From the NCBI GenBank assembly GCA_902500205.1, contig GCA_902500205.1_4868.1: a stretch of DNA of 64,000 nt; one strand, 5' to 3'. The stretch is from Escherichia coli (GTDB taxonomy: Bacteria > Pseudomonadota > Gammaproteobacteria > Enterobacterales > Enterobacteriaceae). Below are positions 1 through 64,000 of the stretch, in pieces. The notes beneath the pieces are model-generated. The model did not search any database. It had not been told where the DNA came from and worked only from the letters and a program-made list of their open reading frames with translations. How positions within the stretch are numbered: position 1 is the first letter of the stretch; the number at the start of each line of letters is the position of its first letter. The translations under genes were made by a program, and so were the position numbers.

Positions 1-148
1 GTATCGCGATGGGTTAGGTGCGGATGTAAACATGTCTCCGGATGACGAGATGGTTATCCCTGGACTTGACCCGGACGCAGGTGTGGAAGGTGGCGTTGAC
101 CCGTCGAAAGACGACGACAACTGCACTGGTGGTGCGTGCAAGATTTAA
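1..148 (+). CDS. 3-prime end of a gene that starts upstream of the window (partial)
   Basis: Frame open from window edge to TAA at 146-148; followed by palindrome plus T-run terminator. Confidence 0.3.
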   Translation, partial: YRDGLGADVNMSPDDEMVIPGLDPDAGVEGGVDPSKDDDNCTGGACKI

Positions 149-159
149 AATACGTATTA

Positions 160-193
160 GGGTGTCCATATGGACACCCTAATTATTTTTTTG
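160..193 (+). terminator. intrinsic terminator (20-bp perfect palindrome GGGTGTCCATATGGACACCC plus T-run)
   Basis: Perfect palindrome at 160-179 followed by TAATTATTTTTTTG. Confidence 0.55.
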
Positions 194-210
194 TTTAAGG
201 AGCTATCAAT

Positions 211-1152
211 ATGGGCGAACGTTTCACTATCCAGATTCCGTATAACGTTATTGTTGAACCTAACCAGTACCTGGCACAGATTAATGAGCTTCTGGCTGGA
301 TTCTGCCAACGTCAGTTTGTTAAACCGTGGTCCTTTGAGAAACTGTACACTCTATGCGTGAACAGTGAAACCGGCCACACGTATGTCGAAGGTAAAGTCT
401 TCACAGGCGACCAGCGTTTGGAAGTAAATGATTTCGAAATGCCGTGGACATTGGAAGGTGTCGAGTATCGTGGTACGGTTGATCGCCCGCGTTACGTGCC
501 TTTGTACACCATCCCACAATGTATTACTAACGTTATGGGTTGGTCTAAAGCGCGTGGTATTCTGGATAACGGCGTCTGGTATAGCCAAGCCACCAAACTC
601 TACGAAGAAGACGGTGAAGCGGCAACCGGTATCAGTAAAAACAAACGCCGTTACATCATGGACGGTATCGGTGATGCTCTGGTCGTGCTGGTTAACTTGA
701 TGGAACTCATTAAGTTTGACTCGACCGATATCAGCACATATGTCAACGAAGCGCGTTCAAAGAACCCACATGCCGGGAACAGTCATTACTTGTTCCACAA
801 AATGCGTTTCCACCTCACAGCAGCTGTTGATTACATCTGGGATCAAGCCGGCATCGACTCAGCTAAGCAACTCGAATATAAACACTTCGAGAACAGCGAC
901 GCGGTAATGATCGAATGTCACTTCGCTCAGATGGTCGAATACGCCAATGCGCTGGCTAATGCGTACGATATGACTCTGGAACAGTGCTTCTCTCTGGCGT
1001 GGGATGAAATCAAAGACCGTAAGGGTTTCCTGAACGCGGACGGTATATTCGTTAAAGAAGCAGACATGACCGCCGCTGAAATCGAAGTAAACGGTTCCCT
1101 TACTGTAAAAGATGAGGCGTTTACCGATGGCGAAGAAACTGTTCACGGTTGA
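211..1152 (+). CDS. hypothetical protein (313 aa)
   Basis: ATG at 211 with AAGGAG about 9 nt upstream; long ORF. Confidence 0.75.
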   Translation: MGERFTIQIPYNVIVEPNQYLAQINELLAGFCQRQFVKPWSFEKLYTLCVNSETGHTYVEGKVFTGDQRLEVNDFEMPWTLEGVEYRGTVDRPRYVPLYTIPQCITNVMGWSKARGILDNGVWYSQATKLYEEDGEAATGISKNKRRYIMDGIGDALVVLVNLMELIKFDSTDISTYVNEARSKNPHAGNSHYLFHKMRFHLTAAVDYIWDQAGIDSAKQLEYKHFENSDAVMIECHFAQMVEYANALANAYDMTLEQCFSLAWDEIKDRKGFLNADGIFVKEADMTAAEIEVNGSLTVKDEAFTDGEETVHG

Positions 1153-1549
1153 TTACGATGAATACGTTGATCGTTTACTGGTCAACAATATCGTCTGGGA
1201 AGACCACGGTCTAATGCCATGGCATCTGAAACTCCTAGCGGAGCGTTCAGAACAATGTGGTGGTTTGGAGTTCGTACTTACAGACACGCCAATTCCGGTA
1301 CCACATATTGCGCCAGTGGAAAATCTGTACTTCTTCGATGCTAATGTGAAGTTACTACAGCAGGTACTCTATACGCATGATTGGCGAGGAGGCTGTCAAT
1401 TCCCAGAGAACGTTTTAAAGCTCTCTGAACGCTTCGGCACCGACATTGCGTACTGTCAAACGTTTCCAAAAGACTTGGGACGAAACAGCGTGGTTCTGTG
1501 GTATTACCCTCCGGTAGAAGATATCGTAAAAGTGATTATTGAACGCTAA
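1127..1549 (+). CDS. hypothetical protein (about 141 aa)
   Basis: ORF 1112..1549; ATG at 1127 has GAGG 9 nt upstream; overlaps stop of previous gene. Confidence 0.6.
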   Translation: MAKKLFTVDYDEYVDRLLVNNIVWEDHGLMPWHLKLLAERSEQCGGLEFVLTDTPIPVPHIAPVENLYFFDANVKLLQQVLYTHDWRGGCQFPENVLKLSERFGTDIAYCQTFPKDLGRNSVVLWYYPPVEDIVKVIIER

Positions 1550-1563
1550 AAAATAAAGCAAAC

Positions 1564-1603
1564 GAGTACCCCGTTAGGGGTACTCGCATTACTTATTTTT
1601 TTG
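1564..1603. terminator. bidirectional intrinsic terminator between convergent genes
   Basis: Hairpin GAGTACCCC-GTTA-GGGGTACTC flanked by A-run upstream and T-run downstream. Confidence 0.6.
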
Positions 1604-2155
1604 TTACGCTTGAGTCATGTCGGAGATGTCATAAACCAGACCGTTCAACTCAGTAACGGTGATCAGTTTACTGATATCGACACCATCGCTCGGAACTTCG
1701 GTCAAATAAACTTCAACCGTACCCGTCCACGCCAGTGACTTTCCATTGAAACGCAAATTGTGTTTCGTGGAAGACGTCATTGACTCCGTCGCATAAATCT
1801 CGCTCGCATCAATCAACCAATTGTACTTGGCCTGTAACAACGGAACGAGGTCGGCGGCTGTATTGGCGCTACTACCGTCCACAGACAGCACCACGTTTTC
1901 AAACAGGTGGGCTACGTCCAGTCGACGGTAAGTAAGACCCATCTTACCAAACGTACCTTTCTCAACGATACCAGAAACATCGAGACTGGTGTTCAGTCTG
2001 GTGTACTGTTCTGGGTCAGGATCGGCTGCGGTGATGTGCGACGGGTTACCGAACGACAATTTATCGATGGTCACGCCCTTACCAGTCAGTCCAGGATTCT
2101 GAGACACGATGAGATCGTAAACCAACTCTTTTGCGGTTTTTCCAAATAAACTCAT
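1604..2155 (-). CDS. hypothetical protein (183 aa), possible virion protein
   Basis: ATG start with AGAGG upstream; complete ORF. Confidence 0.7.
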   Translation of the reverse strand: MSLFGKTAKELVYDLIVSQNPGLTGKGVTIDKLSFGNPSHITAADPDPEQYTRLNTSLDVSGIVEKGTFGKMGLTYRRLDVAHLFENVVLSVDGSSANTAADLVPLLQAKYNWLIDASEIYATESMTSSTKHNLRFNGKSLAWTGTVEVYLTEVPSDGVDISKLITVTELNGLVYDISDMTQA

Positions 2156-2177
2156 AATGCGCTACCTCTGTGGTGTA

Positions 2178-4439
2178 CTATCGCGCTTGTGGTAGGAAAA
2201 TGTTCGCGATTTGTCGTGCTGGTATGATATCTAACGCGGCGTTGACGATGCTGCCCTGTGACCAGGCACTTGCCCAGTTCTGCGCCCAGATAGACGCGTT
2301 GATTTTAGCCTGCGCGATACCGTTGGTACGCTCGTAAAGCGTGGCAGCGCCCAACACAGACATAAATTCACTGAACTTGTTATCATCATCAAACACACCA
2401 ATATCGGTTACAATCGGCATGTACATAACGCGTGACAGGTCACGAATAGTTACCTGTATATCACATGACAACGGCAGACCGTCAGCACGCCACCCTAACC
2501 CACCTGTACCAAACTGGAGACTCAAGTTAGTTACCATGGCATTACGCATGGAATAACGACCACGAGAATAACACTCCAGATAGAACGGGTGCGTAAACGA
2601 TTGTTTACCGGTTGCTAACGGGCAAACTGCCGCTAACCAGAACGACAACGGGACAATCAGATCCTGGAACACATCTAAGTCGTTACCCGACCAACAGCGA
2701 AGGGGAATGCTTAGCGAGATATCGTCACCTGAGGTGTCTGAGGAGTCCCACACTTCCGGGAAGTCAATCACTGACGAGTTGTACAGCGACATAATCCCTG
2801 ATAAATGCAAGAAATCGAGTGCGCCTGTAAAGGCGGACTTCAACCCAGTAATGAGACCATCGACTGCGTCGAAACCAGTCTTACCACCAGAGAGGTTTAC
2901 TTCTAAAGAACGTGCTTTCTGTGTGGCGGAGTTAACCGTGCCAGAGATTTCAGGTTCTTTGGTGGTGTTGGAGAACGAACGCCCTACGGTATCACGTCCA
3001 TCAACACGCCAAGTAATCCACTGCGAACCATTGCGTATCTCCGAAGCGATGTTCGAAGTTAACCCATCCATAGCGCCTTCTAAAATATCGATATAGTCTT
3101 TGAAGACGCTACCGACAGATTCTTTCTGGCCTTGGTCCATCCAGTTTTCAATCTTCCCAATGTCGAGATTATTCTCATCCATTGAGTTTGCTTCGGTCTG
3201 ACTTTTAGCAACCTGTGCCTGGTTCTTTTCAACCTGTGCCATACGCTCGGCAAGCTCTTTACGTTGCGCATCACCTTCGTTTTCGAAGTTTTCAGCTTTA
3301 CCTCCTTGTGACTGAGCATCCTGAAGGCTTCCGTTCATCCCTGCTACCAGTTCGTCTTCTTTGTTATCGACGTTTTCAAAACCGGCATCGTACCCTTTAC
3401 CGGCTTTGGCTACGTATTCAAGGTTACGTAAAGAAACCTCGTACTGCGCAGCTTTCTCCAAATGGGTTGTTGAGTACGTCGCTTCCAGATAGAAGTTTCG
3501 CAAACGACGAGCCATGTCCTCTTCGTTACTCGACTCTTTACGAATTTTATCGATGGTTTTCGCCTGGTAGTTGGCTAATGTTTGGTAGCGGTTAATCATT
3601 CGATAGATATCGAACTCACCATCAGCTGTCCAGATTTCTGGCAGCATGGAGTACCACTCTTTACGGTCGCCGTTGTACTTGTTAGCAGTACCGCCTTTCT
3701 CAGACCCATCTACAGCATTAGCAAGCTGGAAAGTCCCTAACACACCCGTTGGCACCAATCGGCGATAAACTAACTGGGTGTTGACCATATTCTGCACAGC
3801 GCGCAGATACAAGTGCATTGTCGGTTTCACGTAGTAGTAGCGAGAAGTCTGCTTGTTCAGCACCATCTTCAACATACGTGGTGTAATTAGAATAACCGCA
3901 AAGGCAACCGTACCTACTGCGGCCCATATTGCTGCGGCGGCAACATACGTCCCCATCGCACGCAACATACCAGGGTAGTCACCTGTGCGCGCCAGATACG
4001 CTAGGTTGGAATCGTACATATTCGCGAAGAATGCAGCGACCCCGATATATCGAGGTTTACCGAAACGACAATGAAGATAAAAACTGTTTTGGTTAATAGC
4101 TTCGTAATAGAAAGTCCCTAAACGATAGGAACCACGTTGGTCTTGACCTTTAACGTACTTTGAGTACGAGCCACGACCTGCATCAGGTTGTGCAAAAGCA
4201 CCTGTTGAACTCGGATCAGCAAACATCGTAAACTGCGGCGGCGCATTTAACGCTTGCGAACCACCCATCGTGGTATCTTCAAACGAGAGCATCGCGTTAG
4301 AGTAACGACGCAAACCCAGGAAGCGCTCATCGCGTTGTGCGGTTGTACCGCCAAACAGGCCGGTTACCCATCCTGAATCTTTTAGTTGTCTTGCTTCCAC
4401 GTAAAACCTCTCTGTAAGATGATTAGGGGGTGTTGCCAC
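2178..4439 (-). CDS. hypothetical large protein (753 aa) with coiled-coil region and one hydrophobic segment
   Basis: GTG start 9 nt downstream of giant gene stop; hydrophobic stretch TYVAAAAIWAAVGTVAFAVILI. Confidence 0.7.
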   Translation of the reverse strand: MATPPNHLTERFYVEARQLKDSGWVTGLFGGTTAQRDERFLGLRRYSNAMLSFEDTTMGGSQALNAPPQFTMFADPSSTGAFAQPDAGRGSYSKYVKGQDQRGSYRLGTFYYEAINQNSFYLHCRFGKPRYIGVAAFFANMYDSNLAYLARTGDYPGMLRAMGTYVAAAAIWAAVGTVAFAVILITPRMLKMVLNKQTSRYYYVKPTMHLYLRAVQNMVNTQLVYRRLVPTGVLGTFQLANAVDGSEKGGTANKYNGDRKEWYSMLPEIWTADGEFDIYRMINRYQTLANYQAKTIDKIRKESSNEEDMARRLRNFYLEATYSTTHLEKAAQYEVSLRNLEYVAKAGKGYDAGFENVDNKEDELVAGMNGSLQDAQSQGGKAENFENEGDAQRKELAERMAQVEKNQAQVAKSQTEANSMDENNLDIGKIENWMDQGQKESVGSVFKDYIDILEGAMDGLTSNIASEIRNGSQWITWRVDGRDTVGRSFSNTTKEPEISGTVNSATQKARSLEVNLSGGKTGFDAVDGLITGLKSAFTGALDFLHLSGIMSLYNSSVIDFPEVWDSSDTSGDDISLSIPLRCWSGNDLDVFQDLIVPLSFWLAAVCPLATGKQSFTHPFYLECYSRGRYSMRNAMVTNLSLQFGTGGLGWRADGLPLSCDIQVTIRDLSRVMYMPIVTDIGVFDDDNKFSEFMSVLGAATLYERTNGIAQAKINASIWAQNWASAWSQGSIVNAALDIIPARQIANIFLPQAR

Positions 4440-4448
4440 CCCCTACGA

Positions 4449-7400
4449 TTAGCTTGCTTTCCGACTTACGTTTAACGACGGTGTCGGTTGGGTTATTTCC
4501 TGCCTACGTGCAGCTGAGCCCGGAGGAGCCACATTTGCCGCTTGCTGGATACTACCACCCCGTGTGTCGTTTGCCGCTCTTGGATTTGATTTCAAAATAT
4601 CACGAATCTCTTTCAAGTAATCGCGAGACTGAATCAGTACCTTGAGCTGCTGAACATCTATCGGGTCACCATTCAGCGTTGGCGTCGATGCTGTAGCATC
4701 AGAAGTTGGAGCGGCAACTGGACGAGCTGCTGCGTTAACCTGCGCTTCCGCGCCTGCTTTCACTTTAGCAACATCCGTTGCAGACAATCCTTCTGCTGCA
4801 GCTTGCGACGCTACGGTTTCGGCTGTTGTTGAGGCATCGGATGTTCCGGAACCACCTGTAGTTGGTGTAGGTGCTGCTGGTCCTACATTACCTGCGGCGG
4901 TAGCCATTGCATCTTGTGCCGCCATGGCCCCTTTCTGCGTCAATGCGTCATCACGACGATTAGCATTATCTGCTGGCAGGTTATCTGCTGGCGACAGACT
5001 CGGGTCATTAGCGGCCGGTGCACCCATTGCTGCTGCCGGGTTGGTTGGTGAGTTAGGCGACAATCCTGCAACCATATCCTTCGTCTTGCTCGGGTCGGCA
5101 GCGACTTCGTTGGCGGAAATTGCGCCCATGCGGCGGTTCAGTTCCTGAATAACCCCGTCTACGCTACGTATACGACCGTTGCTGTAGAAGACGTTGGCAT
5201 TCCCTCTCAATATTGCGGATGTAATCCCAGGAGCACTCGATGCCGCCATGTTCGGATTACGCTTCCATGCTTCCAGGAATTTCTTACCGCCGCCTGCACC
5301 CAGGAAGTGGTACAGATAAGCCACGGCTGGAGGTGGTGCTTTACCACCCAGGTCACGCTGTGCTTGTTGGATGTTGTCACGAATGAACTGTACACCCAAT
5401 ATAGCATTCGCCCACGGGTCCATTTGGTTAACACGCGGAATACCAAACTTCCGCGAATACCCCTTCATCATCCCGTTCCACGTGCCGTCAATGAACTGGA
5501 ACAGCCCAGACGCCGAAGCATACGGGTTTTTAGCGGTGTAGTTAAATCCGGACTCCGCCTTAGCCATTGCTAACGCCACTGCAGGTGGCACGCCCATCAT
5601 GTTCGCCGCATCGGTAATCAATGCTTTGATATTCGGAACGTTCAACGCACCCTTTCTACCCAACATTTCTATCGGGTATTTTTCAGCCAGTGACTTATAA
5701 TCACCGTCTTTCACATCACTCAGGTTAATCGAAGACGAACCAGTGGTCATTGCAGCGTAGTTCCGCACACCACCAACCGCATCGACGACTTGACCCAAGT
5801 TACCCGGCACACCACCACTCGTACCCGATGGAATGTAGCCTGAGGCGCGAGCACCGTCAGATGACAAAGAATCTCCCGAACTGATGTTCGAGTCTTCTTC
5901 ATCTTCATCGGTGACTTCCAGAGAACTGCGGTTCTTGTTACGATCCTTCCAGCGCGCACGCTTGCCATTATTTCTAATGGCTTTAATCATGTTACGCACG
6001 GCAAGGTCAGCTTCTTTTGACAGCAGCTTCAGCGTTTCCAGTTCGGCTTTGATGGACGATGGGTTCGTGTTAGCCTCACCCCCTAATGGGTTGATATTCA
6101 CTTCCCACACCGACTGTCTTATACCACCTTTCAAGCTGTAGGCTGTTGACATCATCAAGCTGATTTCGTACAGGTAGCCGCCGGTCAGCTTCAAGTTCAG
6201 CGGATCGGCTGTTGGCAGGTAACGCTTCACCCCAACCAAATACGTCATGAATACCGGTAAGAAACGGTCAAAGAACCACCGTTTCAAACGATCTTCTTTC
6301 GGTGTACCGATAGCGTCTGGAACCATCGAGGCGATTGCTTTCTTCCAATCTCCTTTGTAGCTTGCGGTTTTCACGTCAATGTCTTTGATGACGTTCTTCT
6401 CGAATACCGTGATCAAAGTGCGGGTGGCGTTATCGATGGTGGTAAAGCCGTAAGTCTTCCAACGCACCGATTCCATCGCATTCATGTCTTTCTGGTCGAG
6501 CACCGCATTCCAGTCTACCTGAATCTGAACCTGCTCTGTTCCGTCTTCCCAACCTTCTACCTTCGCCAGATTTTTGTTACGTTCGTTATCCAGCTGTCCT
6601 AGTTTGTTGATAGCTTCATCAACGCCAGCGGATTTAATCCCCTCCACGGCCGGTGCCATTCCGTACTTACGTGCTTTCTTATCGTCCATTCTGGACTTGA
6701 TTGCACGCTCGACTTCATTCTGCACTTCCATAACCTCTTCACCGCTCAAAAACTCCTTCGGTGTAAAGGTTACGACGTCCCAAGCCTTCGAGAAGAAACC
6801 TTGGTTGACTTTGCGTGGGTCAGTTAACGAAGAGAACGCTTTTGCATCCTTAGTCATCTTCATTTTGTTGAAGAGAGTCAGCATGTCCTCTTTCGATACT
6901 TTCTTCGCATCGCCGACGTCAGCCAACTGGATACTGTTCGGCATTGACTTCAGTGCCGTAATCCAGCGGAGATAAATCGGAATAAAGCGCTGAAGCATAA
7001 ACGCTTGGAAGGCCAACATCTCGCCTTTTTCCTCAACGTTAATACCGAACCCTTCAGCTAGCTTCTGAACGTCTTTTCCACTTAGCCCGCGGAGACTGGC
7101 TTGGCCATCTTCCGCGTAAGACACATACTCACGCAATGCGTCTTCTAAGTAACGCGCTTTCGCCCCGTCGTCCGACGACCACTTATCGTAATCACGGAAA
7201 CCGTACTGAGCTAAACGCATCTTATCCAGGTACTGGGTATAGGTAGTCGTTGCAATCCTGTACGCGGCGTAACCAGCCGCGGCGATCGCACCACCGATAA
7301 GAATTGCCGGCCAGCCCACTGCTGTCACGACGGCAGATGCCGCAGTTGCCACAGCGGACACCGCGGGTGCCGCCAAACGGGTTACTGCGAACTTACCGAC

Positions 7401-10400
7401 ATTCCACGCAGCCTTACCTAAAAGACCTACTGGTTTTAACACACCCCATTTCGTGATAGAACCGAGTATATTACCCACAGTTCCCAAGATACTGACGATG
7501 GGACCGATGATAGGTAAGCCTTTCACCATATCCCACAGACCGCCAGATTTCCCTTTGGAGCCCCGCGCTTTCTCTTTCTTCTCCTTACGTTTCTCACGCC
7601 AACGTTTGAAGAAGTTAAGGTAGTCGCGTTTTTCATCACTTTCAGGTGGCTTGTTACGTTTACCGAACTTCGCAAACATGGTACGAATAATGCCATCGTC
7701 ACCACCTGCACGGGATACTGATTCGCGCATGGTGTTAAACCATGACATCTCTTGCAAGCCGATCATTCGGTCCAAGCGTTCGAATAACCTTGCACCTGCA
7801 GACTTGGCAGCATTCTTCCCTTTGTTGATAACCCGACCTGCTGCATCGCGCGCGGTCTCAAGGTCGTCCTTCGCGTCACCGTAGACTTTACGGCCAGAAA
7901 GACCACCTTTCGCGTTCAAATGGCTGCGATAAAACTCAGCAACATCGTCATCACGTCCAGCCAACCGACGTTCAACTTCGTAACGTGTAGCAATGTCGTG
8001 TCGTGCTCCACGATATCCATCGAGCATATCCCCAGCCCGGCCTCGGAAACCACTGAACCAACCACGCAGGCGGTCACGTCCACGACCAAAGAACGCTTTT
8101 GTTCTTGACCAACGTCCACCAAAACGTTCAGACAATGACGATTTCGCACGATTATACGCCCCGCGAACTGCACGGCCGATCGTACTACCACCGCCACCGA
8201 CACCCTTCTCCATTTCTTCTGTCCAACTTTCGTCTTCCGGATCACCCGGTAAACGTTGGTTCAACAGTTTGTAGATACGGATAAGAATGTGGTTGGTTTT
8301 CTTGCCGGTTGATGAGAAGAGACTGAAACCACCACCCCCACCATCTTTACGGCCTTTCCACCAACGCGTCAGTGGGTTGTCGGTAATCATGTCTTTCAGA
8401 CGGTCGACACCACGTTTCGCAAAACCGAGCACTTTACCCGGTAAGCTCGTTACGCGGTTGAACGCTTTCTGGAGACGTGTCTTTTCTTCGCCTTCCGGAA
8501 TCTCGTTCAGCCAGTCCTTAATCTTACCAACGATGCTGCCCGCTTTCGGTGACAGGAAATCCAGGAACCGTTTCGGTAGCTTAGCCACCTTATTAAAGCC
8601 TAAGCCAATCTTACTGGCCAGACCTTGGGTCAGTGCTTGGATTTTCCCGCCTTTATAGTAGCGGAGTTTACCCGCAGCGGCTAAGTCAGCGGCTGCTAAT
8701 ACCAGATTACCTGCGGAGTCAACAATATCACTCCCCAGTTTGATGTCGTCCAGCGTTTTCAGCTGAACCATTTTACCATCAATGACCTGATAGTATTCTC
8801 CAGCTTCCAGACGCGCACCTTGCAGAACAACATTACCGTGGTCATCGTAAACGTCGCGGATACCCAGCAATCCTTTACCGAAAGAGCTTACCGCTTCAAA
8901 GCCCCCACGGACACTACCGCTGATAAGGCCACGCATCCGGGTTAAGAAACCAGGACCTTCTCCGCCGCCCATCCCCGCGATTTTACCGCGCGCCCAGCCA
9001 CCGAACTGATTCAGTTTATTCCAGGCACCTTTAACACCACGTTTTGCAAAGCCACCGATTCCTGCTGCAGTGTCGAACAACACACCGCCCCAACGACGAA
9101 TAAGCCCATCCTCACCGATGATAATACGGCGGCGTTTACCGCCACCGCTACCACCACCAGGACGAGGTGGTCCCATCTCTTCGTCACCAGAACCAGCACC
9201 CCCTGCTAACGAAGCCAGGAGAACCCCTTCTTCGTCCATACTTCTGACGTGTTCCAGAATTTTCTGGAGGGTGTCACTGTTGTTGTTACCCCGAATCGCT
9301 TCGATGATACCGTCAAAGTTATTCCGTGGTGCTTCTTCGCCACGGTTACGTTGACTCAACAATTCAACAAAGTTAGTCGAGGTTTCACCGTAGAGAACTG
9401 CGGCTAACTGCCGAGGCGACATTCCGCGGCCTTTACCACCGCCACGTAAAGCCGGCGGCAACGACGTGTCATCGGCACCACCACTTGCCCCTTGGTTCAT
9501 TCGGCGCAGATAGTCGCCTAACGCCGAACCGTTTTGCAGCTTACGTTGAATCTCCTGCTCACGAGTCAACGCACGACCGCTGCGTGTCTTACCCATTGCC
9601 AAGTCATTAAACAAGGTATAGGGATCGGACAGGTCTTTATCCACGCCGAAAGTGTCACTCTTCGCGTCGTAGTTAAAGATACCCGCATCGCGCAATGCTC
9701 GCTCACCGTAAATATTCACCGCCTCGTCGATAATTGCCTGACGTTGGGTGATAGATGACTGCACTGTGGAGATTTTGCGGGCCAGCTCGTTACTTAATTC
9801 GTTGCTACCGCCGACCAAGCTATCAGAATGCCCCTGTAACGCTTCCTTAATGCGTTCTGCGGCGTTTCCTGGCATATACCGATGAAGATGCATCGGGTCT
9901 TTCAGAATCGCTTCTACGTCGAATGCACGACCCTGCGAGGCACGTGACTCGATATAGTCGGCAAGATGCTGCCGATCCTTCTGCGAGAGCGTTTTGCCAC
10001 GGTCAACAAAATCTACAGTGCTGTTAATGGAATTTTGGAGACGCAGACGTTGCTCATCGTTTGCAACCGCCTTGCGTACGCGGTTACCGAGCACTTTGCG
10101 GTCTACAAAACCGCGGCTGGTGATGTCGTATTCCAGGTCGGCATGTTCGCCATAACCCCGACGAACAGATTTGTTAATCTCTGCCAGCCAGGCAGGAATA
10201 ACTTCAACCAGGCTAAGATATGCTTTACGGTCAAATTTCGCCGAACGGCTTAACGTTTCGCCATTACGTTCGTCAAGGAAGGCTTTCTCACGGTTTAACG
10301 GTTGGACAATACCGAGTTCATTCAATACCCGGAACAAATCCGCCAACGGTCCTTGCGTTTCGCCTGCGATGGCCGAGTTAGAGATAGAGGAAAGATTACC

Positions 10401-11570
10401 AAAGGTGAACGCGCCTTTCTGCAGGCGTTTCATGACCTCTGGATTTTTCTCCATCTCCTCGCGAGTCCATTTCTGGAGTTTCTCGATTTGTGGGCCGAGT
10501 AGTTTCTTCGCAAGGAATCCACTACCCCACGCAGTTGCTTTATCGCGAGCATTTGTTTTGCGACGTTCAGCAGTCAACGAAGAGCTGTCGCTCATGCCGA
10601 AATCGTCTTCAACACCCATGCCGAGAACAGACTCTAACAAACCACGACCTTCGCCAAATATACCAGAAATCTTCTTCTTGGTATTTTCGCGAATCATGTC
10701 CATAAACCCGTCAGCATAACGCAACGGGTTCATCCATTCCGCAGCCTGGCGTTTAACGTTCGCCCAACGGACTTCTGAGAAATCTTCCTTCGCGTAATCC
10801 GGCAATGCCGTGTTCTTCACGATGGCTTCTAAAGCAGGCGTATTACGATCGAACTCCGACTGCTTCATCTTCACGATGTCTTGAATGGCGAACAGGGTAC
10901 GGTATTGCAATTCGAGTTTCTTACGCTCGATGTTTAAGAATACCCCACGGCTTAACCCGGTTAACAGGTTAATGTCCTTCGCCATTCCAATCATGGTTTG
11001 GTGCATTGCATCCGCGCGCATCTCTTTGATGCTGTCGCGGAGCTTATCCTCTACCATGCGGTCCTGCAGCTGACGTTGTTCGTCGGCGTCCTTTGGCACA
11101 CCTGAGAATACGTCGCCCAGTTCACGATCCATCAATGCCTGATTCGGATCGTAGTTCTGGTAATCTAACTGGTCAGATTTTGACCACTTGTCGAAGCGCT
11201 TAGTAACTGCATCCGGCAAGTATTTCTTCATCGTCGGACCGAGTTGGCGCGCTTGCATCTTCAGCGTGCGCTCGGTCTTCTCAAGCTCCCCTTTCGTATG
11301 GGCGTAAATGTCCTTTGCTGCAGCTGCCGCTGACTGATAACCCTCGTATGCATCAGCTGCCGGCTTAGGCATCCCCTTGAGGATAACTTGGTCGCGTTTC
11401 CCTTCTGGCCAGATAGTTGACAACGCCGACTTCCTGGCAACATTCAGGGTACTGAGTATCGGGCTTCGTTTTTTCTCGTCTTTGGGACGGGGTGGTTCAC
11501 CGAAATCATCCCAGTCGTCGAGTCTATCTAAATCGATATCATCGAAACCGTCTTTGCCTCTTTTTGCCAT
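4449..11570 (-). CDS. giant virion protein (2373 aa) with C-terminal SLT-type lytic transglycosylase domain (phiKZ gp181-like)
   Basis: Single 7.1-kb ORF; C-terminal [35 protein letters not shown]...[10 protein letters not shown] matches SLT motifs (DNA about 5060-5440); Gly-rich low-complexity segments. Confidence 0.85.
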   Translation of the reverse strand: [2373 protein letters not shown]

Positions 11571-11600
11571 AATGTTTCTTCCAATTCAGGAGCCTAAAAA

Positions 11601-13214
11601 GTGAGAAAGCTTAACTGGGTAGATTTTTATCTACTGAACGTTAATAAGTCCCTGGTGTCGCATTTAAAACCAGTTACAACAACAGACACCTTTCAGGGAC
11701 TGACGAAAAACTTTCACCCTGAAGGACTGTATTCAACCGAAATTTTTGGCCTCACAGGGAGCGAAGCACGAGACTCAACGTTCTCGTACATTGATATCAA
11801 ACTGGATATCATTTCGCCGACCGTTTGTTTGGCATTGTTCCAGCTGAAACAGCTGTACGAAGAAATCTGTTCCGGGAAGCGATTCGCTATCTGGAATGAG
11901 AAAGAAAAAGATTTCGAGCCGGCTCTGCCCAGTGATAAAGGTGCAGACACCGGCTTCAACTTCTTCCTACGCTACTACGAACAACTGACACCGGGACGCA
12001 ACGAGTCGATGCGTCGCGACGAGACAGTCGATTTCTTCAATAAGTTCCGTCCGGTCAGTCTCAGCCGCTATGTGCTGGTTCTGCCTGCGGGATTACGTGA
12101 TTTGGTCATTCGTCAGGATGGCCGCGACCAAGAAGAAGAGATTGGCGGACTCTACCGTCGTCTGATTTCTCTGGCGCGTGCAATCCCCGACCGCAGTACG
12201 CGAACGGAACTGACTGACCCGGTTCGCTGGAAGCTCCAACAAACCTTTAATGACATCTGGATGTACTTCTTCAACATCCAGGATGGTAAAGGTGGTTTTG
12301 CACGTCGTAAAGTGACGTCACGTAAGTTAATGAACGGTACGCGTAACGTACTGTCTTCATTCTCAACCGGTTCCAAGGTCATGGGTCGCGAAGATGCGAT
12401 TCGTCCAACGGATACCCGTATCGGTTTGTACCAAACCCTGAAGGCATTACTGCCTGTGGCTCAATACCACATCCGTGAACGTTACCTCAGTAACATCCGG
12501 GCAGGGGACGGCAACTTATACGGCGTTAACACCAAAACACTCAAGCGTGAGTTCCTGGAAGTCTCCGGGCGGGTGTATGACCTTTTCACTACCGACGATG
12601 GCATCGAAACACTCATCAACAGAATGGAAGCGCGCGAGCTTCGACATAAACCGCTGATGATTGATCCGGACCATTACGTGGCATTAATCTACCAGGACAA
12701 ACGCAGCTTCAAAATCTTTTACGATATTGAAGACCTGCCGGAAGGACGTGACCGTAAGCTTGTCCGCGGACTGAGCTTAGCGGAACTCCTCTATTTGTCA
12801 GGTTACGATATTTGGAATGACTACTTCTCGTTCATCACGCGTTATCCGGTTACGGGACGCGGTTCGACTTACTCCTCGACCATAAGATTGGAGACCACCA
12901 CTTCTTCCCTCTATTTGCATGAACTGGAAGACGATTGGGTCACGTTAAAAGAGAAGGGTGCAATTAGTTTCCCTGACCGTACCGTGAAAACCTTTGTGGA
13001 ATCCATGGCACCACACCCATCCCGATTAGGGGGCTTGGGTGGTGACTACGATGGTGACACCGGCTCAGCAAACTGCCCGATGTCAACCGAAGCGCTCGAG
13101 GAAAATCGGAAGTGGGTCAGTTCGAAAAACTACTGGTTTGCAACAGACGGCAGTTTCAAAATCAATCCGGTTAATAACGTGATTAAAAGAACGACTGCTG
13201 CGCTGTTGAAATGA
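11601..13214 (+). CDS. RNA polymerase beta-prime-like subunit fragment carrying DYDGD (NADFDGD-like) motif; candidate virion RNAP subunit
   Basis: GTG start with AGGAG 9 nt upstream; GGDYDGDTG near residue 475, matching position of NADFDGD in bacterial beta-prime. Confidence 0.55.
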   Translation: MRKLNWVDFYLLNVNKSLVSHLKPVTTTDTFQGLTKNFHPEGLYSTEIFGLTGSEARDSTFSYIDIKLDIISPTVCLALFQLKQLYEEICSGKRFAIWNEKEKDFEPALPSDKGADTGFNFFLRYYEQLTPGRNESMRRDETVDFFNKFRPVSLSRYVLVLPAGLRDLVIRQDGRDQEEEIGGLYRRLISLARAIPDRSTRTELTDPVRWKLQQTFNDIWMYFFNIQDGKGGFARRKVTSRKLMNGTRNVLSSFSTGSKVMGREDAIRPTDTRIGLYQTLKALLPVAQYHIRERYLSNIRAGDGNLYGVNTKTLKREFLEVSGRVYDLFTTDDGIETLINRMEARELRHKPLMIDPDHYVALIYQDKRSFKIFYDIEDLPEGRDRKLVRGLSLAELLYLSGYDIWNDYFSFITRYPVTGRGSTYSSTIRLETTTSSLYLHELEDDWVTLKEKGAISFPDRTVKTFVESMAPHPSRLGGLGGDYDGDTGSANCPMSTEALEENRKWVSSKNYWFATDGSFKINPVNNVIKRTTAALLK

Positions 13215-13232
13215 TACCCATAAGGCACATGT

Positions 13233-16200
13233 ATGATTTTTCTGAAACAGTTTAACCAGCGCTTTACCGTGCGCAAGACCGATGAGTTCGGTCGTCCGCG
13301 TATTATCCCGCTGGAGAAGCTCCAGCTCCCACGTGGTTCTATCTACCACACCATCGATTTAGACCAGGTGGTTTTAGCACCACCGTTAACCACACCATGT
13401 TTTGGTCAGCTGGAAAAACCGGCGATGATTCGTCACCACTTCCAGCTGCCTGAAGACGGCATTATTGGCCACCCGCGTAAGAAACCGGTTGTTGGTCAAG
13501 AGCGCCAAATCTTCCAGTACCATCGTAACAACCGTCGTATTCGTCGCATGATTGAAGACGGCGTGGTACGTTCCGATCCGAAAGTGCTGCTCATCGAAAA
13601 CTACACCCCGATGCTGCCGCATTATTTCTACCCTGATACTCTGATGTCCTGGTACGAACGTCTGCACAACATTCAGCTGCTGATAACTAACCAGATGAAA
13701 ACTGACTCACGTGAGTACATGCGTCAGAACTACTACATCATCGAACTGGGTAACGTACTGCCTTCTTTCGATCGTTTTAAAATGACGTATAACGATCGTG
13801 TTAAAACCAAACTGGAGCGCTTTAAGGACTTTAATCTCCTGTGGTTACTGGAACTGTTCGGTTGGGCTTACGGCGATCAGCAAGCAACCCTGTTTGACGG
13901 TATGGACATGAACCAGCTGTCACGTGTGAACTTTATCTTCACGCACAACGGTGGTTTTACATCCATGAACATGGGTGTAATTGAAAGAATGCGTAAGTCT
14001 GCCGGTGGTCGTTTGACTGACGTGCAGATGGGCAGAATGTTCTACCGTACACTGACTACTGTGATGACCACACCGCCGTCTACCGACTACGAAGATGACG
14101 AGTTCGTTACACCGGAAGGGGACGAACGCGTACATCTGGGAGAGGACGACGATGTTGTTGAAGCCGTTGCCAGTAAACCGGAAGAAACCCTCGATATCGT
14201 CGACGATGAAGCAACACAAAGCGACAACGTTGACGATATATTGAACGATCATGAGTTCGATGAGAAAGAAGATCTGGTCATCGAAGCGCCGAAAGAAGAT
14301 GTCAAACCAACCACCATCGTCGTAGAACGCACCATCCCACACGATGCTGTGATTAAACAGGAAGTTGAGCGCCTGGCAGAAGCGGGCCGCGTCACCGCCA
14401 AAGCGTATCAGTTCCTGAACGAATCTTCTAAACGTTTCGTAAACTTACCCAACCCGTACAATCCTAAAGAGACGTACGGCGAAGGCCTGACCATCGATCC
14501 GAAGAAACTCGAAGTTAAAGCCGAGCCTAAGAAGATTGAACGCTTAGTTACGGATGAAGCCTGGGCGGAAAATACCACCGACCAAATCATTCGTCAGTAC
14601 AACCAGGAAATCTTCCCGAAAGATATTCTGGGGGCAGTAGCGTCATCCCAACGTCTTGGTTTAGCGATTCACAATCACACTGTCGAGAAAGAGATTTCCG
14701 TTACCGGGAATATCGAACACCACACGTTGCGTATTCAGCCGATTGGCGGAGAACCAACCACGGTACGTTTCTCAATTCCTGCATTAACCGAAGACGGTAC
14801 TTGGGTTGCAAATGGTGTGGAATATACAATGCGTCGTCAGCGTGTTGATCTTCCTATCCGTAAAGTGTCCCACGATACCGTAGCGTTAACCACTGCCTAC
14901 GGGAAGAACTTTGTCCGTCGCAGTGATAAAGTCGTCAATGATTACGGACGTTGGCTCACTAATGCGATTATTACTCGCGCGGTCGATCCGAAGAACACCG
15001 AAATTACTGATGCAAAACTGGCGAATGTGTTCGATCCGCTGTCTAAACTGCCGCGTCAGTACACCGAGGTGGCACGTCGTGTAGCAGCGTTCAACGCAAT
15101 TGGGTACCAATGGAACTTTGACATTAAACAGAAAGCGGCATTCTTTAACGAAGGGCAACTGGCAGACGCGGACCGTGTCGAGCTGGTACCTGTGGCGAAG
15201 AAACCGCGGAGTCATGTCATCGTCGGTATGGATAAAAACTCCCAGCTCTATCGAGTGGATAAGGATAAGACCGAACCACTGGGTACGCTCGCCGAAGTCT
15301 TTGGCGTGGACACCTCTAAGGCTCCACGTGAAATGACCGAACTGTCACTGATGGGCAAATCAATCTCGCTGGGCTTTGTGTTTGCGTACTATCTCGGGTT
15401 AACCGGGATGTTGAAACACTTTGGTATCAGTTACGAGGTTCTCTCTGTCGGACAACGTATCGATAAAGGTCAGTTCGACTCCATTATTCGTCTCCAGGAT
15501 GCGAAAATTGCAATTGTCTGCGAGAACGATCAACAGAGGATGATTGTCAACGGCTTAGACCGTTACATTAAACATTTTACCACGTATACCGAGTCGGAAG
15601 TTGACCGGGAAGACATTTACCTGAACCTGTTACGCGATGCAGATGGGCTAACACCACGCTACATCAAAGAGCTGAAACTGATGCGGACCGCATTTGTTGA
15701 TGACATGCACGCGCGTATCCTCAGGAAAATGGGCGAGCCGGAAACCTTTATCGGCTTACTGGAGCGTTCTAACGAACTGCTGCAGACGGACCACACGTTA
15801 CCGGAAATTAACGGTGACGAAATGATGTTCATCGGGAACCAACGTATTTCGTATCACATCTACACCGCGATGGTGCGGGCGATGCGTAACTACAACAACG
15901 CGCCTAACTCAAATCGTAAGTTTGAGTTGACGCAGGACATGGTGTGGGGTGCAATTAACTCCGACCCGTCTGTTCTGCTGGCTCCTGGCGCAAACCCGGT
16001 ACAGAACATCAAAGAAAAAGATGTTGTTACCATGGGCGGTACAGGTGGTCGTAACCGCAAGACCATGGTCTACAGTACCCGTGAATTCCAACCGAGCGAC
16101 CTGGGGATTATCTCCGGTAACACGGTCGATAACGGCGACGTAGGTATCACCGCCTTTGCAACAAACAATCCGCGTTACGACACCGTGGACGGCACGACCT

Positions 16201-17438
16201 TTAAAAAGGACCTCGATAAACTGAAGCCAGGTGAGGCACTGTCATTTATTGATGGCTTGGTGCCGGATACCCTGATGGACGATGCTAAGCGTCAGAACTT
16301 CGTTGGGATTCAATTCGGTTCTGCGACCAGTTGTGTTGGCGCAACCACCACACCGTATCGTACCGAGCAAGAAAAGTTCGTGGCACACCGTACTTCTGTG
16401 AAGCACGCACGCGTAATCGATAAACCTGGCAAGATTGTGGAGGTTCTTAACGACCACGTTAAAATCAAATACGACGACGGAGAGGAAGAAGCTTTCCCAC
16501 TGGGCCGTTGGTTCGGTCCGCACGAAGGGACTTACTACCCACACACTCTGGTAACGAAATGGAAGCGCGGAGATAAACTCCCTGCCGGTGCCGTTATCAC
16601 GTACAACGAACAACACTTTGAACCAGACATCTACGATCCAACGCAGGTCAGTTTTAAAAACGGGATACTGGCAACTGTCGCTTTGATTGAAGGGGAAGAA
16701 GTAATTGAGGACTCCAACGCCATTAGTGAGCGGTTCGCTGCTAAGGCTGAAGCCGATGTTACCAAACTCAAAGAAGTCACAATGACGTTTACCCAGAACC
16801 TGTTGGAGATGGTAAAAGAAGGGGACCACGTAGACGTGGATTCAATTCTATGCACCTTCACCGACAACCTGACCGGCGATATGAGCGGGTTCAGTAAAGA
16901 AGCAGCGGAAACGCTGCGTGAGTTAAGCTCCTTTGCACCACGCTCTGGTGTTCGTGGGTTTATCGACAAAATCGAAGTGGTTTACCACGGCGAGGTGGAA
17001 GATATGACCCCGTCTTTGGCGGAGATGGTTCGTAAATACGACCGTATACGTCGGAAGACTGCGCTGGCTCTCAAACGTGACGAGCCGAAGGACGGTCGAG
17101 TCAACGGTGATTTTCGTGTTGAGGGGGTGCCGTTAGCGTACAATAGCCTGTGTGTCCGATTCTACATCACACACCGGGTAGAGATGGCAGCAGCGGATAA
17201 GATGGTTATTGCTAACCAGCTGAAAACGACGGTTCAGGAAGTGATGTATGGAACCAACAAAACGGAAGACGGGCAGGAACTCGACATTATCTTTGGTCGT
17301 GATTCCGTCGACGCACGTATCGTAGGTTCTATCATGCGCATCGGAACCACCAACGCTGTCGGGTATCGTGGTGGGGAGAATATCGGACGCATCTTAGATG
17401 GTGAAGACGTCCCAGCCTTGCCGGCTAAAATCAACTAA
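13233..17438 (+). CDS. large protein (1401 aa), function unassigned; possibly RNAP-associated
   Basis: Long ORF immediately downstream of beta-prime-like gene; no motif I can name confidently. Confidence 0.8.
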   Translation: MIFLKQFNQRFTVRKTDEFGRPRIIPLEKLQLPRGSIYHTIDLDQVVLAPPLTTPCFGQLEKPAMIRHHFQLPEDGIIGHPRKKPVVGQERQIFQYHRNNRRIRRMIEDGVVRSDPKVLLIENYTPMLPHYFYPDTLMSWYERLHNIQLLITNQMKTDSREYMRQNYYIIELGNVLPSFDRFKMTYNDRVKTKLERFKDFNLLWLLELFGWAYGDQQATLFDGMDMNQLSRVNFIFTHNGGFTSMNMGVIERMRKSAGGRLTDVQMGRMFYRTLTTVMTTPPSTDYEDDEFVTPEGDERVHLGEDDDVVEAVASKPEETLDIVDDEATQSDNVDDILNDHEFDEKEDLVIEAPKEDVKPTTIVVERTIPHDAVIKQEVERLAEAGRVTAKAYQFLNESSKRFVNLPNPYNPKETYGEGLTIDPKKLEVKAEPKKIERLVTDEAWAENTTDQIIRQYNQEIFPKDILGAVASSQRLGLAIHNHTVEKEISVTGNIEHHTLRIQPIGGEPTTVRFSIPALTEDGTWVANGVEYTMRRQRVDLPIRKVSHDTVALTTAYGKNFVRRSDKVVNDYGRWLTNAIITRAVDPKNTEITDAKLANVFDPLSKLPRQYTEVARRVAAFNAIGYQWNFDIKQKAAFFNEGQLADADRVELVPVAKKPRSHVIVGMDKNSQLYRVDKDKTEPLGTLAEVFGVDTSKAPREMTELSLMGKSISLGFVFAYYLGLTGMLKHFGISYEVLSVGQRIDKGQFDSIIRLQDAKIAIVCENDQQRMIVNGLDRYIKHFTTYTESEVDREDIYLNLLRDADGLTPRYIKELKLMRTAFVDDMHARILRKMGEPETFIGLLERSNELLQTDHTLPEINGDEMMFIGNQRISYHIYTAMVRAMRNYNNAPNSNRKFELTQDMVWGAINSDPSVLLAPGANPVQNIKEKDVVTMGGTGGRNRKTMVYSTREFQPSDLGIISGNTVDNGDVGITAFATNNPRYDTVDGTTFKKDLDKLKPGEALSFIDGLVPDTLMDDAKRQNFVGIQFGSATSCVGATTTPYRTEQEKFVAHRTSVKHARVIDKPGKIVEVLNDHVKIKYDDGEEEAFPLGRWFGPHEGTYYPHTLVTKWKRGDKLPAGAVITYNEQHFEPDIYDPTQVSFKNGILATVALIEGEEVIEDSNAISERFAAKAEADVTKLKEVTMTFTQNLLEMVKEGDHVDVDSILCTFTDNLTGDMSGFSKEAAETLRELSSFAPRSGVRGFIDKIEVVYHGEVEDMTPSLAEMVRKYDRIRRKTALALKRDEPKDGRVNGDFRVEGVPLAYNSLCVRFYITHRVEMAAADKMVIANQLKTTVQEVMYGTNKTEDGQELDIIFGRDSVDARIVGSIMRIGTTNAVGYRGGENIGRILDGEDVPALPAKIN

Positions 17439-17485
17439 TGTAGGGCGGGTCGCTCCCGCCCGGTAAATAAACTCCGGAGTTAATA

Positions 17486-17779
17486 ATGGGAATTTTAGAT
17501 ACGCTCAAGCAGCAGCATGGGATTCCGGTGGGCCGTAATAGCACGAATCCGGAAACGGAAGGTTATTCCCCACAGCAACGCATGAACTTTGTTGTTCTGG
17601 GCAATGCGGTTGAATTGGCCACCGAAATTATTCACGGACTGCTGAAGGGCAGCAATGGCCTGTCTGACCGCATGGGCGATCAGCGTTTGCTGAAACGAGA
17701 CATCGCTGATATGGTGGGTGCGCGTATTACTGGTCGCATCCAGGATTCTATCAGCACCAAAAACGGGGGTCAGGCATGA
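17486..17779 (+). CDS. small hypothetical protein (97 aa)
   Basis: ATG with GGAG 6 nt upstream; stop overlaps next start (ATGA). Confidence 0.5.
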   Translation: MGILDTLKQQHGIPVGRNSTNPETEGYSPQQRMNFVVLGNAVELATEIIHGLLKGSNGLSDRMGDQRLLKRDIADMVGARITGRIQDSISTKNGGQA

Positions 17780-19251
17780 TCAACTTATATTCACTTAATG
17801 CTGTCACCAACGCAATGAAACTGGCGAAACAACACCAGGTTCGTTTAGAAGCTGACGTTGACAGTCCTGTTGGTCTACTGACAAAAGCGACTACGCAGCA
17901 GAGCGTTTTCGATACACAGATAACTGACGAAGAGTTCTTCCAGTCTCTGCCGGATATCACTGCACTGAAAACGCCGCAATCTGGCACGGGCGAAGCGTCT
18001 GTAATCGCGGACACGGCAGCGGGTCCAGAAACGCTGAACGTCGAAGACCACGAACCGACACTGTTCGAACTGAAACGTATGGCTATCCAACGTTGTCAGG
18101 GTATGCTTGACTTTGCCCGTAACGTTATTCAGCCGTTTGTTCAACTGGTTATCCAAAACAACCAGGGTATTGAAAACCAGGCAGTTAGCGAAGAGTGGGC
18201 ACTCGTACCTGCAGGTATGGACCCGGCGCTGAACTCCCCGGTGGTACAGGCGTTAATTGATTCGGTAGAAAACCCGCTGGGTAATGGTACTACGCATCCC
18301 GCAGTTAAAGCCAACGTCCCTGCCGATATCGAACTGCCGGAAACCGGCAGCAAAGCATACGACGATCTGGTTAAAGAACTGTTGAATGCGCTGGGTTGGA
18401 ATATCAACGAAGCCGTTCGCAACATGCTCGAAGGGAACATGCTCTCTCCGGTAAGCGACCAGGCACCACACAACCTGAAACGCAACATTCTGTTTATGCT
18501 GCTTTCTGGCTACTACCTGGAAATGCCGTGGAAAGACTCTGGTCTGAATAGCGGGCAGTGGAAAGCACAGATGCTGCCATTACATTACAGCTATATCGGC
18601 TGGGTTTACGCCTACACCCAGAACATCGTTACCCGCATCAAGACCGGTAACATTGTCTTCGGATACGACAACGTTGAGAAGAAAGTGTATATCTGTCAGG
18701 AAGTGATGGACGACTATCTGGAAAAAGGTGGTAGCGTTGAAGCGTTACTGGGCGCTATCTACCAGCTGGACGAAGGTGACACCAATGTCTCCACGCGTGT
18801 AGCTTCACTGTTGGAAAAACAGAAAGACTACATCGCTGCCTGGGGCCACCGTTCTGCGATTCAGCGTGCTAAGCTCGACAGCAGTTGGGTAACACGCAAT
18901 CGCCAGTCACTGAAACAAGCGTTTAACGTGGCCATCGATGCAACCGATCCTGAACTGTTCTGGCGTGGACAGGACGGTCAGGTAGCAACGCCGGAGTTCG
19001 TTAAGAAATCAACGGCAAGCTTCATCGATTCGTTCTTCACAACCGACACCACAGACATCACTGAGTTCGTTATCAAAGTCTCCGCGACTGAGGTCTTCGG
19101 TGAATACGAACTGTCCAAGCTGATGCTGGATATTCATCGTGGTATGATTGCTAACCGTCAACCTGACGAGGTGGCAACCGACTGGATGATTAACTACGTC
19201 CTGGATTGGATTTGTGGCGGTGTGGTTATTTCTGTACCGAGCAAAGTTTAA
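17776..19251 (+). CDS. hypothetical protein (491 aa)
   Basis: ATG overlapping upstream stop; long ORF. Confidence 0.75.
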   Translation: MINLYSLNAVTNAMKLAKQHQVRLEADVDSPVGLLTKATTQQSVFDTQITDEEFFQSLPDITALKTPQSGTGEASVIADTAAGPETLNVEDHEPTLFELKRMAIQRCQGMLDFARNVIQPFVQLVIQNNQGIENQAVSEEWALVPAGMDPALNSPVVQALIDSVENPLGNGTTHPAVKANVPADIELPETGSKAYDDLVKELLNALGWNINEAVRNMLEGNMLSPVSDQAPHNLKRNILFMLLSGYYLEMPWKDSGLNSGQWKAQMLPLHYSYIGWVYAYTQNIVTRIKTGNIVFGYDNVEKKVYICQEVMDDYLEKGGSVEALLGAIYQLDEGDTNVSTRVASLLEKQKDYIAAWGHRSAIQRAKLDSSWVTRNRQSLKQAFNVAIDATDPELFWRGQDGQVATPEFVKKSTASFIDSFFTTDTTDITEFVIKVSATEVFGEYELSKLMLDIHRGMIANRQPDEVATDWMINYVLDWICGGVVISVPSKV

Positions 19252-19266
19252 TAAAGAGAGGTGGTC

Positions 19267-19989
19267 GTGAGCGCCATTGAAACAGCACGTCGTGACGCGA
19301 CGAAAATTCATGCAGATTTAGTGGACCAAGGCACGGCCACCATCACCAAAGGGGGATGTTACATTTACATCCCTGTTGGCTTCGTGGCTAAAGAGCTGGC
19401 GGTAATTTCTTCGCAAGTCGAAATCGTCGGTATTTTCGCTATCTCCACTGACCGCAAAACCTACGGGGTATCGAACGTCACGACGTTCATTGAAATTACC
19501 CCGTCGGCGTTTGAGGAAATTGACGTTCAGGGTGTGCCGTATTACGAGTTCCGTTTTGACCCCGGCACGGTGGTGTTCCCCAACCGAATGCTGCAAGTGC
19601 TCTCCTCGCCAGTCTACAACATCGCTTCGTACATCTACGACTTCGGAAACCGGCCTTTCTGGTACACCGCAGTAGATGACGCTGAGCTATTGTCTGACAC
19701 TAAGACGTGGAACGGCTTTACGGTCTTTAACGACCAGATCACCGCTGACTGTTATGCTGCCCACACACAGCGTAAGGTTGGCGACCCGCGGACGTATTTC
19801 CGCTACACCCTGAAAAAAGACAGCGATTTGATGAATCGGGTGCAGTTTATTCCGCTGCGTTCAGGTTCATTGAACAAAACTTCCCGGCTGGCCAAGATTG
19901 CAGATGTGGAACTGAAACAGGGTATCCGTTCTGCACTCCAGGTCGATCCGGTACGTGCAGAGCCACTCGAGGATTTGTATATGAGGTAA
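19267..19989 (+). CDS. hypothetical protein (about 240 aa)
   Basis: ORF 19261..19989; GTG at 19267 has GAGAGG 5-6 nt upstream. Confidence 0.6.
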   Translation: MSAIETARRDATKIHADLVDQGTATITKGGCYIYIPVGFVAKELAVISSQVEIVGIFAISTDRKTYGVSNVTTFIEITPSAFEEIDVQGVPYYEFRFDPGTVVFPNRMLQVLSSPVYNIASYIYDFGNRPFWYTAVDDAELLSDTKTWNGFTVFNDQITADCYAAHTQRKVGDPRTYFRYTLKKDSDLMNRVQFIPLRSGSLNKTSRLAKIADVELKQGIRSALQVDPVRAEPLEDLYMR

Positions 19990-20051
19990 CTGAGGTAGGG
20001 TTATTGTACGTCCCCAATAACCCGCTTCGGTAATAACAACTGGGGAAACCA

Positions 20052-20855
20052 ATGGAAAACTTGTCACTACGTTATAACTGCGTGGCACTCGCTGGGGTCA
20101 ATAAAGGGGCAACGCTAAAGAAAGATGCGGACGGATATTACTACGTCCTGTTAGGTGCACTGAATATTTTCAACTCTGAGAATATTTACTACGCCTATAA
20201 CGAGTCAAAACATGTCTTCGAGCGCTCTAACGTTTTCATGCGTAAAGTTTTGGCGGGGAATCTCTTCGGTGAAGAAGACCATCCGCAATACGAACAAGGC
20301 ATGAGCGAAGCCCAGTGGATCGAACGTAACGAATGGATCGAAACGCGTAACGTGTGTATGCACATTCGCGAAGTAGAAGTGAAGCCGACCGACCAGATGT
20401 GTAACGGTCTGCCGGTGATGGAAATTTGGGGTTGGATTAAACCTAACCGTGAACGTGGTCCGCTTCTGGCGGAAGCACTAGAGAACCCACATCAGAACGT
20501 GTGTTTCTCGCTGCGTGCTATCGTTCGTGAAGGTCGTCTGGGTACGACTATCGTACGCCGCATCGATAAACTGGTCACCTTTGACTGGGTTATTGAAGAT
20601 GGCCTGCAAATCTGTAACAAATACTCTGCGATTCAACGCGGTAGTAAAGTAGCACAGGAATCTACTCGCACTTACGTCGACCGCCCTATCAGTCGTCAAG
20701 TGTTGGAAGACATTCTGTACAATCCGACAACGACCAGCGCTGTTGCCACTGAGTCCCGTCGTGGTGCTCTCCAGCAACTCGCGCAGGAATACCTGCAGCT
20801 GGCTCCGAAAGTGTCCAATCTGCGGGTAATGGGCATGGGTGTAAGGAGCTGGTAA
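20052..20855 (+). CDS. hypothetical protein (267 aa)
   Basis: ATG with GGGGA upstream; complete ORF. Confidence 0.7.
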   Translation: MENLSLRYNCVALAGVNKGATLKKDADGYYYVLLGALNIFNSENIYYAYNESKHVFERSNVFMRKVLAGNLFGEEDHPQYEQGMSEAQWIERNEWIETRNVCMHIREVEVKPTDQMCNGLPVMEIWGWIKPNRERGPLLAEALENPHQNVCFSLRAIVREGRLGTTIVRRIDKLVTFDWVIEDGLQICNKYSAIQRGSKVAQESTRTYVDRPISRQVLEDILYNPTTTSAVATESRRGALQQLAQEYLQLAPKVSNLRVMGMGVRSW

Positions 20856-20858
20856 AAA

Positions 20859-21488
20859 ATGGCAGAACATATCGACCCGTCATTAGAGCGGTGGTGTGAA
20901 CGCCAGATGCCGCACGTCGCCAAAAAGTTGACGTTACGTAAACTGACTGAACAGCCGCTGCATTTAAGCAAGTGTAAGATACCGACGTTTTCGCCGCGTA
21001 TCCCACTTTCGTGCGCGCCAGATGAAGACAAGACCGTGCCCAGGATTTGCTGCTCGGTAGATTTAGAGCGAGCGATTAAGGGTGCACGTCACAACTTCTC
21101 TGCAATCGAAATACCCACACGATTGTATCTTTACGGTTTTGATGAACGTGATGTAGCGCAGCCTTCGGTCAACCTGACACAGGAACCGAATCGGGCGGGT
21201 GAAGTATGGATTGTACCACACCGCATGTCGAACTGGGATATCAAACCGATTTACCTGGGCGAGATGCGGTTGTCAGAACTTCGCAACGGTGGCCATGTTT
21301 TTGTCTATCACTTAAGTTTCGGACAAGATGTGCGCCTGTCTACCAGTCAACTGTTGAAAGCCGGCGAATTTTATCGACTGATTATCAGCGTCAACTGGGA
21401 GCGCGGTGAAGTTAAGGTCTCGGAGGCGGTCGCCACTGCGCGTACTGCTTTTGATAACGCACTGAACGAATACGTCGTTTCACCGTAG
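20859..21488 (+). CDS. hypothetical protein (209 aa)
   Basis: ATG with AAGGAG 10 nt upstream. Confidence 0.7.
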   Translation: MAEHIDPSLERWCERQMPHVAKKLTLRKLTEQPLHLSKCKIPTFSPRIPLSCAPDEDKTVPRICCSVDLERAIKGARHNFSAIEIPTRLYLYGFDERDVAQPSVNLTQEPNRAGEVWIVPHRMSNWDIKPIYLGEMRLSELRNGGHVFVYHLSFGQDVRLSTSQLLKAGEFYRLIISVNWERGEVKVSEAVATARTAFDNALNEYVVSP

Positions 21489-21543
21489 TGCCTAGTTCGT
21501 GGTCTGCAAATCACAACTAAAAACCACTACAGTAGGGGGACGC

Positions 21544-21843
21544 ATGAAGGTCGTTAACATCGCAATACCTCCGACCCTTCGTTGTTTGACGCCGGAAGAA
21601 CTGAAAGCGTTAGCGATCTACGCTATCCAAGGAAAGGCTGGTAAAGAAGTGCTTGCCGAAATCTTATCGGAACGTTTTGATACAAAACGCAAGGTTAATA
21701 ACATCATCTCCGGAATCGCGTCGCTAGATATCATGGCACTCTATTGCGACATTAAAGAGGCTGGAGTGACAATCGACTATCGCCGTACTTACTTTCTACT
21801 CACTGAGCCGTATCGTTCGAATATGGCAATAAAGCAGATGTAA
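21544..21843 (+). CDS. hypothetical protein (about 99 aa)
   Basis: ORF 21499..21843; internal ATG at 21544 has AGGGGGA upstream. Confidence 0.5.
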   Translation: MKVVNIAIPPTLRCLTPEELKALAIYAIQGKAGKEVLAEILSERFDTKRKVNNIISGIASLDIMALYCDIKEAGVTIDYRRTYFLLTEPYRSNMAIKQM

Positions 21844-21896
21844 TTTTTTACATGACGTTGGTTTCATGTGTTGGGGAACAAAATAAGGACAAGAAG

Positions 21897-22445
21897 ATGT
21901 TTTATCTGGATAGCGATGGCGTTTTTGCACGCTGGCGTAAATACGTTTTATCCACGCATTTTCCCGGAATGACGATTAAAGAGTTTAACGCACTACCTGA
22001 ACTCCGTCGCCGTAGTTTGGTTCGTTCGATGTATCAGAACGATCCTGACTTGTTTTACAAACTCGAACCAATTGAGGGTGTAGAGCGAATCCTGGAAACG
22101 GTAGATAGACTTTGCGACAGTTGGGCAATACTCACCTCTGGATCAGAAGATCACTACGACCACCAATTGGTTGTGGATTCAAAACAACGGTGGTTCATGA
22201 AGCACTTTGGGGTACCAGCTGACAAAGTCATCGTCACCGAAAGTTCAGGGCAGAAGAAAGCTTACGCCTCGCGAGGTAATTTGCTTGTCGACGATTATGG
22301 TCGTAACTGTCGAGAATGGATTTTGCAAGGTGGCGCGGCAATATGGTCGCGAACTGAAGAACCGAACATTGATGGCATTTGCCTCCAGTGTGAAGCGTTC
22401 TACAATGACCCGATTACTCACTCGGGGACACTACTGCAAGTCTAA
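21897..22445 (+). CDS. HAD-superfamily hydrolase, likely 5-prime(3-prime)-deoxyribonucleotidase-like
   Basis: ORF 21852..22445; ATG at 21897 has AAGGA upstream; N-terminal FYLDSDGV fits HAD motif I (DxDGV). Confidence 0.55.
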   Translation: MFYLDSDGVFARWRKYVLSTHFPGMTIKEFNALPELRRRSLVRSMYQNDPDLFYKLEPIEGVERILETVDRLCDSWAILTSGSEDHYDHQLVVDSKQRWFMKHFGVPADKVIVTESSGQKKAYASRGNLLVDDYGRNCREWILQGGAAIWSRTEEPNIDGICLQCEAFYNDPITHSGTLLQV

Positions 22446-22518
22446 GCTCCACTAGGCTCATCCTATCTTCGGATACGGGTGAGTCTTTTTATTTTATTAA
22501 TTGCATTCAAAAAGAACT

Positions 22519-22541
22519 GAGATATATATTACTTAGGTGAG
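22519..22541 (+). promoter_or_regulatory. recurrent promoter-like motif GAGATATATATTACTTAGGTGAG
   Basis: Member of a 6-copy motif family GATATTA(T/C)CT..GTGA upstream of plus-strand genes. Confidence 0.4.
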
Positions 22542-22591
22542 CGTTACACGTTAACGCTTTAATCGACTATTACCCAGAAGGAGTATTTACA

Positions 22592-22990
22592 ATGACTAAC
22601 CAACTACGCCAAGACCCGTTTGTTGCCATGATGCTTTGTGCTAAAGCCGAGAGCAACGAAGCCGATTTAATTCGTCTGTTGACTGATGACGAATACCTTA
22701 TCTCCGAGCGCGATAAACGTTTAAAAGAACTCTACAAGCCAGAAACCGGTGAATCGCTCGGCAATCAAGACGCCTGGAAGTTTCTTATTCTTGTTGCTGA
22801 TGAAACGTGGCGAGCAAAAAATCCCATCGTCTGTGATATTACAGACCTACCGTACAAATACGGCGGACTCATCACTAGCGACCAGCACCTTAAAGCGTTC
22901 TTTGTTGGTGAAGCAATGCAAGAACTGCAAGATGTTCTTATTACAGCAACGGACACTTTGAAACGTTTGCGCGCCGAGCAGCTAATCTGA
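22592..22990 (+). CDS. hypothetical protein (132 aa)
   Basis: ATG preceded by conserved leader TTAATCGACTATTACCCAGAAGGAGTATTTACA. Confidence 0.65.
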   Translation: MTNQLRQDPFVAMMLCAKAESNEADLIRLLTDDEYLISERDKRLKELYKPETGESLGNQDAWKFLILVADETWRAKNPIVCDITDLPYKYGGLITSDQHLKAFFVGEAMQELQDVLITATDTLKRLRAEQLI

Positions 22991-23044
22991 TCTCTCAAAA
23001 ATCACGAATCGTACAAATCCTTTGACTGTGTAGGAAGGAATAAA

Positions 23045-23434
23045 ATGAAAATCGCAGAGGGGTTAGTAGATGCGTGCAGAGACCCATTCACGCTGTGGGT
23101 TCTTTGTGGCTTGCGCCGAGACGATCGTTTCGGTGAGTTTGTTCGAAATCCAGATGCTTTACTAAGCTTCGTAGAAAGCGAGGAGAAGCGTTTAGAGGAG
23201 ATTAAAGAGGAAAGTAGTACCCTTACACCAGATATGGTGGTTTATAGCCGTATGACGTCACACAGGTGGCGTACGACCCATCGGCTGAAGGGAACCTCAA
23301 TGAAGGAATTGATTGAAGGGTTATCAAAGGCGCTTTCGTCTGATAACATTATCTGGCCGGTGTTGTATACCAACGAAGACCATTCTGATAACGTGAAGGT
23401 TACACTGACACGTTGTTATCACACATTCTCGTAG
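23045..23434 (+). CDS. hypothetical protein (129 aa)
   Basis: ATG with AGGAAGGAATAAA leader. Confidence 0.65.
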   Translation: MKIAEGLVDACRDPFTLWVLCGLRRDDRFGEFVRNPDALLSFVESEEKRLEEIKEESSTLTPDMVVYSRMTSHRWRTTHRLKGTSMKELIEGLSKALSSDNIIWPVLYTNEDHSDNVKVTLTRCYHTFS

Positions 23435-23468
23435 TAGTTAATCGACCATTACCGTAAGGAATATTTAC

Positions 23469-24140
23469 ATGCAGGGCACTGAACTCAACAAACTTTGGGA
23501 AAAACTGGTTCGTCAATTCCGCGACTTCTATCGATATACCGATAGCGCGCATCGCATGGATCACATCAACTCAGTTAAATCAAATGCGATTCGTATCGCG
23601 TATATGCTTGGGCAAACCGAACACCTGAAGCTGATACTGATTGCGGTGGCAGCTCACGATATCTTCTCTACCAAAGAAGACCGCGCGTCACACCACATCA
23701 AAGGGTATAGCTGGATACTGGATAACAAGCCAGTGCTCAAACGTAAGTATAAACTTACCGATGATGAATGTTTGACGATTGCCCATGCAGTCTTAGAACA
23801 CCGCAGTTCTCACAAAGGGAACTACAACGGGATTGTCTCTGAGATAGTTGCCGCAGCTGACCGCGGTATACCGTCTGTAGATGACGTGAGCAATTACATG
23901 CACCGTTCTTATCTGTTTGCCCGTGAACAGGGTAAAAGTAAAGGCGATGCAAAATTCCATGCCGTTGGTCACGTCCAACAGAAGTTCGGACGCAACGGTA
24001 TTAGTAATGTCCCTAGTTGGTACGGTACGCTCTTCGCAGAGCGCATTCTGGAACGCAGGGATTTCGTGGAGCAGCTAGATATTAGCTATTTCACAGATAC
24101 CATTATCGACGACCTCGAAGCTCGTCTTTCACACGATTAA
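23469..24140 (+). CDS. hypothetical protein (223 aa), weak HD-domain-like H...HD pattern
   Basis: ATG preceded by conserved leader TTAATCGACCATTACCGTAAGGAATATTTAC; HRMDH and AAHDIF motifs. Confidence 0.65.
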   Translation: MQGTELNKLWEKLVRQFRDFYRYTDSAHRMDHINSVKSNAIRIAYMLGQTEHLKLILIAVAAHDIFSTKEDRASHHIKGYSWILDNKPVLKRKYKLTDDECLTIAHAVLEHRSSHKGNYNGIVSEIVAAADRGIPSVDDVSNYMHRSYLFAREQGKSKGDAKFHAVGHVQQKFGRNGISNVPSWYGTLFAERILERRDFVEQLDISYFTDTIIDDLEARLSHD

Positions 24141-24166
24141 TCACACTGACCTTAAGGAATATTAAG

Positions 24167-24655
24167 ATGGCTGAAGTAACTTCAATGAAAGCACTGCACA
24201 AACTGATCGCTGAACTGGACACGCCGGCAGCAACCCTGTCCGAAGACCTGGCGCTGAATGCTGAGCCGCTGGTTAAGATTTACGAAGAAACACTCCCCGT
24301 AACGAAAGTTGGGGATGTGGACTATCGCTTCACACTGGAAGACGCGGACGCTCTGCGACAGCACGACGCAAACTTCACTGAACTGTTCGGTGGCATTGCC
24401 GGTGGTCTGATTGCTGACCGTGCGAAAGCGGATAGCGAAATCGGTGCACTGGACTTAACGCTGGATATCGGTAACGCAGCATTCTCTACCGTGTTCTCTC
24501 GCCCGGTTACTGAAAACCCAACTCAGAAAGAATGGGCAGCGTCCATCTCTTACGGTTACGGTTCTCCAAAGTCTAAAGCGTTGGAAGGCAAGCTGCGTAA
24601 AGAGTTTGCCAAGTCCATGATGGCAACTGATGAAGAAGACGAAGACGACGAATAA
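24167..24655 (+). CDS. abundant small acidic protein (162 aa, C-terminal DEEDEDDE)
   Basis: Conserved leader plus AAGGAAT RBS; codon usage strongly skewed to CTG/CGT/GGT/AAC. Confidence 0.75.
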   Translation: MAEVTSMKALHKLIAELDTPAATLSEDLALNAEPLVKIYEETLPVTKVGDVDYRFTLEDADALRQHDANFTELFGGIAGGLIADRAKADSEIGALDLTLDIGNAAFSTVFSRPVTENPTQKEWAASISYGYGSPKSKALEGKLRKEFAKSMMATDEEDEDDE

Positions 24656-25017
24656 TGATTCCGTCCAGCCCAAAGGAACTCGCTGAGCTACTCGGGGCTA
24701 AAGTGGAATGTCATCCTAATGTGAATCCTGCTACTGGGTTACGTTGGGATGGCACCATTGCGTCACACGAGGAAATCGGTCTCACCGTCACCTTCCCTAA
24801 ACCTATGCCTGCGCCTATTGCGCTTGCTGTTAATCCTAAATTTTATCGAGAGGAATACACCATGTCACAATCAGAAAACGCGAAACAAGTTATCGTAGAC
24901 ACCTTGCAGGATTTTGACCCGGAAGAGTTCGGGCCTGATGCCGACGGCGGTGAAGCACGTGCTGCGCACATTGCAGAAATCATTGAAGAAGCCTTGAAAG
25001 AAAAAGGCTTCCTCTAA
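24655..25017 (+). CDS. hypothetical protein (120 aa)
   Basis: TAATG stop-start overlap with upstream gene; alternative internal start at 24862 with GAGAGG RBS. Confidence 0.45.
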   Translation: MIPSSPKELAELLGAKVECHPNVNPATGLRWDGTIASHEEIGLTVTFPKPMPAPIALAVNPKFYREEYTMSQSENAKQVIVDTLQDFDPEEFGPDADGGEARAAHIAEIIEEALKEKGFL

Positions 25018-25074
25018 AGAAAACATTAGGGTGGTCTTATGACTGCCCTATTTTTTTTTGATTTTGGAGCTACA

Positions 25075-25617
25075 ATGAAGCAACTTAATACTCTCGGTCA
25101 GGATGATATCAAACCGATTCCATCTGATATGAAACGTGAAGACATTATTCGCCACATCAATCAGATCGGTGACGTGTTTACGTTGTCCATGAAAGCCATA
25201 TTGGAAGACGCATTCGAAACCATTGCCGAATATCCGGTTGAGATTATTCCGCACACCATCAACGGCTACCAGCGTTTTCTCGACACTATTACCAAAGGTA
25301 GTAGTGGTCGTATCATCGCAGGCTTTATCATCCGCTTTAAGTGCTTGTTGCAAGTAGAGCTGGGTGACGAGGTACTCCGTCGGCTGGAACACGAACTCAT
25401 TAGCATGTCTGCCAACGACATTCTCGCGGCCGAATCGGGGCAAGGTTATAAAGACGGGATGTCTCTCTGGAAGATTGCCCATCCTGACCTAGGTGACGTT
25501 CAACCACCGTCTGAGTTCGATGTGCTCGTAACTTATCTGTTACTGCTGCAAATTAAGAACCTATTAATTCGTGCTAATGCGCAGCGTGAAATTGATGCTA
25601 GCCAACCGAAAAAATAA
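25075..25617 (+). CDS. hypothetical protein (about 180 aa)
   Basis: ORF 25039..25617; ATG at 25075 has GGAG 6 nt upstream. Confidence 0.6.
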   Translation: MKQLNTLGQDDIKPIPSDMKREDIIRHINQIGDVFTLSMKAILEDAFETIAEYPVEIIPHTINGYQRFLDTITKGSSGRIIAGFIIRFKCLLQVELGDEVLRRLEHELISMSANDILAAESGQGYKDGMSLWKIAHPDLGDVQPPSEFDVLVTYLLLLQIKNLLIRANAQREIDASQPKK

Positions 25618-25620
25618 AAC

Positions 25621-25663
25621 GTACCTCTCTCCATCCGGAGAGAGGTAACGCTTGTTTTTTTTG
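25621..25663. terminator. bidirectional intrinsic terminator
   Basis: Hairpin ACCTCTCTCC-ATCC-GGAGAGAGGT flanked by A-run and T-run; sits between convergent genes. Confidence 0.65.
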
Positions 25664-25665
25664 TC

Positions 25666-26541
25666 TTAGCGCATCTGGTTGGCCATCTGCTCGTCGGAGA
25701 CAGAGTTGTAGCCACCTGGGGTTGCGTTGACGTCCGGGTTGATACCATCGGTCTGCTGAGACGGAGTGAGCCACAGTTTGCGTTCGTAAGGACGCAGACC
25801 GTACAGCTTCATACGGTCCAGCTCTTTCGCAGCGGCCTGCATCGGACCCCAACCTGTCCATTGCTGGGAGGTAAAGGCGATTGACAGTTCGTTAATCTGC
25901 GGACCGGTGTTGGTTTCACGCTCACCGATATCCTGGCCAGCGGTTTCCGGAATCATGTTCGTTAACCACCACGCGTTCTGCGGTTTACGCTGATACGCAT
26001 CTGGCTCGATGAACAGCACGGTCATGCTGTACATATCCGGCAGGTGGTCAGGAACGTTCGGGTTGATTGCGGCCAGGCCTGGGTGACCAGTCTGGGGATC
26101 ACAAACACCGTAAACCAGCCACGCCCACAGCATGTTCTGGTACACCTTCCCGAGTTTATCCGGGGTGGTGAAGGTAACAGAGGACAGTGCTTCCGTTACC
26201 AGACCAGCTTCATACTGGGTACGGTTGTTACGACCCTGCTGAGTTTCAACAGCCGCATGGCTCAGGGTTTTATCCAGGCCAGTAATCTCGGAGTGAACCT
26301 CGATAAAGGACTTGATAGCCTGACGCCACATCTGCGGGTTCGGCATGTAATCCACCCAACGAGGGAATTCCATGACACGCGCAATGACGTTACGACGCAG
26401 ACGAGAGGCGTTAGTAACGAACTTGCCAACCTGTCCAACCGGGCCGTTTTGGCCCGAGGAGAACGCGTTGACCATATCGTACTGGCCGCCGTCGACGTGC
26501 AGACCCTGATCAGGCAAAATGAGACGATCTTTGATTGCCAT
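25666..26541 (-). CDS. tail tube protein candidate (291 aa)
   Basis: Directly downstream (3-nt gap) of sheath-sized gene on same strand; size typical of myovirus tube protein; assignment by order and size only. Confidence 0.7.
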   Translation of the reverse strand: MAIKDRLILPDQGLHVDGGQYDMVNAFSSGQNGPVGQVGKFVTNASRLRRNVIARVMEFPRWVDYMPNPQMWRQAIKSFIEVHSEITGLDKTLSHAAVETQQGRNNRTQYEAGLVTEALSSVTFTTPDKLGKVYQNMLWAWLVYGVCDPQTGHPGLAAINPNVPDHLPDMYSMTVLFIEPDAYQRKPQNAWWLTNMIPETAGQDIGERETNTGPQINELSIAFTSQQWTGWGPMQAAAKELDRMKLYGLRPYERKLWLTPSQQTDGINPDVNATPGGYNSVSDEQMANQMR

Positions 26542-26544
26542 CTA

Positions 26545-28590
26545 TTAGCTCTCCCGACGGTAAACTTTGATAGTGGTGTTGAACTGGGTGAGCAGCACAC
26601 CGCCTTCAGCGATCAGGTCCAGCGTCACAGAGTAACCATTGGATTTATCGTCTGCAGTGAAGTACGCCTTCGGAGTGACGACAGCAACGTTATCGAGACG
26701 GCCTTCCAGACGTTCGATAATTTTGTTCTCAATCATCTTCGCACGTTCATCATCCGTCATGGCCGCTTCGCCAGACATGTCCGCCCATACACGGTCGGAA
26801 ACACGATAGACGTAGGTCATCATGAAGTTGAACAGGGCGTTGTTCAGTACAGAACGATCTTCGCTGTAGATTGACTGAATCGCCGGAATGAACAAGCGAT
26901 AGTAGTCGTAGGAACGGGCAGTGATCAGCGACACATCCCAGTCAGACGCATACACTTCGTTGCCTTTCCACGGCATACTCAGGTCAGTCAGATCTTCGAT
27001 AATCGTCAGTTCGCCACGGCTGAAACGATAAGCCGGTTTTGCACGACCGTCGCCTGCACCCAGGTACTTCGAGAAGAAGTTCGCCAGGGAGTAGTTCATC
27101 GGAACAGGCTTCTTGTAGGAAGAGTTCTTGATGAACGCCGATTGGCCGGTGACCATACCACGTGCAGCCGGAGTGCCGTAATAGGCAGATTCCGGTACCG
27201 CTGTGATCAATTCGATCAGGGCGATTTTTGCACTTTCTTCTGTCTGCTCATCGTTACGACCTTGGTTGTAAACGTGAGTCGCCAGCGTCAAGAAGGTGTT
27301 ACGTGAACGACCGATGAAGTTCACGAGCGCAGCTTTAGTATCGAAGCTAAAGCCAGAGTCCCAGAAACAACCCAGCGAGTATTTCAGCTCGTTGTCGTAA
27401 CGGACTTTACCGCCATCCGGGAACAGCAGCATTTCACGGCGAACGAGTTCGTCGTAAACGTCGTTGTTCATGGTACCATCGCTACCACCTTGCAGGTAGT
27501 GGATGTTGGATGCGGAGAACACAACTTTACCGGTTTCAGTAGCCGGGTTTACCTGAAGACCATCGTAAGGCTGGCCCAGTAAATCATAGCCGCCAAAGAT
27601 GTCAACCATATACGGGTCAGCAGGCGCATCAGTTGTGATAGCGGCCTGAGCCAAGCCCAGTACAGTTTCCAGGTTCTCGCGATACAGATAGAACTGCTCG
27701 AAAGGACCATAATCTGGCAGCTCGCCAATGTCAGGCATCGTCTGACGATATGCATCCGCAACAACAACTTCGAAGTCGAGTTGCGTTCTCATCGGCTGAT
27801 AGTATGCATCGGGCTTAAAGCTAAAATTGATGCTACTCATGCCAGTGAGAGTTTTCCACACTACCGGAGAAGTCACGCCTGCCAGGGTTTCGAACCATTG
27901 CAGGGTGTAAACACGACCACCGACTTCATTTTGATAGGAGGAGGTCAGAGCCGGGCTGGATTTCTCGCTGAGTGGGATCAGTTTGAAACCGAAACCGTTG
28001 ACGTCAGCACCCGCATACGGGCCTGCGATATCGAACAACGGATACAGCTTCGATTTCGTGCCGCCTTCGCCAGTCATCGTCCCCTCGATAACCACACCTG
28101 CGCCGATGGCCGGGGTAGTTTCGTCGATTACGACAGAACGGAAGACGATTACCAAACCGTCAACTTGTTCTTTGATCTTGGGCTTGCCCGAGTTGTCGTA
28201 CTGAACGATCCCGTTGCTGTCGCGTTCGTAGGACGGAACTTTCGTTTCGAGTACGTCGGCGAATACGCGAACACTTGCGGTTTTCGCATCTTCAGGGATC
28301 AAGCGCTGATACATACACTCGTTTGCGTTAGCGTTGAACATCGCCTGATAGGGCGTGTTGAACGTCGCGTAGGGGCCTCGCAAGTCAAAGACATTGCGAC
28401 CAAGCAGAGACAGTGCATTATCCCCGGTTAACGGGAACGCCTCGTTGTCTACCCCGCGCGCGGCAAAGGTGAAGATCAGCGGCTTATGAATTGCGTCACC
28501 CGTAGGGGTACGCACAAGCTCGGGGACAGAGTTATCCTGCCAACCTTGCTTGTTATTCAACGGCGCGCCGTTTCGTGGAATAAAAGTCAT
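26545..28590 (-). CDS. tail sheath protein candidate (681 aa)
   Basis: ATG with GGAG upstream; size and sheath-then-tube order typical of contractile tails; no motif confirmation possible. Confidence 0.75.
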   Translation of the reverse strand: MTFIPRNGAPLNNKQGWQDNSVPELVRTPTGDAIHKPLIFTFAARGVDNEAFPLTGDNALSLLGRNVFDLRGPYATFNTPYQAMFNANANECMYQRLIPEDAKTASVRVFADVLETKVPSYERDSNGIVQYDNSGKPKIKEQVDGLVIVFRSVVIDETTPAIGAGVVIEGTMTGEGGTKSKLYPLFDIAGPYAGADVNGFGFKLIPLSEKSSPALTSSYQNEVGGRVYTLQWFETLAGVTSPVVWKTLTGMSSINFSFKPDAYYQPMRTQLDFEVVVADAYRQTMPDIGELPDYGPFEQFYLYRENLETVLGLAQAAITTDAPADPYMVDIFGGYDLLGQPYDGLQVNPATETGKVVFSASNIHYLQGGSDGTMNNDVYDELVRREMLLFPDGGKVRYDNELKYSLGCFWDSGFSFDTKAALVNFIGRSRNTFLTLATHVYNQGRNDEQTEESAKIALIELITAVPESAYYGTPAARGMVTGQSAFIKNSSYKKPVPMNYSLANFFSKYLGAGDGRAKPAYRFSRGELTIIEDLTDLSMPWKGNEVYASDWDVSLITARSYDYYRLFIPAIQSIYSEDRSVLNNALFNFMMTYVYRVSDRVWADMSGEAAMTDDERAKMIENKIIERLEGRLDNVAVVTPKAYFTADDKSNGYSVTLDLIAEGGVLLTQFNTTIKVYRRES

Positions 28591-28647
28591 GGAACGTCTC
28601 CATATATTCGTCTTAAAGACCTGATGGTCATACTAAGGATCATACTC

Positions 28648-29553
28648 ATGGCACTCGAAAACGCTTACAGCGGTAATCCCTTTAATGCACTTGACCTTAC
28701 TCGCACCAAGGCAGACCTGGAATTAGCCCGTAAACTTAACCAAACTGTCTCGCAGTCCGATGAAGTTCATTACGTTGTTGAGACCGCTGATGTAAAACCG
28801 TTTCCTTTGCCGATTGTTATCGGCGACGACGTTTATGTATACGCAGCCACGTTTACCACGCTGGATAAGACCAACGAGCTAAAAATACGAAACCCAGTCG
28901 AACACGCATTGCGTCTCGACCAGGCTCGCTGGGAATTGGTGTGGAAACGGAGTAATGGTAAGCTTGCTGCACTGATGGCACAGATGCCCTACCACCATGA
29001 GATTTTCAGCAAATGGGTGTCGGATGCGATTACCCACACGTTTGCACTTGCTCCATATCAAAGTGGGCAAATCAAAGCGTTGGCTGCATTGTTCTCTGTG
29101 GGACAGTTCTATAATCACGTCGAAGATGATGTGAAAGCTTTACGTTTGCAGCAGATGCTGGAGCAACAATTAGGCTTACCTGCGGAACTGTTTGAATCAG
29201 TGACAGGCCACACAGAATATCTTTTCCCGCGTAATATCGCAGAATTCGTCGAAATGGTGCAGGCTGCAGATATCACTCCGCGGGTGCGTGACCTGAGCAT
29301 TCTGTCTCTGCAGCAGATGTTGAATACCAGCTTCTTCGGGGTGAGTTATGAAAAACAACTCGCTACCAGCGCCATCGAATATCCGCCTAGTCTCTTCGTT
29401 ATGATTAAGGCTTGTCTGGATAATAACATGTTTAACCGCAGTCGGTTAGGTGGGATTGTGAAGAAGTCAGACACCGCTAAGAAACGCGATAAGTTTGAAT
29501 TCACCTACAACCTTCTGATGAATCAAAACACCAAACCACTGAACATCAAGTAA
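28648..29553 (+). CDS. hypothetical protein (about 301 aa)
   Basis: ORF 28486..29553 overlaps sheath gene; ATG at 28648 has AAGGA upstream. Confidence 0.6.
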   Translation: MALENAYSGNPFNALDLTRTKADLELARKLNQTVSQSDEVHYVVETADVKPFPLPIVIGDDVYVYAATFTTLDKTNELKIRNPVEHALRLDQARWELVWKRSNGKLAALMAQMPYHHEIFSKWVSDAITHTFALAPYQSGQIKALAALFSVGQFYNHVEDDVKALRLQQMLEQQLGLPAELFESVTGHTEYLFPRNIAEFVEMVQAADITPRVRDLSILSLQQMLNTSFFGVSYEKQLATSAIEYPPSLFVMIKACLDNNMFNRSRLGGIVKKSDTAKKRDKFEFTYNLLMNQNTKPLNIK

Positions 29554-29563
29554 GAGGCCCACT

Positions 29564-32077
29564 ATGGAGAACTGGCTGGTCGCTCACGCCGTTAAAAATG
29601 CGTGGCAGCGTCCGTACCTCGATGGGGTGTTGAACATTGCGCCTTTTCGATTAACTGAAAAGACCGGAGCGATCGGGTTTTTCAAGCACGGGCGTAATCC
29701 GATTCCTTTACCGGGCGAGGGGTGGTGGCACGCGTTTGTAATTGACAAGCTCCACCTCAACTACGGCAACTTGAGCATCCCTCCTGAGCGCTGGAAGAAA
29801 CTTACTACGTGTGTAAATAACTTCCATGCGTGGATGCAGGTGTACAACGAAGATGGGACAATTATCCCGTCGAACTCTGTGTATTTCTGGCGGACACTCT
29901 CTGGTCAGATTTACATGGCGATTCCGCAAACGGAACGCTACAAGTGGTTAGACGACACACCATGTTATCTACGCATTTATGCCGGTAATGATGGCGGCGA
30001 AAACGCTCCTGTTGTTAAACCGACATTCATCGAACCGTATAATCCGCCGAACCCACAACAGATCCAGATCGTCTTAGACCGTTATAATCTGTTGAAAGGC
30101 CAGAAAATCGGCTATGTCGATTTCTGGGTAAACGGAAAGATGATTGCTAATCCTAAGCCCGCGGATATCAAAGCATGGGATGATGTTGAAATTCGTGTCG
30201 ATGGGCGTATTCGTCGTGTGATTGAATACCGTTGTGGGGATTTGCAAACGTTCTACTCAACGCTTGACCAAACACGAAAATACCTGCTGCACATTCCAAA
30301 AGGGGATGGCATTTGGATTTTCAACAACGACTGTGAAATTCAGTTGTTGTGGAAAGGCGAAGGGCGTTACTACCACCGCCACCGTCATCAGGCCGTGCGT
30401 CAATTGACGTGGAACGATATATCGATTCCGTCGATGCGGATTTCGAAATACCGCACCGCTTTCACTAACCCAATGAATGATATCGACGAACTAACGATTC
30501 GTTTATTGATACGCGACGATTTCCTTGACCTGAAGCCGCTGTATAACTCCACCCACACACATGACCTCTATCGTCTTAGCGACGAGCAGATCATCGGTGC
30601 GATGGTGGGGGCAAACTCCAACGTACCAGAGTGGACCGCAGCAGCGCTCGAGGAATCGGCAGCGAATCGGTTAGCGGCAGCCAAACTCCGGAACATCACA
30701 CGCGATCTCTGCACTGATGCGTACGGCTACAATGCCGCCGCACGTTACAGTGCCGACACTCCACAGCGTCTGGAACTTACATCCGGTGGCTATCGCGGTA
30801 CTTTGCCCGACTTACTGGCAACGCTGTCAACTGTATACGAGTACGATGCCGATGGGTTGCTGTTAGAACATCACCGTAATGCAGGCTACGATGTTTACAT
30901 CCCTCGCAATCCAGAAGCACGAATCATCGAGGCTATTGCGGGTGAAGTCTCGGATGCGGTGAAGATTGTTGACAACGCTCCCGACTTTGAAATTGAGCCG
31001 GGTTCAAACGTTGGGTTGTGGATTCGAATGGTCATCGGGGAAGTTCCAACCAACGACTACTACAAAGCCGAGGAAGGAACGGATTATACTCGCGACGGAA
31101 ATAAAATCACCTGGACCGTAGATCGGACACGACGTCACCCGACAGTGATTTACGACGACTTCCATCTGTTCTTCGAAGTGGATGTTAAGGTGTCGGAAGG
31201 TCAGATACGTATTCCGATTGTAGCACGCAACCAAGACGGGCAGCAGCGCACGCTGTGGCTACCGATGGAAACGGTTGAAGTGTGGTTGAACAACCACCCA
31301 CTGGTGCACGGTATCGATTACCACACCCGCTGGCCGGAAATTGTGGTGGTTTGTAAAGCGTGGATGGCGGACGGGGATACAAATAAAGTCTCAGTGCGTT
31401 GTCGTGGCGTGACCGGTGAACTCCGTATTCCTAAACATGGTTTCGTGTCAAACGGACTGCTGTCTAATAACAGCCAGTTTGATTGCCGTGACGACAAAGT
31501 GATTCGTGTCGTGGGCGGCGGTTCACTGCTATTGCGTGACGAAGTCGTGTTCCGTGAAGACAACACTGTAGGTGTTGACATCGTGCAAGACGGGTTCCCA
31601 TACTCGGTCGACGATCCGACTATTCCGTTGCGGACGCTGGTAAGCGGCGATACGTACGACTTGCGCGACACTGCCCGTGATTTGGACACACGCGTCGAGG
31701 CTTACCTGTCTAACTGGTTCCCGACACCTCCGCCGGTTAACCCGGTACCGTTGCCGTATCTGTATCACCTCTATTCGCCAACCCTGAACAAAATCTTGTG
31801 GGACTACTTGCAAGGTATTCTGATTCTGCGGGAAGACGATCCGGAGTATCGTATCTCGACGTCACAGCTGGATGACATCATGGAGCGTTATAAAGACCTC
31901 CTGCCGTTTGACCCGGCCTATATCGGTTACGATAAAGCGTTTGTGAAACTGCATCCGCATGTGAAGTACGAAACGGTAGAAATCAACGAACTTGGCTTTG
32001 CTTTCTTAGACCGCGTCAATGAACGTTATCTGAATGGCGAAGTGCAGCTTAATCAGTATCTGATAATCAAGGGTTAA
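29564..32077 (+). CDS. hypothetical protein (837 aa), probably structural
   Basis: ATG with AAGAGG upstream; long ORF. Confidence 0.8.
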   Translation: MENWLVAHAVKNAWQRPYLDGVLNIAPFRLTEKTGAIGFFKHGRNPIPLPGEGWWHAFVIDKLHLNYGNLSIPPERWKKLTTCVNNFHAWMQVYNEDGTIIPSNSVYFWRTLSGQIYMAIPQTERYKWLDDTPCYLRIYAGNDGGENAPVVKPTFIEPYNPPNPQQIQIVLDRYNLLKGQKIGYVDFWVNGKMIANPKPADIKAWDDVEIRVDGRIRRVIEYRCGDLQTFYSTLDQTRKYLLHIPKGDGIWIFNNDCEIQLLWKGEGRYYHRHRHQAVRQLTWNDISIPSMRISKYRTAFTNPMNDIDELTIRLLIRDDFLDLKPLYNSTHTHDLYRLSDEQIIGAMVGANSNVPEWTAAALEESAANRLAAAKLRNITRDLCTDAYGYNAAARYSADTPQRLELTSGGYRGTLPDLLATLSTVYEYDADGLLLEHHRNAGYDVYIPRNPEARIIEAIAGEVSDAVKIVDNAPDFEIEPGSNVGLWIRMVIGEVPTNDYYKAEEGTDYTRDGNKITWTVDRTRRHPTVIYDDFHLFFEVDVKVSEGQIRIPIVARNQDGQQRTLWLPMETVEVWLNNHPLVHGIDYHTRWPEIVVVCKAWMADGDTNKVSVRCRGVTGELRIPKHGFVSNGLLSNNSQFDCRDDKVIRVVGGGSLLLRDEVVFREDNTVGVDIVQDGFPYSVDDPTIPLRTLVSGDTYDLRDTARDLDTRVEAYLSNWFPTPPPVNPVPLPYLYHLYSPTLNKILWDYLQGILILREDDPEYRISTSQLDDIMERYKDLLPFDPAYIGYDKAFVKLHPHVKYETVEINELGFAFLDRVNERYLNGEVQLNQYLIIKG

Positions 32078-32079
32078 TC

Positions 32080-33723
32080 ATGGCGAAGATTGCGTCCAAA
32101 TTAATCGACAAGGATCGCGGGTTCGAAGTCTGGGACCCGAGTGAATTGTACGAACCAAACAAACCAACAGGTTACGTACCTAACCCACGCGACCTCATCG
32201 TGAACGACATGACCTCCGGTTTTGACCGTGTGGTTAGCGTAAACTATTCGGTACCGTCGTGGGAAACAGAACCGTTCGGTGGCGTTGGTGTGGCAAACCA
32301 AGACGGGCGTCTTAATGGTCACTACCCACTACGCTCTGACAGATATCGCGTCTACGTGGACAGCACCAAACTTCCACCGACGATGGTTATCGATGATGCC
32401 GTCACTTTCAACGGTCCCGATATCGACGGTGTGCGTATCTTGCGTGGCTCATCTGTAAACGATGATGCGGAAATCCTGTCTGGTTATTACAAAGACGGGG
32501 TTCTGAAAAAGAACTATCTGCCGGTGCAGACTATCAGTGCGGCTGACGCAGAAACCGTGGTGAAGCAAGCGATTCCTGGGAGCTGCCTGGCCGAAGTCAG
32601 TAACGGCGAAGAGTGTACCTTCCTGGTCTACTCCGACGTCGGTAACGTTGTTCAGATCGCTCACGGTCACATCATCAAGACCAATCTGGTGATGGCGCAA
32701 GAGACTCCGTCTCGCACTGTGCTAGGTATTAAACTGGTTTCTCCGTTCCTGGTAGACGACAACGGTACTACGCTGACGCTGCCGATTAACATCCCGCTGG
32801 AATCTATTCCGCTGTGGTGTGACATCCAGTACAGCGACGGAACCAAACGCCTACCTATTGATGGCTCGCGTGTGAAGTTTAACGGTCTGCGCAACTCTGG
32901 TGCTCACGACACATTCTACATTGCGTCAAACGCCGGTAATGAGTTACCTTGCCAGTTAAGCTATCAGCTGGCCCGTGGTGAAACCTACGGTGGTACTGAC
33001 ATTGTTAAAGATACAATTGTCAAAGACTACACCGCTGTAACCGAAACAGTCGATGGTGCTTATTCCATGAAGCTGTTTGTGGTTCCGCGTTGGTTGGATG
33101 CGAACCGTGGTTATCGTCTGTCGTTCCTGCTGTACAACCTGACACGCGGCCAAGTCTACGACGCGACCGCAAACATCCAGTACACCACAGGGACTACTTT
33201 CGACCCACTATTGATGGGTGTGAAACAGCGTCTGAACGTGCAGGTGGATATCAGCAAAGTAAATCCACAATTCCGCGCATTCATCCAGGCGCAGTCTTTC
33301 GCCATCACGTTAGTGAACCCAGGTAACGAGTTGAATACCAACTTCCTTATCGAATACCTGCCAGATGGGCTGGTCTACGGTAATGAAATTTGGGCGGAGT
33401 TCAAATACTCTAACGTCAACTACTCCACGCTGAACCTTCGTTGTGGTTGTGCCTCTAAAGCCGAGTGGCTTAAAGCGTTGTACGAGCCGATTTATCCGCT
33501 CTACGATCGTCGTAATGAATCTGAGGCTCCCGAGCCTACACACTTTGAGGTGCATGTCGGTGGTAAGGTTTACACCCACAGCATCGATGAGTGGTTAAAT
33601 GAGCAAACGGTAGATTATCGTATCGCTCTGGACGATTCGTTAGTTATTCGCTGGATTCGTCGCACTCCTACGGATACGCTTAACCTCGCGGCTACGCCAA
33701 TGCTGGCGCACCACATCGAGTAA
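32080..33723 (+). CDS. hypothetical protein (547 aa)
   Basis: ATG 2 nt after upstream stop. Confidence 0.8.
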   Translation: MAKIASKLIDKDRGFEVWDPSELYEPNKPTGYVPNPRDLIVNDMTSGFDRVVSVNYSVPSWETEPFGGVGVANQDGRLNGHYPLRSDRYRVYVDSTKLPPTMVIDDAVTFNGPDIDGVRILRGSSVNDDAEILSGYYKDGVLKKNYLPVQTISAADAETVVKQAIPGSCLAEVSNGEECTFLVYSDVGNVVQIAHGHIIKTNLVMAQETPSRTVLGIKLVSPFLVDDNGTTLTLPINIPLESIPLWCDIQYSDGTKRLPIDGSRVKFNGLRNSGAHDTFYIASNAGNELPCQLSYQLARGETYGGTDIVKDTIVKDYTAVTETVDGAYSMKLFVVPRWLDANRGYRLSFLLYNLTRGQVYDATANIQYTTGTTFDPLLMGVKQRLNVQVDISKVNPQFRAFIQAQSFAITLVNPGNELNTNFLIEYLPDGLVYGNEIWAEFKYSNVNYSTLNLRCGCASKAEWLKALYEPIYPLYDRRNESEAPEPTHFEVHVGGKVYTHSIDEWLNEQTVDYRIALDDSLVIRWIRRTPTDTLNLAATPMLAHHIE

Positions 33724-33731
33724 CAAACCTT

Positions 33732-33755
33732 CCTCCACCCCTTCGGGGGTGGAGG
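33732..33755 (+). promoter_or_regulatory. perfect 10-bp stem-loop (CCTCCACCCC-TTCG-GGGGTGGAGG) overlapping the Shine-Dalgarno region of the terminase gene
   Basis: 3-prime arm contains GGAGG positioned 12 nt before terminase ATG; no T-run. Confidence 0.45.
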
Positions 33756-33767
33756 TATGGAGATTGT

Positions 33768-35879
33768 ATGATACTGCGAAAAAACGATTGGCGGCACTAT
33801 CCGGGGGCGATTGTTGACGATGTCACGCCAAACGTGCACTTCCTTCAATTCGCCACAACACTACAGGGATTAGGTGTCCAGCACTGGTACGTACACCTGG
33901 CGTTACACAATCCTGAGCTACGTGGTGTTGATCCATTCAGTCCGGATTTAACGCTCGAACAAAAAGCGATGATTGTTACGGAGTGCGCGGAAAACCCATG
34001 GTACTTCTTCCGTGAATGTGTCCGTGTCCCTGCGGATGGTGTAAAAAACGGGATGCCGTTTCGTCTAGACCGCGGTAACTTTTCGATGTACTGGATTTTC
34101 TTCAACAACATCGACGCCGCTATCGAGTTTCTCCGTCAGCATGGTAAAACTGTCGGGATGTCCGCACTGCTATTATGGCTGATGCGCTTCCTGGAGAACT
34201 CACGTACGATTCTTATCACGAAGGGTCCTGCCCTGCGTGAAGAAACTATCAACAAGATGAAGCAACTGCGTAACGCGTTACCGGATTACCTCTGGCCTCA
34301 TCATCCGGACGATCCTGATAACCGTGAGACATTTGCTTGTCTAGCACAGGGTAACAAACTTATCACCGGCATCGGCCAGAACGATAAGGAAGCCGCGAAC
34401 GGGGTAGGCCGTGGACTCACAGCCGGACGCCTGTTCTCGGACGAAGGACCGTTTACCAACAACATCCACCATATCCTCCCTGCTGCACTAGCATCGGGTA
34501 CCGCGGCGCGTCGTATTAACGAAGCCGAAGGTGTTCCATACGGCAACGTCTTCGCAACAACGCCTGGGGATTTGGCGACAGAAGAAGGCGAGTACATGTA
34601 CAGCCTGATGACGTCGGGGATTTCGTGGGATGAACGGTATATCGACATTCCGACTCGTGCACAACTGATTGACATGATTCGCAAAGGCTCTACTGCGAAG
34701 ATTCCACGTATCATGTTCTACGTGAAATACAACCACCGCCAACTCGGTACCACGGACGAAGAACTCGCAGATATGATTGCGAACGCCCCAGGTACACTAG
34801 ACCAAATCCGCCGTGACTTCGGTGGTGAATGGACAACCGGTGGTTACAACAAACCGTTCTCAGGCGATGATGCAAGACGTATGAACGCCTCGCGTATTCG
34901 TGCGGCGCAGAAAATTATTTCTGCTTCCAACTACGTAACGGATTGGTATTACACTGAAGAACAGATGCTGGTTAAAATGCAAGACCGCCACATCATCGGT
35001 TTGGATACTTCCGAAGCCGTTGGACGTGACGCCATTGCCATGTCAATCGTCAACTCTGTCACTGCCGAATATGCCGGCAAGCTCACCGTGAACGAAACAA
35101 ACGTCATCGGGTTTGCGATTCACTTAGCAGACTTCATGATCGAATATCCGAACACGGTACTCATTCTGGAACGACGGTCTACCGGCTCCTCGGTAGCAGA
35201 TGCCATTATACTGCAGCTGCAATCTAAGGTTCGCGATTTGCATCGTCGTTTGTACGTGAAAGTGACCCAGGATTACTCAAGGAACGATGAACTTTACAAA
35301 GAGTTCCATCGTGGCCCTGTGGGCAGTCCAGAGCGCTTCTGGGACAAATTCCGTAAATACATCGGTTTCTCAACCGACCAGGATAAACGCCGTAAGTTGT
35401 ATGGTGAAGTATTTACCACGGCGTTGCGTCTTTCTGCGGACTTACTGCGGTCAGGCGAATTGATCGACCAAATCCTCGGTCTCGTCGAACGAAACGGGCG
35501 CATAGACCACCGTGCATCCGGTCACGATGACCTGGTAATATCCTGGCTTCTGGCAATGTGGTTACTTCTGTTCGGCAACAACTTAGGCCACTACGGTATA
35601 AGTAACAGCCGACTGATGATGCGCAACCGCAATATGCTCGGGGGCATGGCAGGTGAATTCGATGAAGAGGCTGCAGTCGAGGAAGAAGAAAAGCAACAAC
35701 AACTGATGGGGCAAATTGAAACGATGATTAGACAGAGTCAAGTTGTAGCCGACCCGGTACAACAGCTCATGTACAAGAATCGTATTCAAGCGCTCGTCTC
35801 TCAACTCAACACTGACGTTCGTAACGTCGCATCGATGGAAAGCTTGAAAGAGCTAATCCAACGACAGAGGATGAAGTGA
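33768..35879 (+). CDS. terL: terminase large subunit (703 aa)
   Basis: Walker A-like LRQHGKT resembling T4 gp17 SRQLGKT; C-terminal nuclease-like IIGLDTSEAVGRD and HDD. Confidence 0.7.
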   Translation: MILRKNDWRHYPGAIVDDVTPNVHFLQFATTLQGLGVQHWYVHLALHNPELRGVDPFSPDLTLEQKAMIVTECAENPWYFFRECVRVPADGVKNGMPFRLDRGNFSMYWIFFNNIDAAIEFLRQHGKTVGMSALLLWLMRFLENSRTILITKGPALREETINKMKQLRNALPDYLWPHHPDDPDNRETFACLAQGNKLITGIGQNDKEAANGVGRGLTAGRLFSDEGPFTNNIHHILPAALASGTAARRINEAEGVPYGNVFATTPGDLATEEGEYMYSLMTSGISWDERYIDIPTRAQLIDMIRKGSTAKIPRIMFYVKYNHRQLGTTDEELADMIANAPGTLDQIRRDFGGEWTTGGYNKPFSGDDARRMNASRIRAAQKIISASNYVTDWYYTEEQMLVKMQDRHIIGLDTSEAVGRDAIAMSIVNSVTAEYAGKLTVNETNVIGFAIHLADFMIEYPNTVLILERRSTGSSVADAIILQLQSKVRDLHRRLYVKVTQDYSRNDELYKEFHRGPVGSPERFWDKFRKYIGFSTDQDKRRKLYGEVFTTALRLSADLLRSGELIDQILGLVERNGRIDHRASGHDDLVISWLLAMWLLLFGNNLGHYGISNSRLMMRNRNMLGGMAGEFDEEAAVEEEEKQQQLMGQIETMIRQSQVVADPVQQLMYKNRIQALVSQLNTDVRNVASMESLKELIQRQRMK

Positions 35880-36118
35880 TGACTCAACTCTACTATGCAA
35901 TCGTGATGGTAATGTGGATTTGCCTGTACTTTGGCTTACGCCACACCATCGAAGTAATACGCATCCACGCACAAAGCCACGATGTCTGCACACGCACAAT
36001 GCGGCTCGGACAGATCACCTGTAGCTTTGGCGTATTGCTTATCGGTGGACTATCGACCGCGGGGCTACACGTTGTGTATACCCTACATCAAGTTGCCGTA
36101 TCGGGAGCACTCGCCTGA
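35879..36118 (+). CDS. small membrane protein (about 79 aa, two hydrophobic helices)
   Basis: ATG overlapping terminase stop; hydrophobic segments YYAIVMVMWICLYFGL and VLLIGGLSTAGLHVVY. Confidence 0.5.
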   Translation: MTQLYYAIVMVMWICLYFGLRHTIEVIRIHAQSHDVCTRTMRLGQITCSFGVLLIGGLSTAGLHVVYTLHQVAVSGALA

Positions 36119-36146
36119 ATCAACTTTAACTCGAAAAAATACGACG

Positions 36147-36190
36147 TAGCCACCTCTCCGAAACTGGAGAGGTGGCATTTTATTTTATTT
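36147..36190. terminator. bidirectional intrinsic terminator
   Basis: Hairpin GCCACCTCTCC-GAAAC-TGGAGAGGTGGC with T-run downstream and A-run upstream. Confidence 0.65.
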
Positions 36191-37561
36191 CTGCAAAGAG
36201 CGGATCAAGAAGTACAACAACAACGCATTACGCAAAGCGGCCAATGCGGCTTCATGGCGGATATGTGTTTCTCGTGCAGCCAGTTTCTCAATCCGTTCAC
36301 GCAACGATAACACGTATGGGTTAGGGGACTTCGAAGCCTGGTACAACGAACGCATACGCAGTAGAACCGTACTCGCATCGTTAAAGTTCAGACGAGAAGT
36401 AACAATTTCGTCGAACGCGTGCGATAGCGTGTCCTCCATGATAGCGTTAATCTCATCACGCTTTTTGCCAAGTGGTAGACTTGCAATATACGCCAGCAAA
36501 GTTTTCAGTGCCGCGGGAGATGCTTTGGGTACTAGCTCCAACACCACTTTTGCTAATTGCTCTTTGTAAAGATTGTTGATATCGTAAGACGCATCAAACA
36601 GATTCTGCTTAGCGATATCCAGTGCACCCACTTTGTCACGGATAATCGACTCGCCATCTAACTCAATTCGGGTTGACTGCGTAATCACACGACTGTTATC
36701 ACGACGCACTTTGTCAAGCACCGCGTAATAGTCCTTCACGGTTTGTTTGGTACGGGTGTTCAGGTCGGTGATAAAACGCAATACCAGGTCTGGCGTATCA
36801 AAACGTTTAACCGCGTCGTAGTTTGGGTACTCCGGAGAACAGAAGTATTCTGAACGCTCCTGCATGTGCAGACCCCAGTTGCCTAAACGACGGATATCGA
36901 ACTTTAACGACAACATCGAGTATGCGGCGTCGGCGGCGGCCATATCGACCGGCTTGGGGAAGAAGTGATAATATATACTGGAGTAGAATTTGAATTGCAG
37001 AAGCGTTACTAACGATACCGCCGCGGCGTGGATTTCACGATCGGCGAATTTCGGCATCATTCGATGTAGAGTATACACCGTAGAGAGGTTATACGGATCA
37101 CCCGCCACTGCCCAGTCGGTGTTAATCGTACCCGATTCTTTAATCATCTCGAACAGATAATCTTCATCCACTTTCAAGACATCTTCAAAAAAGCGGTTAC
37201 GGTCAGAATCGTAGAAACGAATGGTGTGGACGCCTAATAGATTAGACCCTAGCCACTCCACATTGCCTTCACGTTTAAGAATGTTATCCACGTGAAGTTG
37301 AATTTGCTTTGCAAAACGACGATCGATAACGACGTGTTTAAAACATTCGTCAAACACTTTACGTAATCGGTCATTCTTCATGGCTTCTGCAGCAACTACC
37401 AGCCCCATCGGAACGTAGCCGCCAAAACCGTAGTCGTAATACAAGCCCGTAGAATACGTGTCATCGTCGAAGAATGGGTCACGTCCGAATGATTCGACGG
37501 CAACCTTCACTCCGGTATCACGATAACAACCGGCACTGAAATCATAAACCAATTCAGACAT
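36185..37561 (-). CDS. hypothetical protein (458 aa)
   Basis: ATG with AGAGG upstream on minus strand. Confidence 0.8.
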   Translation of the reverse strand: MSELVYDFSAGCYRDTGVKVAVESFGRDPFFDDDTYSTGLYYDYGFGGYVPMGLVVAAEAMKNDRLRKVFDECFKHVVIDRRFAKQIQLHVDNILKREGNVEWLGSNLLGVHTIRFYDSDRNRFFEDVLKVDEDYLFEMIKESGTINTDWAVAGDPYNLSTVYTLHRMMPKFADREIHAAAVSLVTLLQFKFYSSIYYHFFPKPVDMAAADAAYSMLSLKFDIRRLGNWGLHMQERSEYFCSPEYPNYDAVKRFDTPDLVLRFITDLNTRTKQTVKDYYAVLDKVRRDNSRVITQSTRIELDGESIIRDKVGALDIAKQNLFDASYDINNLYKEQLAKVVLELVPKASPAALKTLLAYIASLPLGKKRDEINAIMEDTLSHAFDEIVTSRLNFNDASTVLLRMRSLYQASKSPNPYVLSLRERIEKLAARETHIRHEAALAALRNALLLYFLIRSLQK

Positions 37562-37584
37562 GGCGCTAAACCTCTAAAAATTTA

Positions 37585-37615
37585 CGGATATATGTTATCA
37601 TACTGAGAGTATACC
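37585..37615 (+). promoter_or_regulatory. promoter-like motif (weaker family member) GGATATATGTTATCATACTGAGAG
   Basis: Resembles the GATATTAtCT..GTGA family; lies in a divergent intergenic region. Confidence 0.3.
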
Positions 37616-37633
37616 TGAAGGAGATTTTACCCA

Positions 37634-38767
37634 ATGATGAACTATGAACGTAAGCACGCGTGGCAAGAAAAGCTACGCACGGGACAGATACATTCTGCCC
37701 AACAAGTGAAGATGTGGGTGCTGCCGCACGGCGTCATCTGCGAAATGGTCCAGGTCGGAGGATTACCTATTCTTCGAAATGGTAAATACGATTCGATGAA
37801 CACGGTACTCGCGCGCTTGCTGGCCGATGCAGGCATAATGGGTACCGTGATTTTATATTCAACCGCAACGATTCCCCAGAATCTTTCTCGCTGGTTAACG
37901 CATTGGCTTTCCAATGACCCTGGCGAGGACGATCCGTGGCTACGTTCGATGACAGTGACAACAATGGGTCAACGGCCGACGAAACCCCTCCCATTCCAGG
38001 TCAATGTAATTGAACCAGCTATTCTGGAAGCGGGTGAAGTGTTTGAAGCAATCAAACATCGATCTCGCGATGTTAGCATCAGTCAGTTTCTTATCGAAGC
38101 GAATGATGTGACTTACCGGCTGGAACCTGTACGACGTATGGACGCTCGTATCGTCGACTGCACAGAGTTCGGTTATGTCTTGCGTACACAGGGCAACCAT
38201 ACCTTCCTGGCATCGATGCTCTCTCGCCGCGTGCAGGGACAGTTAGCACACTACAAAGTGTCCCCTGCTGACCTCGTCGGTACCGACGTTAAGGTCGAAT
38301 ACACAATGTTTACCGAAGGGAATCGACTGTGTAATTTTAAGTCTCCGGTAGTCTATCGGAGTAAGGCACTTGATGCCTTAGGCGACCAGAATGTCCCGAC
38401 ATACGATGGCCCCTATCCGTTTAAATCGCAAGCATCTGCAAACCGTGCGCTCCTTACGGTAACTCGGTGTAAACGCGCAGCGATCACACTGACCGACGGG
38501 GAAATTTATGGTAAGGACACTGAGTCTGACGCAAAACTCTTTTCGTTCCGGCGTGGTGTGAAACCTGGATTGTATGCCGCGACGTTTGAAAAGGGGGATG
38601 ACGTCGAGTTCTGGCAGTTCGACAGCGATTTCGCAGTAGATGCGATTGACCCAGATGCGTTAGTGAGTGTCATCACAGACCAAATCTTTTACGCGACGGG
38701 TATGAACCTGCTGGAAATCTTTTTAATGTACGATGCCAGATTACCTTCACAGTCAGTCAAAACGTAA
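37634..38767 (+). CDS. hypothetical protein (377 aa)
   Basis: ATG with AAGGAG upstream. Confidence 0.75.
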   Translation: MMNYERKHAWQEKLRTGQIHSAQQVKMWVLPHGVICEMVQVGGLPILRNGKYDSMNTVLARLLADAGIMGTVILYSTATIPQNLSRWLTHWLSNDPGEDDPWLRSMTVTTMGQRPTKPLPFQVNVIEPAILEAGEVFEAIKHRSRDVSISQFLIEANDVTYRLEPVRRMDARIVDCTEFGYVLRTQGNHTFLASMLSRRVQGQLAHYKVSPADLVGTDVKVEYTMFTEGNRLCNFKSPVVYRSKALDALGDQNVPTYDGPYPFKSQASANRALLTVTRCKRAAITLTDGEIYGKDTESDAKLFSFRRGVKPGLYAATFEKGDDVEFWQFDSDFAVDAIDPDALVSVITDQIFYATGMNLLEIFLMYDARLPSQSVKT

Positions 38768-38777
38768 GGAGCCTCCT

Positions 38778-39287
38778 ATGTTTACTGCGCCAACCATGCG
38801 GGTGGAGCAAGGTCTTAACCTGGTGGTACACGACCAGCGGTTAATCGACCTCTGCGACACAAGCATAATTACTGCGATGATGGACCATAACCCTTTAGGT
38901 GACTACGGAAATACCAGCGAGATTTTGGCTGTTGCTGCCGTCCTCCGTCGTATTTACGGTCAAATAACCATCGTAGATCTCTGTAACTTCATTGACAACC
39001 ACAGAGATTTAACTAAAGGGTTGGTCGCACTTACTCAAGATGGGGTGTCAAGTTTTGACAGTTCTCTTGGTAATTTCCTAGACATCGGTTCCGGGTTCGA
39101 CTCCGGGCTAATGTTCATCACTCGTGAACGCTACGTCGCCGTCTGGGAATTTCTGCAACGCATGGGTGTGCATGTTCCTGCAAAGATCATGCATTACCAA
39201 ACTTACGACCTGAATATTTTCGGGGAGCCAGGGTTATGGATAAAACCAGTACACCTTGGCCTTGATGGCTACACCATCAAGTGTTAA
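38778..39287 (+). CDS. hypothetical protein (about 169 aa)
   Basis: ORF 38733..39287; ATG at 38778 has AGGAG upstream. Confidence 0.65.
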   Translation: MFTAPTMRVEQGLNLVVHDQRLIDLCDTSIITAMMDHNPLGDYGNTSEILAVAAVLRRIYGQITIVDLCNFIDNHRDLTKGLVALTQDGVSSFDSSLGNFLDIGSGFDSGLMFITRERYVAVWEFLQRMGVHVPAKIMHYQTYDLNIFGEPGLWIKPVHLGLDGYTIKC

Positions 39288-39292
39288 GTCAC

Positions 39293-39345
39293 TAGGCGTA
39301 CTCTCTTCGGGGAGTACGCCAATCTTATTTTTTTTATTTTTTTGG
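39293..39345 (+). terminator. intrinsic terminator
   Basis: Hairpin GGCGTACTC-TCTTCGG-GGAGTACGCC followed by TTATTTTTTTTATTTTTTTGG. Confidence 0.7.
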
Positions 39346-39770
39346 TTACTTTTTAACCAACCGGTTAAAGGGGTCTGGGAAGCATCAGAAAACGATTAGG
39401 TGGTATCGACGTAGGGTAGCTCGTTTTTGGCAGTTTATCGTTTTCTAGGGTCTGTTACGTGCGTTTTAGAGGGGGTTATGTATCGAGACAGAGAATTTAT
39501 TTTTGTCGGGGCGAGGAAATTCAGGGAATGGGGATTCAGGATTGTATGTTTTTTAACCAGTTATTAAAAACGCTCTAGAAAGCGCTAGAACGAGATTTAA
39601 CTCAGACCCAGTACACTTGGGTTCCCTATACCGGAAAATCGCGCCAGCGGGCCGCTGAGAGCGCGAGAGAGCCATTCCCGTTTCGGTTCCGAGGTGACGG
39701 TCGCGGCCGGCGACGACGATCACACGTTGGGTAGCACTTCGTGCCATGTCTGGGTGAAAACTGGATCGTT

Positions 39771-39796
39771 CTGTAACCGACACACACTGTCGGTTA
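39771..39796. other. perfect 10-bp stem-loop GTAACCGACA-CACAC-TGTCGGTTAC in ORF-free region
   Basis: Read directly; no T-run downstream. Confidence 0.4.
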
Positions 39797-39905
39797 CTTA
39801 CGAGTTCTTTGGGTTGTTTAATTCACTCTAAAATCCCCCTTAGGGGATAATTTAATCTAATTCTCAAAATTTCTTTTTAAAACAATCACTTAGATTGTTT
39901 TTTAG

Positions 39906-40150
39906 ATTGATCCTGTGGATCGGGTCGAAGACCCTTTCCTTATACGCGTGCGCGTGCGCGCACCCGTATCCTCCAGGATCTTTTAAAATATATAATAATA
40001 TTAAATATAATAATACCTTTAGGTATTATATTTAATTATTATAATTATTTATATAAATAAATATATTAATATATTAAGATCTTAAAACGCGTGCGGGCGC
40101 GCGCGTGATCCTTATTAAGAGATCGTGATCGGACGGAAGACCGAGATCGG
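39906..40150. other. origin-like dyad element: AT-rich core flanked by alternating-GC boxes and 8 GATC sites
   Basis: ACGCGTGCGCGTGCGCGCAC (39944-39963) and CGCGTGCGGGCGCGCGCGTG (40088-40107) flank a 96-bp core of about 95% AT with dyad centre near 40019; 8 GATC in 240 bp. Confidence 0.45.
39981..40076. repeat. AT-rich low-complexity core (ATA/TAA repeats) with central inverted repeat
   Basis: Arms ATAATACC / GGTATTAT around TTTA centre; bounded by GATCTTTTAAAA and AAGATCTTAAAA. Confidence 0.6.
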
Positions 40151-40280
40151 GTACCCTGTGTATTTTTTACGTGGTTTCCCTATCGTGTGTTCAGACCACC
40201 ACTCGATGTCCAAAAACCCATAGCTTCGGTGGTCGCCTCCCTGGTCGGTAGACTCTGACAAGTCGACCCACACCACCAAC

Positions 40281-40303
40281 CCGTCCGGGGACGGATTTTT
40301 ATT
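40281..40303 (+). terminator. terminator-like hairpin plus T-run inside ORF-free region
   Basis: CCGTCCGGGGACGG followed by ATTTTTATT. Confidence 0.35.
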
Positions 40304-40358
40304 CCAACGACAAGCTCCACGAAAATCCCCGCAGAGGGACTCACTGCTGTGTGACTCA

Positions 40359-40398
40359 CCGGCTCCTGGACGCCTACGCCTCGAGCCGGTAATTTTTT
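40359..40398 (+). terminator. terminator-like hairpin plus T-run inside ORF-free region
   Basis: CCGGCTC...GAGCCGG stem followed by TAATTTTTT. Confidence 0.4.
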
Positions 40399-40489
40399 GA
40401 TTACGTGAGTTTGTTGTTATATGCGAATAGCGATTGACCGCGCCAATGGTCCAATCACTTTTTAAACCCTGCACGCTAGGGCTCCAAGT

Positions 40490-40519
40490 CCTGGGATTGA
40501 TACCCAGGACGCTTTTTCG
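40490..40519 (+). terminator. terminator-like hairpin plus T-run inside ORF-free region
   Basis: TCCTGGG-ATTGATA-CCCAGGA followed by CGCTTTTTCG. Confidence 0.35.
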
Positions 40520-41056
40520 AAAATACCTGCCGTGGTGTCTTCGACAAAGCGCAATCTAACACTGCGTGATTTATTATGTTCTGGAAAACTTTCGCCGTGG
40601 AACAGAACCGGTGAGCGTCGGCGGGGATTCCGACAATCACCACCCATTCAGGTACTCGGTAGATAACCGACCTGCCGACGGTGCTACGTCGGGCGTAGTT
40701 CGGTTTGCGAGAGTGTCGAGAAAGTCGACTGCGCACCCATGACAAAATCCGAGTTGACCGTGGCAGCGCCAGAGGACTGGGCAGCGGAGAGACGTCGTTG
40801 AACTTACCTCCGATAGTTATCGCTGATTCCGCTCTGGCGTCGGGCCAAAACTGATTCGAATTCGGCGTTGCGTCGAAAAGGGGTCTGCGTGTAGAACCGC
40901 AGACTTGGGGGATAACTCCAAAGTGGGGTGATCGGATCTTGACGGCTCGGAATAGACGAGAGGGGTGGGTACTCCCGTTGAGAAACGACGGTACCTGGCT
41001 GATTAAAATTTACAGATTCTGCGTGAGGTATGATAAACCAAACGGAGAATTAAACC

Positions 41057-41632
41057 ATGAACTTGTATCGCGTCGGGTTTTACCGAAACGAGATGCCTGA
41101 ATCGGTTTTGGTTGTCTTAGCCGAAAACGAGGAGCAGGCCAAATCCTTCTGGCCGGTTAGCGCAGAGCGTCCAGCGGTTGCGTGCTGCTACGACGGCGCT
41201 GTGTCTACCCCGATGGTTACGCCTGGGGTGGTTCTGAAGCAAGGCCGATGGGAAGATTACTCCCATCCCGGTTTGGAGTTTGTTTCCGAACCTGCCAGAC
41301 ATTCCTGGGAATTTCCCTCAGGCAACACCGAGACGTATTTCGGATTTCAGGTTAAACAACCTTCGACGCTCAAACTGTACCTGGTGTACAGCGACGCCGC
41401 TACCGAAGACTACGTCGATTCCGGAATCATCGTCGGGGCAACAACCCCTGCTGCGGCATTCGCACATTGGGACGGTGATAAACCCGGAATCGTTTCGGTC
41501 TGTGAGCTACCACTTGAAGCCGGTTTGGTTACGAACATCAAGTGTGAGCAAGGCCAGGAGCTGACTTGGATGCGCCAGGATTACCTGACGGAAACGACAT
41601 TCGAATACACACCGAGGAGGGTGACCCAATGA
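41057..41632 (+). CDS. hypothetical protein (191 aa) built from two tandem copies of a roughly 80-aa domain; translationally coupled to HslV-like gene
   Basis: ATG with GGAG upstream; stop TGA overlaps next start (ATGA); N-half and C-half share LY..(D/E)..IV.A.T..AA pattern. Confidence 0.65.
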   Translation: MNLYRVGFYRNEMPESVLVVLAENEEQAKSFWPVSAERPAVACCYDGAVSTPMVTPGVVLKQGRWEDYSHPGLEFVSEPARHSWEFPSGNTETYFGFQVKQPSTLKLYLVYSDAATEDYVDSGIIVGATTPAAAFAHWDGDKPGIVSVCELPLEAGLVTNIKCEQGQELTWMRQDYLTETTFEYTPRRVTQ

Positions 41633-42120
41633 CGACGATAGCGTTCGACGGAAAAGTCTTAGCTGCTGACGGTCAGCTGACCCGCGGGTCGAATATCTGC
41701 AACCTGAACACCCAGAAGTTATTCATCTGCCCTTCTGACGAGGAATGGTGGATTACTGGTGAACGGATTGTGGCGTTCGGAGTAAGCGGTGACATCACAG
41801 GACAGTTGGCCCTGCTGGAAACGGTCCGCTTGAGACCCGGCTACAAGGGATTAACACAAAGCTCGCAGTTACCTACGAAGATGGATTTTACTTTCCTGAT
41901 GCTTTTGGCCTCAGGAAAAGCGATAGTCGGCGGAAAACGTGAAGACGACGTGACGTTGTGGTGGAGTGAAGCCACACCACCTCTGGCAACCGGAAGCGGT
42001 TACGAGTATGCGTTGGGTGCGATGAAGATGGGCGCGAATGCGGTTCGTGCTGTTGAGATTGCGTCCGAATGCGATATCTACACCGGTGGTGAGATTAGCA
42101 CTTACGAATTACGGAGGTGA
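41629..42120 (+). CDS. HslV/proteasome beta-like Ntn-hydrolase threonine peptidase (163 aa)
   Basis: Begins MTTIAFDG (Thr directly after initiator Met); ADGQLTRG, ATGSGYEYALGAM and AVEIASECDIYTGG align with HslV MTTIVSV, GDGQATLG, AIGSGGPYAQAA, ALDIAGDICIYTNH; GAGGAGG RBS 8 nt upstream. Confidence 0.8.
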   Translation: MTTIAFDGKVLAADGQLTRGSNICNLNTQKLFICPSDEEWWITGERIVAFGVSGDITGQLALLETVRLRPGYKGLTQSSQLPTKMDFTFLMLLASGKAIVGGKREDDVTLWWSEATPPLATGSGYEYALGAMKMGANAVRAVEIASECDIYTGGEISTYELRR

Positions 42121-42212
42121 ATCATGCGGGAGTCAGAAGCACGCAAGCTTGACCCCATCAATCGCCTGCGATAACGGGGTAGCGCATCCGTATAAACACG
42201 TTCAAGAATTCT

Positions 42213-42288
42213 AGGAAAGTGACGCAATTGGTAGCGTACCGGTCTCCAAAACCGGCTGTTTAGAGTTCGAGTCTCTACTTTCCTGCCA
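42213..42288 (+). tRNA. tRNA-Trp (anticodon CCA) with encoded 3-prime CCA
   Basis: Hand-folded cloverleaf: 7-bp acceptor AGGAAAG/CTTTCCT, D-arm ACGC/GCGT, anticodon stem CCGGT/ACCGG with loop CTCCAAA, T-arm TAGAG-TTCGAGT-CTCTA, discriminator G then CCA. Confidence 0.85.
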
Positions 42289-42354
42289 CATTTAGCCAAC
42301 AAGGCCATGATTCAAAGCAGAATGACACCGAATGTCTAACTGCGGAGAATAATC

Positions 42355-42597
42355 ATGAACTTGTATTTGCTAGAACGAACTGACGATATCGGGTATGATG
42401 AATTTGATTCCATAATCGTGGCGGCTCCTACGGAGCAAGCCGCGTGTGCAATTCCTCCCGACCGTGGTCATTGGATGGACTGCCGCTGGTTACCGAAAGA
42501 GCGCTGGGATGAAGGGCTTACCCTGACCGTTACCCTTATCGGCACTACGCACTATCCTGCTGGGACCGTCGTTCATGAATCGTTCAATGCTGGCTAA
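42355..42597 (+). CDS. small protein (80 aa), single-copy paralog of the repeat domain in the 191-aa protein
   Basis: Same leader and start (GGAGAAT..ATGAACTTGTAT) as gene at 41057; N-terminus MNLYLLERTDD...IIVAAPTEQAA parallels MNLYRVGFYRNE...VLAENEEQAK. Confidence 0.55.
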   Translation: MNLYLLERTDDIGYDEFDSIIVAAPTEQAACAIPPDRGHWMDCRWLPKERWDEGLTLTVTLIGTTHYPAGTVVHESFNAG

Positions 42598-42600
42598 ACA

Positions 42601-43630
42601 GTGGGCTTCGGCCCACTAACCCTATTCGAGCCATGATACTTACTCAGATTGTGCGGGTTGATGTCCCGCATGAGCCGGTAGCAGCTCAGACCTACGGTAA
42701 ACCGATAAATCCGTAGCAGCCAGGTACACAAAGCACCAGGTCGCTTGTACAGGATGCTGGGTATCTGACCGGTCATAACCTCATTCGATACGAGACACGT
42801 TTATGCATGAAATATTCCAGTACATCAGGATGTTGATTTCAAACGTCCGGTTCTGGGTATTCAATCATGTTTGGTTTACAGGCGATGGGTTTTCCCGCAA
42901 GGGCCCCACTTACAGACTGGCGTCTCCACGACAACCGTCCCTAGGGGACAGGCAAGCACCGGCCCATTAAGCCGCCATGCTACGCCTGTAAATCCACAAT
43001 CTGATAACCGAATGGGATTGAGTTCCCAGTGTTAGGGTGACTGTGTGTCACCGTAGGCGCGGTACCTCATACGGCCGGTACGCCACGAATGTACGTGATA
43101 GCAGGTGGTGCTTGGAGACGCTAAGACCTGACCTTACGGCCAGGCTCAGAAGAAGAAGTTCATCACCCGCATTCAGAAATGAATTTAGGTTAATTATTGG
43201 AAGTGGTGAAATCGTTTACGTGATAACTTAGTAGTATGCAACGAACAATACCAGAGTGACTTTACGAGGTTACTGTGGTATATGTCGGTGCGCCGGGCAA
43301 CGTGTTGCCGCAGATAAGCCCGAGGGAGCTGAATGCACTAACACACGCCGGGATGCACCGGCACCTTACAATGGGAGCGCTGTCACCATCAGTGATGACA
43401 GGAGTGAAGGATTCGTACCTCACTCGACTGGGCGGAAGCCTGGGCGTTCCCCCATCTTCACATCATGGCCGGCTTGCCGGTTCAACGTAGACGTCTCGTA
43501 AGAGATTTCCAGTCAGGCAACTGATAACACACCTAAGCGTCGACCTTGGACGTATGGTGTCTGGTTAAGTCCCCCGAAACGGAAACCAGTAGGGGTGTGG
43601 TACGTTGAGTGTAACTATCATGATGCCATG
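42601..43630 (+). ncRNA. candidate large structured noncoding RNA region (family unknown)
   Basis: About 1 kb with no convincing ORF; many local hairpins (GTGGGC-TTCG-GCCCAC, GTCCC-TAG-GGGAC, GGTGAC-TGTGT-GTCACC) and a long-range complementary pair TTACAGGCG / CGCCTGTAA about 100 nt apart. Confidence 0.3.
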
Positions 43631-43636
43631 AACAAT

Positions 43637-43706
43637 GGCTTTGTAGCTCAGGTAGGTAGAGCAGCCTCTTCGAGGAAGGTCGCCGGTTCGAGACCGGTCA
43701 AAGCAA
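43637..43706 (+). tRNA. degenerate tRNA-like element (possible pseudo-tRNA)
   Basis: Canonical D-arm (TAGCTCAGGTAGGTAGAGCA) and T-arm (CCGG-TTCGAGA-CCGG) but mismatched anticodon stem, 1-nt variable loop and G1-A72 mismatch. Confidence 0.3.
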
Positions 43707-43707
43707 G

Positions 43708-43782
43708 AGCAGTGAAGTTAGAGGAATTAACACCCGACTCATAATCGGATATTTCGCGGGTTCGAATCCCTGCCACTTGCTC
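43708..43782 (+). tRNA. degenerate tRNA-like element with CAT anticodon loop (Met/Ile-like), two 1-nt bulges
   Basis: Anticodon arm CCGA-CTCATAA-TCGG and T-loop TTCGAAT present; acceptor and T stems each need a bulged T; no clean CCA. Confidence 0.3.
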
Positions 43783-44161
43783 GCCCCATTTGTGTTATCC
43801 TTATCCCGAAGGCATTCGAAATAAGACGCGTATCCACACACGGGTCAAGGGTAACACGAACCACTTCCGCGGTCACCGTGTCCATTGCCGCCTACCTGCA
43901 TGGGCTGTCCTCCGACACGGTGACTTCGGGCCAACTTACAGGCCAGGGCTGTTTGGGTTTTTCTTACGCATCCATCCAGAGCCACCTCGCGCCCTAGTCT
44001 GTATACCCCTTTTCTGTTCCTGGTTTGCCAACTAAATCAATTAAGCCTGGTGCGTTGCCCTGGGAACAGAAAAACTTATTCGGTTACACACCGAACCCAC
44101 CCACGAGGGATATGTCGTGGACCACCAATAGAAGCAGCAATAGTAGTAAGAAGGAAGCAAC

Positions 44162-44983
44162 ATGTTTACAGTTAAACGTGTAATTGATGGTGACCGCATT
44201 ATTACCGAGCATGAAAAGGTTCGTATCGGTGACCGTAAGTCTCGTGTATTCCGCGAGGCATTAAAAATGCTCGAGAACGAGCGCTTCGACATCGTTGTCG
44301 ATGATGAAAAGTTAGCCCTTAATCCGGGGTTAAAACGCGTTGCCCCTGATGTGCCTGATCCGAACACCATGCATTTGTCTGACTACTGCAGCTGGTCGCA
44401 CAGATTATATAAAAGTCAGGTTTATGCACACACGTATTTGCGGCAGCTTTTCCCCAACCTTATTATCCCCGATTTGGAAACGGTCGAGGTGTTTAACTGC
44501 AACGCACGCGAGTTTATTAGCTACGTGCTAGATAATAAGGGCAATGCTATCTTGGTACTGGACACAAATTCCAGTATACCTGATGCTGTGGCTAGCATAC
44601 GTGGTGAAATCGTCGGTTACGGTACTCCCCCAGAGAAATTAGGCTGGTACAAACCATCTCCTGATAGCGACATGGCGATCATTGTCTACACTCAGGAAGA
44701 ACTGCAACAAGTCGAATTAGAGCCTGGTCCATCTATCGAGTTCACTGATGTCCAGGAGCAAACGCAGTGGGTTAACGGTGAGTGCGTTGTTACTGTTTTA
44801 AAAGGCGCTCGCCCTGGCGACCGGTCAGTCGATGAACTGATTGGCGCAATGTGCATCGAAGAAGAATCTGGGTACGATCCTGATAACCAGATCAGTGCCG
44901 GTGCGTTGTACGAACTGTTTTATAAAGGCGACGAAGTCTACGTGGTTAACTCTCACGGTAAGACTACCGACGCCCTTCGCTGA
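44162..44983 (+). CDS. hypothetical protein (273 aa)
   Basis: ATG with AAGGAAG upstream. Confidence 0.75.
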   Translation: MFTVKRVIDGDRIITEHEKVRIGDRKSRVFREALKMLENERFDIVVDDEKLALNPGLKRVAPDVPDPNTMHLSDYCSWSHRLYKSQVYAHTYLRQLFPNLIIPDLETVEVFNCNAREFISYVLDNKGNAILVLDTNSSIPDAVASIRGEIVGYGTPPEKLGWYKPSPDSDMAIIVYTQEELQQVELEPGPSIEFTDVQEQTQWVNGECVVTVLKGARPGDRSVDELIGAMCIEEESGYDPDNQISAGALYELFYKGDEVYVVNSHGKTTDALR

Positions 44984-45073
44984 ATTAGCTAACGCCCAGT
45001 AGCTATGTTCCTGACGATTAGCCCTCGTCTGACCTTGTAAGACCTTGTAGATTTACATGCCAACACCAGGGAA

Positions 45074-45116
45074 GTCCTCACTCTTCGGAGTGAGGACAAC
45101 TCTTTTATTTTTTTTG
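45074..45116 (+). terminator. intrinsic terminator
   Basis: GTCCTCACTC-TTCGG-AGTGAGGAC followed by long T-run. Confidence 0.7.
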
Positions 45117-45132
45117 TATTCCAAATATACAC

Positions 45133-45154
45133 AGATAGATATTACCTAAGTGAG
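45133..45154 (+). promoter_or_regulatory. recurrent promoter-like motif AGATAGATATTACCTAAGTGAG
   Basis: Family member; about 55 nt upstream of ATG at 45207. Confidence 0.4.
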
Positions 45155-45206
45155 ATGAGAAAGCCTCATCTGAATTCTCCCAACTCGACTATAAAAGGTA
45201 TGCATC

Positions 45207-46157
45207 ATGTACAGACCAAGTAATCCTAGCGCTATCGAAGGATTAAACCAGGATGGCTTCAGCCTCGCAGAAGCAACCCGCATTCGACCTTTCTTACCTC
45301 GCAGATTCTTCCCTTTCGGTTCGTTATACAGAACGAACTTTGACGCCTGGGAAGCGATACGTGCTGTAAAAGATGCACTACAGTACAAGAACTTCGAATT
45401 CCGATTTGTGTTCAAATGGGGCAACGGCGAATTGCTCCACTACTTCGGATTCCAACAGAACGAGTTTATTGAGTATACCTCACCTACGTACCACACCAGG
45501 TTCTTAAGTATCGAATTCGTTCGCCATTTCGGCGATGCACTCTTTACGGAACGTGCGGCAGATGAAAACCATGGACGTAGGCTGGTGTTAACGAACGGTG
45601 GATTACGCATCAAGATGAATCGTTTACGGGAAGCGTATAACCAGCTCATCAATCCTGAACCGGTAATGTTTCCAACAGTCGCAGATTTGAACGTTACACC
45701 ACTCCAGCTACCTGTGGATATAGACAAACCGATCCTGGCAATCAGAGCACTGCAGGCAGGTTACGCAAACTGGTATAAAGGGCACAGTCTCCCGAACACC
45801 AGATTGAACATCGAACCGTATGAGTTGTGTTTATTCTTAACTCTACGCAAGCGGTTTGAGCCAGATAACTTAGACTTACGTTATCTGGCTAAAACAGATA
45901 GCGGTAGTTACTACCCAACGACCTGGATGCTAGCGGCTGTACTACCCGGCGGTGAAATTATCGGTAACCCTGTCACCGATGTTCAACAGTTACCATCACC
46001 GTTAGCACCACCGAAGGATTCAATCTATCCATACGCTTCGTGGTACGCGAGTAGTATTGGCGTGAGGTGGTTGATGTTACACGTTCCCGAAGAGGTCTAT
46101 AATTTATTCCCGCATGAGCAATGGCTCCGTGCGTATGAAATTCGGTTTGGTTGGTAG
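45207..46157 (+). CDS. hypothetical protein (316 aa)
   Basis: ATG with AAAAGG upstream. Confidence 0.75.
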   Translation: MYRPSNPSAIEGLNQDGFSLAEATRIRPFLPRRFFPFGSLYRTNFDAWEAIRAVKDALQYKNFEFRFVFKWGNGELLHYFGFQQNEFIEYTSPTYHTRFLSIEFVRHFGDALFTERAADENHGRRLVLTNGGLRIKMNRLREAYNQLINPEPVMFPTVADLNVTPLQLPVDIDKPILAIRALQAGYANWYKGHSLPNTRLNIEPYELCLFLTLRKRFEPDNLDLRYLAKTDSGSYYPTTWMLAAVLPGGEIIGNPVTDVQQLPSPLAPPKDSIYPYASWYASSIGVRWLMLHVPEEVYNLFPHEQWLRAYEIRFGW

Positions 46158-46168
46158 TCGATGCTTTT

Positions 46169-46202
46169 GAGGGAACTTCGGTTCCCTCTTTTTTTCTTTT
46201 TT
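46169..46202 (+). terminator. intrinsic terminator
   Basis: GAGGGAAC-TTCG-GTTCCCTC followed by TTTTTTTCTTTTTT. Confidence 0.7.
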
Positions 46203-46238
46203 CACGACTGCCTCAGAATCTTATAGGAGGAAGTTACC

Positions 46239-46655
46239 ATGATTACGCAGTGCTATTACCAGACGCAAGATTTATTTAAAGCATTGGAAGAAAATAAGTT
46301 ACCCACGACTTTAAGACCGCAGTGCAGTTATTCAAGAATGCTTGCAAGTGAGGTCTTTCCGGTGCTAATGCAGTTGCCTCAATTCCAACCGTGGCTCGAC
46401 TCGCTAGATGTGGTAGATGTTGTGGCTATCTACACTGGGTCAGACACACCAACAATAAATACAAGCGAGTGTTTATCCCGTAGCGAATCGTCGGTGTTAA
46501 ATGAAATGCCGCAGCTAATGCCTTCTTTATTCGATTCGATGTGCGCTGCAGTTATGCAGAAACGACTACCTTATGAGGAAGTATTCGCCATTGTGTTAGA
46601 CAGCATCCACGCAATGAATTATAAACACTATAAAACCCTCGGAACTTTACACTGA
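46239..46655 (+). CDS. hypothetical protein (138 aa)
   Basis: ATG with AGGAGG upstream. Confidence 0.65.
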   Translation: MITQCYYQTQDLFKALEENKLPTTLRPQCSYSRMLASEVFPVLMQLPQFQPWLDSLDVVDVVAIYTGSDTPTINTSECLSRSESSVLNEMPQLMPSLFDSMCAAVMQKRLPYEEVFAIVLDSIHAMNYKHYKTLGTLH

Positions 46656-46722
46656 CTTTTTTACGGCAGGCACCTATCTTGTAGGGAGTCTGTGCTGTAA
46701 TAGATTCCAAAGGAGATGCTCG

Positions 46723-47112
46723 ATGAAAAACAAACTGCGTCCGCTGGACGTGATTATGGCGCATCCGGATACCCTCAAGAAAATTAAAGTGGTCAACGAA
46801 CTTGACCGTGGTCTCCTGGATACTATTCAATGGGGTTTTACTTTCCACCCCGATGAAGAGAACAACACGCGTCAATTAGATGTCTGCGACGGCGTAGAAA
46901 TCGATTGGTCTTCTAACGAAGGCTTTGATGATGTCGTCGATTATGTTAAACAAGCCACCGTTCCGCCTGTGTTCCCAGTAGCGGGTTTAGCGGAACACAC
47001 AATTTCTCTCCGCCGACTGGTTAACGCTCAACCAGAAATCGTGCGTGAAGGTGAAGCGTGGACGTCAGGCATTACCCACCATCTTAAGGATGTGTTGGGT
47101 GTTGCCGGTTAA
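46723..47112 (+). CDS. hypothetical protein (129 aa)
   Basis: ATG with AAAGGAG upstream. Confidence 0.65.
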   Translation: MKNKLRPLDVIMAHPDTLKKIKVVNELDRGLLDTIQWGFTFHPDEENNTRQLDVCDGVEIDWSSNEGFDDVVDYVKQATVPPVFPVAGLAEHTISLRRLVNAQPEIVREGEAWTSGITHHLKDVLGVAG

Positions 47113-47121
47113 AAAAGAAGA

Positions 47122-47166
47122 AGTACCTCTACGCGAGTAGAGGTACGGAATCTTTCTTTTTTTTGT
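47122..47166. terminator. bidirectional intrinsic terminator
   Basis: GTACCTCTAC-GCGA-GTAGAGGTAC with A-run upstream and T-run downstream between convergent genes. Confidence 0.65.
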
Positions 47167-47978
47167 TACGACTTGAAGCGTCCACCGTTCATGTAGTTCC
47201 AACGGTTTCCGATGTTGTCGTTGTGGACCAGACAACGTTGCATTTTCGGCAAGGTGTCTTCGAACATTTGACCCGCGTCCGAGTAACCTTCAATAACGTT
47301 TCTGAAGGCACCGAACTCCATACCATTTTCCAGTTTACCGGAGTCCATGTCGAAGATCATGGTGTTGTAGATATATTGCTTAACAGCCATAACTGCCAGC
47401 TCACCTACAACCGGATAGAAGGCCGGCTTGATTTCGTTCATCTCCTGGGATAGTTCGTACTTCACCACGAGTTTGGTAGAGTAAACGAACATGCCTGGGT
47501 CTTTGATACGGATGGTATTCGGACCGAGCACTTCAACTTCTGGTGAGGCGATACGCGGCATCGCGGATTGACTATCAACCACTTGCTGGGTGGATGCTAA
47601 TACGCCAGAGGTGGCACCGTCCAGATATGAACCTGCGGGAGGCATGGTGTACGCCTGTCCGGCAACGGGTGTTACAGAGATATGGGCGTCCAGAATTGGG
47701 CGACCACCTGTTTTGATGTCGTCGAGATAATACACGCGACTGAAATAATCTTGCGTGTCGTTATCCCAAGGAACACCTTGCAAATCTACTTCTTGATACT
47801 GCCCCATTCTGGAGATTTCAGGGACCAGAATTTCACGAATAACGCGTTGTTGAATTTCGTTATCTACAGAGCTTGCAATTCCCAGTAACTTGAGGTTTTC
47901 TGGAACAAAAGCCGCCTGTAGAATCGGGGCAGGGATATGCTGTCTGATTTTACGCAGACAGTAGTCGATAACATTCAT
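47166..47978 (-). CDS. hypothetical protein (about 270 aa)
   Basis: Track ORF 47166..48008 begins with TTG; ATG 10 codons in (MNVIDY) has AGGAG 8 nt upstream. Confidence 0.7.
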   Translation of the reverse strand: MNVIDYCLRKIRQHIPAPILQAAFVPENLKLLGIASSVDNEIQQRVIREILVPEISRMGQYQEVDLQGVPWDNDTQDYFSRVYYLDDIKTGGRPILDAHISVTPVAGQAYTMPPAGSYLDGATSGVLASTQQVVDSQSAMPRIASPEVEVLGPNTIRIKDPGMFVYSTKLVVKYELSQEMNEIKPAFYPVVGELAVMAVKQYIYNTMIFDMDSGKLENGMEFGAFRNVIEGYSDAGQMFEDTLPKMQRCLVHNDNIGNRWNYMNGGRFKS

Positions 47979-48098
47979 TCTAAGGCTCCTATGAAGCTCG
48001 TAGGACAACTCATACCATCGGGTAATGCTATCCCATTACCTGACATTAAAATACGTTTTACGACCTTTATGTGCGCACCATACTCGAAGAAATTTTGC

Positions 48099-48118
48099 AT
48101 AGATATTATCTTCGTGAA
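48099..48118 (+). promoter_or_regulatory. recurrent promoter-like motif ATAGATATTATCTTCGTGAA
   Basis: Family member; about 25 nt upstream of operon start at 48142. Confidence 0.4.
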
Positions 48119-48141
48119 TTATCCTTAAGGAGCATTTCTCG

Positions 48142-48462
48142 ATGACGCGCATGTTCTTTAATTTCTCTCCAGGGACAAATGAACAGATTGTGCCTGCGGA
48201 CATGTTACTGTGCGCGATACAAGAAGTTATTTATCCCGGCACGCATGAGTTTCCACGTGAGTGGACACGCATTGCCGAAAGTTATTTTGGCACGGAAGCG
48301 TGGTTTGTTATTTCGGCGTTGGGCCGAAACCATCGCTATCCCTTTCATTACAAAAATGGAGTTGTGCAAACGTGGTCAGAATATACCTCGAACCAGCTGC
48401 GGTTCATTCTAGCTTCTGGGGGCCTGTCGATGCTTCCCAGTACGCTACCGCTCTGCGGATGA
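48142..48462 (+). CDS. hypothetical protein (106 aa), first gene of translationally coupled operon
   Basis: ATG with AAGGAG upstream. Confidence 0.6.
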   Translation: MTRMFFNFSPGTNEQIVPADMLLCAIQEVIYPGTHEFPREWTRIAESYFGTEAWFVISALGRNHRYPFHYKNGVVQTWSEYTSNQLRFILASGGLSMLPSTLPLCG

Positions 48463-49022
48463 GCCAAAAAGAACGCGAGATGTTAACTGTACAACTGTTA
48501 CACACTGCGCTCGAAGATATCTTTTACTCCGTTCCGGAAATGCCTAATGCACGTATGGAACCTTTGCTGGAACCTTATACTGACGCTTTTAATCTCACGA
48601 TGATGTTGGTGGCTGACCAGATCATACTCCCACCGAAAACAGTTCCTGTGGAACGTACATATGTTTCCAGTGGCGGTTTGGGTGCCCCGGTTAATAAGAC
48701 GAAAGAGACCGTAGCGATTTTACGTTCTACCGAATATCTTATCGGATTGGCATTCGAAGACTGTTACAACAGTTTCCTGGACAGTATCCATGCACTTGTG
48801 GAGAATGCTGTGAAGGCCACCAACCAGCCGTTTAATCGTTATGCGACGATTAAACTGGAACCACACATAACCCATCGTGGGCAGGTGCAATCTCTGGAGT
48901 TGCAAATTGGAGAAGACATCAGATTCATCCACTACCGCCAGTGCTTCCCAAACAAACGATATCGTCCGTCTGGTACTGATCGATCACATCGCCTCGACGG
49001 CATACGTCAGGATATTGAATGA
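48459..49022 (+). CDS. hypothetical protein (about 187 aa)
   Basis: Track ORF 48261..49022; ATG at 48459 overlaps upstream stop (ATGA). Confidence 0.6.
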   Translation: MSQKEREMLTVQLLHTALEDIFYSVPEMPNARMEPLLEPYTDAFNLTMMLVADQIILPPKTVPVERTYVSSGGLGAPVNKTKETVAILRSTEYLIGLAFEDCYNSFLDSIHALVENAVKATNQPFNRYATIKLEPHITHRGQVQSLELQIGEDIRFIHYRQCFPNKRYRPSGTDRSHRLDGIRQDIE

Positions 49023-49035
49023 CCCCAGCGACATC

Positions 49036-49344
49036 ATGTTCAGCATGTATGATGTTAATACGGGGTTGAAGCATATCATTCTCTGTATGCTCGAATACAT
49101 GATTCCGACATTTACAGAACACGGTACGTGGGACGTAGAAACAGTCTCACTGATTGTTAGGTGCTATCGTCCCAGAAGTCATTCGCGGGAAATCCACACC
49201 ATCGCGTCTCACGTTCATCGTGCTATCTGTGAGGAAATGGGCATTCCTCCGAAAGGGTATCGGTATCATTATAATCAAGCAGACAGAATTCTCCGTTTCA
49301 TTCCACGTAAGGTAACAGATGTCTATGATGACGGTTTATACTGA
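49036..49344 (+). CDS. hypothetical protein (about 102 aa), start uncertain
   Basis: Track ORF 48877..49344 overlaps previous gene; first ATG past overlap is 49036. Confidence 0.4.
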   Translation: MFSMYDVNTGLKHIILCMLEYMIPTFTEHGTWDVETVSLIVRCYRPRSHSREIHTIASHVHRAICEEMGIPPKGYRYHYNQADRILRFIPRKVTDVYDDGLY

Positions 49345-49726
49345 GTTCGTGCGATTGACTTGCCGACTCACCGCACTCGTCAAAGAGAATCTCGGCATCG
49401 ATTACCAGGATGCTGCGGTAGAGCTTGACGACTATATCGAGCAAATTGTTCGGTTGCATGTTCTGCGGAAAAAATATGGCGTTATCGATAGCATGATACG
49501 CCAGTTCTTTATGGAGTATGTTCACGATAACCCAATCATTACTCCAACCACGTCGGCAAAATACTGGGCTCTTTGTCGATTTGAGTTGTTGATACGGGAC
49601 ACCGATTGCATCTGGCAAGCAATCGACGAGGACATGACTTATTTACCACAATCCGACTTCCTCCTTTGGCATGTAGGAGATGGTGTCTGGAAAATGTTAA
49701 CTACAGGGGTTACTTACAATGATTGA
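49319..49726 (+). CDS. hypothetical protein (135 aa)
   Basis: Complete ORF in operon. Confidence 0.6.
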   Translation: MSMMTVYTEFVRLTCRLTALVKENLGIDYQDAAVELDDYIEQIVRLHVLRKKYGVIDSMIRQFFMEYVHDNPIITPTTSAKYWALCRFELLIRDTDCIWQAIDEDMTYLPQSDFLLWHVGDGVWKMLTTGVTYND

Positions 49727-50228
49727 GCGATCTCATTTTTATATCCCCGGCTATCAGTTATTGGCTGGGCCGTTAACGGAGTTTTCGCCAAACGATGTGC
49801 TCCGCGAAGTGAATGACGATTTGAACTCGATAATCAATACCGCCATGAGCTTCGTGGAACGTGGAACCATTGGTAGTGAGTTAAAGTTTATGATGAACAA
49901 TACCTTTGGGTTTGTTTCTCGTACACTGAATGCGCACGGCGTTGTGTTGGAAAATGAGCAAGTAATCACTTACGGCACCGCAATTCAAAACATCGGTCGT
50001 GCGTATATGACCGCCGTATCGCAGTCTCCTTATTGGTTTACTCACTACGGTCGTTGGGTCGGTGCACAATACACAACGCGCAATCCGGCGGATGTCGAAT
50101 TCTTATTAGACTATAACGGTGGTGATAAATTCCCACAGTTTGCCAGCCAGGAAGCGTACGAGCGAATCACCCCACAACTTCTGCCTGTTATCGATTTGCT
50201 TATCGGTAATCTCGGAGGTCGTGTATGA
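49719..50228 (+). CDS. hypothetical protein (169 aa)
   Basis: 8-nt overlap with upstream gene. Confidence 0.65.
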   Translation: MIERSHFYIPGYQLLAGPLTEFSPNDVLREVNDDLNSIINTAMSFVERGTIGSELKFMMNNTFGFVSRTLNAHGVVLENEQVITYGTAIQNIGRAYMTAVSQSPYWFTHYGRWVGAQYTTRNPADVEFLLDYNGGDKFPQFASQEAYERITPQLLPVIDLLIGNLGGRV

Positions 50229-50713
50229 GCGTTCTGTTTGATGTGGCGGATATTGCGAACCAATATAGCGCGACTCGGTTTTACGAGCATGTTCGTGAAG
50301 CGGCATTGCGTGTACTGGAAGCCAGTAACCTGGAGATTGATGAAACACAGATACGTGATTTTTATCAACGTTTTGCGTTTGCGTATATCATCGGTGTGAA
50401 AACTCGTGACCCTTCGACGATGGTTGATTTGTTACAGGAAGACACGCTTGAACCTCTGGGCAATTGGGAGTTGGTGTCCGATGGTCTGTCCGTTGACCAG
50501 TTCGCTAAGGAAACGTCTGTCGATACGACGTTTCTGGCAGCACAAGGTTCGCCCGAACAACATCAAGCCGCCTTCGGCGCTGCGGTAAGTTTGCTGGCCG
50601 AAGAGTTAACAAACTTAACTGGTTTTGCTGGGCTGATAGAGTCGCTGTATCCGGGGCGATATCAAACGTATGTGGGTGATAGTTTTAACGATGTGGTGTT
50701 AATCTGCGAATGA
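50225..50713 (+). CDS. hypothetical protein (162 aa)
   Basis: ATGA stop-start overlap. Confidence 0.65.
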   Translation: MSVLFDVADIANQYSATRFYEHVREAALRVLEASNLEIDETQIRDFYQRFAFAYIIGVKTRDPSTMVDLLQEDTLEPLGNWELVSDGLSVDQFAKETSVDTTFLAAQGSPEQHQAAFGAAVSLLAEELTNLTGFAGLIESLYPGRYQTYVGDSFNDVVLICE

Positions 50714-51141
50714 AACTGTACATGACCATAGGCGAAGTCTTCAAATATGAGTCGTTGTTGGCACGGGCCGAGATTGCTGATACTAGCGAGATCGAGCCCG
50801 CTGTCGCTTATTTGTTTCTGGCCAGTTACGCCGAATTAACGGTACGTTCTATTGTTAATGGGCTAGGTAAGGGTAAGAACTTTCTTACTTTTATTCCCCC
50901 AGACCCTGCGTTGATACTGGAACAGTTGCGCGGGATGTGGGGTACTGAAAAGGTGCTGCCTCTAAACTGCTACAGCATGAGCAGTGGGATTAAGGATGAT
51001 GTTCGGTTCTATGAAATCCTTTCCGTGATAGAACGTGTGTGGGGCATGGCTGGCTTGACTCCAGAAGACGGAGCAAAAAAGACAAAGGTTTCACTCCTTA
51101 TGAATGAAATTGGCAACGCACTCATCTGTGTTGAATGTTAA
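50710..51141 (+). CDS. hypothetical protein (143 aa)
   Basis: ATGA stop-start overlap. Confidence 0.65.
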   Translation: MKLYMTIGEVFKYESLLARAEIADTSEIEPAVAYLFLASYAELTVRSIVNGLGKGKNFLTFIPPDPALILEQLRGMWGTEKVLPLNCYSMSSGIKDDVRFYEILSVIERVWGMAGLTPEDGAKKTKVSLLMNEIGNALICVEC

Positions 51142-51150
51142 GGAGTACGA

Positions 51151-51750
51151 ATGATCTACAAGGTGATCGCCAACCACTTGATTAATGTGGACTTGGGGGT
51201 CGTGGGGTATCTTCCGGACGGTATGCGGTTTTTGGATTTGGTGGTTGACACCGTAGTCCGCCTACCGCGTATCACCGTGGAGATACCCGTAAAAGAATTG
51301 GACCAGGACGAGATACACGAACTTATACGTGAAACGCTGACTAGCTATACGTACGAGTTTCGTTGCATGTTGCCTCGCACCGACCTTACGTTCTTGCACG
51401 ACTTCTTTACGTTACTGACTGACGAGTACCGTCGGTGGAAGTTTAATGTTGCAATGGAAGCCAGCACTGAGTCACATTTTAACGGGCTGACACCATTGTT
51501 AGATTTAGCGTTGGTGTACAAAGAGCAAGACAGTTCACACTGGGCCACGCTCAAGCACTACACGTTGGATCTAATGGCGACCGCCGTAACGGAGGCAGTT
51601 ATGGCGCATTATGTTGAGCCGGTGAAGATGTTCTTAGAGGCGCATAATGGCGCTATCCGTACGTTGGTTCTCAAGGTGGACTTCCCGAAAACACCAGTGA
51701 CCAATGCTTTGGATATGAGGCTGCTTATTGATGTTCCTGAGGAGGAATAA
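51151..51750 (+). CDS. hypothetical protein (199 aa)
   Basis: ATG with AAGGAG upstream. Confidence 0.7.
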   Translation: MIYKVIANHLINVDLGVVGYLPDGMRFLDLVVDTVVRLPRITVEIPVKELDQDEIHELIRETLTSYTYEFRCMLPRTDLTFLHDFFTLLTDEYRRWKFNVAMEASTESHFNGLTPLLDLALVYKEQDSSHWATLKHYTLDLMATAVTEAVMAHYVEPVKMFLEAHNGAIRTLVLKVDFPKTPVTNALDMRLLIDVPEEE

Positions 51751-52160
51751 TGTTCGATTTACGCACACTGGTCGCTGGGCAAAAAGTTAACATTGTTTAC
51801 GACACCCCTTTGAAAGGGCAAGAGACGCGTGTAATTATTCTGGCAACCGGCGTTGGCTATGAAATGGCCAAAAGCTATATGGATGTGATGGCGGAGCAGA
51901 AGAATATCTACTCATCCATCGTCTCTCAGCCAGAAGATAACGTGAACAAATACACGTATCTGATTTTCAAAGGTGTTGACGGCAAACCAAAAGTCGCTGC
52001 CGATGCCTGGATTCGTGATGTTCAGATTATCGAAAACACGAAGGTGCGCTTCACCGTCACCCTGGATAACAAACAGGAGATTGACGACCTTAAACGCGCC
52101 CTGGCTGCCAATGGTTTCAATGATGTCGATTTTGAAATCGTTGAGAGCATTGCCGGTTAA
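51750..52160 (+). CDS. hypothetical protein (136 aa)
   Basis: TAATG overlap; GAGGAGG RBS. Confidence 0.7.
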   Translation: MFDLRTLVAGQKVNIVYDTPLKGQETRVIILATGVGYEMAKSYMDVMAEQKNIYSSIVSQPEDNVNKYTYLIFKGVDGKPKVAADAWIRDVQIIENTKVRFTVTLDNKQEIDDLKRALAANGFNDVDFEIVESIAG

Positions 52161-52164
52161 AGTA

Positions 52165-52202
52165 ATCCCACTCTTCGGAGTGGGTTATTTTTTTTTCTTT
52201 TT
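52165..52202 (+). terminator. intrinsic terminator closing the operon
   Basis: CCCACTC-TTCGG-AGTGGG followed by TTATTTTTTTTTCTTTTTT. Confidence 0.7.
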
Positions 52203-52251
52203 TCACGTATCCCGCAAGTCTTATAGCTGAGTAAAAACCAAGGGGCCAGAC

Positions 52252-54531
52252 GTGGACTACAATTCACCATTTCGTCTTAGTCAAGACGAGTATCATCGCG
52301 ACATTGACGTTATCGATGCGTACTACGAACAACTGGCGCTCTACATTCATACCGTCACCAACGGGAAATATTCTTTGGAGTTCTGTCGACAGCAGGTCGA
52401 AGAAATGTTCCAACCTGGTGGTGAGTTAGTACACGAATTCCCCGTGTGTAAGATGTGGGTGCGCAATCAAAAGACCGGCGATCGCGAAGAAAAATACACC
52501 ACGGTAGATAAACTGTTCCGTACAGTGATTGATAAGCAGATCATTTCTGCACCGTCGTTGACTTTCTATTTGCCGGAACACGTAAAGCGTTCTAAGCTTG
52601 CCGAATTTACCGCAGAGAACGTGCGTAAGCGTGCGGTGGTTAAGAAAGAGATGTATGCGGCCGGTGCTGCAGGCAACGAAGTTTTACGTATTAACAAAAA
52701 GAACGAACAGAACGCTGTTAAAACGCTGAACAACGGGATGTCTGGTGCATTCTCATCACCGTACACGGTAATCTTTAACCAGTCTTCGCACTCTGTATTG
52801 ACGTCAACCTGCCGTACGGCTACATCGTTCGGTAACGCGGGCAACGAACGTCTACTGGGCGGTAATCGTCACTACGACACGCCGTCCCGTGTTATCGACC
52901 ACTTACTGTCTATTGGTACACTGACTAACTTTGCGGAGTTCAAGAAGTGTATGGAACTCTATAACCTCCACTACCCAACAGTGGACGAGGTTATGGAAGT
53001 GGTTATGTACTCTGCAGAGTTTTACTTCCGTAACGACGAAGGGCTGGAGTTCATTCGTCACTACGTCGGTAATTGTAGCCCGCTGGTACGTGCAGCGTTT
53101 GTCTACATGGGTGACTTCTACCACCTGGCGAAATACAACGATGAATTCATGCGCGGATTTATCGGTGCGCTGATTGCCGAGGAGATGGAAGACGAGATCA
53201 CCGATTGGGATGCTGCTGAGCGCTCTATCGACGGTGACATGCAGATCATTATCTCGCAGTTCCGTACTGATATCGTGCCGTTAGGTAAGTCGTTCTCTGA
53301 CGTTAAACTCAAAGACGAAAACACGAACAAAGCGGAACCGTGGGATAAGCAGGAAAAATACAAAGAGCTGATTCGCTCAGCTGTGTATCTGCAGAAAACC
53401 ATCGGTAAGTACGCGTGCTTGATTCGTAATATCCTGACCACCAAAAACCTGCCAATCAACATTGCCAGGATGCCTGATGTGGTTCGTCGTGTTGGCGTGG
53501 TGTCTGATACCGACTCCACGATGATGACTGCACAGTGGTGGGCGCAGTGGTATACCGGTCAACATTACGGTCGTGAAGCTACGCGCGTATCGGATGCGAT
53601 GATTTATATCGCAACCCAGCACTTACGTCATCTGATGGCGAGTATGTCGGCGAATATCGGTGTGGCGAAAGAGCGTCTGTTTTTGTACGCAATGAAGAAC
53701 GAATTTAAGTTCGACTCCTTTGCGTTAACCACGAAAGCAAAACACTATTTCTCCATCATCACTGGCCAGGAAGGGCAGTTGAAGTCTGACCCTGAGTTAG
53801 AAGTTAAGGGCGTGTCTTTACGTACGTCGAACATTCCTCCGGTGGTCATGAAAGAGTTCAAACGCACGATCAAAGAACTCTGTGAGATCGTGGCACGTGG
53901 TGACAAGATTAAGATTCTGCCTCTGCTGGAAAAGGTTGCTGCAATTGAGCACGTTGTGGTGGACTCTATTCGTGCTGGTAAAGCAGGCTACCTGAAAACA
54001 ACCAACGTCAAAGACCGTAGTGCGTACTCTGAAGATGATGAAAAGAGTTACCACTACCACCGCATGTACAACGCTATCTTTGGACCGAAGTACGGCTACC
54101 TGGACGAACCGCCTTATGACGCCGTGAAGCTTCCGGTAAACCTGGAGAACAAAACAGCCGTTAAAGAGTGGCTGGAAAACATTAAAGACCCGATGATTAA
54201 GACCACCGCAACACGGTGGTTCGAAGAAAACAACTATCGTACCTATCGTACTCTGATACTGCCAGAGTTCCTGGTGGAAAACTTCGGTATTCCGCCGGAG
54301 CTGATTGATGCTGCAGACACACGTCGAAGCGCATTCTCCACAGTAGAACCTTACTATCACATTCTGGAATGTCTGGGTGTGTTCATGATGGACAAGAATA
54401 GAACTCGTCTGCTTTCGGATTACTACGGTGAGTCTGTAGATTCCGTCAAGGAAGAATTAGGTAGTGGTGAGTACGTTAAGAAATCTGAACGTGATGGAGA
54501 GGAAGAAGATGGGGAAGAAGCGGAGGAGTAA
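52252..54531 (+). CDS. hypothetical protein (759 aa)
   Basis: GTG start with AAGGGG 6 nt upstream (no in-frame ATG upstream); long ORF. Confidence 0.8.
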   Translation: MDYNSPFRLSQDEYHRDIDVIDAYYEQLALYIHTVTNGKYSLEFCRQQVEEMFQPGGELVHEFPVCKMWVRNQKTGDREEKYTTVDKLFRTVIDKQIISAPSLTFYLPEHVKRSKLAEFTAENVRKRAVVKKEMYAAGAAGNEVLRINKKNEQNAVKTLNNGMSGAFSSPYTVIFNQSSHSVLTSTCRTATSFGNAGNERLLGGNRHYDTPSRVIDHLLSIGTLTNFAEFKKCMELYNLHYPTVDEVMEVVMYSAEFYFRNDEGLEFIRHYVGNCSPLVRAAFVYMGDFYHLAKYNDEFMRGFIGALIAEEMEDEITDWDAAERSIDGDMQIIISQFRTDIVPLGKSFSDVKLKDENTNKAEPWDKQEKYKELIRSAVYLQKTIGKYACLIRNILTTKNLPINIARMPDVVRRVGVVSDTDSTMMTAQWWAQWYTGQHYGREATRVSDAMIYIATQHLRHLMASMSANIGVAKERLFLYAMKNEFKFDSFALTTKAKHYFSIITGQEGQLKSDPELEVKGVSLRTSNIPPVVMKEFKRTIKELCEIVARGDKIKILPLLEKVAAIEHVVVDSIRAGKAGYLKTTNVKDRSAYSEDDEKSYHYHRMYNAIFGPKYGYLDEPPYDAVKLPVNLENKTAVKEWLENIKDPMIKTTATRWFEENNYRTYRTLILPEFLVENFGIPPELIDAADTRRSAFSTVEPYYHILECLGVFMMDKNRTRLLSDYYGESVDSVKEELGSGEYVKKSERDGEEEDGEEAEE

Positions 54532-54644
54532 GAATAAGTCACGATCGTGTGTACCACAAACAATAACCGTTACGTGGGTGGACCCAGCACCGGTACCGAC
54601 GGCGCTACTCAATCTTTGGTTATCTTATCTAAAGGATGAACATT

Positions 54645-54917
54645 GTGTCGAAACGAAACAGTAAAGCAAATAACTGGGGCTGGCGACAGCTCTATTTGCA
54701 CAGCCAGCCTAACCTGGTACGGCAGCATGTGTTGTCTTTGCCGACGCAGTTTCAAACAATGGCATCGTGTGAAGGTTCAGTATCGCCACGCGATGATCGT
54801 TGGAAAACCGTGAAACCGGTTGTGTCTATTGACAAGCAATTTGACAATCCTCTCGACGGTTGGTTTGCAGCAATAGGCGGTTTAAACGTACGGGTGGAAG
54901 GGTATGTATCGAAATAG
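54645..54917 (+). CDS. small hypothetical protein (about 90 aa)
   Basis: Track ORF 54636..54917; GTG at 54645 has AAGGA 8 nt upstream. Confidence 0.35.
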   Translation: MSKRNSKANNWGWRQLYLHSQPNLVRQHVLSLPTQFQTMASCEGSVSPRDDRWKTVKPVVSIDKQFDNPLDGWFAAIGGLNVRVEGYVSK

Positions 54918-55101
54918 TGGGAAGTCCACAGAGATGATAACCGCAATCCGTCGCGACCTCGAAGAACGAGGTTGTGTGGATATTGAGTTGCATCAGGCAG
55001 GCGAAACGGTGCATATCACGGCATTGGATGCCAAACGGAAACGTAGCATCACTGTGTGGGGTAAACCGTACGCAAGTGATCTCACGGAGACGATAAAATA
55101 G
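54904..55101 (+). CDS. small hypothetical protein (65 aa)
   Basis: ATG with GAAGGG upstream; followed by terminator. Confidence 0.4.
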   Translation: MYRNSGKSTEMITAIRRDLEERGCVDIELHQAGETVHITALDAKRKRSITVWGKPYASDLTETIK

Positions 55102-55110
55102 TAGACAGAC

Positions 55111-55156
55111 AAAAAAAATAAAAAAAAGAACTACACACCGAAGTGTGTAGTTTTTG
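55111..55156. terminator. bidirectional intrinsic terminator
   Basis: A-run, hairpin CTACACAC-CGAA-GTGTGTAG, T-run; between convergent genes. Confidence 0.65.
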
Positions 55157-55204
55157 TATATAGTATGAATACTCGAAAGAGTGTTCGCGAGGAGAGAGTA
55201 AGTC

Positions 55205-56272
55205 TTATTTTTCTTCTAGCTCTGTCATCAACGGGATAATCAAATCGCGTTGGATGAAGTTATAGAAGGATTTGGTCAAACGTGTGAGGACTTTAGAGTC
55301 CACATAACGCGCCAAATCAACCAACATCGTACGTTTGTGTTTCTCCATATTCCCCTGGTTGTATTGAAGACAAAACAGTGCCCAGTACCAGTTCACCATG
55401 TTCTGGTGCCAGGTGTTCTGCAGTGTTTGACCTGGTTCTCGAAAGACAATCAGTTCCAGTGCAGTGTGGCCTTCTTCATCAGGGTGTTGGAAGAACAATG
55501 GGATGTTGTTTAAGACTTGTCCCGGTAACGGGTTGGCAGCCAGTAGTTTACTACGGATGCCTTTTGCGTGCTTCACAGCTAAAGCTTGAAGCGGCGGAAC
55601 AGGAATGACACGTAATGTTTCATCCGGTTCAATCTCTTTCCCGAAGGCTATCGCACGATGTATATTTACAAAGGCGATATCCATGTAGCTCGGCAACATG
55701 CGAGAGATCACATGTCGTTGGAGATACACAGGTGTGGCAATAGGTTCGGTACCGCGACTGTAGTGCTGCTGGCCTTTGACATATTGCCAAAGCAAAGCAA
55801 CCAGGTTGATTTCGATCACCGTAACACCTCGGGGCCGTCCGTCACCGAACTTCCAATTGAGGTTGGTATACTCATGGTAGAGGTAACGGGCGGGGGTGTA
55901 GTCGCGGAACGAAAGGTCTGGATTTACTGGGCGGGCTACGAGAGAGATTACCTCATCTTGGCCCTGGATAAACTTGCTATTAAAGATTTGACCGTACTCA
56001 CCAACAGACGTCAAGCGTAAGGCGTTACCGATCTGAACAAGCTTGCGACGGCAAGCCCATTCGATGTCTTCGTACTCTGGTTCACCGGCATAGCCGATGG
56101 CAGACAACACCTGTTGCAACAAATGGCCATTACCAGCACTGCGATTAAGCTGTTCGAAGTAGTTGCGTATACGCTGGCTGTTGTTTTTTACGTGAGCCGC
56201 TAATGTTATAGCGGAGGGGTCCGTGCTGTGACCCTTTATGGCCACTTGGTTTAACTCGGCTTGGCTGAACAT
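55205..56272 (-). CDS. hypothetical protein (about 355 aa)
   Basis: Track ORF 55205..56293 begins with GTG; ATG at 56272 has TAAGGAG 6 nt upstream. Confidence 0.75.
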   Translation of the reverse strand: MFSQAELNQVAIKGHSTDPSAITLAAHVKNNSQRIRNYFEQLNRSAGNGHLLQQVLSAIGYAGEPEYEDIEWACRRKLVQIGNALRLTSVGEYGQIFNSKFIQGQDEVISLVARPVNPDLSFRDYTPARYLYHEYTNLNWKFGDGRPRGVTVIEINLVALLWQYVKGQQHYSRGTEPIATPVYLQRHVISRMLPSYMDIAFVNIHRAIAFGKEIEPDETLRVIPVPPLQALAVKHAKGIRSKLLAANPLPGQVLNNIPLFFQHPDEEGHTALELIVFREPGQTLQNTWHQNMVNWYWALFCLQYNQGNMEKHKRTMLVDLARYVDSKVLTRLTKSFYNFIQRDLIIPLMTELEEK

Positions 56273-56323
56273 GGCAGACTCCTTAGATTCCACATAGGAA
56301 GTCAGTCACAGTCAAAAATATCT

Positions 56324-56348
56324 CAGATTGATATTATCTATGTGACAG
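56324..56348 (+). promoter_or_regulatory. recurrent promoter-like motif CAGATTGATATTATCTATGTGACAG
   Basis: Family member upstream of the abundant 617-aa protein gene. Confidence 0.4.
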
Positions 56349-56419
56349 TTCCTGAGAAATGTCTGGACTATGTGCCTTGTAAGTAAGCGACGGCGTACTT
56401 GCATTCCATGGAATTACAG

Positions 56420-56439
56420 GCAGATATTATCTCTGCGAA
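56420..56439 (+). promoter_or_regulatory. recurrent promoter-like motif GCAGATATTATCTCTGCGAA
   Basis: Second copy about 40 nt upstream of ATG at 56479, followed by conserved leader. Confidence 0.4.
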
Positions 56440-56478
56440 CCGAACTATGATTGCAATCACTATTAAGGAATATTTAAA

Positions 56479-58332
56479 ATGGTAAAAATCGTTGACTCTA
56501 ACAACAACGCTCAGCAGAACAACACTCAGACTCAAGACACCGCACCACTGGGCGGTCTGGGCAACGAGACTGTAAAAGTGCAAACTGCTGTGCCGGGTAC
56601 TTCTACTGTCAGCCAATTCGATAACGCATTTGGCATCCGCAACATCAGCACCTATGCAATGCACTTCGTCAACCTCCTGGACGAGCTGAAGAAAAGCAAC
56701 GAATACCTCAACGCGTTCCGCTGGGGCACCATCGCCGGCGTGGGTAACGAAATGGGTTCCGCGGCGTATGTCGCAGGCCAGTGGCAGGGCCACTGGCTGT
56801 ATGGTATCATCTTCTTTGAACGCGGTCAGTCTCTGCGTCTGAAAGAAACTACCAACAACGGCCAGGAAGACTACTACACCATCACTGAACTGTTCAACAA
56901 AGACGTGCTGGCAGTAGTACAGAAAAACATCATGGAAGCGCATGGTCTGACCAATGCGAACTTCATGATCATCAACTCCGTACCAGACCTGGGTAAAGTT
57001 CTGGATGCTGAGTGGGCACGTACTCTGATGGGTCAGATGATGATGGGCATCTTCGGTCGTATCGCAGGCTACCTGGGTACGCTGAACCTGCGTAAGCATG
57101 ACCGTTATCAGGCTGCAGTAATGCCGCTGGAAGATGGTGCGGTTGTGGATGCTAACGGCCACGCACAGCGTGCTGATTTCGCAATCACCGTTGAACACAG
57201 CCCAAGCAACGTAACCGACGCCACTCCGACTCTGCTGGACACCAATCAGGTACAGGTGTATCCGCGTGTATCCGGTACTGGTTTCGTCAATATGCGTTTC
57301 ACCGGTCAGAAGCCTGTCGTTAACGGCGTCTACGACCTGAAACAGCTGCAGGCTGAAATCGTAGTAAGTCTGATCGATTCTCAAACTGAAGGTGCAATGG
57401 CACCGTATGAACGTCAACTGCTGCTGCTGGCTGCATTTGCAGAAATCGCGGCAATCGGTGGCTGGCGTGACCTGTTTGTGAAACGTCTGAACAAACAAGA
57501 TCGCAAGTTCTCCCGTGTGGCAGAATACCTGTCCTGGGGCGCTGACGCTCGTCCTGACGTATCCAAAATCGACGGTAGCCGTGAAGCTATCGAAGGTTGC
57601 CTGGATATGTTCGCACCGCGTGAAGCAGCACTGGTAGTTAGCCATCGTGCCGGTAACGGCCTGGGTGGTCTGTCTACTTTGCTGTCTGAAATTGCGGTCG
57701 GTTACGACAACTCTCTGAAACAGCTGCTCGCTATTCTGAATTCCATGTCCCCGCGTGATCAGAACGGCGAAGTTGTTGCAGCGACCAGCTTCACTGCAGT
57801 ATTTGCTTCTGCACTGAAAGCACAGCTGGGCGATGCCTTCAATGGTACCATCCATTGCAGCCACATCGTGAAAGCAGCCGTACCGACTGTTTCCGGTGTT
57901 TACACCGGTACTGCACAGAAACGTAGCTTCCAGGATATGGACCTGATTTCCGTTGTTACCAAACTGGGTGATAACGCGAACGACGTCTATAGCTACCTGA
58001 ACGCACAGTCCTACAGCCACCGTGAACTGAACGAGCGTCAACAGCGTATCTACATGCTGAAACTGGCCGCTTCTCTGTTCGCATCCAAAGCACCGCAAGC
58101 TACCGGTGAATCTCTGGATATGGCTATCAACCCGATCTTCGGTAAATGCCTGCTGGACTTCGTCCGTAACAACTGCACCTGGTCTATGACTGGTGTAAAT
58201 GCCTACAACACGATGGCGACCTCTCTGTTCTTCAACAACGGTGGGGAAGACTTCACGCTGTCTGGCAACGGCCTGTCTGCAAGCGGTTCCGATTTCGGTC
58301 TGGGCGTGACTCTGAGCAACTTCAAACTGTAA
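56479..58332 (+). CDS. abundant 617-aa protein, candidate chimallin (phage-nucleus shell protein); major capsid protein not excluded
   Basis: Strongly host-optimised codons; conserved leader plus AAGGAAT RBS; directly upstream of a beta-prime-like gene, mirroring the phiKZ shell-protein/nvRNAP-subunit adjacency as I recall it. Confidence 0.8.
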   Translation: MVKIVDSNNNAQQNNTQTQDTAPLGGLGNETVKVQTAVPGTSTVSQFDNAFGIRNISTYAMHFVNLLDELKKSNEYLNAFRWGTIAGVGNEMGSAAYVAGQWQGHWLYGIIFFERGQSLRLKETTNNGQEDYYTITELFNKDVLAVVQKNIMEAHGLTNANFMIINSVPDLGKVLDAEWARTLMGQMMMGIFGRIAGYLGTLNLRKHDRYQAAVMPLEDGAVVDANGHAQRADFAITVEHSPSNVTDATPTLLDTNQVQVYPRVSGTGFVNMRFTGQKPVVNGVYDLKQLQAEIVVSLIDSQTEGAMAPYERQLLLLAAFAEIAAIGGWRDLFVKRLNKQDRKFSRVAEYLSWGADARPDVSKIDGSREAIEGCLDMFAPREAALVVSHRAGNGLGGLSTLLSEIAVGYDNSLKQLLAILNSMSPRDQNGEVVAATSFTAVFASALKAQLGDAFNGTIHCSHIVKAAVPTVSGVYTGTAQKRSFQDMDLISVVTKLGDNANDVYSYLNAQSYSHRELNERQQRIYMLKLAASLFASKAPQATGESLDMAINPIFGKCLLDFVRNNCTWSMTGVNAYNTMATSLFFNNGGEDFTLSGNGLSASGSDFGLGVTLSNFKL

Positions 58333-58360
58333 TCGAATCGGTTACTGAGTAGTTAGGAAA

Positions 58361-58400
58361 CGGACGGGGGCTAACGCCTCCGTCCTTCCCTCTTTTTTTG
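58361..58400 (+). terminator. intrinsic terminator
   Basis: GGACGG...CCGTCC hairpin followed by TTCCCTCTTTTTTTG. Confidence 0.55.
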
Positions 58401-58414
58401 TTGAGGTTGACAGT

Positions 58415-59923
58415 GTGAGAAAGGTACCAAAATTCTACGGAATATCCGGCCGGTTGGTTAGTCAGGATAACTATTTGTCCGATTTGCAAATAGAAGCTGC
58501 TGCCAAAGGTATTAAACCACCCACTATTATTAACGATGTCGCCGTTAACGGGGATGCGATCGAGGTTGCTGAACTTATCGATCGCATGGTACAGAACAGA
58601 ATCGTTGACGAAGAACTGAACTCTGCACCGATTTGTAGTTTGGATTGTCCGGCACCGATCGCGCATCGTTACAATCTCGGTTGTAAGTGTCCGACGTGTG
58701 GCTATGTTGTAACTGAACATCGAATTGAATCCGATGTCTGGTTACGTGCACCCGATGAAATGGGTAACTTCGTCAACCCACGATTCTGGGCAATGTTCAA
58801 TGCTTTCTTTAATAGCAAGTTGAAGAAGTTTGAACGTAACAAGGTCACTATCGAACGCGGTAATGACTTGATGATGTGGATGATTGACCCGTATTACCGT
58901 ATAGAAGAACCAGACGGTAAACGCGCACATGCTGTGAAACGTGTATTGGAAGAACATGGTTTCGTTCGTGGCTTGCGCAATCTGGTTGATAACCACGTTA
59001 GTATCTTTAACATCCTTACCACGCCAGAAGCCTGGAAGGAAATCTTCGCACCTAATCGGCATAACGCCGCTGAAGGTGAACGCTTACGTTTACAATGGAA
59101 GGAGCTATTCGAAACGCAACGCCATGCATTCTTCCCAAGACACTTACCGCTAATCTCCTCTAAGCTTATCGTTACTGAGGAAGGTCGTCGTGGTGTCATG
59201 GTAGACCCAGTGTTCACGGGTGCTATCGATGCGGTGAAAAATATCGCGTTACTTTATACGCGGCGTAAAGCGATCGAACCACGTTTTCTGATTAGTCGCG
59301 CTTTGAAAGCCAACCGTCAGTTAACGTACTTCCACATGGACTTCCGTCGTGAGTCTATGGAAGGTAAACCGGGTGACTATCGTGCGAAATTGGGTTCTAC
59401 CCATATCCCATTCGGTGGTCGTGCAACCATCTCACCTATCTCAGAACCACACGATGCCTGGAAGTTAAAAGCACCATGGCGTTGGATGGTTGGGTTGATG
59501 TCGACCCACATCGAGAACAAACTGCTACGACGGGGTTATTCGTCACGGCAATGTGAACGTATCGTTGCAAAAGCGGCAATGCAGTATGACCCGCTTGTAG
59601 ATGAAATCTTTAAAGAACTGATTCGTGAATCCCCAGGCGGTCTTGGGATCATGGTCATACCGCTACGTAACCCAACGCTGGTACAGTTGTCTATTCAAAC
59701 GCTGTACATCGATGAAGTTGTTACCGATGTTAACCAGTGTTCGCTGCGTATCTCTGACCGTGTGATCAAGATGGCTAACGGTTCGAAAAGAGCCCCATCG
59801 GACGGGAAACCTCTGATGCGTATTCTCCTGAAATGCTGGGAAACCCTAAAGCGTATCTACCAGAAATGGGGACGAAAGTCTGAAACAACAGATACGATGG
59901 CCTACGCTAAACAATACTGCTAA
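58415..59923 (+). CDS. RNAP beta-prime-like N-terminal subunit, 5-prime exon (frame reads on into candidate intron before stopping)
   Basis: Zinc-ribbon pattern CSLDCPAPIAHRYNLGCKCPTCG near residue 73-95; LRNPTLVQLSIQTLY resembles beta-prime NRAPTLHRLGIQAF; NADFDGD absent from this ORF. Confidence 0.75.
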   Translation: MRKVPKFYGISGRLVSQDNYLSDLQIEAAAKGIKPPTIINDVAVNGDAIEVAELIDRMVQNRIVDEELNSAPICSLDCPAPIAHRYNLGCKCPTCGYVVTEHRIESDVWLRAPDEMGNFVNPRFWAMFNAFFNSKLKKFERNKVTIERGNDLMMWMIDPYYRIEEPDGKRAHAVKRVLEEHGFVRGLRNLVDNHVSIFNILTTPEAWKEIFAPNRHNAAEGERLRLQWKELFETQRHAFFPRHLPLISSKLIVTEEGRRGVMVDPVFTGAIDAVKNIALLYTRRKAIEPRFLISRALKANRQLTYFHMDFRRESMEGKPGDYRAKLGSTHIPFGGRATISPISEPHDAWKLKAPWRWMVGLMSTHIENKLLRRGYSSRQCERIVAKAAMQYDPLVDEIFKELIRESPGGLGIMVIPLRNPTLVQLSIQTLYIDEVVTDVNQCSLRISDRVIKMANGSKRAPSDGKPLMRILLKCWETLKRIYQKWGRKSETTDTMAYAKQYC

Positions 59924-60126
59924 CGGTTGTGATAATGGGTAATCAGCAGCGAAGCCTCGTGAGAGGAACGTTCAACGACTATCGCTGAAATGCGAGTAGG
60001 GGTCCCAGTGGACTTCGAAGTGGGAGAACACCTAAGGCGATAGCTATGGTGAAGATATAGTCTGTGCCTTATCGAGAGATAAGGAGGGTGTCTTAGCACA
60101 CCTGCTGTATACGGAAACGGTATACG
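59762..60126 (+). mobile_element. candidate group I self-splicing intron (no internal ORF); boundaries approximate
   Basis: Elements resembling group I Q, R and S in order: AATCAGCAGC (59941), GTTCAACGACTATC (59970), GAAGATATAGTC (60051); GACTAT/ATAGTC can pair as P7; GNRA-capped hairpin CCTTATC-GAGA-GATAAGG (60067-60084). Confidence 0.6.
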
Positions 60127-60366
60127 GTGGACAAACAGGATTTCGATGGCGACCAGTTCCAGGTACGTTTGCCAGTCGATGAAACTGAGATGAAGTTGGC
60201 GCTCCAATTCCGTCCAGATAACGGCTTTATGTCTTCTACTGATGTGGACCGCGTAGAACACGGCATGGTTTTACATAACGAGCTAATCAGTATGCAGAAC
60301 CAGTTCCTTATTGAAGCAGATGAGGATGATGAAGAAGGCATTCCGTTGGAAGCGGTGATGGGCTAA
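60127..60366 (+). CDS. 3-prime exon of the beta-prime-like gene, carrying the catalytic DFDGD motif
   Basis: VDKQDFDGDQFQVRLP matches NADFDGDQMAVHVP; no ATG or credible RBS of its own (track start is GTG). Confidence 0.65.
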   Translation: MDKQDFDGDQFQVRLPVDETEMKLALQFRPDNGFMSSTDVDRVEHGMVLHNELISMQNQFLIEADEDDEEGIPLEAVMG

Positions 60367-60379
60367 TAGGAGTATTGTA

Positions 60380-60961
60380 ATGTGGCTACAAGGTAGCACG
60401 GTGTGGACGAAACAGACCGAAGGTAGCGGGGCACTCAGCGTATTCAAAGAATCGTTTTCGCTGTCTAGCCTGGCACCCGATCTCGTTGACCGTGTAAAAG
60501 AACATTGTCAGGACTTAATCTCACTGGAGCGTTTCCGTGAAACATTCAGTACCGCACGTAAATTACGTTATAGCGATGCGGTAGAGATGGTAAGACAGAT
60601 CGAAGAGTTGGGTGAATTCCAGTTCGCCAATGCTGCTTTACAGCCATTCCTCGTTGCCATGCCGGAATATCGTAAGTTGTATAATGACGGTATGGCGACT
60701 GGCTATGAGAACGGCTTTTCGCGGTTGGATGTGTTCAAAGGCAATGCGTATATGCGTACCGATGACCACTTCCGCGAAGCAACATCGGGCATTTCGACGA
60801 AGTACGATGAAGATAAGATTTGGCAATGGGCTACCAATGAAGATCGTGCAGTACGACTGAGTCGAATCGATAAAGTGGATATTCAACTTAACTGGGCACG
60901 CATGTCAGCTTTCGACTGGGAAGATGGTGATCCCTGTTCGGAACTTGGCGCGACGTGTTAA
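60380..60961 (+). CDS. hypothetical protein (193 aa)
   Basis: ATG shortly after exon 2 stop; followed by terminator. Confidence 0.7.
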   Translation: MWLQGSTVWTKQTEGSGALSVFKESFSLSSLAPDLVDRVKEHCQDLISLERFRETFSTARKLRYSDAVEMVRQIEELGEFQFANAALQPFLVAMPEYRKLYNDGMATGYENGFSRLDVFKGNAYMRTDDHFREATSGISTKYDEDKIWQWATNEDRAVRLSRIDKVDIQLNWARMSAFDWEDGDPCSELGATC

Positions 60962-60967
60962 AAAAAG

Positions 60968-60996
60968 ATGGGGCTTCGGCCCCTCTTTTTTTCTTC
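60968..60996 (+). terminator. intrinsic terminator
   Basis: GGGGC-TTCG-GCCCC followed by TCTTTTTTTCTTC. Confidence 0.6.
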
Positions 60997-61044
60997 ACTG
61001 GGGGCTGTATGCAGCATCCTACCTTGAATTTGACAGGAGCTAAC

Positions 61045-61431
61045 ATGATTGCGGTAGGAACCTTATCCACACGTGGCTGGGCACGTACACCCCAGGAAAA
61101 GGCGCGTGAGTTGATGAACCATTACACCGAGTCTGGCTATAGCCAATCGGTGGTTTATCGTGGGAACATTAAATCACTTGCGTATACGCAAGCTGTGTTT
61201 GCACAAGATCCCGACGGGATGGTTGCCCAGATTAAAATGGATTTGGAGAACCTCTACGGGAACGTATTTCCTGCTGGCGTTGAAGTTGAAACCAGCTGGG
61301 AGTTTTTAAAAGATTCAGATGTGCGTTACCGCATCTTCATTAGTGTCCGTGTGCAAGAAGTTGTAGACGGTGAATGGTACGATGTTGAGCGGTACGTGGA
61401 TACCGAGTCGAGTGCGATTGAGGATATGTAA
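61045..61431 (+). CDS. hypothetical protein (about 128 aa)
   Basis: Track ORF 60955..61431 starts inside the terminator; internal ATG at 61045 has AGGAG 6 nt upstream. Confidence 0.55.
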   Translation: MIAVGTLSTRGWARTPQEKARELMNHYTESGYSQSVVYRGNIKSLAYTQAVFAQDPDGMVAQIKMDLENLYGNVFPAGVEVETSWEFLKDSDVRYRIFISVRVQEVVDGEWYDVERYVDTESSAIEDM

Positions 61432-62105
61432 TGAGCCAGGAACCTACATTTAACGGTGTACCGTTAAGTCAGATGAATGAGCAGATGCGCTTTGAGTATA
61501 ACAAACTCAAAGAGATTGAAAAGGATTTGGCGGAAAGCCAGAACGTCTGTAGCGTCTTCACCGAAGCACAGTTCCGACGTCAGGGCTTACCACTGTTGTC
61601 CGGGATGCTTGATGGTACTTTTAACGAAGAGACCTGGACGGCTTACGTAGGAAGTCCATTTGTACCCCTACAGATTGTGGACGATGCTGATAATAGCAAA
61701 CTGCTATTTACCATCCCCGCTCTGCTGAACACCGGCCGCTCGTTAATCACCGTTGACGGCGAACCTTCCCTCTCTGATGAGACTGAGTACATCCGTCGTC
61801 AGGTTGATGTGATTGCAACCGTCGGTGAAACCCAGATGTACAAGATGATCGATTACACCCTAACCGGGATCGAAAATATGTCTCTGGCTGAAAATTCAGT
61901 TCGTGCGAAGTACATTATTGACTTGCTGAACTGGATTTTCCGACGCTACGGTGTGGGTGGTCAATTGCCATATCCGGAAGGGTTGGTTGAATACGTCGAT
62001 AAAATTACTGGCGGTAAAAACACGGCGACAGCTGCAGAGACTTCGGTGCAAGCCCCAGCTCAAACGCAGCCAATCGTAGGGATCGGTGATGGAGAAGATT
62101 ACTAA
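61431..62105 (+). CDS. hypothetical protein (224 aa)
   Basis: TAATG overlap with upstream gene; GAGGA RBS. Confidence 0.7.
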   Translation: MSQEPTFNGVPLSQMNEQMRFEYNKLKEIEKDLAESQNVCSVFTEAQFRRQGLPLLSGMLDGTFNEETWTAYVGSPFVPLQIVDDADNSKLLFTIPALLNTGRSLITVDGEPSLSDETEYIRRQVDVIATVGETQMYKMIDYTLTGIENMSLAENSVRAKYIIDLLNWIFRRYGVGGQLPYPEGLVEYVDKITGGKNTATAAETSVQAPAQTQPIVGIGDGEDY

Positions 62106-63237
62106 ACCTCCCAAGAAACCAGAAGGCGTTAAGCGCCTTTTGAACACTAATGATATCCATTTGTTGCATAAACGTGTGCCCACATGGCACATCGTGGATG
62201 TGATACGTGAGATACTCATTAGCTGCGAAAATACGCTTGACGCCTTTTATATAGCAGGGGATTTATTTGATGATTCCCGACATCTTCGCCAGGAAGATTC
62301 TCAAGAAGCTGTGGGCTTCTTGACGTGGTTGCTCCAGTGGTCTAAGGCCACTAATACCGCCGTTCGCATCGTTGAGGGAACACCGTCCCATGACCACGGC
62401 CAGTCCAAAATAGTTGAGTCGCTGAACATCAGTATAGGCGCAGACTGTTTGTATTTGGCAGGGATCGGGATATTTTACGATCCGGCTCTCGATGCGATGG
62501 TAGGTTGGGTGCAGGACGAATATAAAGCTGCTGGCGTCGATGAAATTAATGCTGCTGCCACTGAGGCAGAAATGGCAGAACTGATGGCGACACGAGGCCT
62601 GGAGAAGTTAGACTTTATCTTCATGCACGGCTGCTTCCAGTTTCAACTCCCTGTCGAGTCCCCTCGTTCTTTCCACGAGGAGTTCTGGTTGCCGAGAGTC
62701 AAGCACCTGATATTTATCGGGCATGACCATCGACCCAAGGAATTAGACAAGATAAGAGTTGTAGGTAGTCCTGAGCGACTATCTCAAGGTGAAGAGGAGG
62801 ACAAAGGCGTAGCTCTTGTCGATTTCACCGATACGGTTGCCAGGGATTATTTCCTGGTTAACCCACGCGCGTGCCCGCAGAAAAAGATTCGGGCACAGGA
62901 AGACTTTGATGCGCAGTTAGCAGCTTGTCTTTCTGCATTAGAATACATCGACAATCATCCTTCGTCCGCTATTGGACGATTTGAAGTCGAGTATTACGCA
63001 GGTTCACCGATGGCCGAATATGTTAGTCGGTGGAAAAAAGAATACACGTTCCACATTTCTGGAGAACGTGTGCGCTCCTCTGAAGAAGAGGAGTTGTTAG
63101 TGAAGAGTTTTTCGAACGAAGCCCCAGTGTACGAAAAACCTACTCCTGAGAACTTCGAACGGTTGGTTCTCGAAGAGCTAACATCAGTGAAGTACGACCC
63201 TGATGTTGTTACTGCAATCATTAGGAAAATAGAATGA
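62089..63237 (+). CDS. SbcD/Mre11-family nuclease (calcineurin-like phosphoesterase)
   Basis: Phosphoesterase motifs in order: DIH, GDLFDD, TPSHDHG, FMHG, IGHDHR. Confidence 0.7.
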   Translation: MEKITKPPKKPEGVKRLLNTNDIHLLHKRVPTWHIVDVIREILISCENTLDAFYIAGDLFDDSRHLRQEDSQEAVGFLTWLLQWSKATNTAVRIVEGTPSHDHGQSKIVESLNISIGADCLYLAGIGIFYDPALDAMVGWVQDEYKAAGVDEINAAATEAEMAELMATRGLEKLDFIFMHGCFQFQLPVESPRSFHEEFWLPRVKHLIFIGHDHRPKELDKIRVVGSPERLSQGEEEDKGVALVDFTDTVARDYFLVNPRACPQKKIRAQEDFDAQLAACLSALEYIDNHPSSAIGRFEVEYYAGSPMAEYVSRWKKEYTFHISGERVRSSEEEELLVKSFSNEAPVYEKPTPENFERLVLEELTSVKYDPDVVTAIIRKIE

Positions 63238-64000
63238 ATCCAATCAGTGTTGATCGCACTTTCGGGTTCTATTCAGTGTCAATCGCCAGTTCGCTGGCGT
63301 TTGAAGGTCTGCTGCATACCGGCGAATACGCCGACTGGAAAGGCGAATTGCCTATCCATTCCTATCAGGAAATATACCTGAATCTCCGGACATTGTTCCG
63401 TAACGCCTTCTATGCGTTTGAAGAGAATAGAGAACGGTTAACACCCGACGTGATGCTAACATCGATTGAAGAAGATATTAATAATCTTACGGCTACCGCG
63501 AGAGCGGTAGCCCCTTCGGTGTTATGCGTTCCGTACCTTTGTAGCTATCGTAGCGCTAACAAAGTGTTTCCCGAAGCCTCGTTCAAAAACATCGCAGGCG
63601 GGCAGGATAAGATGACGCCAAACCAGCTGCACTATAATGCACTGGAACACGACACCTTAAAAATGTACGGTGAGAAACACGAAAATGACTTCCGTCAATT
63701 CGATGTTTTCCCAGAGGGTAGCCGCGACACACTGTTACTGACCCACATGCCAGCTGATCTCCTGGCACGTAAAGATTTCCCTAAACTGGGTTTGTTGGAA
63801 TCACACACCGGTAAAGTGAAAACGCAACTGGAGTGGTACACCAAACTTAACGGGAAACCCCAACATATTCCGTTTAACAAAGCGTTCCTGACGTTGTTTG
63901 GCGACGGGATAATGTTTTCACCCCTCGATCGCAAAACGCGTGGGGTGGTGTTAAAAACCGCAGAGAAGTACAGCTGGAAACAGGATACCACAATGGACCG
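63234..64000 (+). CDS. hypothetical protein, 5-prime partial (runs off the window end)
   Basis: ATG overlaps upstream stop (ATGA); frame open for 255 codons to window end; absent from track only because no stop is reached. Confidence 0.6.
   Translation, partial: MNPISVDRTFGFYSVSIASSLAFEGLLHTGEYADWKGELPIHSYQEIYLNLRTLFRNAFYAFEENRERLTPDVMLTSIEEDINNLTATARAVAPSVLCVPYLCSYRSANKVFPEASFKNIAGGQDKMTPNQLHYNALEHDTLKMYGEKHENDFRQFDVFPEGSRDTLLLTHMPADLLARKDFPKLGLLESHTGKVKTQLEWYTKLNGKPQHIPFNKAFLTLFGDGIMFSPLDRKTRGVVLKTAEKYSWKQDTTMD

Follow-up and report, generated by a model that had tools for sequence, protein, structure and literature searches.

Nine plus-strand genes (g1 to g9) form a single transcription unit in the 64,000-nucleotide stretch of DNA that we analyzed (the window). 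The window belongs to an SPN3US-like chimallivirus, a jumbo phage of the Salmonella SPN3US type that forms a nucleus, and shares 97 to 99% nucleotide identity with sequenced SPN3US-type phages. Overall, this is an ordinary-looking phage operon with one member that is already known (g9) and eight orphan genes (g1 to g8). Our tentative reading, to which we give a probability of roughly 35%, is that it is an early operon of accessory factors for the phage nucleus and replication, most likely cargo-selective import adaptors. We favor this reading because of the genomic position of the genes and because the predicted structure of g5 gives weak hits to Imp2 proteins.

Organization and conservation of the operon

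The operon had originally been predicted to be linked almost entirely by overlapping stop and start codons. Its nine open reading frames and their junctions are as that prediction gave them, and every gene is under purifying selection (Table 1). Three junctions (g1/g2, g5/g6, and g6/g7) are 4-nt ATGA overlaps, g3/g4 and g4/g5 overlap by 26 and 8 nt, and g8/g9 share a single nucleotide (TAATG), while g7/g8 are separated by a 9-nt spacer containing AAGGAG. The g2/g3 junction is +13 if g3 begins at ATG 49036 and -8 if it begins at TTG 49015. Overlap thus occurs at six of the eight junctions, with gaps of no more than 13 nt at the other two, compared with 9 of 38 same-strand junctions (24%) elsewhere in the window (Fisher P = 0.0097; binomial P = 0.003), so the original wording is fair.

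Table 1. Features of the nine-gene operon and its flanks (positions within the window)
Feature	Position	Strand	Description
DUF7484 gene (phiKZ gp42 homologue)	47166..48008	-	PF24302, BLASTP, synteny; left bound of the array across chimalliviruses
AT-rich promoter-type motif ATAGATATTATC	48099..48110	+	Core GATATTATC, then nnnGTGA; 32 nt before g1 start codon
Shine-Dalgarno (SD) sequence of g1, AAGGAG	48127..48132	+	Direct sequence reading; GGAG kept in relatives
g1	48142..48462	+	106 aa; RefSeq SPN3US ACQ60_gp257; phrog_9874 (no assigned function); no Pfam match
g2	48459..49022	+	187 aa; ATGA overlap with g1; no SD
g3	49036..49344	+	At least 102 aa; start candidates ATG 49036, ATG 49045, TTG 49015
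g4	49319..49726	+	135 aa; overlaps g3 by 26 nt
g5	49719..50228	+	169 aa; predicted alpha/beta fold; candidate Imp2 analogue
g6	50225..50713	+	162 aa; acidic, pI 4.2
g7	50710..51141	+	143 aa; ATGA overlap; no SD
g8	51151..51750	+	199 aa; own AAGGAG; stop overlaps g9 start (TAATG)
g9	51750..52160	+	136 aa; SH3DP (PF20287), cg1, phiKZ gp49 equivalent
Intrinsic terminator closing the operon	52167..52203	+	Stem CCCACTC/GAGTGGG, UUCG loop, long T-run
Divergent family-B DNA polymerase (cg2, phiKZ gp50 homologue)	52252..54531	+	PF20286, E = 4e-284; separate transcription unit

To check start-codon annotation, we compared the junctions in 24 distinct related operons, where the overlaps persist. The g5/g6 junction is always -4 or -1, g1/g2 is -4 in 16 of the 24, g7/g8 is +9 in the same proportion (16/24), and g8/g9 ranges from -11 to +3. 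At g3/g4, g4/g5, and g6/g7, overlaps of 4 to 62 nt occur in nearly all of these operons. In an alignment of stop-to-stop reading frames with start codons marked, the g3 start in relatives corresponds to CTG 48970 of the window, and the PHROG profile of g3 reaches 23 residues beyond the called N terminus.

The cistrons overlap or abut on one strand between a single promoter-type motif and a terminator, and this layout is kept in relatives. There is good support for both an operon and translational coupling. The stop/start overlaps and the internal cistrons whose start codons lie within ATGA overlaps and that lack an SD sequence of their own (g2 and g7) are shared with coupled phage and bacterial operons of the ATGA/TAATG type. 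What differs is that the products of g1 to g9 are not known to assemble together. With the genes packed in this way, ribosomes could pass from one gene to the next.

Scattered or missing genes in relatives would have spoken against a functional unit, and the nine genes proved colinear in every clade member that we examined. At least 34 relatives from five genera, with protein identities as low as approximately 29%, keep them colinear and closely packed, and they are also colinear in 54 phage records (coverage of at least 80%) from five genera. The families of g1 to g8 were found in 34 to 36 loci (34 for g1) with strict co-occurrence, and phages of Salmonella, Escherichia, Erwinia, Cronobacter, and Proteus retain all eight in an unchanged order. 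Overlaps are maintained across five genera even though the proteins fall below 30% identity. Values of dN/dS at unsaturated synonymous sites lie between 0.02 and 0.28 for the nine genes (0.15 to 0.28 for g1), pN is far below pS throughout, and the gene-level values give no indication of positive selection on g1 to g8. These eight genes, of which g5 is the most conserved, evolve much faster than the polymerase, and they are never lost or reordered in the clade.

A promoter-like motif had also been predicted ahead of g1. There is indeed an AT-rich motif that is conserved clade-wide, but it is not a sigma-70 promoter; that identity was rejected after a promoter scan found none upstream of g1. The motif core is invariant in 15 relatives despite diverging flanks. 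At up to two mismatches, ATAGATATTATC has 11 matches in the window, compared with 3.2 expected. Five of eight core matches are intergenic, 32 to 141 nt upstream of plus-strand genes, and two copies precede the gene for chimallin, the protein of the nuclear shell. As in the early units of phiKZ-like phages, which are read by virion RNA polymerase, there is an upstream AT-rich motif, about 10 nt long and highly conserved, that is common to presumed early genes. Motifs of this class are described in PMC7598289, and the one here resembles phiKZ TATATTAC, which lies 80 nt ahead of phiKZ gp54, whereas the consensus here is GATATTATC. We found no mapped transcription start for the SPN3US clade in the literature that we consulted. 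Because of its similarity to the phiKZ motif and its sharing with presumed early genes, the motif probably serves the injected virion RNA polymerase as an early promoter. If so, all nine proteins would be produced jointly as soon as infection begins, when the nucleus and the replication machinery are still being established.

The strong terminator expected at the other end of the operon was recovered by a terminator scan (stem at 52167 to 52184, T-run to approximately 52203). Fifteen relatives have it too, and their stems differ by compensatory changes.

The SH3DP gene, the polymerase, and a possible replisome role

According to the original prediction, none of the products carries a recognizable motif. 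This holds for g1 to g8, for which Pfam, PDB, and cross-clade profile searches gave no match, but not for g9. The g9 product matches PF20287 over its full length (120.9 bits, where the cutoff is 25; E = 3.2e-35; positions 2 to 122 of the 122-position profile) and is, by its sequence, the SH3-fold partner (SH3DP) of the divergent B-family DNA polymerase. All 90 chimallivirus loci that we examined carry SH3DP, and its placement immediately upstream of the PF20286 polymerase in the window is also seen in 90 loci. The two genes are cg1 and cg2 on the chimallivirus core-gene list (PMC10299810, Table S3). The polymerase of the window is 34% identical to phiKZ gp50. In phiKZ, gp49 is essential by antisense oligonucleotide (ASO) knockdown and is stated to interact physically with the polymerase (PMC12571901), and it is intolerant of transposon insertion (TnSeq; PMC12676376, supplement). 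Compared with the SH3DP-polymerase pair described by Iyer et al. (2021; PMC7824862), the window has full-length members in canonical order. It differs in that, clade-wide, a coupled operon of nine genes ends with SH3DP and that a conserved terminator stands between SH3DP and the polymerase in the SPN3US clade.

The company of g9 raises the possibility that some or all of g1 to g8 (g8, for example) encode subunits or loaders acting alongside SH3DP and the clamp-less polymerase in processivity, as a primosome, or in an SSB-like role. Co-translation in fixed ratios would then mean that part of the operon forms a stoichiometric complex. We consider this possible, if doubtful. The operon ends in SH3DP, whose start is overlapped by the g8 stop and stays within -11 to +3 of it across the clade; the polymerase gene lies directly downstream; all of the genes are strictly co-conserved; and no sliding clamp is recognizable in these phages (PMC7824862). 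A sub-complex of g8, g9, and the polymerase is plausible. However, profile searches detected no nucleic-acid-binding, ATPase, or clamp-like domain in any product, and the predicted fold of g5 is unlike any replication protein. The products of g1 to g8 are soluble proteins of 12 to 23 kDa that are confined to the SPN3US-type lineage and mostly acidic (pI 4.2 to 6.3, except g3 at 7.05), and their acidity also fits poorly with a replisome. Moreover, a strong terminator places the polymerase in a transcription unit of its own, identities of 21 to 36% at 70% polymerase identity are far below what is usual for replisome components, and three genes of the phiKZ array are dispensable.

The equivalent array in other chimalliviruses and the Imp2 candidate

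The operon occupies a slot that is shared across chimalliviruses. It is bounded on the left by the divergently transcribed DUF7484 gene (PF24302, E = 1e-96; BLASTP against phiKZ gp42, E = 6e-30), and the chimallin gene (for gene identity, see PMC9365700) lies 4.3 kb downstream of the nine genes. The same gene order is found in phiKZ, PCH45, 201phi2-1, Simmy50, and Eowyn, and other chimallivirus clades carry approximately 7 to 8 packed, unrelated-looking small genes upstream of SH3DP, polymerase, and chimallin (across 51 distinct loci from outside the SPN3US clade, SH3DP is preceded by a median of 7 closely packed genes). In the SPN3US clade, PhuZ is absent at or near the array locus (Asesino; PMC11724907).

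The likeness to the phiKZ gp43-gp49 array extends to small plus-strand genes, several of them overlapping, between the divergent gp42/DUF7484 gene and SH3DP, which comes last. Downstream, the order is again SH3DP, divergent polymerase, a gp52-like gene, chimallin, and the beta subunit of nvRNAP. In contrast, phiKZ has seven genes before SH3DP, including the 357-aa gp43, with wider spacers, and its products have no detectable sequence homology to g1 to g8. HMM searches likewise found no sequence link between g1 to g8 and the array proteins of other clades; the g2 profile weakly matches its syntenic counterparts in loci L040 and L041 (HHalign, 61%).

Two genes of the phiKZ array, orf47 and orf48, encode the nuclear import factors Imp2 and Imp4, which serve different cargos and are described by the authors as confined to Pseudomonas phiKZ-like phages (bioRxiv 10.1101/2024.03.27.586873). 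By TnSeq of phiKZ, insertions are tolerated in gp44, gp45, and gp46 but not in gp43, gp47 (Imp2), gp48 (Imp4), or gp49, and Imp2 and Imp4 are insertion-free (PMC12676376, supplement). We would argue that the phiKZ array members act separately from one another. The original prediction also took the tight coupling to suggest a stoichiometric complex of the nine products; this receives no specific support, as packing of this kind is general at the array position in chimalliviruses and the phiKZ members differ in behavior. A true Imp2 counterpart would be expected to be required for nuclear import of the RecA-like cargo and to be imported itself through Imp1/PicA.

The best candidate for an Imp2 counterpart is g5, as suggested by weak hits of its predicted structure and its place within the small-gene array upstream of SH3DP. 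Its model is confident (pLDDT of 88) and has no match among solved folds, and no replication protein was matched. When the model was searched against BFVD, four proteins assigned to the Imp2 family were among the first hits past the orthologues (ranks 5, 12, 15, and 34), namely those of 201phi2-1 (276 aa), Phabio (287 aa), phiPA3 (protein 044), and SL2 (178 aa). The Phabio protein (PHABIO_64) was confirmed as a family member, while the other three assignments were made by organism and length only. Each Foldseek hit is insignificant individually (E = 0.3 to 2.9; TM scores of 0.26 to 0.35), and composition bias may contribute, since chimallivirus proteins are in general abundant in the weak-hit lists of both g5 and g6. 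The structural likeness is only hinted at, and the lengths are similar (169 aa for g5; 178 aa for Imp2). Sequence homology to Imp2 was rejected: an HMM search against Imp2 (phiKZ gp47 and phiPA3 gp44) gave no hit, and HHalign returned probabilities of 1.3 to 1.8% (E = 0.03 to 0.04), even with a g5 profile widened to 38 sequences.

For g6, the AF2 model is of low confidence (pLDDT of 57.6) and too poor for fold comparison. This gene also has a variable central insert, which in our alignment is shorter in the window phage than in most relatives. Against the Imp4 family (phiKZ gp48/201phi2-1 gp80), HHalign gave g6 a probability of 48% for the 201phi2-1 gp80 family (E = 1.8e-4) and 32% for the merged family, with uncorrected E values overall of 2e-4 to 5e-4; these weak hits are not significant after 3,552 comparisons.

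On our favored reading, g1 to g8 would be accessory factors of the phage nucleus compartment. Their likeliest role would be that of cargo-selective licensing or adaptor proteins that import replication and recombination proteins, like phiKZ Imp2 and Imp4, with g5 as the Imp2 counterpart, while g8 and g9 may work with the polymerase. In the papers that we consulted, we found no localization, interaction, or genetic data for the nine SPN3US genes. A bolder version, which we regard as unlikely, is that the array of approximately 7 to 8 genes is a single ancient module found throughout the Chimalliviridae, a cargo-selective import layer whose sequences have diverged beyond recognition. In that case g1 to g8 would correspond to phiKZ gp43-gp48 by orthology or in function, with g5 as Imp2 and perhaps g6 as Imp4, and the array would evolve fast because it must track cargo surfaces and the licensing interfaces of PicA/Imp1.

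The same rapid evolution could instead mark early genes for host takeover or antidefense, each with its own host or defense target, as is typical of the early accessory genes of large phages, and packed together for genome economy, an explanation that we likewise think improbable. It fits the early-type promoter motif, the small, acidic, lineage-restricted products without known domains, and the dispensability of phiKZ gp44-46 in the equivalent array. However, such genes normally vary in presence and order, and here all eight are kept in the same order; dN/dS is low, with no gene-level positive selection; and the position of the array beside the core nucleus and replication block is conserved family-wide. 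Least probable is that these are unrelated hypothetical genes brought together by chance compaction, since the enrichment of overlaps (P of approximately 0.01) and their persistence below 30% identity, the single common promoter motif and terminator, and the strict co-occurrence all count against it, even though overlaps are common in phages and we found neither paralogy nor a common domain among the products.

Implications for nucleus-forming phages

To our knowledge, named cargo-specific import factors (Imp2, Imp4, and Imp5) are known only in phiKZ and are reported to be confined to Pseudomonas phages. If the array does the same job in SPN3US-type phages, a set of adaptors would sit at a fixed genomic address in every chimallivirus, which would provide a rule for locating import adaptors in any new nucleus-forming phage. 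The question would then be testable in Salmonella and E. coli, and an amber-mutant genetic system already exists for SPN3US. If the products are instead parts of the replisome, the accessory proteins still missing for a clamp-less polymerase could be among them.

A conserved, compact operon in a chimallivirus

The nine plus-strand genes at 48142-52160 (g1 to g9, numbered in order) form one conserved, translationally compact operon in a chimallivirus, a group of nucleus-forming jumbo phages. The 4.3-kb region shares 97.4 to 99.1% nucleotide identity with about two dozen sequenced SPN3US-type phages, and these are Seoulvirus phages of Salmonella, Escherichia, and Proteus with genomes of ~240 kb. 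Erwinia phage Asesino, from the same clade, forms its nucleus without PhuZ (PMC11724907). Public records already contain the sequence, the gene calls, and g9, and in the papers examined we found no statement on the function of g1 to g8. Salmonella phages SPFM1, 4, 6-10, 12, 14, 15, and 20 (LR535901-LR535917) have near-identical genomes, yet their matches were fragmented, with 10 to 57% coverage, and the same genes yield truncated, frameshifted protein entries. These assemblies or consensus sequences look error-rich in the operon region.

All nine ORFs and their junctions matched the original prediction (see table). Same-strand neighbors overlapped at six of the eight operon junctions versus 9 of 38 elsewhere, the latter figure derived from a rough gene map covering the entire window (Fisher one-sided P = 0.0097). 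The packing exceeds the local norm, yet it is not extraordinary for a phage. Shine-Dalgarno sequences were recognizable at g1, g4, g5, g6, g8, and g9. Neither g2 nor g7 has one, and both start within ATGA overlaps, a layout that would be expected for termination-reinitiation coupling. To judge from substitution patterns, all nine ORFs are real genes, because nonsynonymous differences from SPN3US, pEa_SNUABM_29, and SPAsTU were far rarer than synonymous ones in each of them (dN/dS of 0.02 to 0.28 where synonymous sites were unsaturated). By hydropathy the products are soluble, as the Kyte-Doolittle score does not exceed 1.35 in any 19-residue window, and most of them are acidic. Synonymous divergence (pS) from SPN3US (locus L001) was 0.13 to 0.20 in g5, g8, and g9 (49719-50228, 51151-52160) and 0.02 to 0.06 in g1 to g4, g6, and g7, a pattern suggestive of recent recombination among close relatives, with tracts that lie within the operon.

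Coordinates of the operon genes, their junctions, and associated features (window positions unless a record is named)
Feature	Position	Junction to next gene	Remark
GATATTATC-type motif copy	37588-37599		before 377-aa gene at 37634
GATATTATC-type motif copy	45135-45146		before 316-aa gene at 45207
gp42 homologue	47166-48008
g1	start 48142	-4 nt	ATGA
g2	start 48459	+13 nt with ATG 49036	g3 start uncertain
g3	start 49036	-26 nt
g4	start 49319	-8 nt
g5	start 49719	-4 nt	ATGA
g6	50225-50713	-4 nt	ATGA
g7	start 50710	+9 nt	AAGGAG within spacer
g8	start 51151	-1 nt	TAATG
g9	start 51750
Polymerase gene	52252-54531		PF20286
GATATTATC-type motif copies	56327-56338, 56420-56431		before chimallin gene
Chimallin gene	56479-58332		from coordinate offset of ACQ60_gp244
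SPN3US counterpart	7435-11453 (RefSeq NC_027402)		nine "hypothetical protein" CDS, ACQ60_gp257 to gp249, then "DNA polymerase"
L040	4325-8895 (IMG/VR contig 3300035491_000193)		metagenomic jumbo phage
L041	4006-8467 (IMG/VR contig 3300005076_000002)		metagenomic jumbo phage

A tblastn query made of the concatenated products matched 54 phage records at a coverage of at least 80%, with the entire block present there, colinear and spanning ~4.0 kb. These records span Seoulvirus, Erskinevirus, Machinavirus, Wellingtonvirus, and Derbicusvirus, with hosts in Salmonella, Escherichia, Proteus, Erwinia, and Cronobacter. Mean protein identity fell to ~29% among relatives, and tight packing persisted despite this divergence. 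The genes were neither scattered nor absent in relatives, and their overlaps were not lost on reannotation, so the outcomes that the original prediction had named as refuting it did not occur. Iterated HMM searches, which included IMG/VR contigs, recovered each of g1 to g8 in 34 to 36 loci of the clade; in ~60 more distant chimallivirus loci they were absent, except for a single g5 match in the metagenomic locus L040. Compared with the window, phage CR5 retains 70% identity in the polymerase, 46% in g9, 36% in g1, 35% in g5, 28% in g6, 27% in g2, and 21% in g8. Its g3, g4, and g7 went undetected by BLASTP, and genes of the right size occupy their places. The Derbicusvirus phages Phobos and CR5 (L012 6623-7976, L013 6594-7523) carry two or three extra small genes between g9 and the polymerase gene, and Derbicusvirus phages have a g7/g8 spacer widened to 57 nt. 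The retention of all eight genes g1 to g8, in fixed order, across five host genera and under purifying selection, argues for phage-internal partners over host-specific targets.

The start of g3 varies among relatives. Ahead of the g2 stop, the g3 frame encodes a conserved N-terminal part, and most relatives have a start codon in that stretch (ATG in several Erwinia phages). At this position, pEa_SNUABM_29 and SPAsTU have ATG-GTG-TTG, resulting in an overlap of ~50 nt with g2. The window and SPN3US instead carry CTG-GTA-CTG (48970-48978), which leaves as g3 start in this phage a non-canonical codon, TTG 49015, or one of the ATG codons at 49036 and 49045. Downstream, "LIDHIASTAYVRILND" of the g3 frame shows protein-level conservation and overlaps the conserved g2 C terminus in the other frame. 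Read from the sequence, g3 would represent a case of either non-canonical initiation or N-terminal shortening.

Transcription signals flanking the operon

A promoter-like motif had been proposed ahead of g1. No sigma-70 promoter was found there by scanning, and that reading was set aside because jumbo phages use their own polymerases. What the region does contain is a conserved AT-rich motif that is shared with the chimallin gene. Across 15 relatives with coding sequences diverged below 30% identity, an alignment of the 170-nt stretch ahead of g1 showed ATAGATATTATC (48099-48110, 32 nt before the g1 start codon) to be nearly invariant. Allowing up to two mismatches, it occurred 11 times in the window against an expected 3.2 ± 1.9, and none of 100 shuffles reached 11. 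Five of eight matches to the motif core were intergenic, correctly oriented, and 32 to 141 nt upstream of plus-strand genes, a placement that is non-random because intergenic DNA makes up only ~10% of the window. The genes behind these five copies start at 37634, 45207, 48142, and 56479 (chimallin, with two copies) and constitute a candidate early-gene set of the phage. Three nucleotides after the motif, GTGA or CTGA follows in four copies and GCGA in the fifth.

The downstream 617-aa protein gave a negative BLASTP result against phiKZ chimallin. We identify it as chimallin because of synteny and the work of Laughlin et al. 2022 (PMC9365700), who describe SPN3US gp244 as a diverged chimallin; their gp244 corresponds to RefSeq locus tag ACQ60_gp244 (record 15768-17621). 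According to a review, jumbo phages that encode RNA polymerases each have a phage-specific AT-rich motif of ~10 nt centered near -10 of early genes, which is read by the virion RNA polymerase (PMC7598289). The phiKZ chimallin gene, gp54, is preceded by TATATTAC at a distance of 80 nt. Because the motif is conserved, is shared with chimallin, fits this early class (PMC7598289), and has a phiKZ parallel in TATATTAC, we infer that the virion RNA polymerase would transcribe g1 to g9 as an early operon, together with the chimallin gene.

The strong terminator proposed to close the operon was borne out. Downstream of g9, a hairpin (52167-52184; 7-bp GC-rich stem, UUCG loop) precedes a T-run of ~19 nt, and each of the 15 relatives inspected has such an element after g9. 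Stem sequences vary with compensating changes on both sides (CCCACTC/GAGTGGG, CTCCTCGC/GCGGGGAG, CCTACCGC/GCGGTAGG, and GGGGC/GCCCC), which is good evidence that the terminator is functional. The polymerase gene therefore lies in a separate unit. Between the T-run and the polymerase start, most clade members have a second conserved element (52199-52232), consisting of TTTTTCACG and, ~10 nt later, AGTCTTATAG. It may serve as a separate promoter for the polymerase gene, of a class unlike the GATATTATC motif.

Products of the nine genes

The view that no product carries a recognizable motif stood for g1 to g8, none of which had a Pfam match above noise, and failed for g9. That gene encodes an essential polymerase-associated SH3 protein, the last of the operon. 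It is a full-length PF20287 ("SH3 fold domain associated with phage DNA polymerases"), and the next gene is a PF20286 "divergent family B DNA polymerase." In describing this gene pair, Iyer et al. suggested that the SH3 protein could be a polymerase subunit (PMC7824862). The g9 family is chimallivirus core gene cg1, i.e., phiKZ gp49, Goslar gp192, and RAY gp219 (PMC10299810 Table S3). In phiKZ, gp49 has a strong phenotype upon antisense knock-down (PMC12571901) and received zero transposon insertions (PMC12676376 supplement). The main rival to an import role for g1 to g8 is that they, or at any rate g8 together with g9, would act as replisome accessories.

Each of g1 to g8 matched only a small PHROG of unknown function, and phmmer searches of PDB sequences with all nine products returned no match at E values up to 1. 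Paralogy among g1 to g9 was rejected, with all HHalign probabilities at or below 11%. Single searches of a protein index with g5 and g6 retrieved only relatives at 58% identity or more. Against 444 array families from ~60 other chimallivirus loci, profiles of g1 to g8 linked only to the metagenomic loci L040 and L041. The polymerases of these two phages are ~50% identical to that of the window, and their arrays comprise 8 to 9 genes. The best conserved of the eight is g5, a family with 18 cluster representatives among 1.84 billion proteins and a length of ~170 residues apart from a few fragments. Widened with these representatives, the g5 profile reached syntenic genes in L040 (HHalign, 98%) and L041 (90%) and no further; g2 and g3 had weaker links to correspondingly placed genes there (61% and 45%). 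The g2-, g3-, and g5-like genes keep the same relative order, and these links are consistent with vertical descent and rapid divergence. L040 and L041 are intermediates useful for bridging the SPN3US clade to other chimalliviruses.

AlphaFold2 models of g5 and g6 were built from shallow alignments. The g5 model was confident (pLDDT, 87.7; pTM, 0.86), with the order strand, four helices, two strands, and helix. The g6 model was poor (pLDDT, 57.6), and only a similar order of secondary-structure elements was noted from it. In the window and in SPN3US, g6 lacks ~22 residues of a central insert present in most relatives (alignment columns ~120-155); this insert is poorly conserved, is even shorter in the metagenomic relatives L019 and L021, and is probably disordered.

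A variable array and candidate import factors

In phiKZ, 201phi2-1, PCH45, Simmy50, and Eowyn, a divergently transcribed gp42/DUF7484 gene and sometimes PhuZ are followed by small plus-strand genes, the g9 family gene, and the polymerase gene; 3' of the latter lie a minus-strand gp52-like gene, chimallin, and the nvRNAP beta subunit. The operon in the window occupies the position of this small-gene array, which in phiKZ includes the nuclear import factors Imp2 and Imp4. Across 51 distinct loci outside the SPN3US clade, the array (a run with gaps of at most 60 nt) had a median of seven genes and a mode of seven to eight; 57% of junctions overlapped, and the 300 genes fell into 157 BLAST families. 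The architecture is therefore family-wide and its sequences are hypervariable. The literature examined contained no description of this family-wide architecture.

Imp2 (phiKZ orf47) is needed for nuclear import of the RecA-like gp152 and is itself imported via Imp1/PicA; import of host TopA requires Imp4 (orf48) together with Imp5. Both were reported as conserved only among Pseudomonas phiKZ-like phages (bioRxiv 10.1101/2024.03.27.586873). Transposon sequencing of phiKZ recorded zero insertions in gp43, gp47, gp48, gp49, and gp50, and 6 to 11 in gp44, gp45, and gp46, which tolerate them (PMC12676376 supplement), so the phiKZ array does not act as a single, inseparable whole. The findings lend no specific support to the stoichiometric complex suggested in the original prediction.

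By sequence comparison, g1 to g8 do not appear to be Imp2 or Imp4. HMMs from 11 to 38 orthologues had no match in phiKZ-type arrays, and HHalign gave g5 a probability of 1.3 to 1.8% against the trimmed Imp2 alignment. Matches of every gene to the Imp2 cluster at 99% were an artifact of C-terminal extensions and disappeared after trimming to the core. Against Imp4, g6 scored 48%, or 32% with a merged family (phiKZ gp48 plus the 201phi2-1 gp80 group, mutually linked at 89.5%), and the per-comparison E values of 2e-4 to 5e-4 were not significant after 3552 comparisons.

Before the structure search, g5 had been chosen as the Imp2 candidate by gene order and size. Foldseek of BFVD with its model returned two orthologues and then the 145-aa A0A1S6L237, the best non-orthologous match (E = 1.4e-3; TM, 0.54/0.62; 12% identity). 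Further down were B3FK54 of 201phi2-1 (rank 5; 276 aa), A0A1Y0SW36 of Phabio (rank 12; 287 aa), "protein 044" of phiPA3 (rank 15; 170 aa), and A0A2D1GRC6 of SL2 (rank 34; 178 aa). Kokontis et al. named phiPA3 gp44 as the Imp2 homologue, PHABIO_64 (287 aa) matches the Imp2 HMM at E = 2e-43, and the lengths of the 201phi2-1 and SL2 entries agree with gp79 and gp47. These four hits lie in the weak tail (E of 0.3 to 2.9), are poor in TM (0.26 to 0.35), and are not independent. That one prespecified small family should supply four of the first 34 entries from a library of viral models is unlikely to be pure chance. Chimallivirus proteins were abundant in the weak-hit lists of both g5 and g6, suggestive of some effect of composition. 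The structural likeness of the modeled g5 to Imp2 proteins is suggestive only, and g5 is a possible Imp2 counterpart.

The products of g1 to g8 would help to set up the nucleus and the replication compartment, most likely as cargo-selective import factors. The operon is ordinary-looking, yet it offers a concrete lead on import adaptors outside Pseudomonas phages.

Follow-up and report, generated by a model that had tools for sequence, protein, structure and literature searches.

Phages that form a nucleus are defined by one protein, chimallin (ChmA). They are resistant to DNA-targeting CRISPR and restriction systems, which makes them relevant to phage therapy of Salmonella and E. coli. Structures are available for the chimallins of phages 201phi2-1 (gp105), Goslar (gp189), and PhiPA3 (gp53, also called PhuN), and the counterpart in phiKZ is gp54. 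Two other phages provide the closest comparisons for the locus described here. In Erwinia phage Asesino, GFP-tagged gp39 (ANZ48052.1) rings the phage DNA, and the capsid protein localizes separately (PMC11724907). In SPN3US, the protein called gp22 is described as plentiful during infection but is not found in mature virions (PMC7552025, PMC7411985). Sheets with a tetragonal p4 lattice are present in lysates of an SPN3US mutant infection (PMC7552025). Laughlin et al. 2022 (PMC9365700, Supplementary Table 7) include YP_009153316.1 among the chimallin homologs, as the one from SPN3US. Since this chimallin is already in the literature, its identification is not new, and the practical value of the present analysis is curatorial.

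The DNA analyzed here, a stretch of 64,000 nucleotides (the window), comes from an SPN3US-like Seoulvirus, a jumbo phage of Salmonella/E. coli. An open reading frame on the plus strand at 56479..58332, hereafter chmA, begins with ATG and encodes a protein of 617 aa (67.1 kDa, pI 5.7), exactly as a preliminary description of the sequence had it. The start is marked by a Shine-Dalgarno sequence, TAAGGA, read from the sequence 9 nt before the ATG (56464..56469, plus strand), and by an N-terminus (M1, K3) that is kept in 28 homologs. The gene is single-copy in the genomes compared. Its product is the ortholog of SPN3US_0022 (gp22; RefSeq ACQ60_gp244/YP_009153316.1), to which it is 99.2% identical and with which it shares the same locus. 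It is also 64% identical over its full length to Asesino gp39; Asesino and the window phage belong to the same PhuZ-less chimallivirus clade, but Asesino has an Erwinia host and is assigned to the genus Erskinevirus rather than Seoulvirus. The product of 56479-58332 is almost certainly the chimallin with which an SPN3US-like chimallivirus builds most of the shell of its phage nucleus. The preliminary description had guessed at a shell protein from gene order and codon bias; this guess is supported, and neither an HK97 fold nor membership in a different family was found. A long antisense open reading frame (56368-58098, minus strand) matches no PHROG and is regarded as a shadow of the codon-biased gene.

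The predicted fold of the protein connects it with the solved chimallins. An AF2 model (pLDDT 78, pTM 0.81) was compared with the PDB using Foldseek, and the best nine matches are all chimallins (E 2.6e-19 to 5.2e-16, probability 1.00, 560-587 aligned columns, TM 0.57-0.70), with entries from Goslar (7sqv, 7sqt, 7squ), 201phi2-1 (7sqq, 7sqr, 7sqs, 8igg), and PhiPA3 (8fne); the next match has an E value of 0.013. In structural alignments, identity to these three proteins and to phiKZ gp54 is just 12-14%. The predicted protein consists of a compact two-domain core, which in the model superposes on the solved chimallin protomers, and terminal tails that are predicted to be flexible yet are conserved. 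The N-terminal α/β core domain spans about aa 57-200 (56647..57078, plus strand) and the C-terminal core domain about aa 201-571 (57079..58191, plus strand); both boundaries are approximate. In the model the C-terminal domain has a GNAT-like fold related to the AtaT and TacT toxins. These tRNA-acetylating GNAT enzymes share no sequence similarity with the window protein, which is much larger, and the likeness, which is evolutionary and distant, does not make it a member of that group.

The segments that flank the core can be compared with those of 201phi2-1 chimallin using its published domain limits (PMC9365700). The first 42 residues (56479..56604, plus strand) form a low-complexity tail, rich in N, Q, T, and A and predicted to be disordered (pLDDT 25-33), which is variable and gap-rich in the family alignment (majority fraction 0.24-0.35, with gaps, for aa 11-40). 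In 201phi2-1 chimallin it corresponds to the N-tail (aa 1-47), which is dispensable. Residues 43-56 (56605..56646, plus strand) are a candidate N-terminal interacting segment (NTS) with a conserved FD-x-AFG(W) motif (FD-x-AFG at 47-53); the segment is conserved and gap-free, yet has low confidence in the monomer model, and like the 201phi2-1 NTS (aa 48-61) it lies immediately before the core. It would dock on a neighboring protomer inside the tetramer. At the other end, the C-tail, aa 572-617 (58192..58329, plus strand), contains a candidate linker and candidate CTS1/CTS2 segments (SLF-NNGG...LSGNG...DFGLG...F-L). Although pLDDT falls below 50 for aa 580-604, all of 572-617 is gap-free and conserved, and its length and position match aa 582-631 of 201phi2-1. 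The candidate segments within it would bind neighboring tetramers. The tail sequences themselves are unrelated to those of the solved chimallins, from which the window protein also differs in having a clade-specific glycine-rich motif. Cleavage of the tail linker by the prohead protease, as reported for phiKZ gp54, has no support here: the protein has a single A-X-E, the motif of the SPN3US protease, and this lies in a core helix and lacks conservation, while a GGE at 588-590 agrees with the phiKZ-type S/A/G-X-E motif alone.

At the level of primary sequence, the relationship to established chimallins is detectable transitively, through intermediate sequences, and the direct signal is marginal. 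The 617-aa protein is covered over its whole length by a match to phrog_8316 (E 5.7e-303), a family annotated "unknown function", and has no direct significant match to the HMM of PHROG 4795, "nuclear shell protein". Neither it nor five close homologs match PF25677, Chimallin_Phikzvirus (gathering cut-off 27 bits), at E<=10, and therefore the protein lies outside the version of the Pfam model used, though it is a chimallin by fold; some homologs bear precomputed matches to the newer version, PF25677.3. At this threshold (E<=10), what Pfam returns for the protein and for its homologs is noise alone, such as FliC_D2, and neither phmmer nor a family profile finds a match among PDB sequences at E<=10. 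BLASTP comparisons with phiKZ gp54 and with the syntenic gp208 of Vibrio phage pVa-21 are likewise not significant. An exhaustive search with the family profile, however, reaches the proteins P0045-P0051 (E 5.5e-15 to 1.2e-4), which match phrog_4795 at 1e-18 to 1e-33 and one of which, P0050, passes the PF25677 cut-off. Vibrio pVa-21 gp208 matches both phrog_4795 and phrog_8316. When the intermediates are included, hhalign aligns the family with canonical chimallins at 99.6% probability (E 2.7e-24, 480 collinear columns), a value that is partly circular because the intermediates were found with the query profile; against the three Pseudomonas-phage chimallins alone, the probability is 41% (E 2.8e-4).

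The location of chmA is the same as that of known chimallin genes. The preliminary description had placed it directly upstream of a β'-like gene and had likened this to the shell-protein/nvRNAP adjacency in phiKZ. [quoted passage not shown] The correspondence extends over a block running from the DNA polymerase gene to SbcD. Upstream of chmA are a plus-strand gene at 52252..54531 for a divergent family B DNA polymerase (PF20286, E 4e-284; the counterpart of phiKZ gp50) and a divergently oriented minus-strand gene at 55205..56293 (362 aa, SPN3US gp21; phrog_3938, unknown function). By location, the latter corresponds to phiKZ gp52 and 201phi2-1 gp98, and its position and strand are the same in phiKZ, 201phi2-1, PhiPA3, pVa-21, and Asesino. 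The order of DNA polymerase, a minus-strand gene of ~350 aa, a gene of ~620 aa, nvRNAP β' and, further on, SbcD is identical in these five phages (in Asesino, with minus-strand gp38, gp39 itself, β' gp40, and SbcD gp44), and the gene order of the block matches phiKZ gp50-gp65 exactly. The gene chmA occupies the chimallin position in a conserved replication/transcription block. The window also encodes subunits of the virion RNA polymerase (vRNAP), the counterparts of SPN3US gp240/241. A group I intron (Rfam RF00028 at 59763-60084) splits the nvRNAP β' gene where the catalytic DFDGD motif is encoded; when mapped against SPN3US gp23, the first exon ends at about 59775 and the second starts at about 60139. 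The RNAP gene beside gp22 in SPN3US, unlike that of the window phage, has no group I intron.

Codon usage sets chmA apart from the genes around it. The codon adaptation index (CAI) was calculated using the Sharp and Li weights for E. coli as a proxy for an enterobacterial host. Among the 50 open reading frames of >=100 aa in the window (mean 0.326, sd 0.098), chmA ranks first at 0.666, with CTG used for 93% of Leu, CGT for 85% of Arg, GGT for 61% of Gly, and AAC for 86% of Asn. In 5000 resamples that kept the amino acid sequence and drew synonymous codons at their frequencies across the window, the null was 0.339 +/- 0.018 (z=18), and 0/5000 resamples reached the observed CAI; the two flanking genes sit at their null (z=-1.0 and -2.1). 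The strong codon optimization claimed in the preliminary description is thus borne out, as is its claim of the same bias for the small acidic gene at 24167-24655 (CAI 0.567, rank 3, z=6.2), whose product yields a confident structural model but no fold match in the PDB. Since the other outliers are the genes for the tail tube (rank 2) and the tail sheath (rank 6), CAI in the window tracks expected abundance. Asesino chmA is optimized to a similar extent (CAI 0.662, compared with 0.26-0.45 for its neighbors). The very high expression that was surmised from the codons also agrees with the abundance that has been described for SPN3US gp22 in infected cells (PMC7552025, PMC7411985).

Very high expression would suit other kinds of protein as well. 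Together with a size of about 67 kDa, it fits the HK97-fold major capsid proteins of jumbo phages, which the preliminary description had offered as an alternative; the Foldseek search refutes this identity, the predicted fold being that of chimallin and not HK97, and the likelihood that the gene encodes the major capsid protein is negligible. Abundance would suit a scaffold too, and the Thomas laboratory has proposed that SPN3US gp22 builds the internal scaffold, or core, of the prohead and is removed at maturation. Indeed, gp22 is missing from mature virions and DNA-full heads, and in gradient-purified particles of protease mutants its peptide-spectrum counts are about those of the major capsid protein (PMC7411985). 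However, co-purification of proheads with large sheets of chimallin would account for the mutant-particle data, and tetragonal sheets are seen in lysates of a mutant infection. Typical scaffolds are elongated and helical, whereas the predicted protein is globular, with two α/β domains, one of them GNAT-like. In addition, chmA lies in the replication/transcription block rather than among head genes, the sole A-X-E protease motif (AIE-372) falls within a core helix and is itself nonconserved, and the 64%-identical Asesino ortholog rings the DNA mass with the capsid protein elsewhere. A scaffold role is thus very unlikely.

Instead of being purely a structural shell subunit, a protein with the chimallin fold might mainly or also serve another function, such as acyl transfer by an active enzyme of the GNAT type or the binding of CoA or nucleotides. 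Besides the GNAT-like C-terminal domain, this idea draws on HRAGNGLGGLSTLL (aa 389-402; 57643..57684, plus strand), the most conserved block of the family by column entropy, which resembles GNAT motif A and in the model lies at a strand-loop-helix junction (strand 384-390, helix 398-406). The block is conserved in the SPN3US/Erwinia clade and in proteins P0033-P0041 and is degraded in the Pseudomonas-phage chimallins. The motif match, however, is short and offset by one residue from the canonical R-x-x-G-x-G/A, sequence scans detect no GNAT family, the catalytic residues are missing from published chimallins, and, as the gene is single-copy, no other chimallin is available for the shell that the related Asesino visibly makes, making an enzyme or ligand-binding protein as the primary function extremely unlikely. 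A lesser version, in which SPN3US-clade chimallins retain a working remnant of the GNAT cofactor site and the HRAGNGLGGLSTLL loop binds CoA, acetyl-CoA, or another pyrophosphate-bearing ligand, is speculative and rather improbable; if true, the nuclear shell would be ligand-responsive or enzymatically active, beyond a purely structural role. Alternatively, the loop may be a docking groove for a C-terminal segment.

If the chimallin of the window phage works like those of 201phi2-1, Goslar, and PhiPA3, its very high expression early in infection would come first. Protomers would then assemble into tetramers through the N-terminal segment, and the C-terminal segments would join tetramers into a flexible square lattice, one molecule thick. 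Inside this lattice would be the nvRNAP and the phage DNA as it replicates, and host nucleases would be kept out. The lattice repeat reported for SPN3US is 67 Å, equivalent to 13.5 nm, compared with 11.5 nm for 201phi2-1 and Goslar.

The sequences around chmA contain several candidate expression signals. The TTAAGGAATATT context at its Shine-Dalgarno also precedes the other high-CAI gene at 24167. Jumbo-phage early promoters contain ~10-nt AT-rich conserved motifs centered near -10 (PMC7598289), and by motif matching GATATTATCT occurs twice upstream of chmA on the plus strand, as a proximal candidate element at 56423..56432, 47 nt before the ATG, and as a weak distal one at 56330..56339. There are 8 matches to GATATTATCT at <=1 mismatch, compared with 2.95 expected, and the plus-strand copies (24078, 45138, 48102, 56330, and 56423) all lie upstream of plus-strand gene starts. 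The motif is kept upstream of Asesino chmA, where it is also duplicated. These copies are weak candidates for phage promoter elements, and remain so because the motif did not emerge when intergenic regions were searched de novo for enriched k-mers, the top words being T-runs and one AT-rich locus near 40060. A scan for σ70 promoters and terminators found sites no more often than in shuffled sequence and missed a terminator-like intrinsic hairpin at 58356..58399 (plus strand), which starts 24 nt past the stop codon and ends in a run of seven T residues (58393-58399). Its core stem is GGACGGGGGC-TAAC-GCCTCCGTCC, and the RNA fold has a centroid of -24 kcal/mol (z=-2.15 over a 73-nt stretch). The strong Shine-Dalgarno, the extreme codon optimization, and a dedicated terminator-like hairpin suit a protein of which each cell requires thousands of copies.

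The abundant scaffold candidate of the Thomas laboratory, gp22, and the chimallin of the nucleus literature are the same protein. This identity gives one explanation for three observations: that a protein absent from virions is so abundant, that it purifies along with proheads, and that lysates contain tetragonal sheets. In the GenBank and RefSeq records examined and in PHROG 8316, the gene has no assigned function ("hypothetical protein"). The possibility that the "gp244" of Laughlin et al. is a gene other than gp22 is ruled out by the RefSeq tags, which are numbered in the opposite direction; GenBank SPN3US_0244 is only 240 aa. Thus, "SPN3US gp244" denotes two proteins, the chimallin by its RefSeq tag and a fragment of vRNAP β' in the SPN3US literature.

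The window derives from an SPN3US-like jumbo phage of the genus Seoulvirus. Over the 5.5 kb around chmA (56479-58332, + strand, encoding the 617-aa protein ChmA), Salmonella phages JN03 and SPN3US and Escherichia phage EC001 share 98.5-99.2% identity with the window, and the SPN3US ortholog is SPN3US_0022 (JN641803, 15768..17621). ChmA has tblastn matches in 73 phage records; the gene is labeled "hypothetical protein" in all but one, which carries a spurious DUF label, and it is single-copy in the complete genomes. A preliminary description, made from the sequence alone, had proposed the gene as a candidate for the phage nuclear shell protein, chimallin, with the major capsid protein as the alternative. 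Structural matches to chimallins, a chimallin gene order, and intermediate sequences all support the shell-protein reading, with the gene assigned as the chimallin of an SPN3US-like chimallivirus in the clade without PhuZ.

The chimallin assignment is carried by the predicted structure, with which the sequence evidence is consistent. The ChmA model, built from an alignment of 28 homologs (44-86% identical), has a mean pLDDT of 78 and a pTM of 0.81, with low confidence at residues 1-56 and 580-604. In a Foldseek search of the PDB, the best nine matches to the model are all chimallin chains, from Goslar (7sqv/7sqt/7squ), 201phi2-1 (7sqq/7sqr/7sqs/8igg), and PhiPA3 (PhuN, 8fne), with E values of 2.6e-19 to 5.2e-16, a probability of 1.00, and 560-587 aligned columns; the tenth match has an E value of 0.013. 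The HK97 capsid fold is absent from the matches in either fold search with the model, which excludes the major capsid protein.

At the level of sequence, direct similarity between ChmA and the canonical chimallins is undetectable. BLASTP against phiKZ gp54 gives nothing significant, the protein matches no Pfam family or PDB sequence, and the ChmA family profile finds none among PDB sequences. PHROG 8316, which matches ChmA end-to-end (E 5.7e-303), is annotated as "unknown function". Alignment with hhalign to 201phi2-1 gp105, phiKZ gp54, and PhiPA3 gp53 only reaches no more than 41% probability (E 2.8e-4), yet it is collinear across 412 columns. Judged by profile comparison, intermediate sequences close this gap. 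An exhaustive ChmA profile search reaches proteins of 599-681 aa (E 5.5e-15 to 9.4e-4), most of which have phrog_4795, "nuclear shell protein", as their best PHROG (1e-18 to 1e-33); intermediates of this type also match phrog_8316, as does the syntenic Vibrio pVa-21 gp208, which matches both families. For one intermediate, P0050, the score against Pfam PF25677 (Chimallin_Phikzvirus) clears the curated threshold. The chimallin families are reached by profile search through intermediates rather than directly. When the intermediates are added, hhalign aligns ChmA residues 54-568 with residues 65-576 of 201phi2-1 gp105 (99.6%, E 2.7e-24, 480 columns), a result that is circular in part since some intermediates were found by the query profile.

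In phiKZ, the DNA polymerase gene (gp50) is followed by small genes, gp52 (minus strand), gp54 (626 aa, labeled "nuclear shell protein"), gp55 (the β' subunit of the non-virion RNAP, nvRNAP), and later SbcD (gp65). The same order is present in 201phi2-1 (gp98/gp105/gp107), PhiPA3 (051/053/054), pVa-21 (207/208/209), and Erwinia phage Asesino (gp35/38/39/40/44), and in the window at 52252-54531, 55205-56293 (minus strand), 56479-58332, 58415 onward, and 62086-63237. Given this shared order, the adjacency of shell protein and nvRNAP that the preliminary description gave for phiKZ is correct, with gp54-gp55 corresponding to 56479-58332 and the gene starting at 58415.

The codon optimization noticed earlier for chmA and for the small acidic gene at 24167-24655 is borne out by a codon adaptation index (CAI), calculated for the 50 window ORFs of >=100 aa (mean 0.326, sd 0.098) using Sharp & Li E. 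coli adaptiveness values to stand in for those of the enterobacterial host. In the resampling null, the protein was fixed and synonymous codons were drawn at window-wide usage. ChmA ranks first (CAI 0.666, z 18, 0/5000), with 93% CTG for Leu, 85% CGT for Arg, and 86% AAC for Asn, followed by the tail tube gene (25666-26541; CAI 0.567, rank 2, z 8.4) and the small acidic gene (CAI 0.567, rank 3, z 6.2); the tail sheath gene (26545-28590) has a CAI of 0.468 (rank 6, z 7.0). The index behaves sensibly, because the remaining outliers are abundant structural proteins. The neighbors of chmA have values of 0.322 (downstream, 58415-59923; rank 20, z -1.0) and 0.286 (upstream, 55205-56293; rank 30, z -2.1). 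The pattern is the same in Asesino, where the chmA ortholog has a CAI of 0.662 versus 0.26-0.45 in its neighbors. On the opposite strand, a 576-aa ORF (56368-58098, - strand) lies antisense to chmA and matches no PHROG. The best explanation for it is a shadow ORF that arises from the strongly biased codons on the sense strand.

The 201phi2-1 chimallin consists of an N-tail (1-47), NTS (48-61), NTD (62-228), and CTD (229-581), followed by linkers and the CTS (CTS1, 590-611; CTS2, 622-631). The NTS joins protomers inside the tetramer, the CTS segments join tetramer to tetramer, and deletion of either abolishes assembly in vitro (PMC9365700). In the 28-homolog alignment, ChmA residues 11-40 are low complexity, gap-rich, and variable, an FD-x-AFG(W) motif is conserved within residues 43-56, and a core extends from ~57 to 571. 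Residues 572-617 (SLF-NNGG...LSGNG...DFGLG) are conserved and gap-free though predicted to be disordered. The tails look as should be expected of tail-swapping assembly segments, with putative docking roles. By analogy with the solved homologs, ChmA would self-assemble through tail swapping into a square lattice, forming a shell that would keep host nucleases out. Conservation across the family peaks at HRAGNGLGGLSTLL (aa 389-402; 57643-57684, + strand), where, in the predicted model, a strand of the GNAT-like domain leads through a loop into a helix. The sequence resembles GNAT motif A, the acetyl-CoA-binding motif. This block is degraded in Pseudomonas-phage chimallins; the intact form is specific to the SPN3US/Erwinia clade.

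Laughlin et al. (2022) described SPN3US "gp244" as a diverged chimallin homolog with 10% identity to 201phi2-1, listing YP_009153316.1 and the JN03 protein in Supplementary Table 7 (PMC9365700). In RefSeq NC_027402, where these genes are numbered opposite to GenBank, ACQ60_gp244 is CDS 15768..17621, that is, SPN3US_0022; therefore, the window gene is already on record in print as a homolog of chimallin. GenBank and Thomas-lab numbering, used in the SPN3US literature, instead gives the name "gp244" to the C-terminal fragment of β' of the other polymerase, vRNAP (PMC7598289), whose counterpart is at 19261-19989 (+ strand). Thus, one name denotes two proteins, and our literature search found no paper equating the scaffold candidate gp22 with chimallin "gp244". 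What remains of value here is an annotation correction, a clarification of names, and a new reading of the scaffold proposal. SPN3US gp22 is abundant in infected cells and in protease-mutant prohead preparations, is absent from virions, and has been proposed as a scaffold or core protein (PMC7411985, PMC7552025). Its chimallin fold, its gene position, and its lack of a usable A-X-E site make this role unlikely. In mutant-infection lysates, Heymann et al. observed p4 sheets, whose repeat was 67 A, and asked which protein forms them (PMC7552025), and Laughlin et al. proposed chimallin (PMC9365700). The gp22 observations are most simply read as co-purification of chimallin sheets with proheads. 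GFP-tagged Asesino gp039 forms a ring enclosing phage DNA (Prichard et al. 2025, PMC11724907); this protein, ASESINO_39, is a full-length ortholog of ChmA (64% identical) with the same neighbors.

ChmA has a TAAGGA 9 nt upstream of its ATG, and its stop codon is followed by a 10-bp GC-rich hairpin and a T7 run. The 185-nt intergenic region upstream contains two copies of the 10-mer GATATTATCT, both conserved in Asesino. Copies of GATATTA(T/C/G)CT lie upstream of + strand gene starts at 56330-56339, 56423-56432, 48102-48111, 45138-45147, and 24078-24087 (all + strand), one of them preceding the other high-CAI gene. At <=1 mismatch, GATATTATCT has 8 matches versus 2.95 expected; it was not recovered by unbiased de novo k-mer enrichment. 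Early promoters of jumbo phages have AT-rich motifs of ~10 nt near -10 (PMC7598289), and this motif is a weak candidate for a phage RNAP promoter element.

The adjoining nvRNAP β' gene is interrupted by a group I intron (59763-60084, + strand), which matches the Rfam model RF00028 over its full length (69.4 bits, gathering score 50; E 1.6e-15). The insertion of ~356 nt falls between the codons for NG and DFDGD, the catalytic metal-binding motif, leaving exons at about 58415-59775 and about 60139-60366 (+ strand); consequently, the ORF list shows a truncated 502-aa product and a separate 79-aa DFDGD ORF. Unlike the window, SPN3US lacks the intron; JN03 has it, since it aligns with the window in one piece over the whole 5.5 kb, and the insertions in EC001, Lh1B, SaP7, and Proteus phage 7 are longer still.

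Elsewhere, ARAGORN and Rfam agree on a tRNA-Trp (anticodon CCA, 42213-42288, + strand), and Rfam gives a weak second tRNA match (43637-43706, + strand, 36.4 bits) that ARAGORN does not confirm. At about 39990-40110, roughly at the genome ends of the SPN3US record, a tract of alternating GC (GCGTGCGGGCGCGCGCGTG) comes immediately after ~90 nt of near-pure A/T that contains internal repeats (ATATATTAATATATTA); this locus could be related to genome ends or replication.

Follow-up and report, generated by a model that had tools for sequence, protein, structure and literature searches.

In the 64-kb window (the whole stretch of DNA analysed here, 64,000 nucleotides from a Seoulvirus phage with 99% identity to Escherichia phage vB_EcoM_EC001), a gene resembling the beta-prime subunit of RNA polymerase (RNAP) breaks off before the catalytic DFDGD motif, and the motif reappears in a second open reading frame (ORF) downstream. 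This raises the question of whether the two ORFs are separate genes or the exons of one gene that is split by a group I intron, as the original prediction held. All features described below lie on the + strand. The first ORF (502 aa, 58415-59923) contained the features ascribed to it, namely a Cys cluster (CSLDC...CKCPTC) and an NRAPTL-like block (RNPTL, at residue 418), and stopped without DFDGD. The motif VDKQDFDGDQF was read, as had been noted, in a short ORF about 200 nt on, which proved to be a 79-aa, GTG-started frame (60127-60366) 204 nt past the stop of the 502-aa ORF. Public records of EC001 and SPLA5c give two CDSs, and those of Proteus phage 7 and SaP7 give the two pieces and label the endonuclease ORF a hypothetical protein; none of these records annotates the intron.

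A group I intron at the DFDGD codons

The whole window was scanned on both strands with the Rfam group I intron model RF00028. The sole intron match was located at 59763-60084 (69.4 bits against a gathering threshold of 50, E = 1.6e-15) and was full-length, spanning model positions 1-253 of 253. The corresponding gene was uninterrupted in SPN3US, SPFM4, SEGD1, MET_P1_082_240 and Erwinia phage Asesino, and alignment with these intron-less orthologues revealed one continuous gene, not two. The length gap between the window and the intron-less alleles at the insertion point was exactly 356 nt. The splice sites were set by the alignment with SPN3US together with the group I rules that U closes the 5' exon and G closes the intron. 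The intron thus delimited (59783-60138, 356 nt) begins with UCGAAAAG, ends with ACAAACAG and is absent from the intron-less alleles. Exon 1 (58415-59782) comprises 456 codons from a GTG start to ATG GCT AAC GGT and is collinear with nt 1-1368 of the SPN3US CDS, and exon 2 (60139-60366) comprises 75 codons plus the stop, begins with GAT TTC GAT GGC GAC (DFDGD) and is collinear with nt 1369-1596. The intron is inserted after the Gly codon and immediately before the first Asp codon in MANG/DFDGD, in agreement with the proposed insertion at a catalytic-site codon.

U59782 closes the 5' exon and forms a wobble pair with G59792 of the internal guide, and G60138 is the intron terminus. The expectation that the intron ends in G was correct, whereas the guessed junctions, after codon 449 (59761) and at 60127, were misplaced by 21 nt and 12 nt from 59782/59783 and 60138/60139, respectively. 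Splicing at 59761/60127 would give SDR/VDKQDFDGD, which was seen in no intron-less orthologue. The VDKQ head of the 79-aa ORF has a counterpart in no intron-less protein and, contrary to its original assignment as exon, is intron sequence. Likewise, the 47 codons read in the exon 1 frame beyond the 5' splice site (59783-59923, up to a TAA at 59921-59923) have no counterpart in intron-less proteins and are an artefactual, non-coding tail of the 502-aa ORF. By DNA comparison alone the boundary carries a 1-nt ambiguity, with the alternative 59782-60137 giving GGG instead of GGU, and it was settled only because of the group I U/G rules. The boundary placed by the aligner (59781/60138, a 1-nt equivalent placement) was dropped, as the intron would end in A.

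Excision of the 356 nt from the window generated one continuous conserved reading frame of 531 aa (KMANG/DFDGDQ), of which 530 residues were identical to SPN3US YP_009153317. The spliced protein aligned across the exon junction with phiKZ gp55/gp56.1 (PDB 7OGP chain A, E = 1.4e-38), right through KMANGDFDGDQ with cellular beta-prime, and with AR9 beta-prime at E = 2e-8. The SPN3US orthologue matched PHROG 2987 'RNA polymerase beta subunit' (E = 8e-180). A Pfam search of the spliced protein returned a weak, sub-threshold match to RNA_pol_Rpb1_2 (Rpb1 domain 2; 21.1 bits, cutoff 25.3), and none was returned for the two raw ORFs. The gene upstream of the RNAP gene was syntenic with a Vibrio phage gene annotated 'nuclear shell protein'. 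Judged by sequence, the interrupted gene is homologous to gp55 of phiKZ and encodes the N-terminal beta-prime subunit of the phage's non-virion RNAP, and its correct product would be a single 531-aa catalytic subunit. The junction-spanning tryptic peptide of the spliced product (MANG-DFDGDQFQVR region) would be MANGDFDGDQFQVR.

The RF00028 match, the intron-less orthologues and the restored frame bear out the predicted group I intron ahead of DFDGD. We place the probability at about 0.93 that 59783-60138 (356 nt) represents a group I intron with an IA-type architecture in the phiKZ gp55 homologue; the family match, the boundaries and the restored frame support it directly, and splicing as such is what they predict. 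Since the intron-bearing phages are cultured isolates, we infer that a functional DFDGD subunit must be made.

Fold and predicted splicing

The Q, R and S elements and the GNRA-capped hairpin reported earlier for the intervening DNA were located, and a P block and several GNRA hairpins were found as well. The core blocks are P AAAUGCUGGGAAA (59831-59843), Q AAUCAGCAGC (59941-59950), R GUUCAACGACUA (59970-59981) and S AAGAUAUAGUC (60052-60062). GNRA-capped hairpins carry GAAA at 59806-09, 59863-66, 59874-77 and 60114-17, GUGA at 59959-62 and GAGA at 60074-77. The MFE z-score of the intron was -3.4. Because plain MFE folding recovered the peripheral hairpins and missed the core, comparative analysis was used. 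All 94 pairs proposed in a hand-built P1-P9.2 fold, which included P7.1/P7.2, were canonical in the window. Across six related introns, 84.8% of cells were paired, compared with 36-45% in slid controls, double changes occurred in 52 pairs, and none of 500 shuffles matched this result, which supports the structure directly.

Pairing across the six introns reached 94% in P3, 100% in P4 and 100% in P7, with double changes in P3 and P7. The 5' strand of P7 (GACUA, 59977-59981) pairs with its 3' strand (UAGUC, 60058-60062, within the S element), as indicated by the RF00028 match, the hand-built fold and covariation; in two of the six introns, C-G replaces a U-A pair of this helix. Together with P3 (59823-28/60023-28), P7 forms the core pseudoknot with the predicted guanosine-binding site. 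Two regions are insertions relative to the Rfam model. One is an extension of P5 of about 80 nt (59851-59932), a three-way junction that bears two hairpins capped by GAAA, together with a GAAACAA strand and a GCUAAxCAAUAxxGCUAA loop, both of them conserved; its helices covary in five of the six aligned introns, and phiKZ is without part of it. The other comprises P7.1 (59982-59995) and P7.2 (59999-60016), the helices of which show double changes. Extra hairpins between P7 and P3' are typical of subgroup IA, and the intron is accordingly classed as IA; among the IA subgroups, its architecture suggests a putative IA2-like assignment.

The P1 hairpin (59780-59794, GAAAA loop) was read from the sequence, with exon nucleotides G59780, G59781 and U59782 pairing with guide nucleotides G59792, C59793 and C59794. 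It also holds U59783-A59791 and C59784-G59790, making 5 bp with these intron-internal pairs. The middle exon/guide pair, next to the wobble, is G-C in the window (GGU/GCC), C-G in Raoultella and EL (GCU/GGC) and A-U in Vibrio (GAU/GUC). The P1 drawn by Rfam (59767-75 with 59793-59801) includes non-canonical pairs and uses bases needed for a 9-bp P2 that covaries; its place was given to the GGU/GCC pairing, which sets the U-G wobble at the splice site. The exon part of P1, at 3 bp, is short, which counts against the intron reading.

The proposed mechanism follows standard group I chemistry. On folding of the pre-mRNA, GGU of the exon (59780-82) would base-pair with GCC of the internal guide (59792-94), so that the U-G wobble marks the splice site. 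A free guanosine docked in P7 would attack after U59782. The last intron nucleotide, G60138, would next move into the G-site, and the second attack, just behind this G, would come from the 3'-OH that exon 1 gained in the first step. Exon 2 UUUCGA (60141-46) may pair with UCGAAA (59783-88) as a P10 aligning helix. This P10 is flush with neither splice site, and the complementarity may be fortuitous. The ligated mRNA would encode all 531 aa of the subunit, its Mg-binding DFDGD loop intact, and unspliced RNA would yield a dead 502-aa product.

Alternatives to splicing at these junctions

The two ORFs could be separate genes that reflect a further natural split of beta-prime, with the intervening 200-350 nt as an intergenic lookalike or a dead, unexcised remnant. 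We consider this very improbable. Such a split would fall inside the metal-binding loop, exon 2 has no start codon at DFDGD and no ribosome-binding site, and close relatives with 98-99% identical exons have a single continuous gene. The ribozyme core is moreover intact and covarying, and the 47-codon tail of the first ORF and the VDKQ head of the second are absent from all intron-less proteins. What speaks for separate genes is that RNAP subunits of jumbo phages are naturally split (PMC7598289), that GenBank labels the two pieces 'beta subunit 1' and 'beta subunit 2', and that a full-length phiKZ transcriptome contained no spliced reads of the orthologous introns under its conditions (PMC10914365). 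The phiKZ enzyme in the PDB does, however, carry the gp55+gp56.1 fusion sequence.

With an equally small chance, the intron is real but depends on a helper (a phage or host protein, or the endonuclease or maturase of a co-infecting relative), or is cut at 59781/59782 and 60137/60138. Dependence on chaperones in vivo is common among group I introns, and the very short exon-guide pairing of P1 and the 1-nt ambiguity of the DNA comparison leave some room for this reading; however, phages with the ORF-less intron have been propagated alone. The shifted junctions would violate both the U-before-splice-site and the terminal-G rules, GGT occurs in all intron-bearing alleles against GGA in the intron-less Seoulvirus alleles, and the exon/guide pair beside the wobble covaries. 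A third possibility is that ribosomes cross the gap during translation, by bypassing or frameshifting in the manner of T4 gene 60. It has phage precedents but nothing specific in its favour, and its probability is negligible: 356 nt is much longer than the bypasses known, the intervening sequence is recognised by a ribozyme covariance model and folds like a ribozyme, and matching take-off and landing codons are absent.

Allele states and related introns

Returning to the group I intron, six of the 30 records listed carried the 356-nt form, three, with a span of about 3000 nt, had the endonuclease-bearing form, and 21 were intron-less. An ORF search of the 356 nt in the window detected the exon read-through and no other ORF, with no endonuclease gene, and no endonuclease remnant was found in this intron, in which the P1 loop is 5 nt long as against about 1 kb in the endonuclease-bearing relatives, where the ORF is located in that loop. 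Because it has no homing-endonuclease gene, the window intron would be unable to mobilise itself. The endonuclease of Proteus phage 7 and SaP7 (ORF of 286-332 aa) matched NUMOD1 (E = 8e-15) and PHROG 59 HNH (E = 6e-29). Seoulvirus is polymorphic, with three directly observed states: some alleles have no intron, some have the intron alone, and some have a diverged intron whose P1 loop contains an HNH/NUMOD1 gene. This pattern fits the usual cycle of intron gain, endonuclease loss and intron loss of mobile introns. The three alleles occur in one cultivable species infecting Salmonella, E. coli and Proteus, a natural set convenient for studying homing, co-conversion and intron-based competition among co-infecting jumbo phages.

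Proteus phage 7 and Salmonella phage SaP7 (species Seoulvirus SPN3US) share with the window the identical insertion site, the last 12 nt, the architecture and three linked exon changes. Their intron, however, measures 1404 nt. Its ribozyme part shares only about 78-84% identity with that of the window, against 98% for the exons, which makes it a lineage of its own from which the window intron does not immediately descend. The three changes are synonymous third-codon positions (59776 T, 59779 C and 59782 T within 59776-59782; GCT AAC GGT) that are linked to intron presence, intron-less alleles having GCA AAT GGA. All five intron-bearing alleles, from both lineages, differ at these sites from all four intron-less Seoulvirus alleles, and the remaining 71 variable exon sites are mosaic. 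The two intron lineages that share the three changes are about 20% diverged.

Introns of this type are already well known in phiKZ-type phages, and no new mechanism comes to light here. PMC10914365 credits the 2002 phiKZ genome paper with the prediction of the gp55/gp56 (HNH)/gp56.1 intron of phiKZ. This phiKZ intron resembles the window intron in interrupting the NADFDGD codons of the orthologous gene, directly downstream of the nuclear-shell gene, in its related core sequence and in scoring 75.6 bits with RF00028, above the threshold. In contrast to the window copy, it is inserted 3 nt upstream (N/ADFDGD versus NG/DFDGD), has a P1 loop containing a 334-aa HNH gene and, in the alignment, shows no clear P2 nor the second half of the P5 extension. 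Our literature search found no paper on an intron in SPN3US-like phages; in the figure of the SPN3US paper, introns are marked only in the scheme of virion-RNAP subunits (SPN3US, phiKZ and 201phi2-1). In PhiPA3, interference with a competitor by the gp210 intron endonuclease in a virion-RNAP gene was shown experimentally (Birkholz et al. 2024, PMC11620839). That group I intron likewise sits in an RNAP subunit gene of a nucleus-forming jumbo phage and is present or absent among relatives, but it concerns the virion RNAP, a different gene, and has an endonuclease, which the window copy is without. The classical phage IA2 introns are those of T4 td, nrdB and nrdD (sunY) and of the SPO1 and SP82 DNA polymerases with I-HmuI-type HNH nickases. 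The window intron, predicted to be self-splicing, is like them in its position at active-site codons of an essential nucleic-acid enzyme and in P7.1/P7.2; its ORF-bearing relatives have HNH+NUMOD endonucleases (I-HmuI_NUMOD-like match), and the flanking-marker linkage resembles co-conversion. It differs in that the host gene is a multisubunit RNAP and that the ORF of its relatives lies in the P1 loop. It is thus a well-defined, ORF-less addition to the introns that target RNAP genes of nucleus-forming phages.

Homologous introns passing RF00028, with homologous HNH genes in the same gene, were found in phiKZ, EL and Vibrio phage 2 TSL-2019. The Raoultella ZK_P1 intron also exceeded the threshold, and Klebsiella phiKp_32 and Photobacterium PDCC-1 matched by sequence. 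The phiKZ, EL and phiKp_32 introns contain an endonuclease gene. Those of phiKZ (gp56), EL and the Vibrio and Raoultella/Klebsiella phages lie within 3 nt of the window site, and the sites are staggered, between N and A in phiKZ, between A or G and D in the window, EL and Raoultella, and between D and F in the Vibrio and Photobacterium phages. In Raoultella ZK_P1 and Klebsiella phiKp_32, a 12-nt micro-exon (DFDG/D) is followed by a second intervening sequence (313 nt), for which Rfam gave no match even at E = 10. A tentative and rather doubtful reading is that the 15 nt encoding NADFDGD are a hot spot for homing throughout the family of nucleus-forming jumbo phages, used by one old intron/HNH lineage at three or more staggered sites, with Seoulvirus SPN3US displaying all three stages of the homing cycle and the linked exon changes perhaps selected for endonuclease immunity or splicing instead of arising by simple co-conversion. 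If so, this would provide an E. coli/Salmonella system for testing PhiPA3-type intron interference competition. The sequence before GATTTC occurs in two versions that differ by the three linked changes, GCAAATGGA and GCTAACGGT, each directly followed by GATTTC.

Interrupted polymerase gene and intron boundaries

A 502-aa ORF (58415-59923, + strand, GTG start) was followed after 204 nt by a 79-aa ORF (60127-60366, + strand, GTG start) reading VDKQDFDGDQF. In line with the original prediction of a beta-prime-like gene, the longer ORF contained an RNPTL block as well as a Cys cluster (CSLDC...CKCPTC) and stopped without the DFDGD motif. The region shared 99.2% identity with Escherichia phage vB_EcoM_EC001 and 98-99% with other Seoulvirus (SPN3US-like jumbo phages). 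The SPN3US gene is a single uninterrupted CDS of 1596 nt (YP_009153317, 'RNA polymerase beta subunit'), and the 1952-nt span of the two ORFs exceeds it by exactly 356 nt. Two placements of the insert, 1 nt apart, were compatible with the DNA comparison. In group I chemistry a U ends exon 1 and a G ends the intron, and 59783-60138 was chosen because it is the only placement with both. Exon 1 (58415-59782, + strand) thus ends ...ATG GCT AAC GGT, the intron (59783-60138, + strand) runs UCGAAAAG...ACAAACAG, and exon 2 (60139-60366, + strand) begins GAT TTC GAT GGC GAC. The comparison with an intron-less orthologue that had been proposed earlier, together with these group I rules, fixed the boundaries, and the junctions guessed at that time (59761/60127) proved wrong by 21 and 12 nt. 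The catalytic motif does lie in the short ORF about 200 nt downstream, but the VDKQ preceding it is intron and not exon; in-frame read-through of the intron accounts for VDKQ and for the final 47 codons of the '502-aa ORF'. After joining, the two exons specify a protein of 531 aa that matches its SPN3US counterpart at 530 residues, with the junction at ...SDRVIKMANG/DFDGDQFQVR.... The gene of Erwinia phage Asesino (81% protein identity), also without interruption, reads KMANGDFDGDQ. The insertion point is immediately 5' of the first catalytic Asp codon, in agreement with the predicted catalytic-site insertion.

The spliced protein matched chain A of PDB 7OGP (phiKZ non-virion RNAP, gp55 fused to gp56.1; E 1.4e-38) in an alignment that crossed the junction unbroken (KMANGDFDGDQFQV vs KAPNADFDGDQLNL), and also matched AR9 and cellular beta-prime subunits near the catalytic loop. 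The SPN3US orthologue was assigned to PHROG 2987 (E 8e-180), and the Pfam Rpb1 domain 2 match of the spliced protein was below the cutoff. The adjoining upstream 617-aa ORF (56479-58332, + strand; PHROG 8316, unknown function, E 6e-303) is likely a chimallin homologue, since Vibrio phage 2 TSL-2019 has, in the same position, a gene labelled 'nuclear shell protein'. Homology and this shell-gene neighbourhood identify the host gene as that for the N-terminal beta-prime subunit of a nucleus-forming phage's non-virion RNAP.

Two hairpins rich in G+C, each with a run of T residues behind it, bracket the RNAP gene together with its downstream neighbour, at 58361-58400 (+ strand; GGACGGGGGCTAACGCCTCCGTCC...TTTTTTT) and 60962-60995 (+ strand; GGGGCTTCGGCCCC TCTTTTTTT). 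Both look like intrinsic terminators, and only the second was detected by a simple scan.

Group I fold of the intervening sequence

The intervening DNA contained P (AAAUGCUGGGAAA), Q (AAUCAGCAGC), R (GUUCAACGACUA) and S (AAGAUAUAGUC) blocks and six GNRA-capped hairpins, bearing out the Q, R and S elements and GNRA hairpin proposed between the ORFs. When the entire 64-kb window was searched with every Rfam family at its curated threshold, a scan of the kind suggested with that proposal, three matches came back, namely RF00028 (group I catalytic intron) and two tRNAs elsewhere. The RF00028 match (59763-60084, + strand) spanned the whole model and scored 69.4 bits, where 50 is the threshold (E 1.6e-15). 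The intron was more stably folded than shuffled versions of the same sequence (z = -3.4).

Guided by related introns and by Rfam's alignment, we drew up a full secondary structure, and all 94 of its pairs were canonical in the window. P1 pairs exon GGU (59780-82) with guide GCC (59792-94) on the + strand, including the splice-site U-G wobble, two intron-internal pairs and a GAAAA loop. It is accompanied by P2 (9 bp, GAAA loop), P3 (59823-28 with 60023-28, + strand), P4, P5 with an extension of ~80 nt bearing two GAAA hairpins and conserved single strands, P6 (GUGA loop), P7 (59977-81 with 60058-62, + strand), P7.1, P7.2, P8, P9 (GAGA loop), P9.1 and P9.2 (GAAA loop). The presence of P7.1 and P7.2 marks the intron as subgroup IA type, and it may belong to IA2. 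A possible P10 helix would pair UCGAAA (59783-88) with UUUCGA (60141-46).

The fold was tested on six aligned introns of this one gene (window, Proteus phage 7, Raoultella ZK_P1, Vibrio 2 TSL-2019, EL and phiKZ) with endonuclease ORFs removed. Standard pairs filled 84.8% of cells, compared with 36-45% when 3' partners were slid by 1-3 columns, a comparison biased toward the fold by derivation of the structure from one aligned sequence and against it by a MAFFT alignment that is poor in variable hairpins. Changes on both sides occurred in 52 of the 94 pairs, and none of 500 shuffles equalled any of the five measures. The pair beside the wobble covaried with the exon codon (GGU/GCC in the window, GCU/GGC in Raoultella and EL, GAU/GUC in Vibrio), which independently supports the 5' splice site. 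The intron interpretation of the original prediction is supported: we put the probability that this group I intron is functional and splices itself, which we infer, at about 0.93.

As for the two tRNA matches, a tRNA-Trp with anticodon CCA (42213-42288, + strand) was found by Rfam (63.6 bits) as well as by ARAGORN. The weaker one (43637-43706, + strand; 36.4 bits), with a short anticodon loop in the alignment and not called by ARAGORN, is possibly an unusual tRNA or a degenerate one.

Allele states in Seoulvirus

Among 30 records listed of 38 matching, 21 were intron-less (e.g. SPN3US, the SPFM series and SEGD1), six had the 356-nt intron only (EC001, 1252, JN03, SPLA3, Lh1B and SPLA5c), and three (SaP7, Proteus phage 7 and SPFM1) had a ~3000-nt span with intron and endonuclease. 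The window intron carries no ORF of its own. The Proteus phage 7 / SaP7 insert of 1404 nt lies at the identical site and scored above the RF00028 threshold (51.9 bits). An ORF of 286-332 aa in its P1 loop has NUMOD1 in three repeats (E 8e-15) and matched PHROG 59 'HNH endonuclease' (E 6e-29) and, weakly, HNH_3. The window intron was considered as a deletion derivative of this sister intron and rejected as such, because ribozyme identity was only ~78-84% against 98% for the exons; judged by this divergence, the two introns represent separate lineages.

Comparison of nine alleles gave 74 variable exon sites. Three of them (59776, 59779 and 59782), each the third base of one of the last three exon 1 codons, separated 5/5 intron-bearing from 4/4 intron-less alleles through synonymous changes (GCT AAC GGT vs GCA AAT GGA); the other 71 were mosaic. 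This linkage held across the two intron lineages, which are ~20% diverged. The change at 59782 provides the obligatory exon-final U, and those at 59776 and 59779 may stem from co-conversion over a very short tract or confer immunity at the target site. Asesino, an intron-less Erwinia phage, likewise has AAC GGT.

Known systems and related introns in other jumbo phages

For phiKZ genes 56, 72 and 179, group I introns with HNH genes were predicted by the 2002 genome paper cited in PMC10914365, which itself saw no splicing in its own long-read phiKZ data. The PhiPA3 intron, whose endonuclease has been shown to act in the competition of phages that infect together (PMC11620839; review PMC12908238), interrupts a virion-RNAP gene, whereas the window intron interrupts the non-virion RNAP gene. 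That introns insert at conserved codons of the active site in essential phage genes is textbook knowledge (reviews PMC12908238 and PMC3984707). Literature searches found no paper describing the SPN3US-like phage intron, and the GenBank records examined list the gene pieces as separate proteins. The finding is therefore a correctly detected, unannotated member of a known intron class. Its value lies in an annotation fix, a three-state polymorphism inside one species, and clustered, staggered insertion sites around DFDGD.

Many other jumbo phages had, in the same gene, unannotated DNA recognisably similar to the intron core. In phiKZ (gp55 - gp56 HNH - gp56.1; RF00028 75.6 bits) the site is N/ADFDGD, with the insertion confirmed by the PDB sequence, and in EL (gp24 - gp25 - gp26) it is NA/DFDGD, the same as in the window. 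ORF-less introns occur at NAD/FDGD in Vibrio 2 TSL-2019 and Photobacterium PDCC-1 and at NA/DFDG in Raoultella ZK_P1; Klebsiella phiKp_32 has the Raoultella-type intron at NA/DFDG together with an HNH ORF. The ORF lay in the P1 loop in 4/4 endonuclease-bearing relatives (loci L003, 2869-4272; L009 of phiKp_32, 418-1847; L008, 1384-2800; L005, 669-2040); in phiKp_32 and EL a long additional stem (12 bp and ~18 bp, respectively) closes the loop and brings the two ends of the ORF close to each other. The four HNH proteins were mutually homologous (24-37% identity); EL gp25, which GenBank labels 'putative replication protein', shares 37% identity with the HNH protein of the phiKp_32 intron. By homology, these constitute a single old intron/endonuclease family targeting catalytic-loop codons.

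In Raoultella VB_ZK_P1 and Klebsiella phiKp_32, the first intron is followed by a 12-nt micro-exon, GATTTTGACGGT (DFDG), and a second intervening sequence of ~313 nt that ends ...TAATGATG before GAT ACC ATG. This region lies at 2848-3172 of the Raoultella locus L006 (PV662128 ~26200-26524) and at LC768500 15959-16271 in phiKp_32 (L009). The second intervening sequence gave zero Rfam matches up to E 10, and ~30% of it resembled unannotated stretches of Aeromonas jumbo phages (CF8, ZPAH34, PS1/PS2 and AhC3_1); it may be an intron type missed by the RF00028 model.
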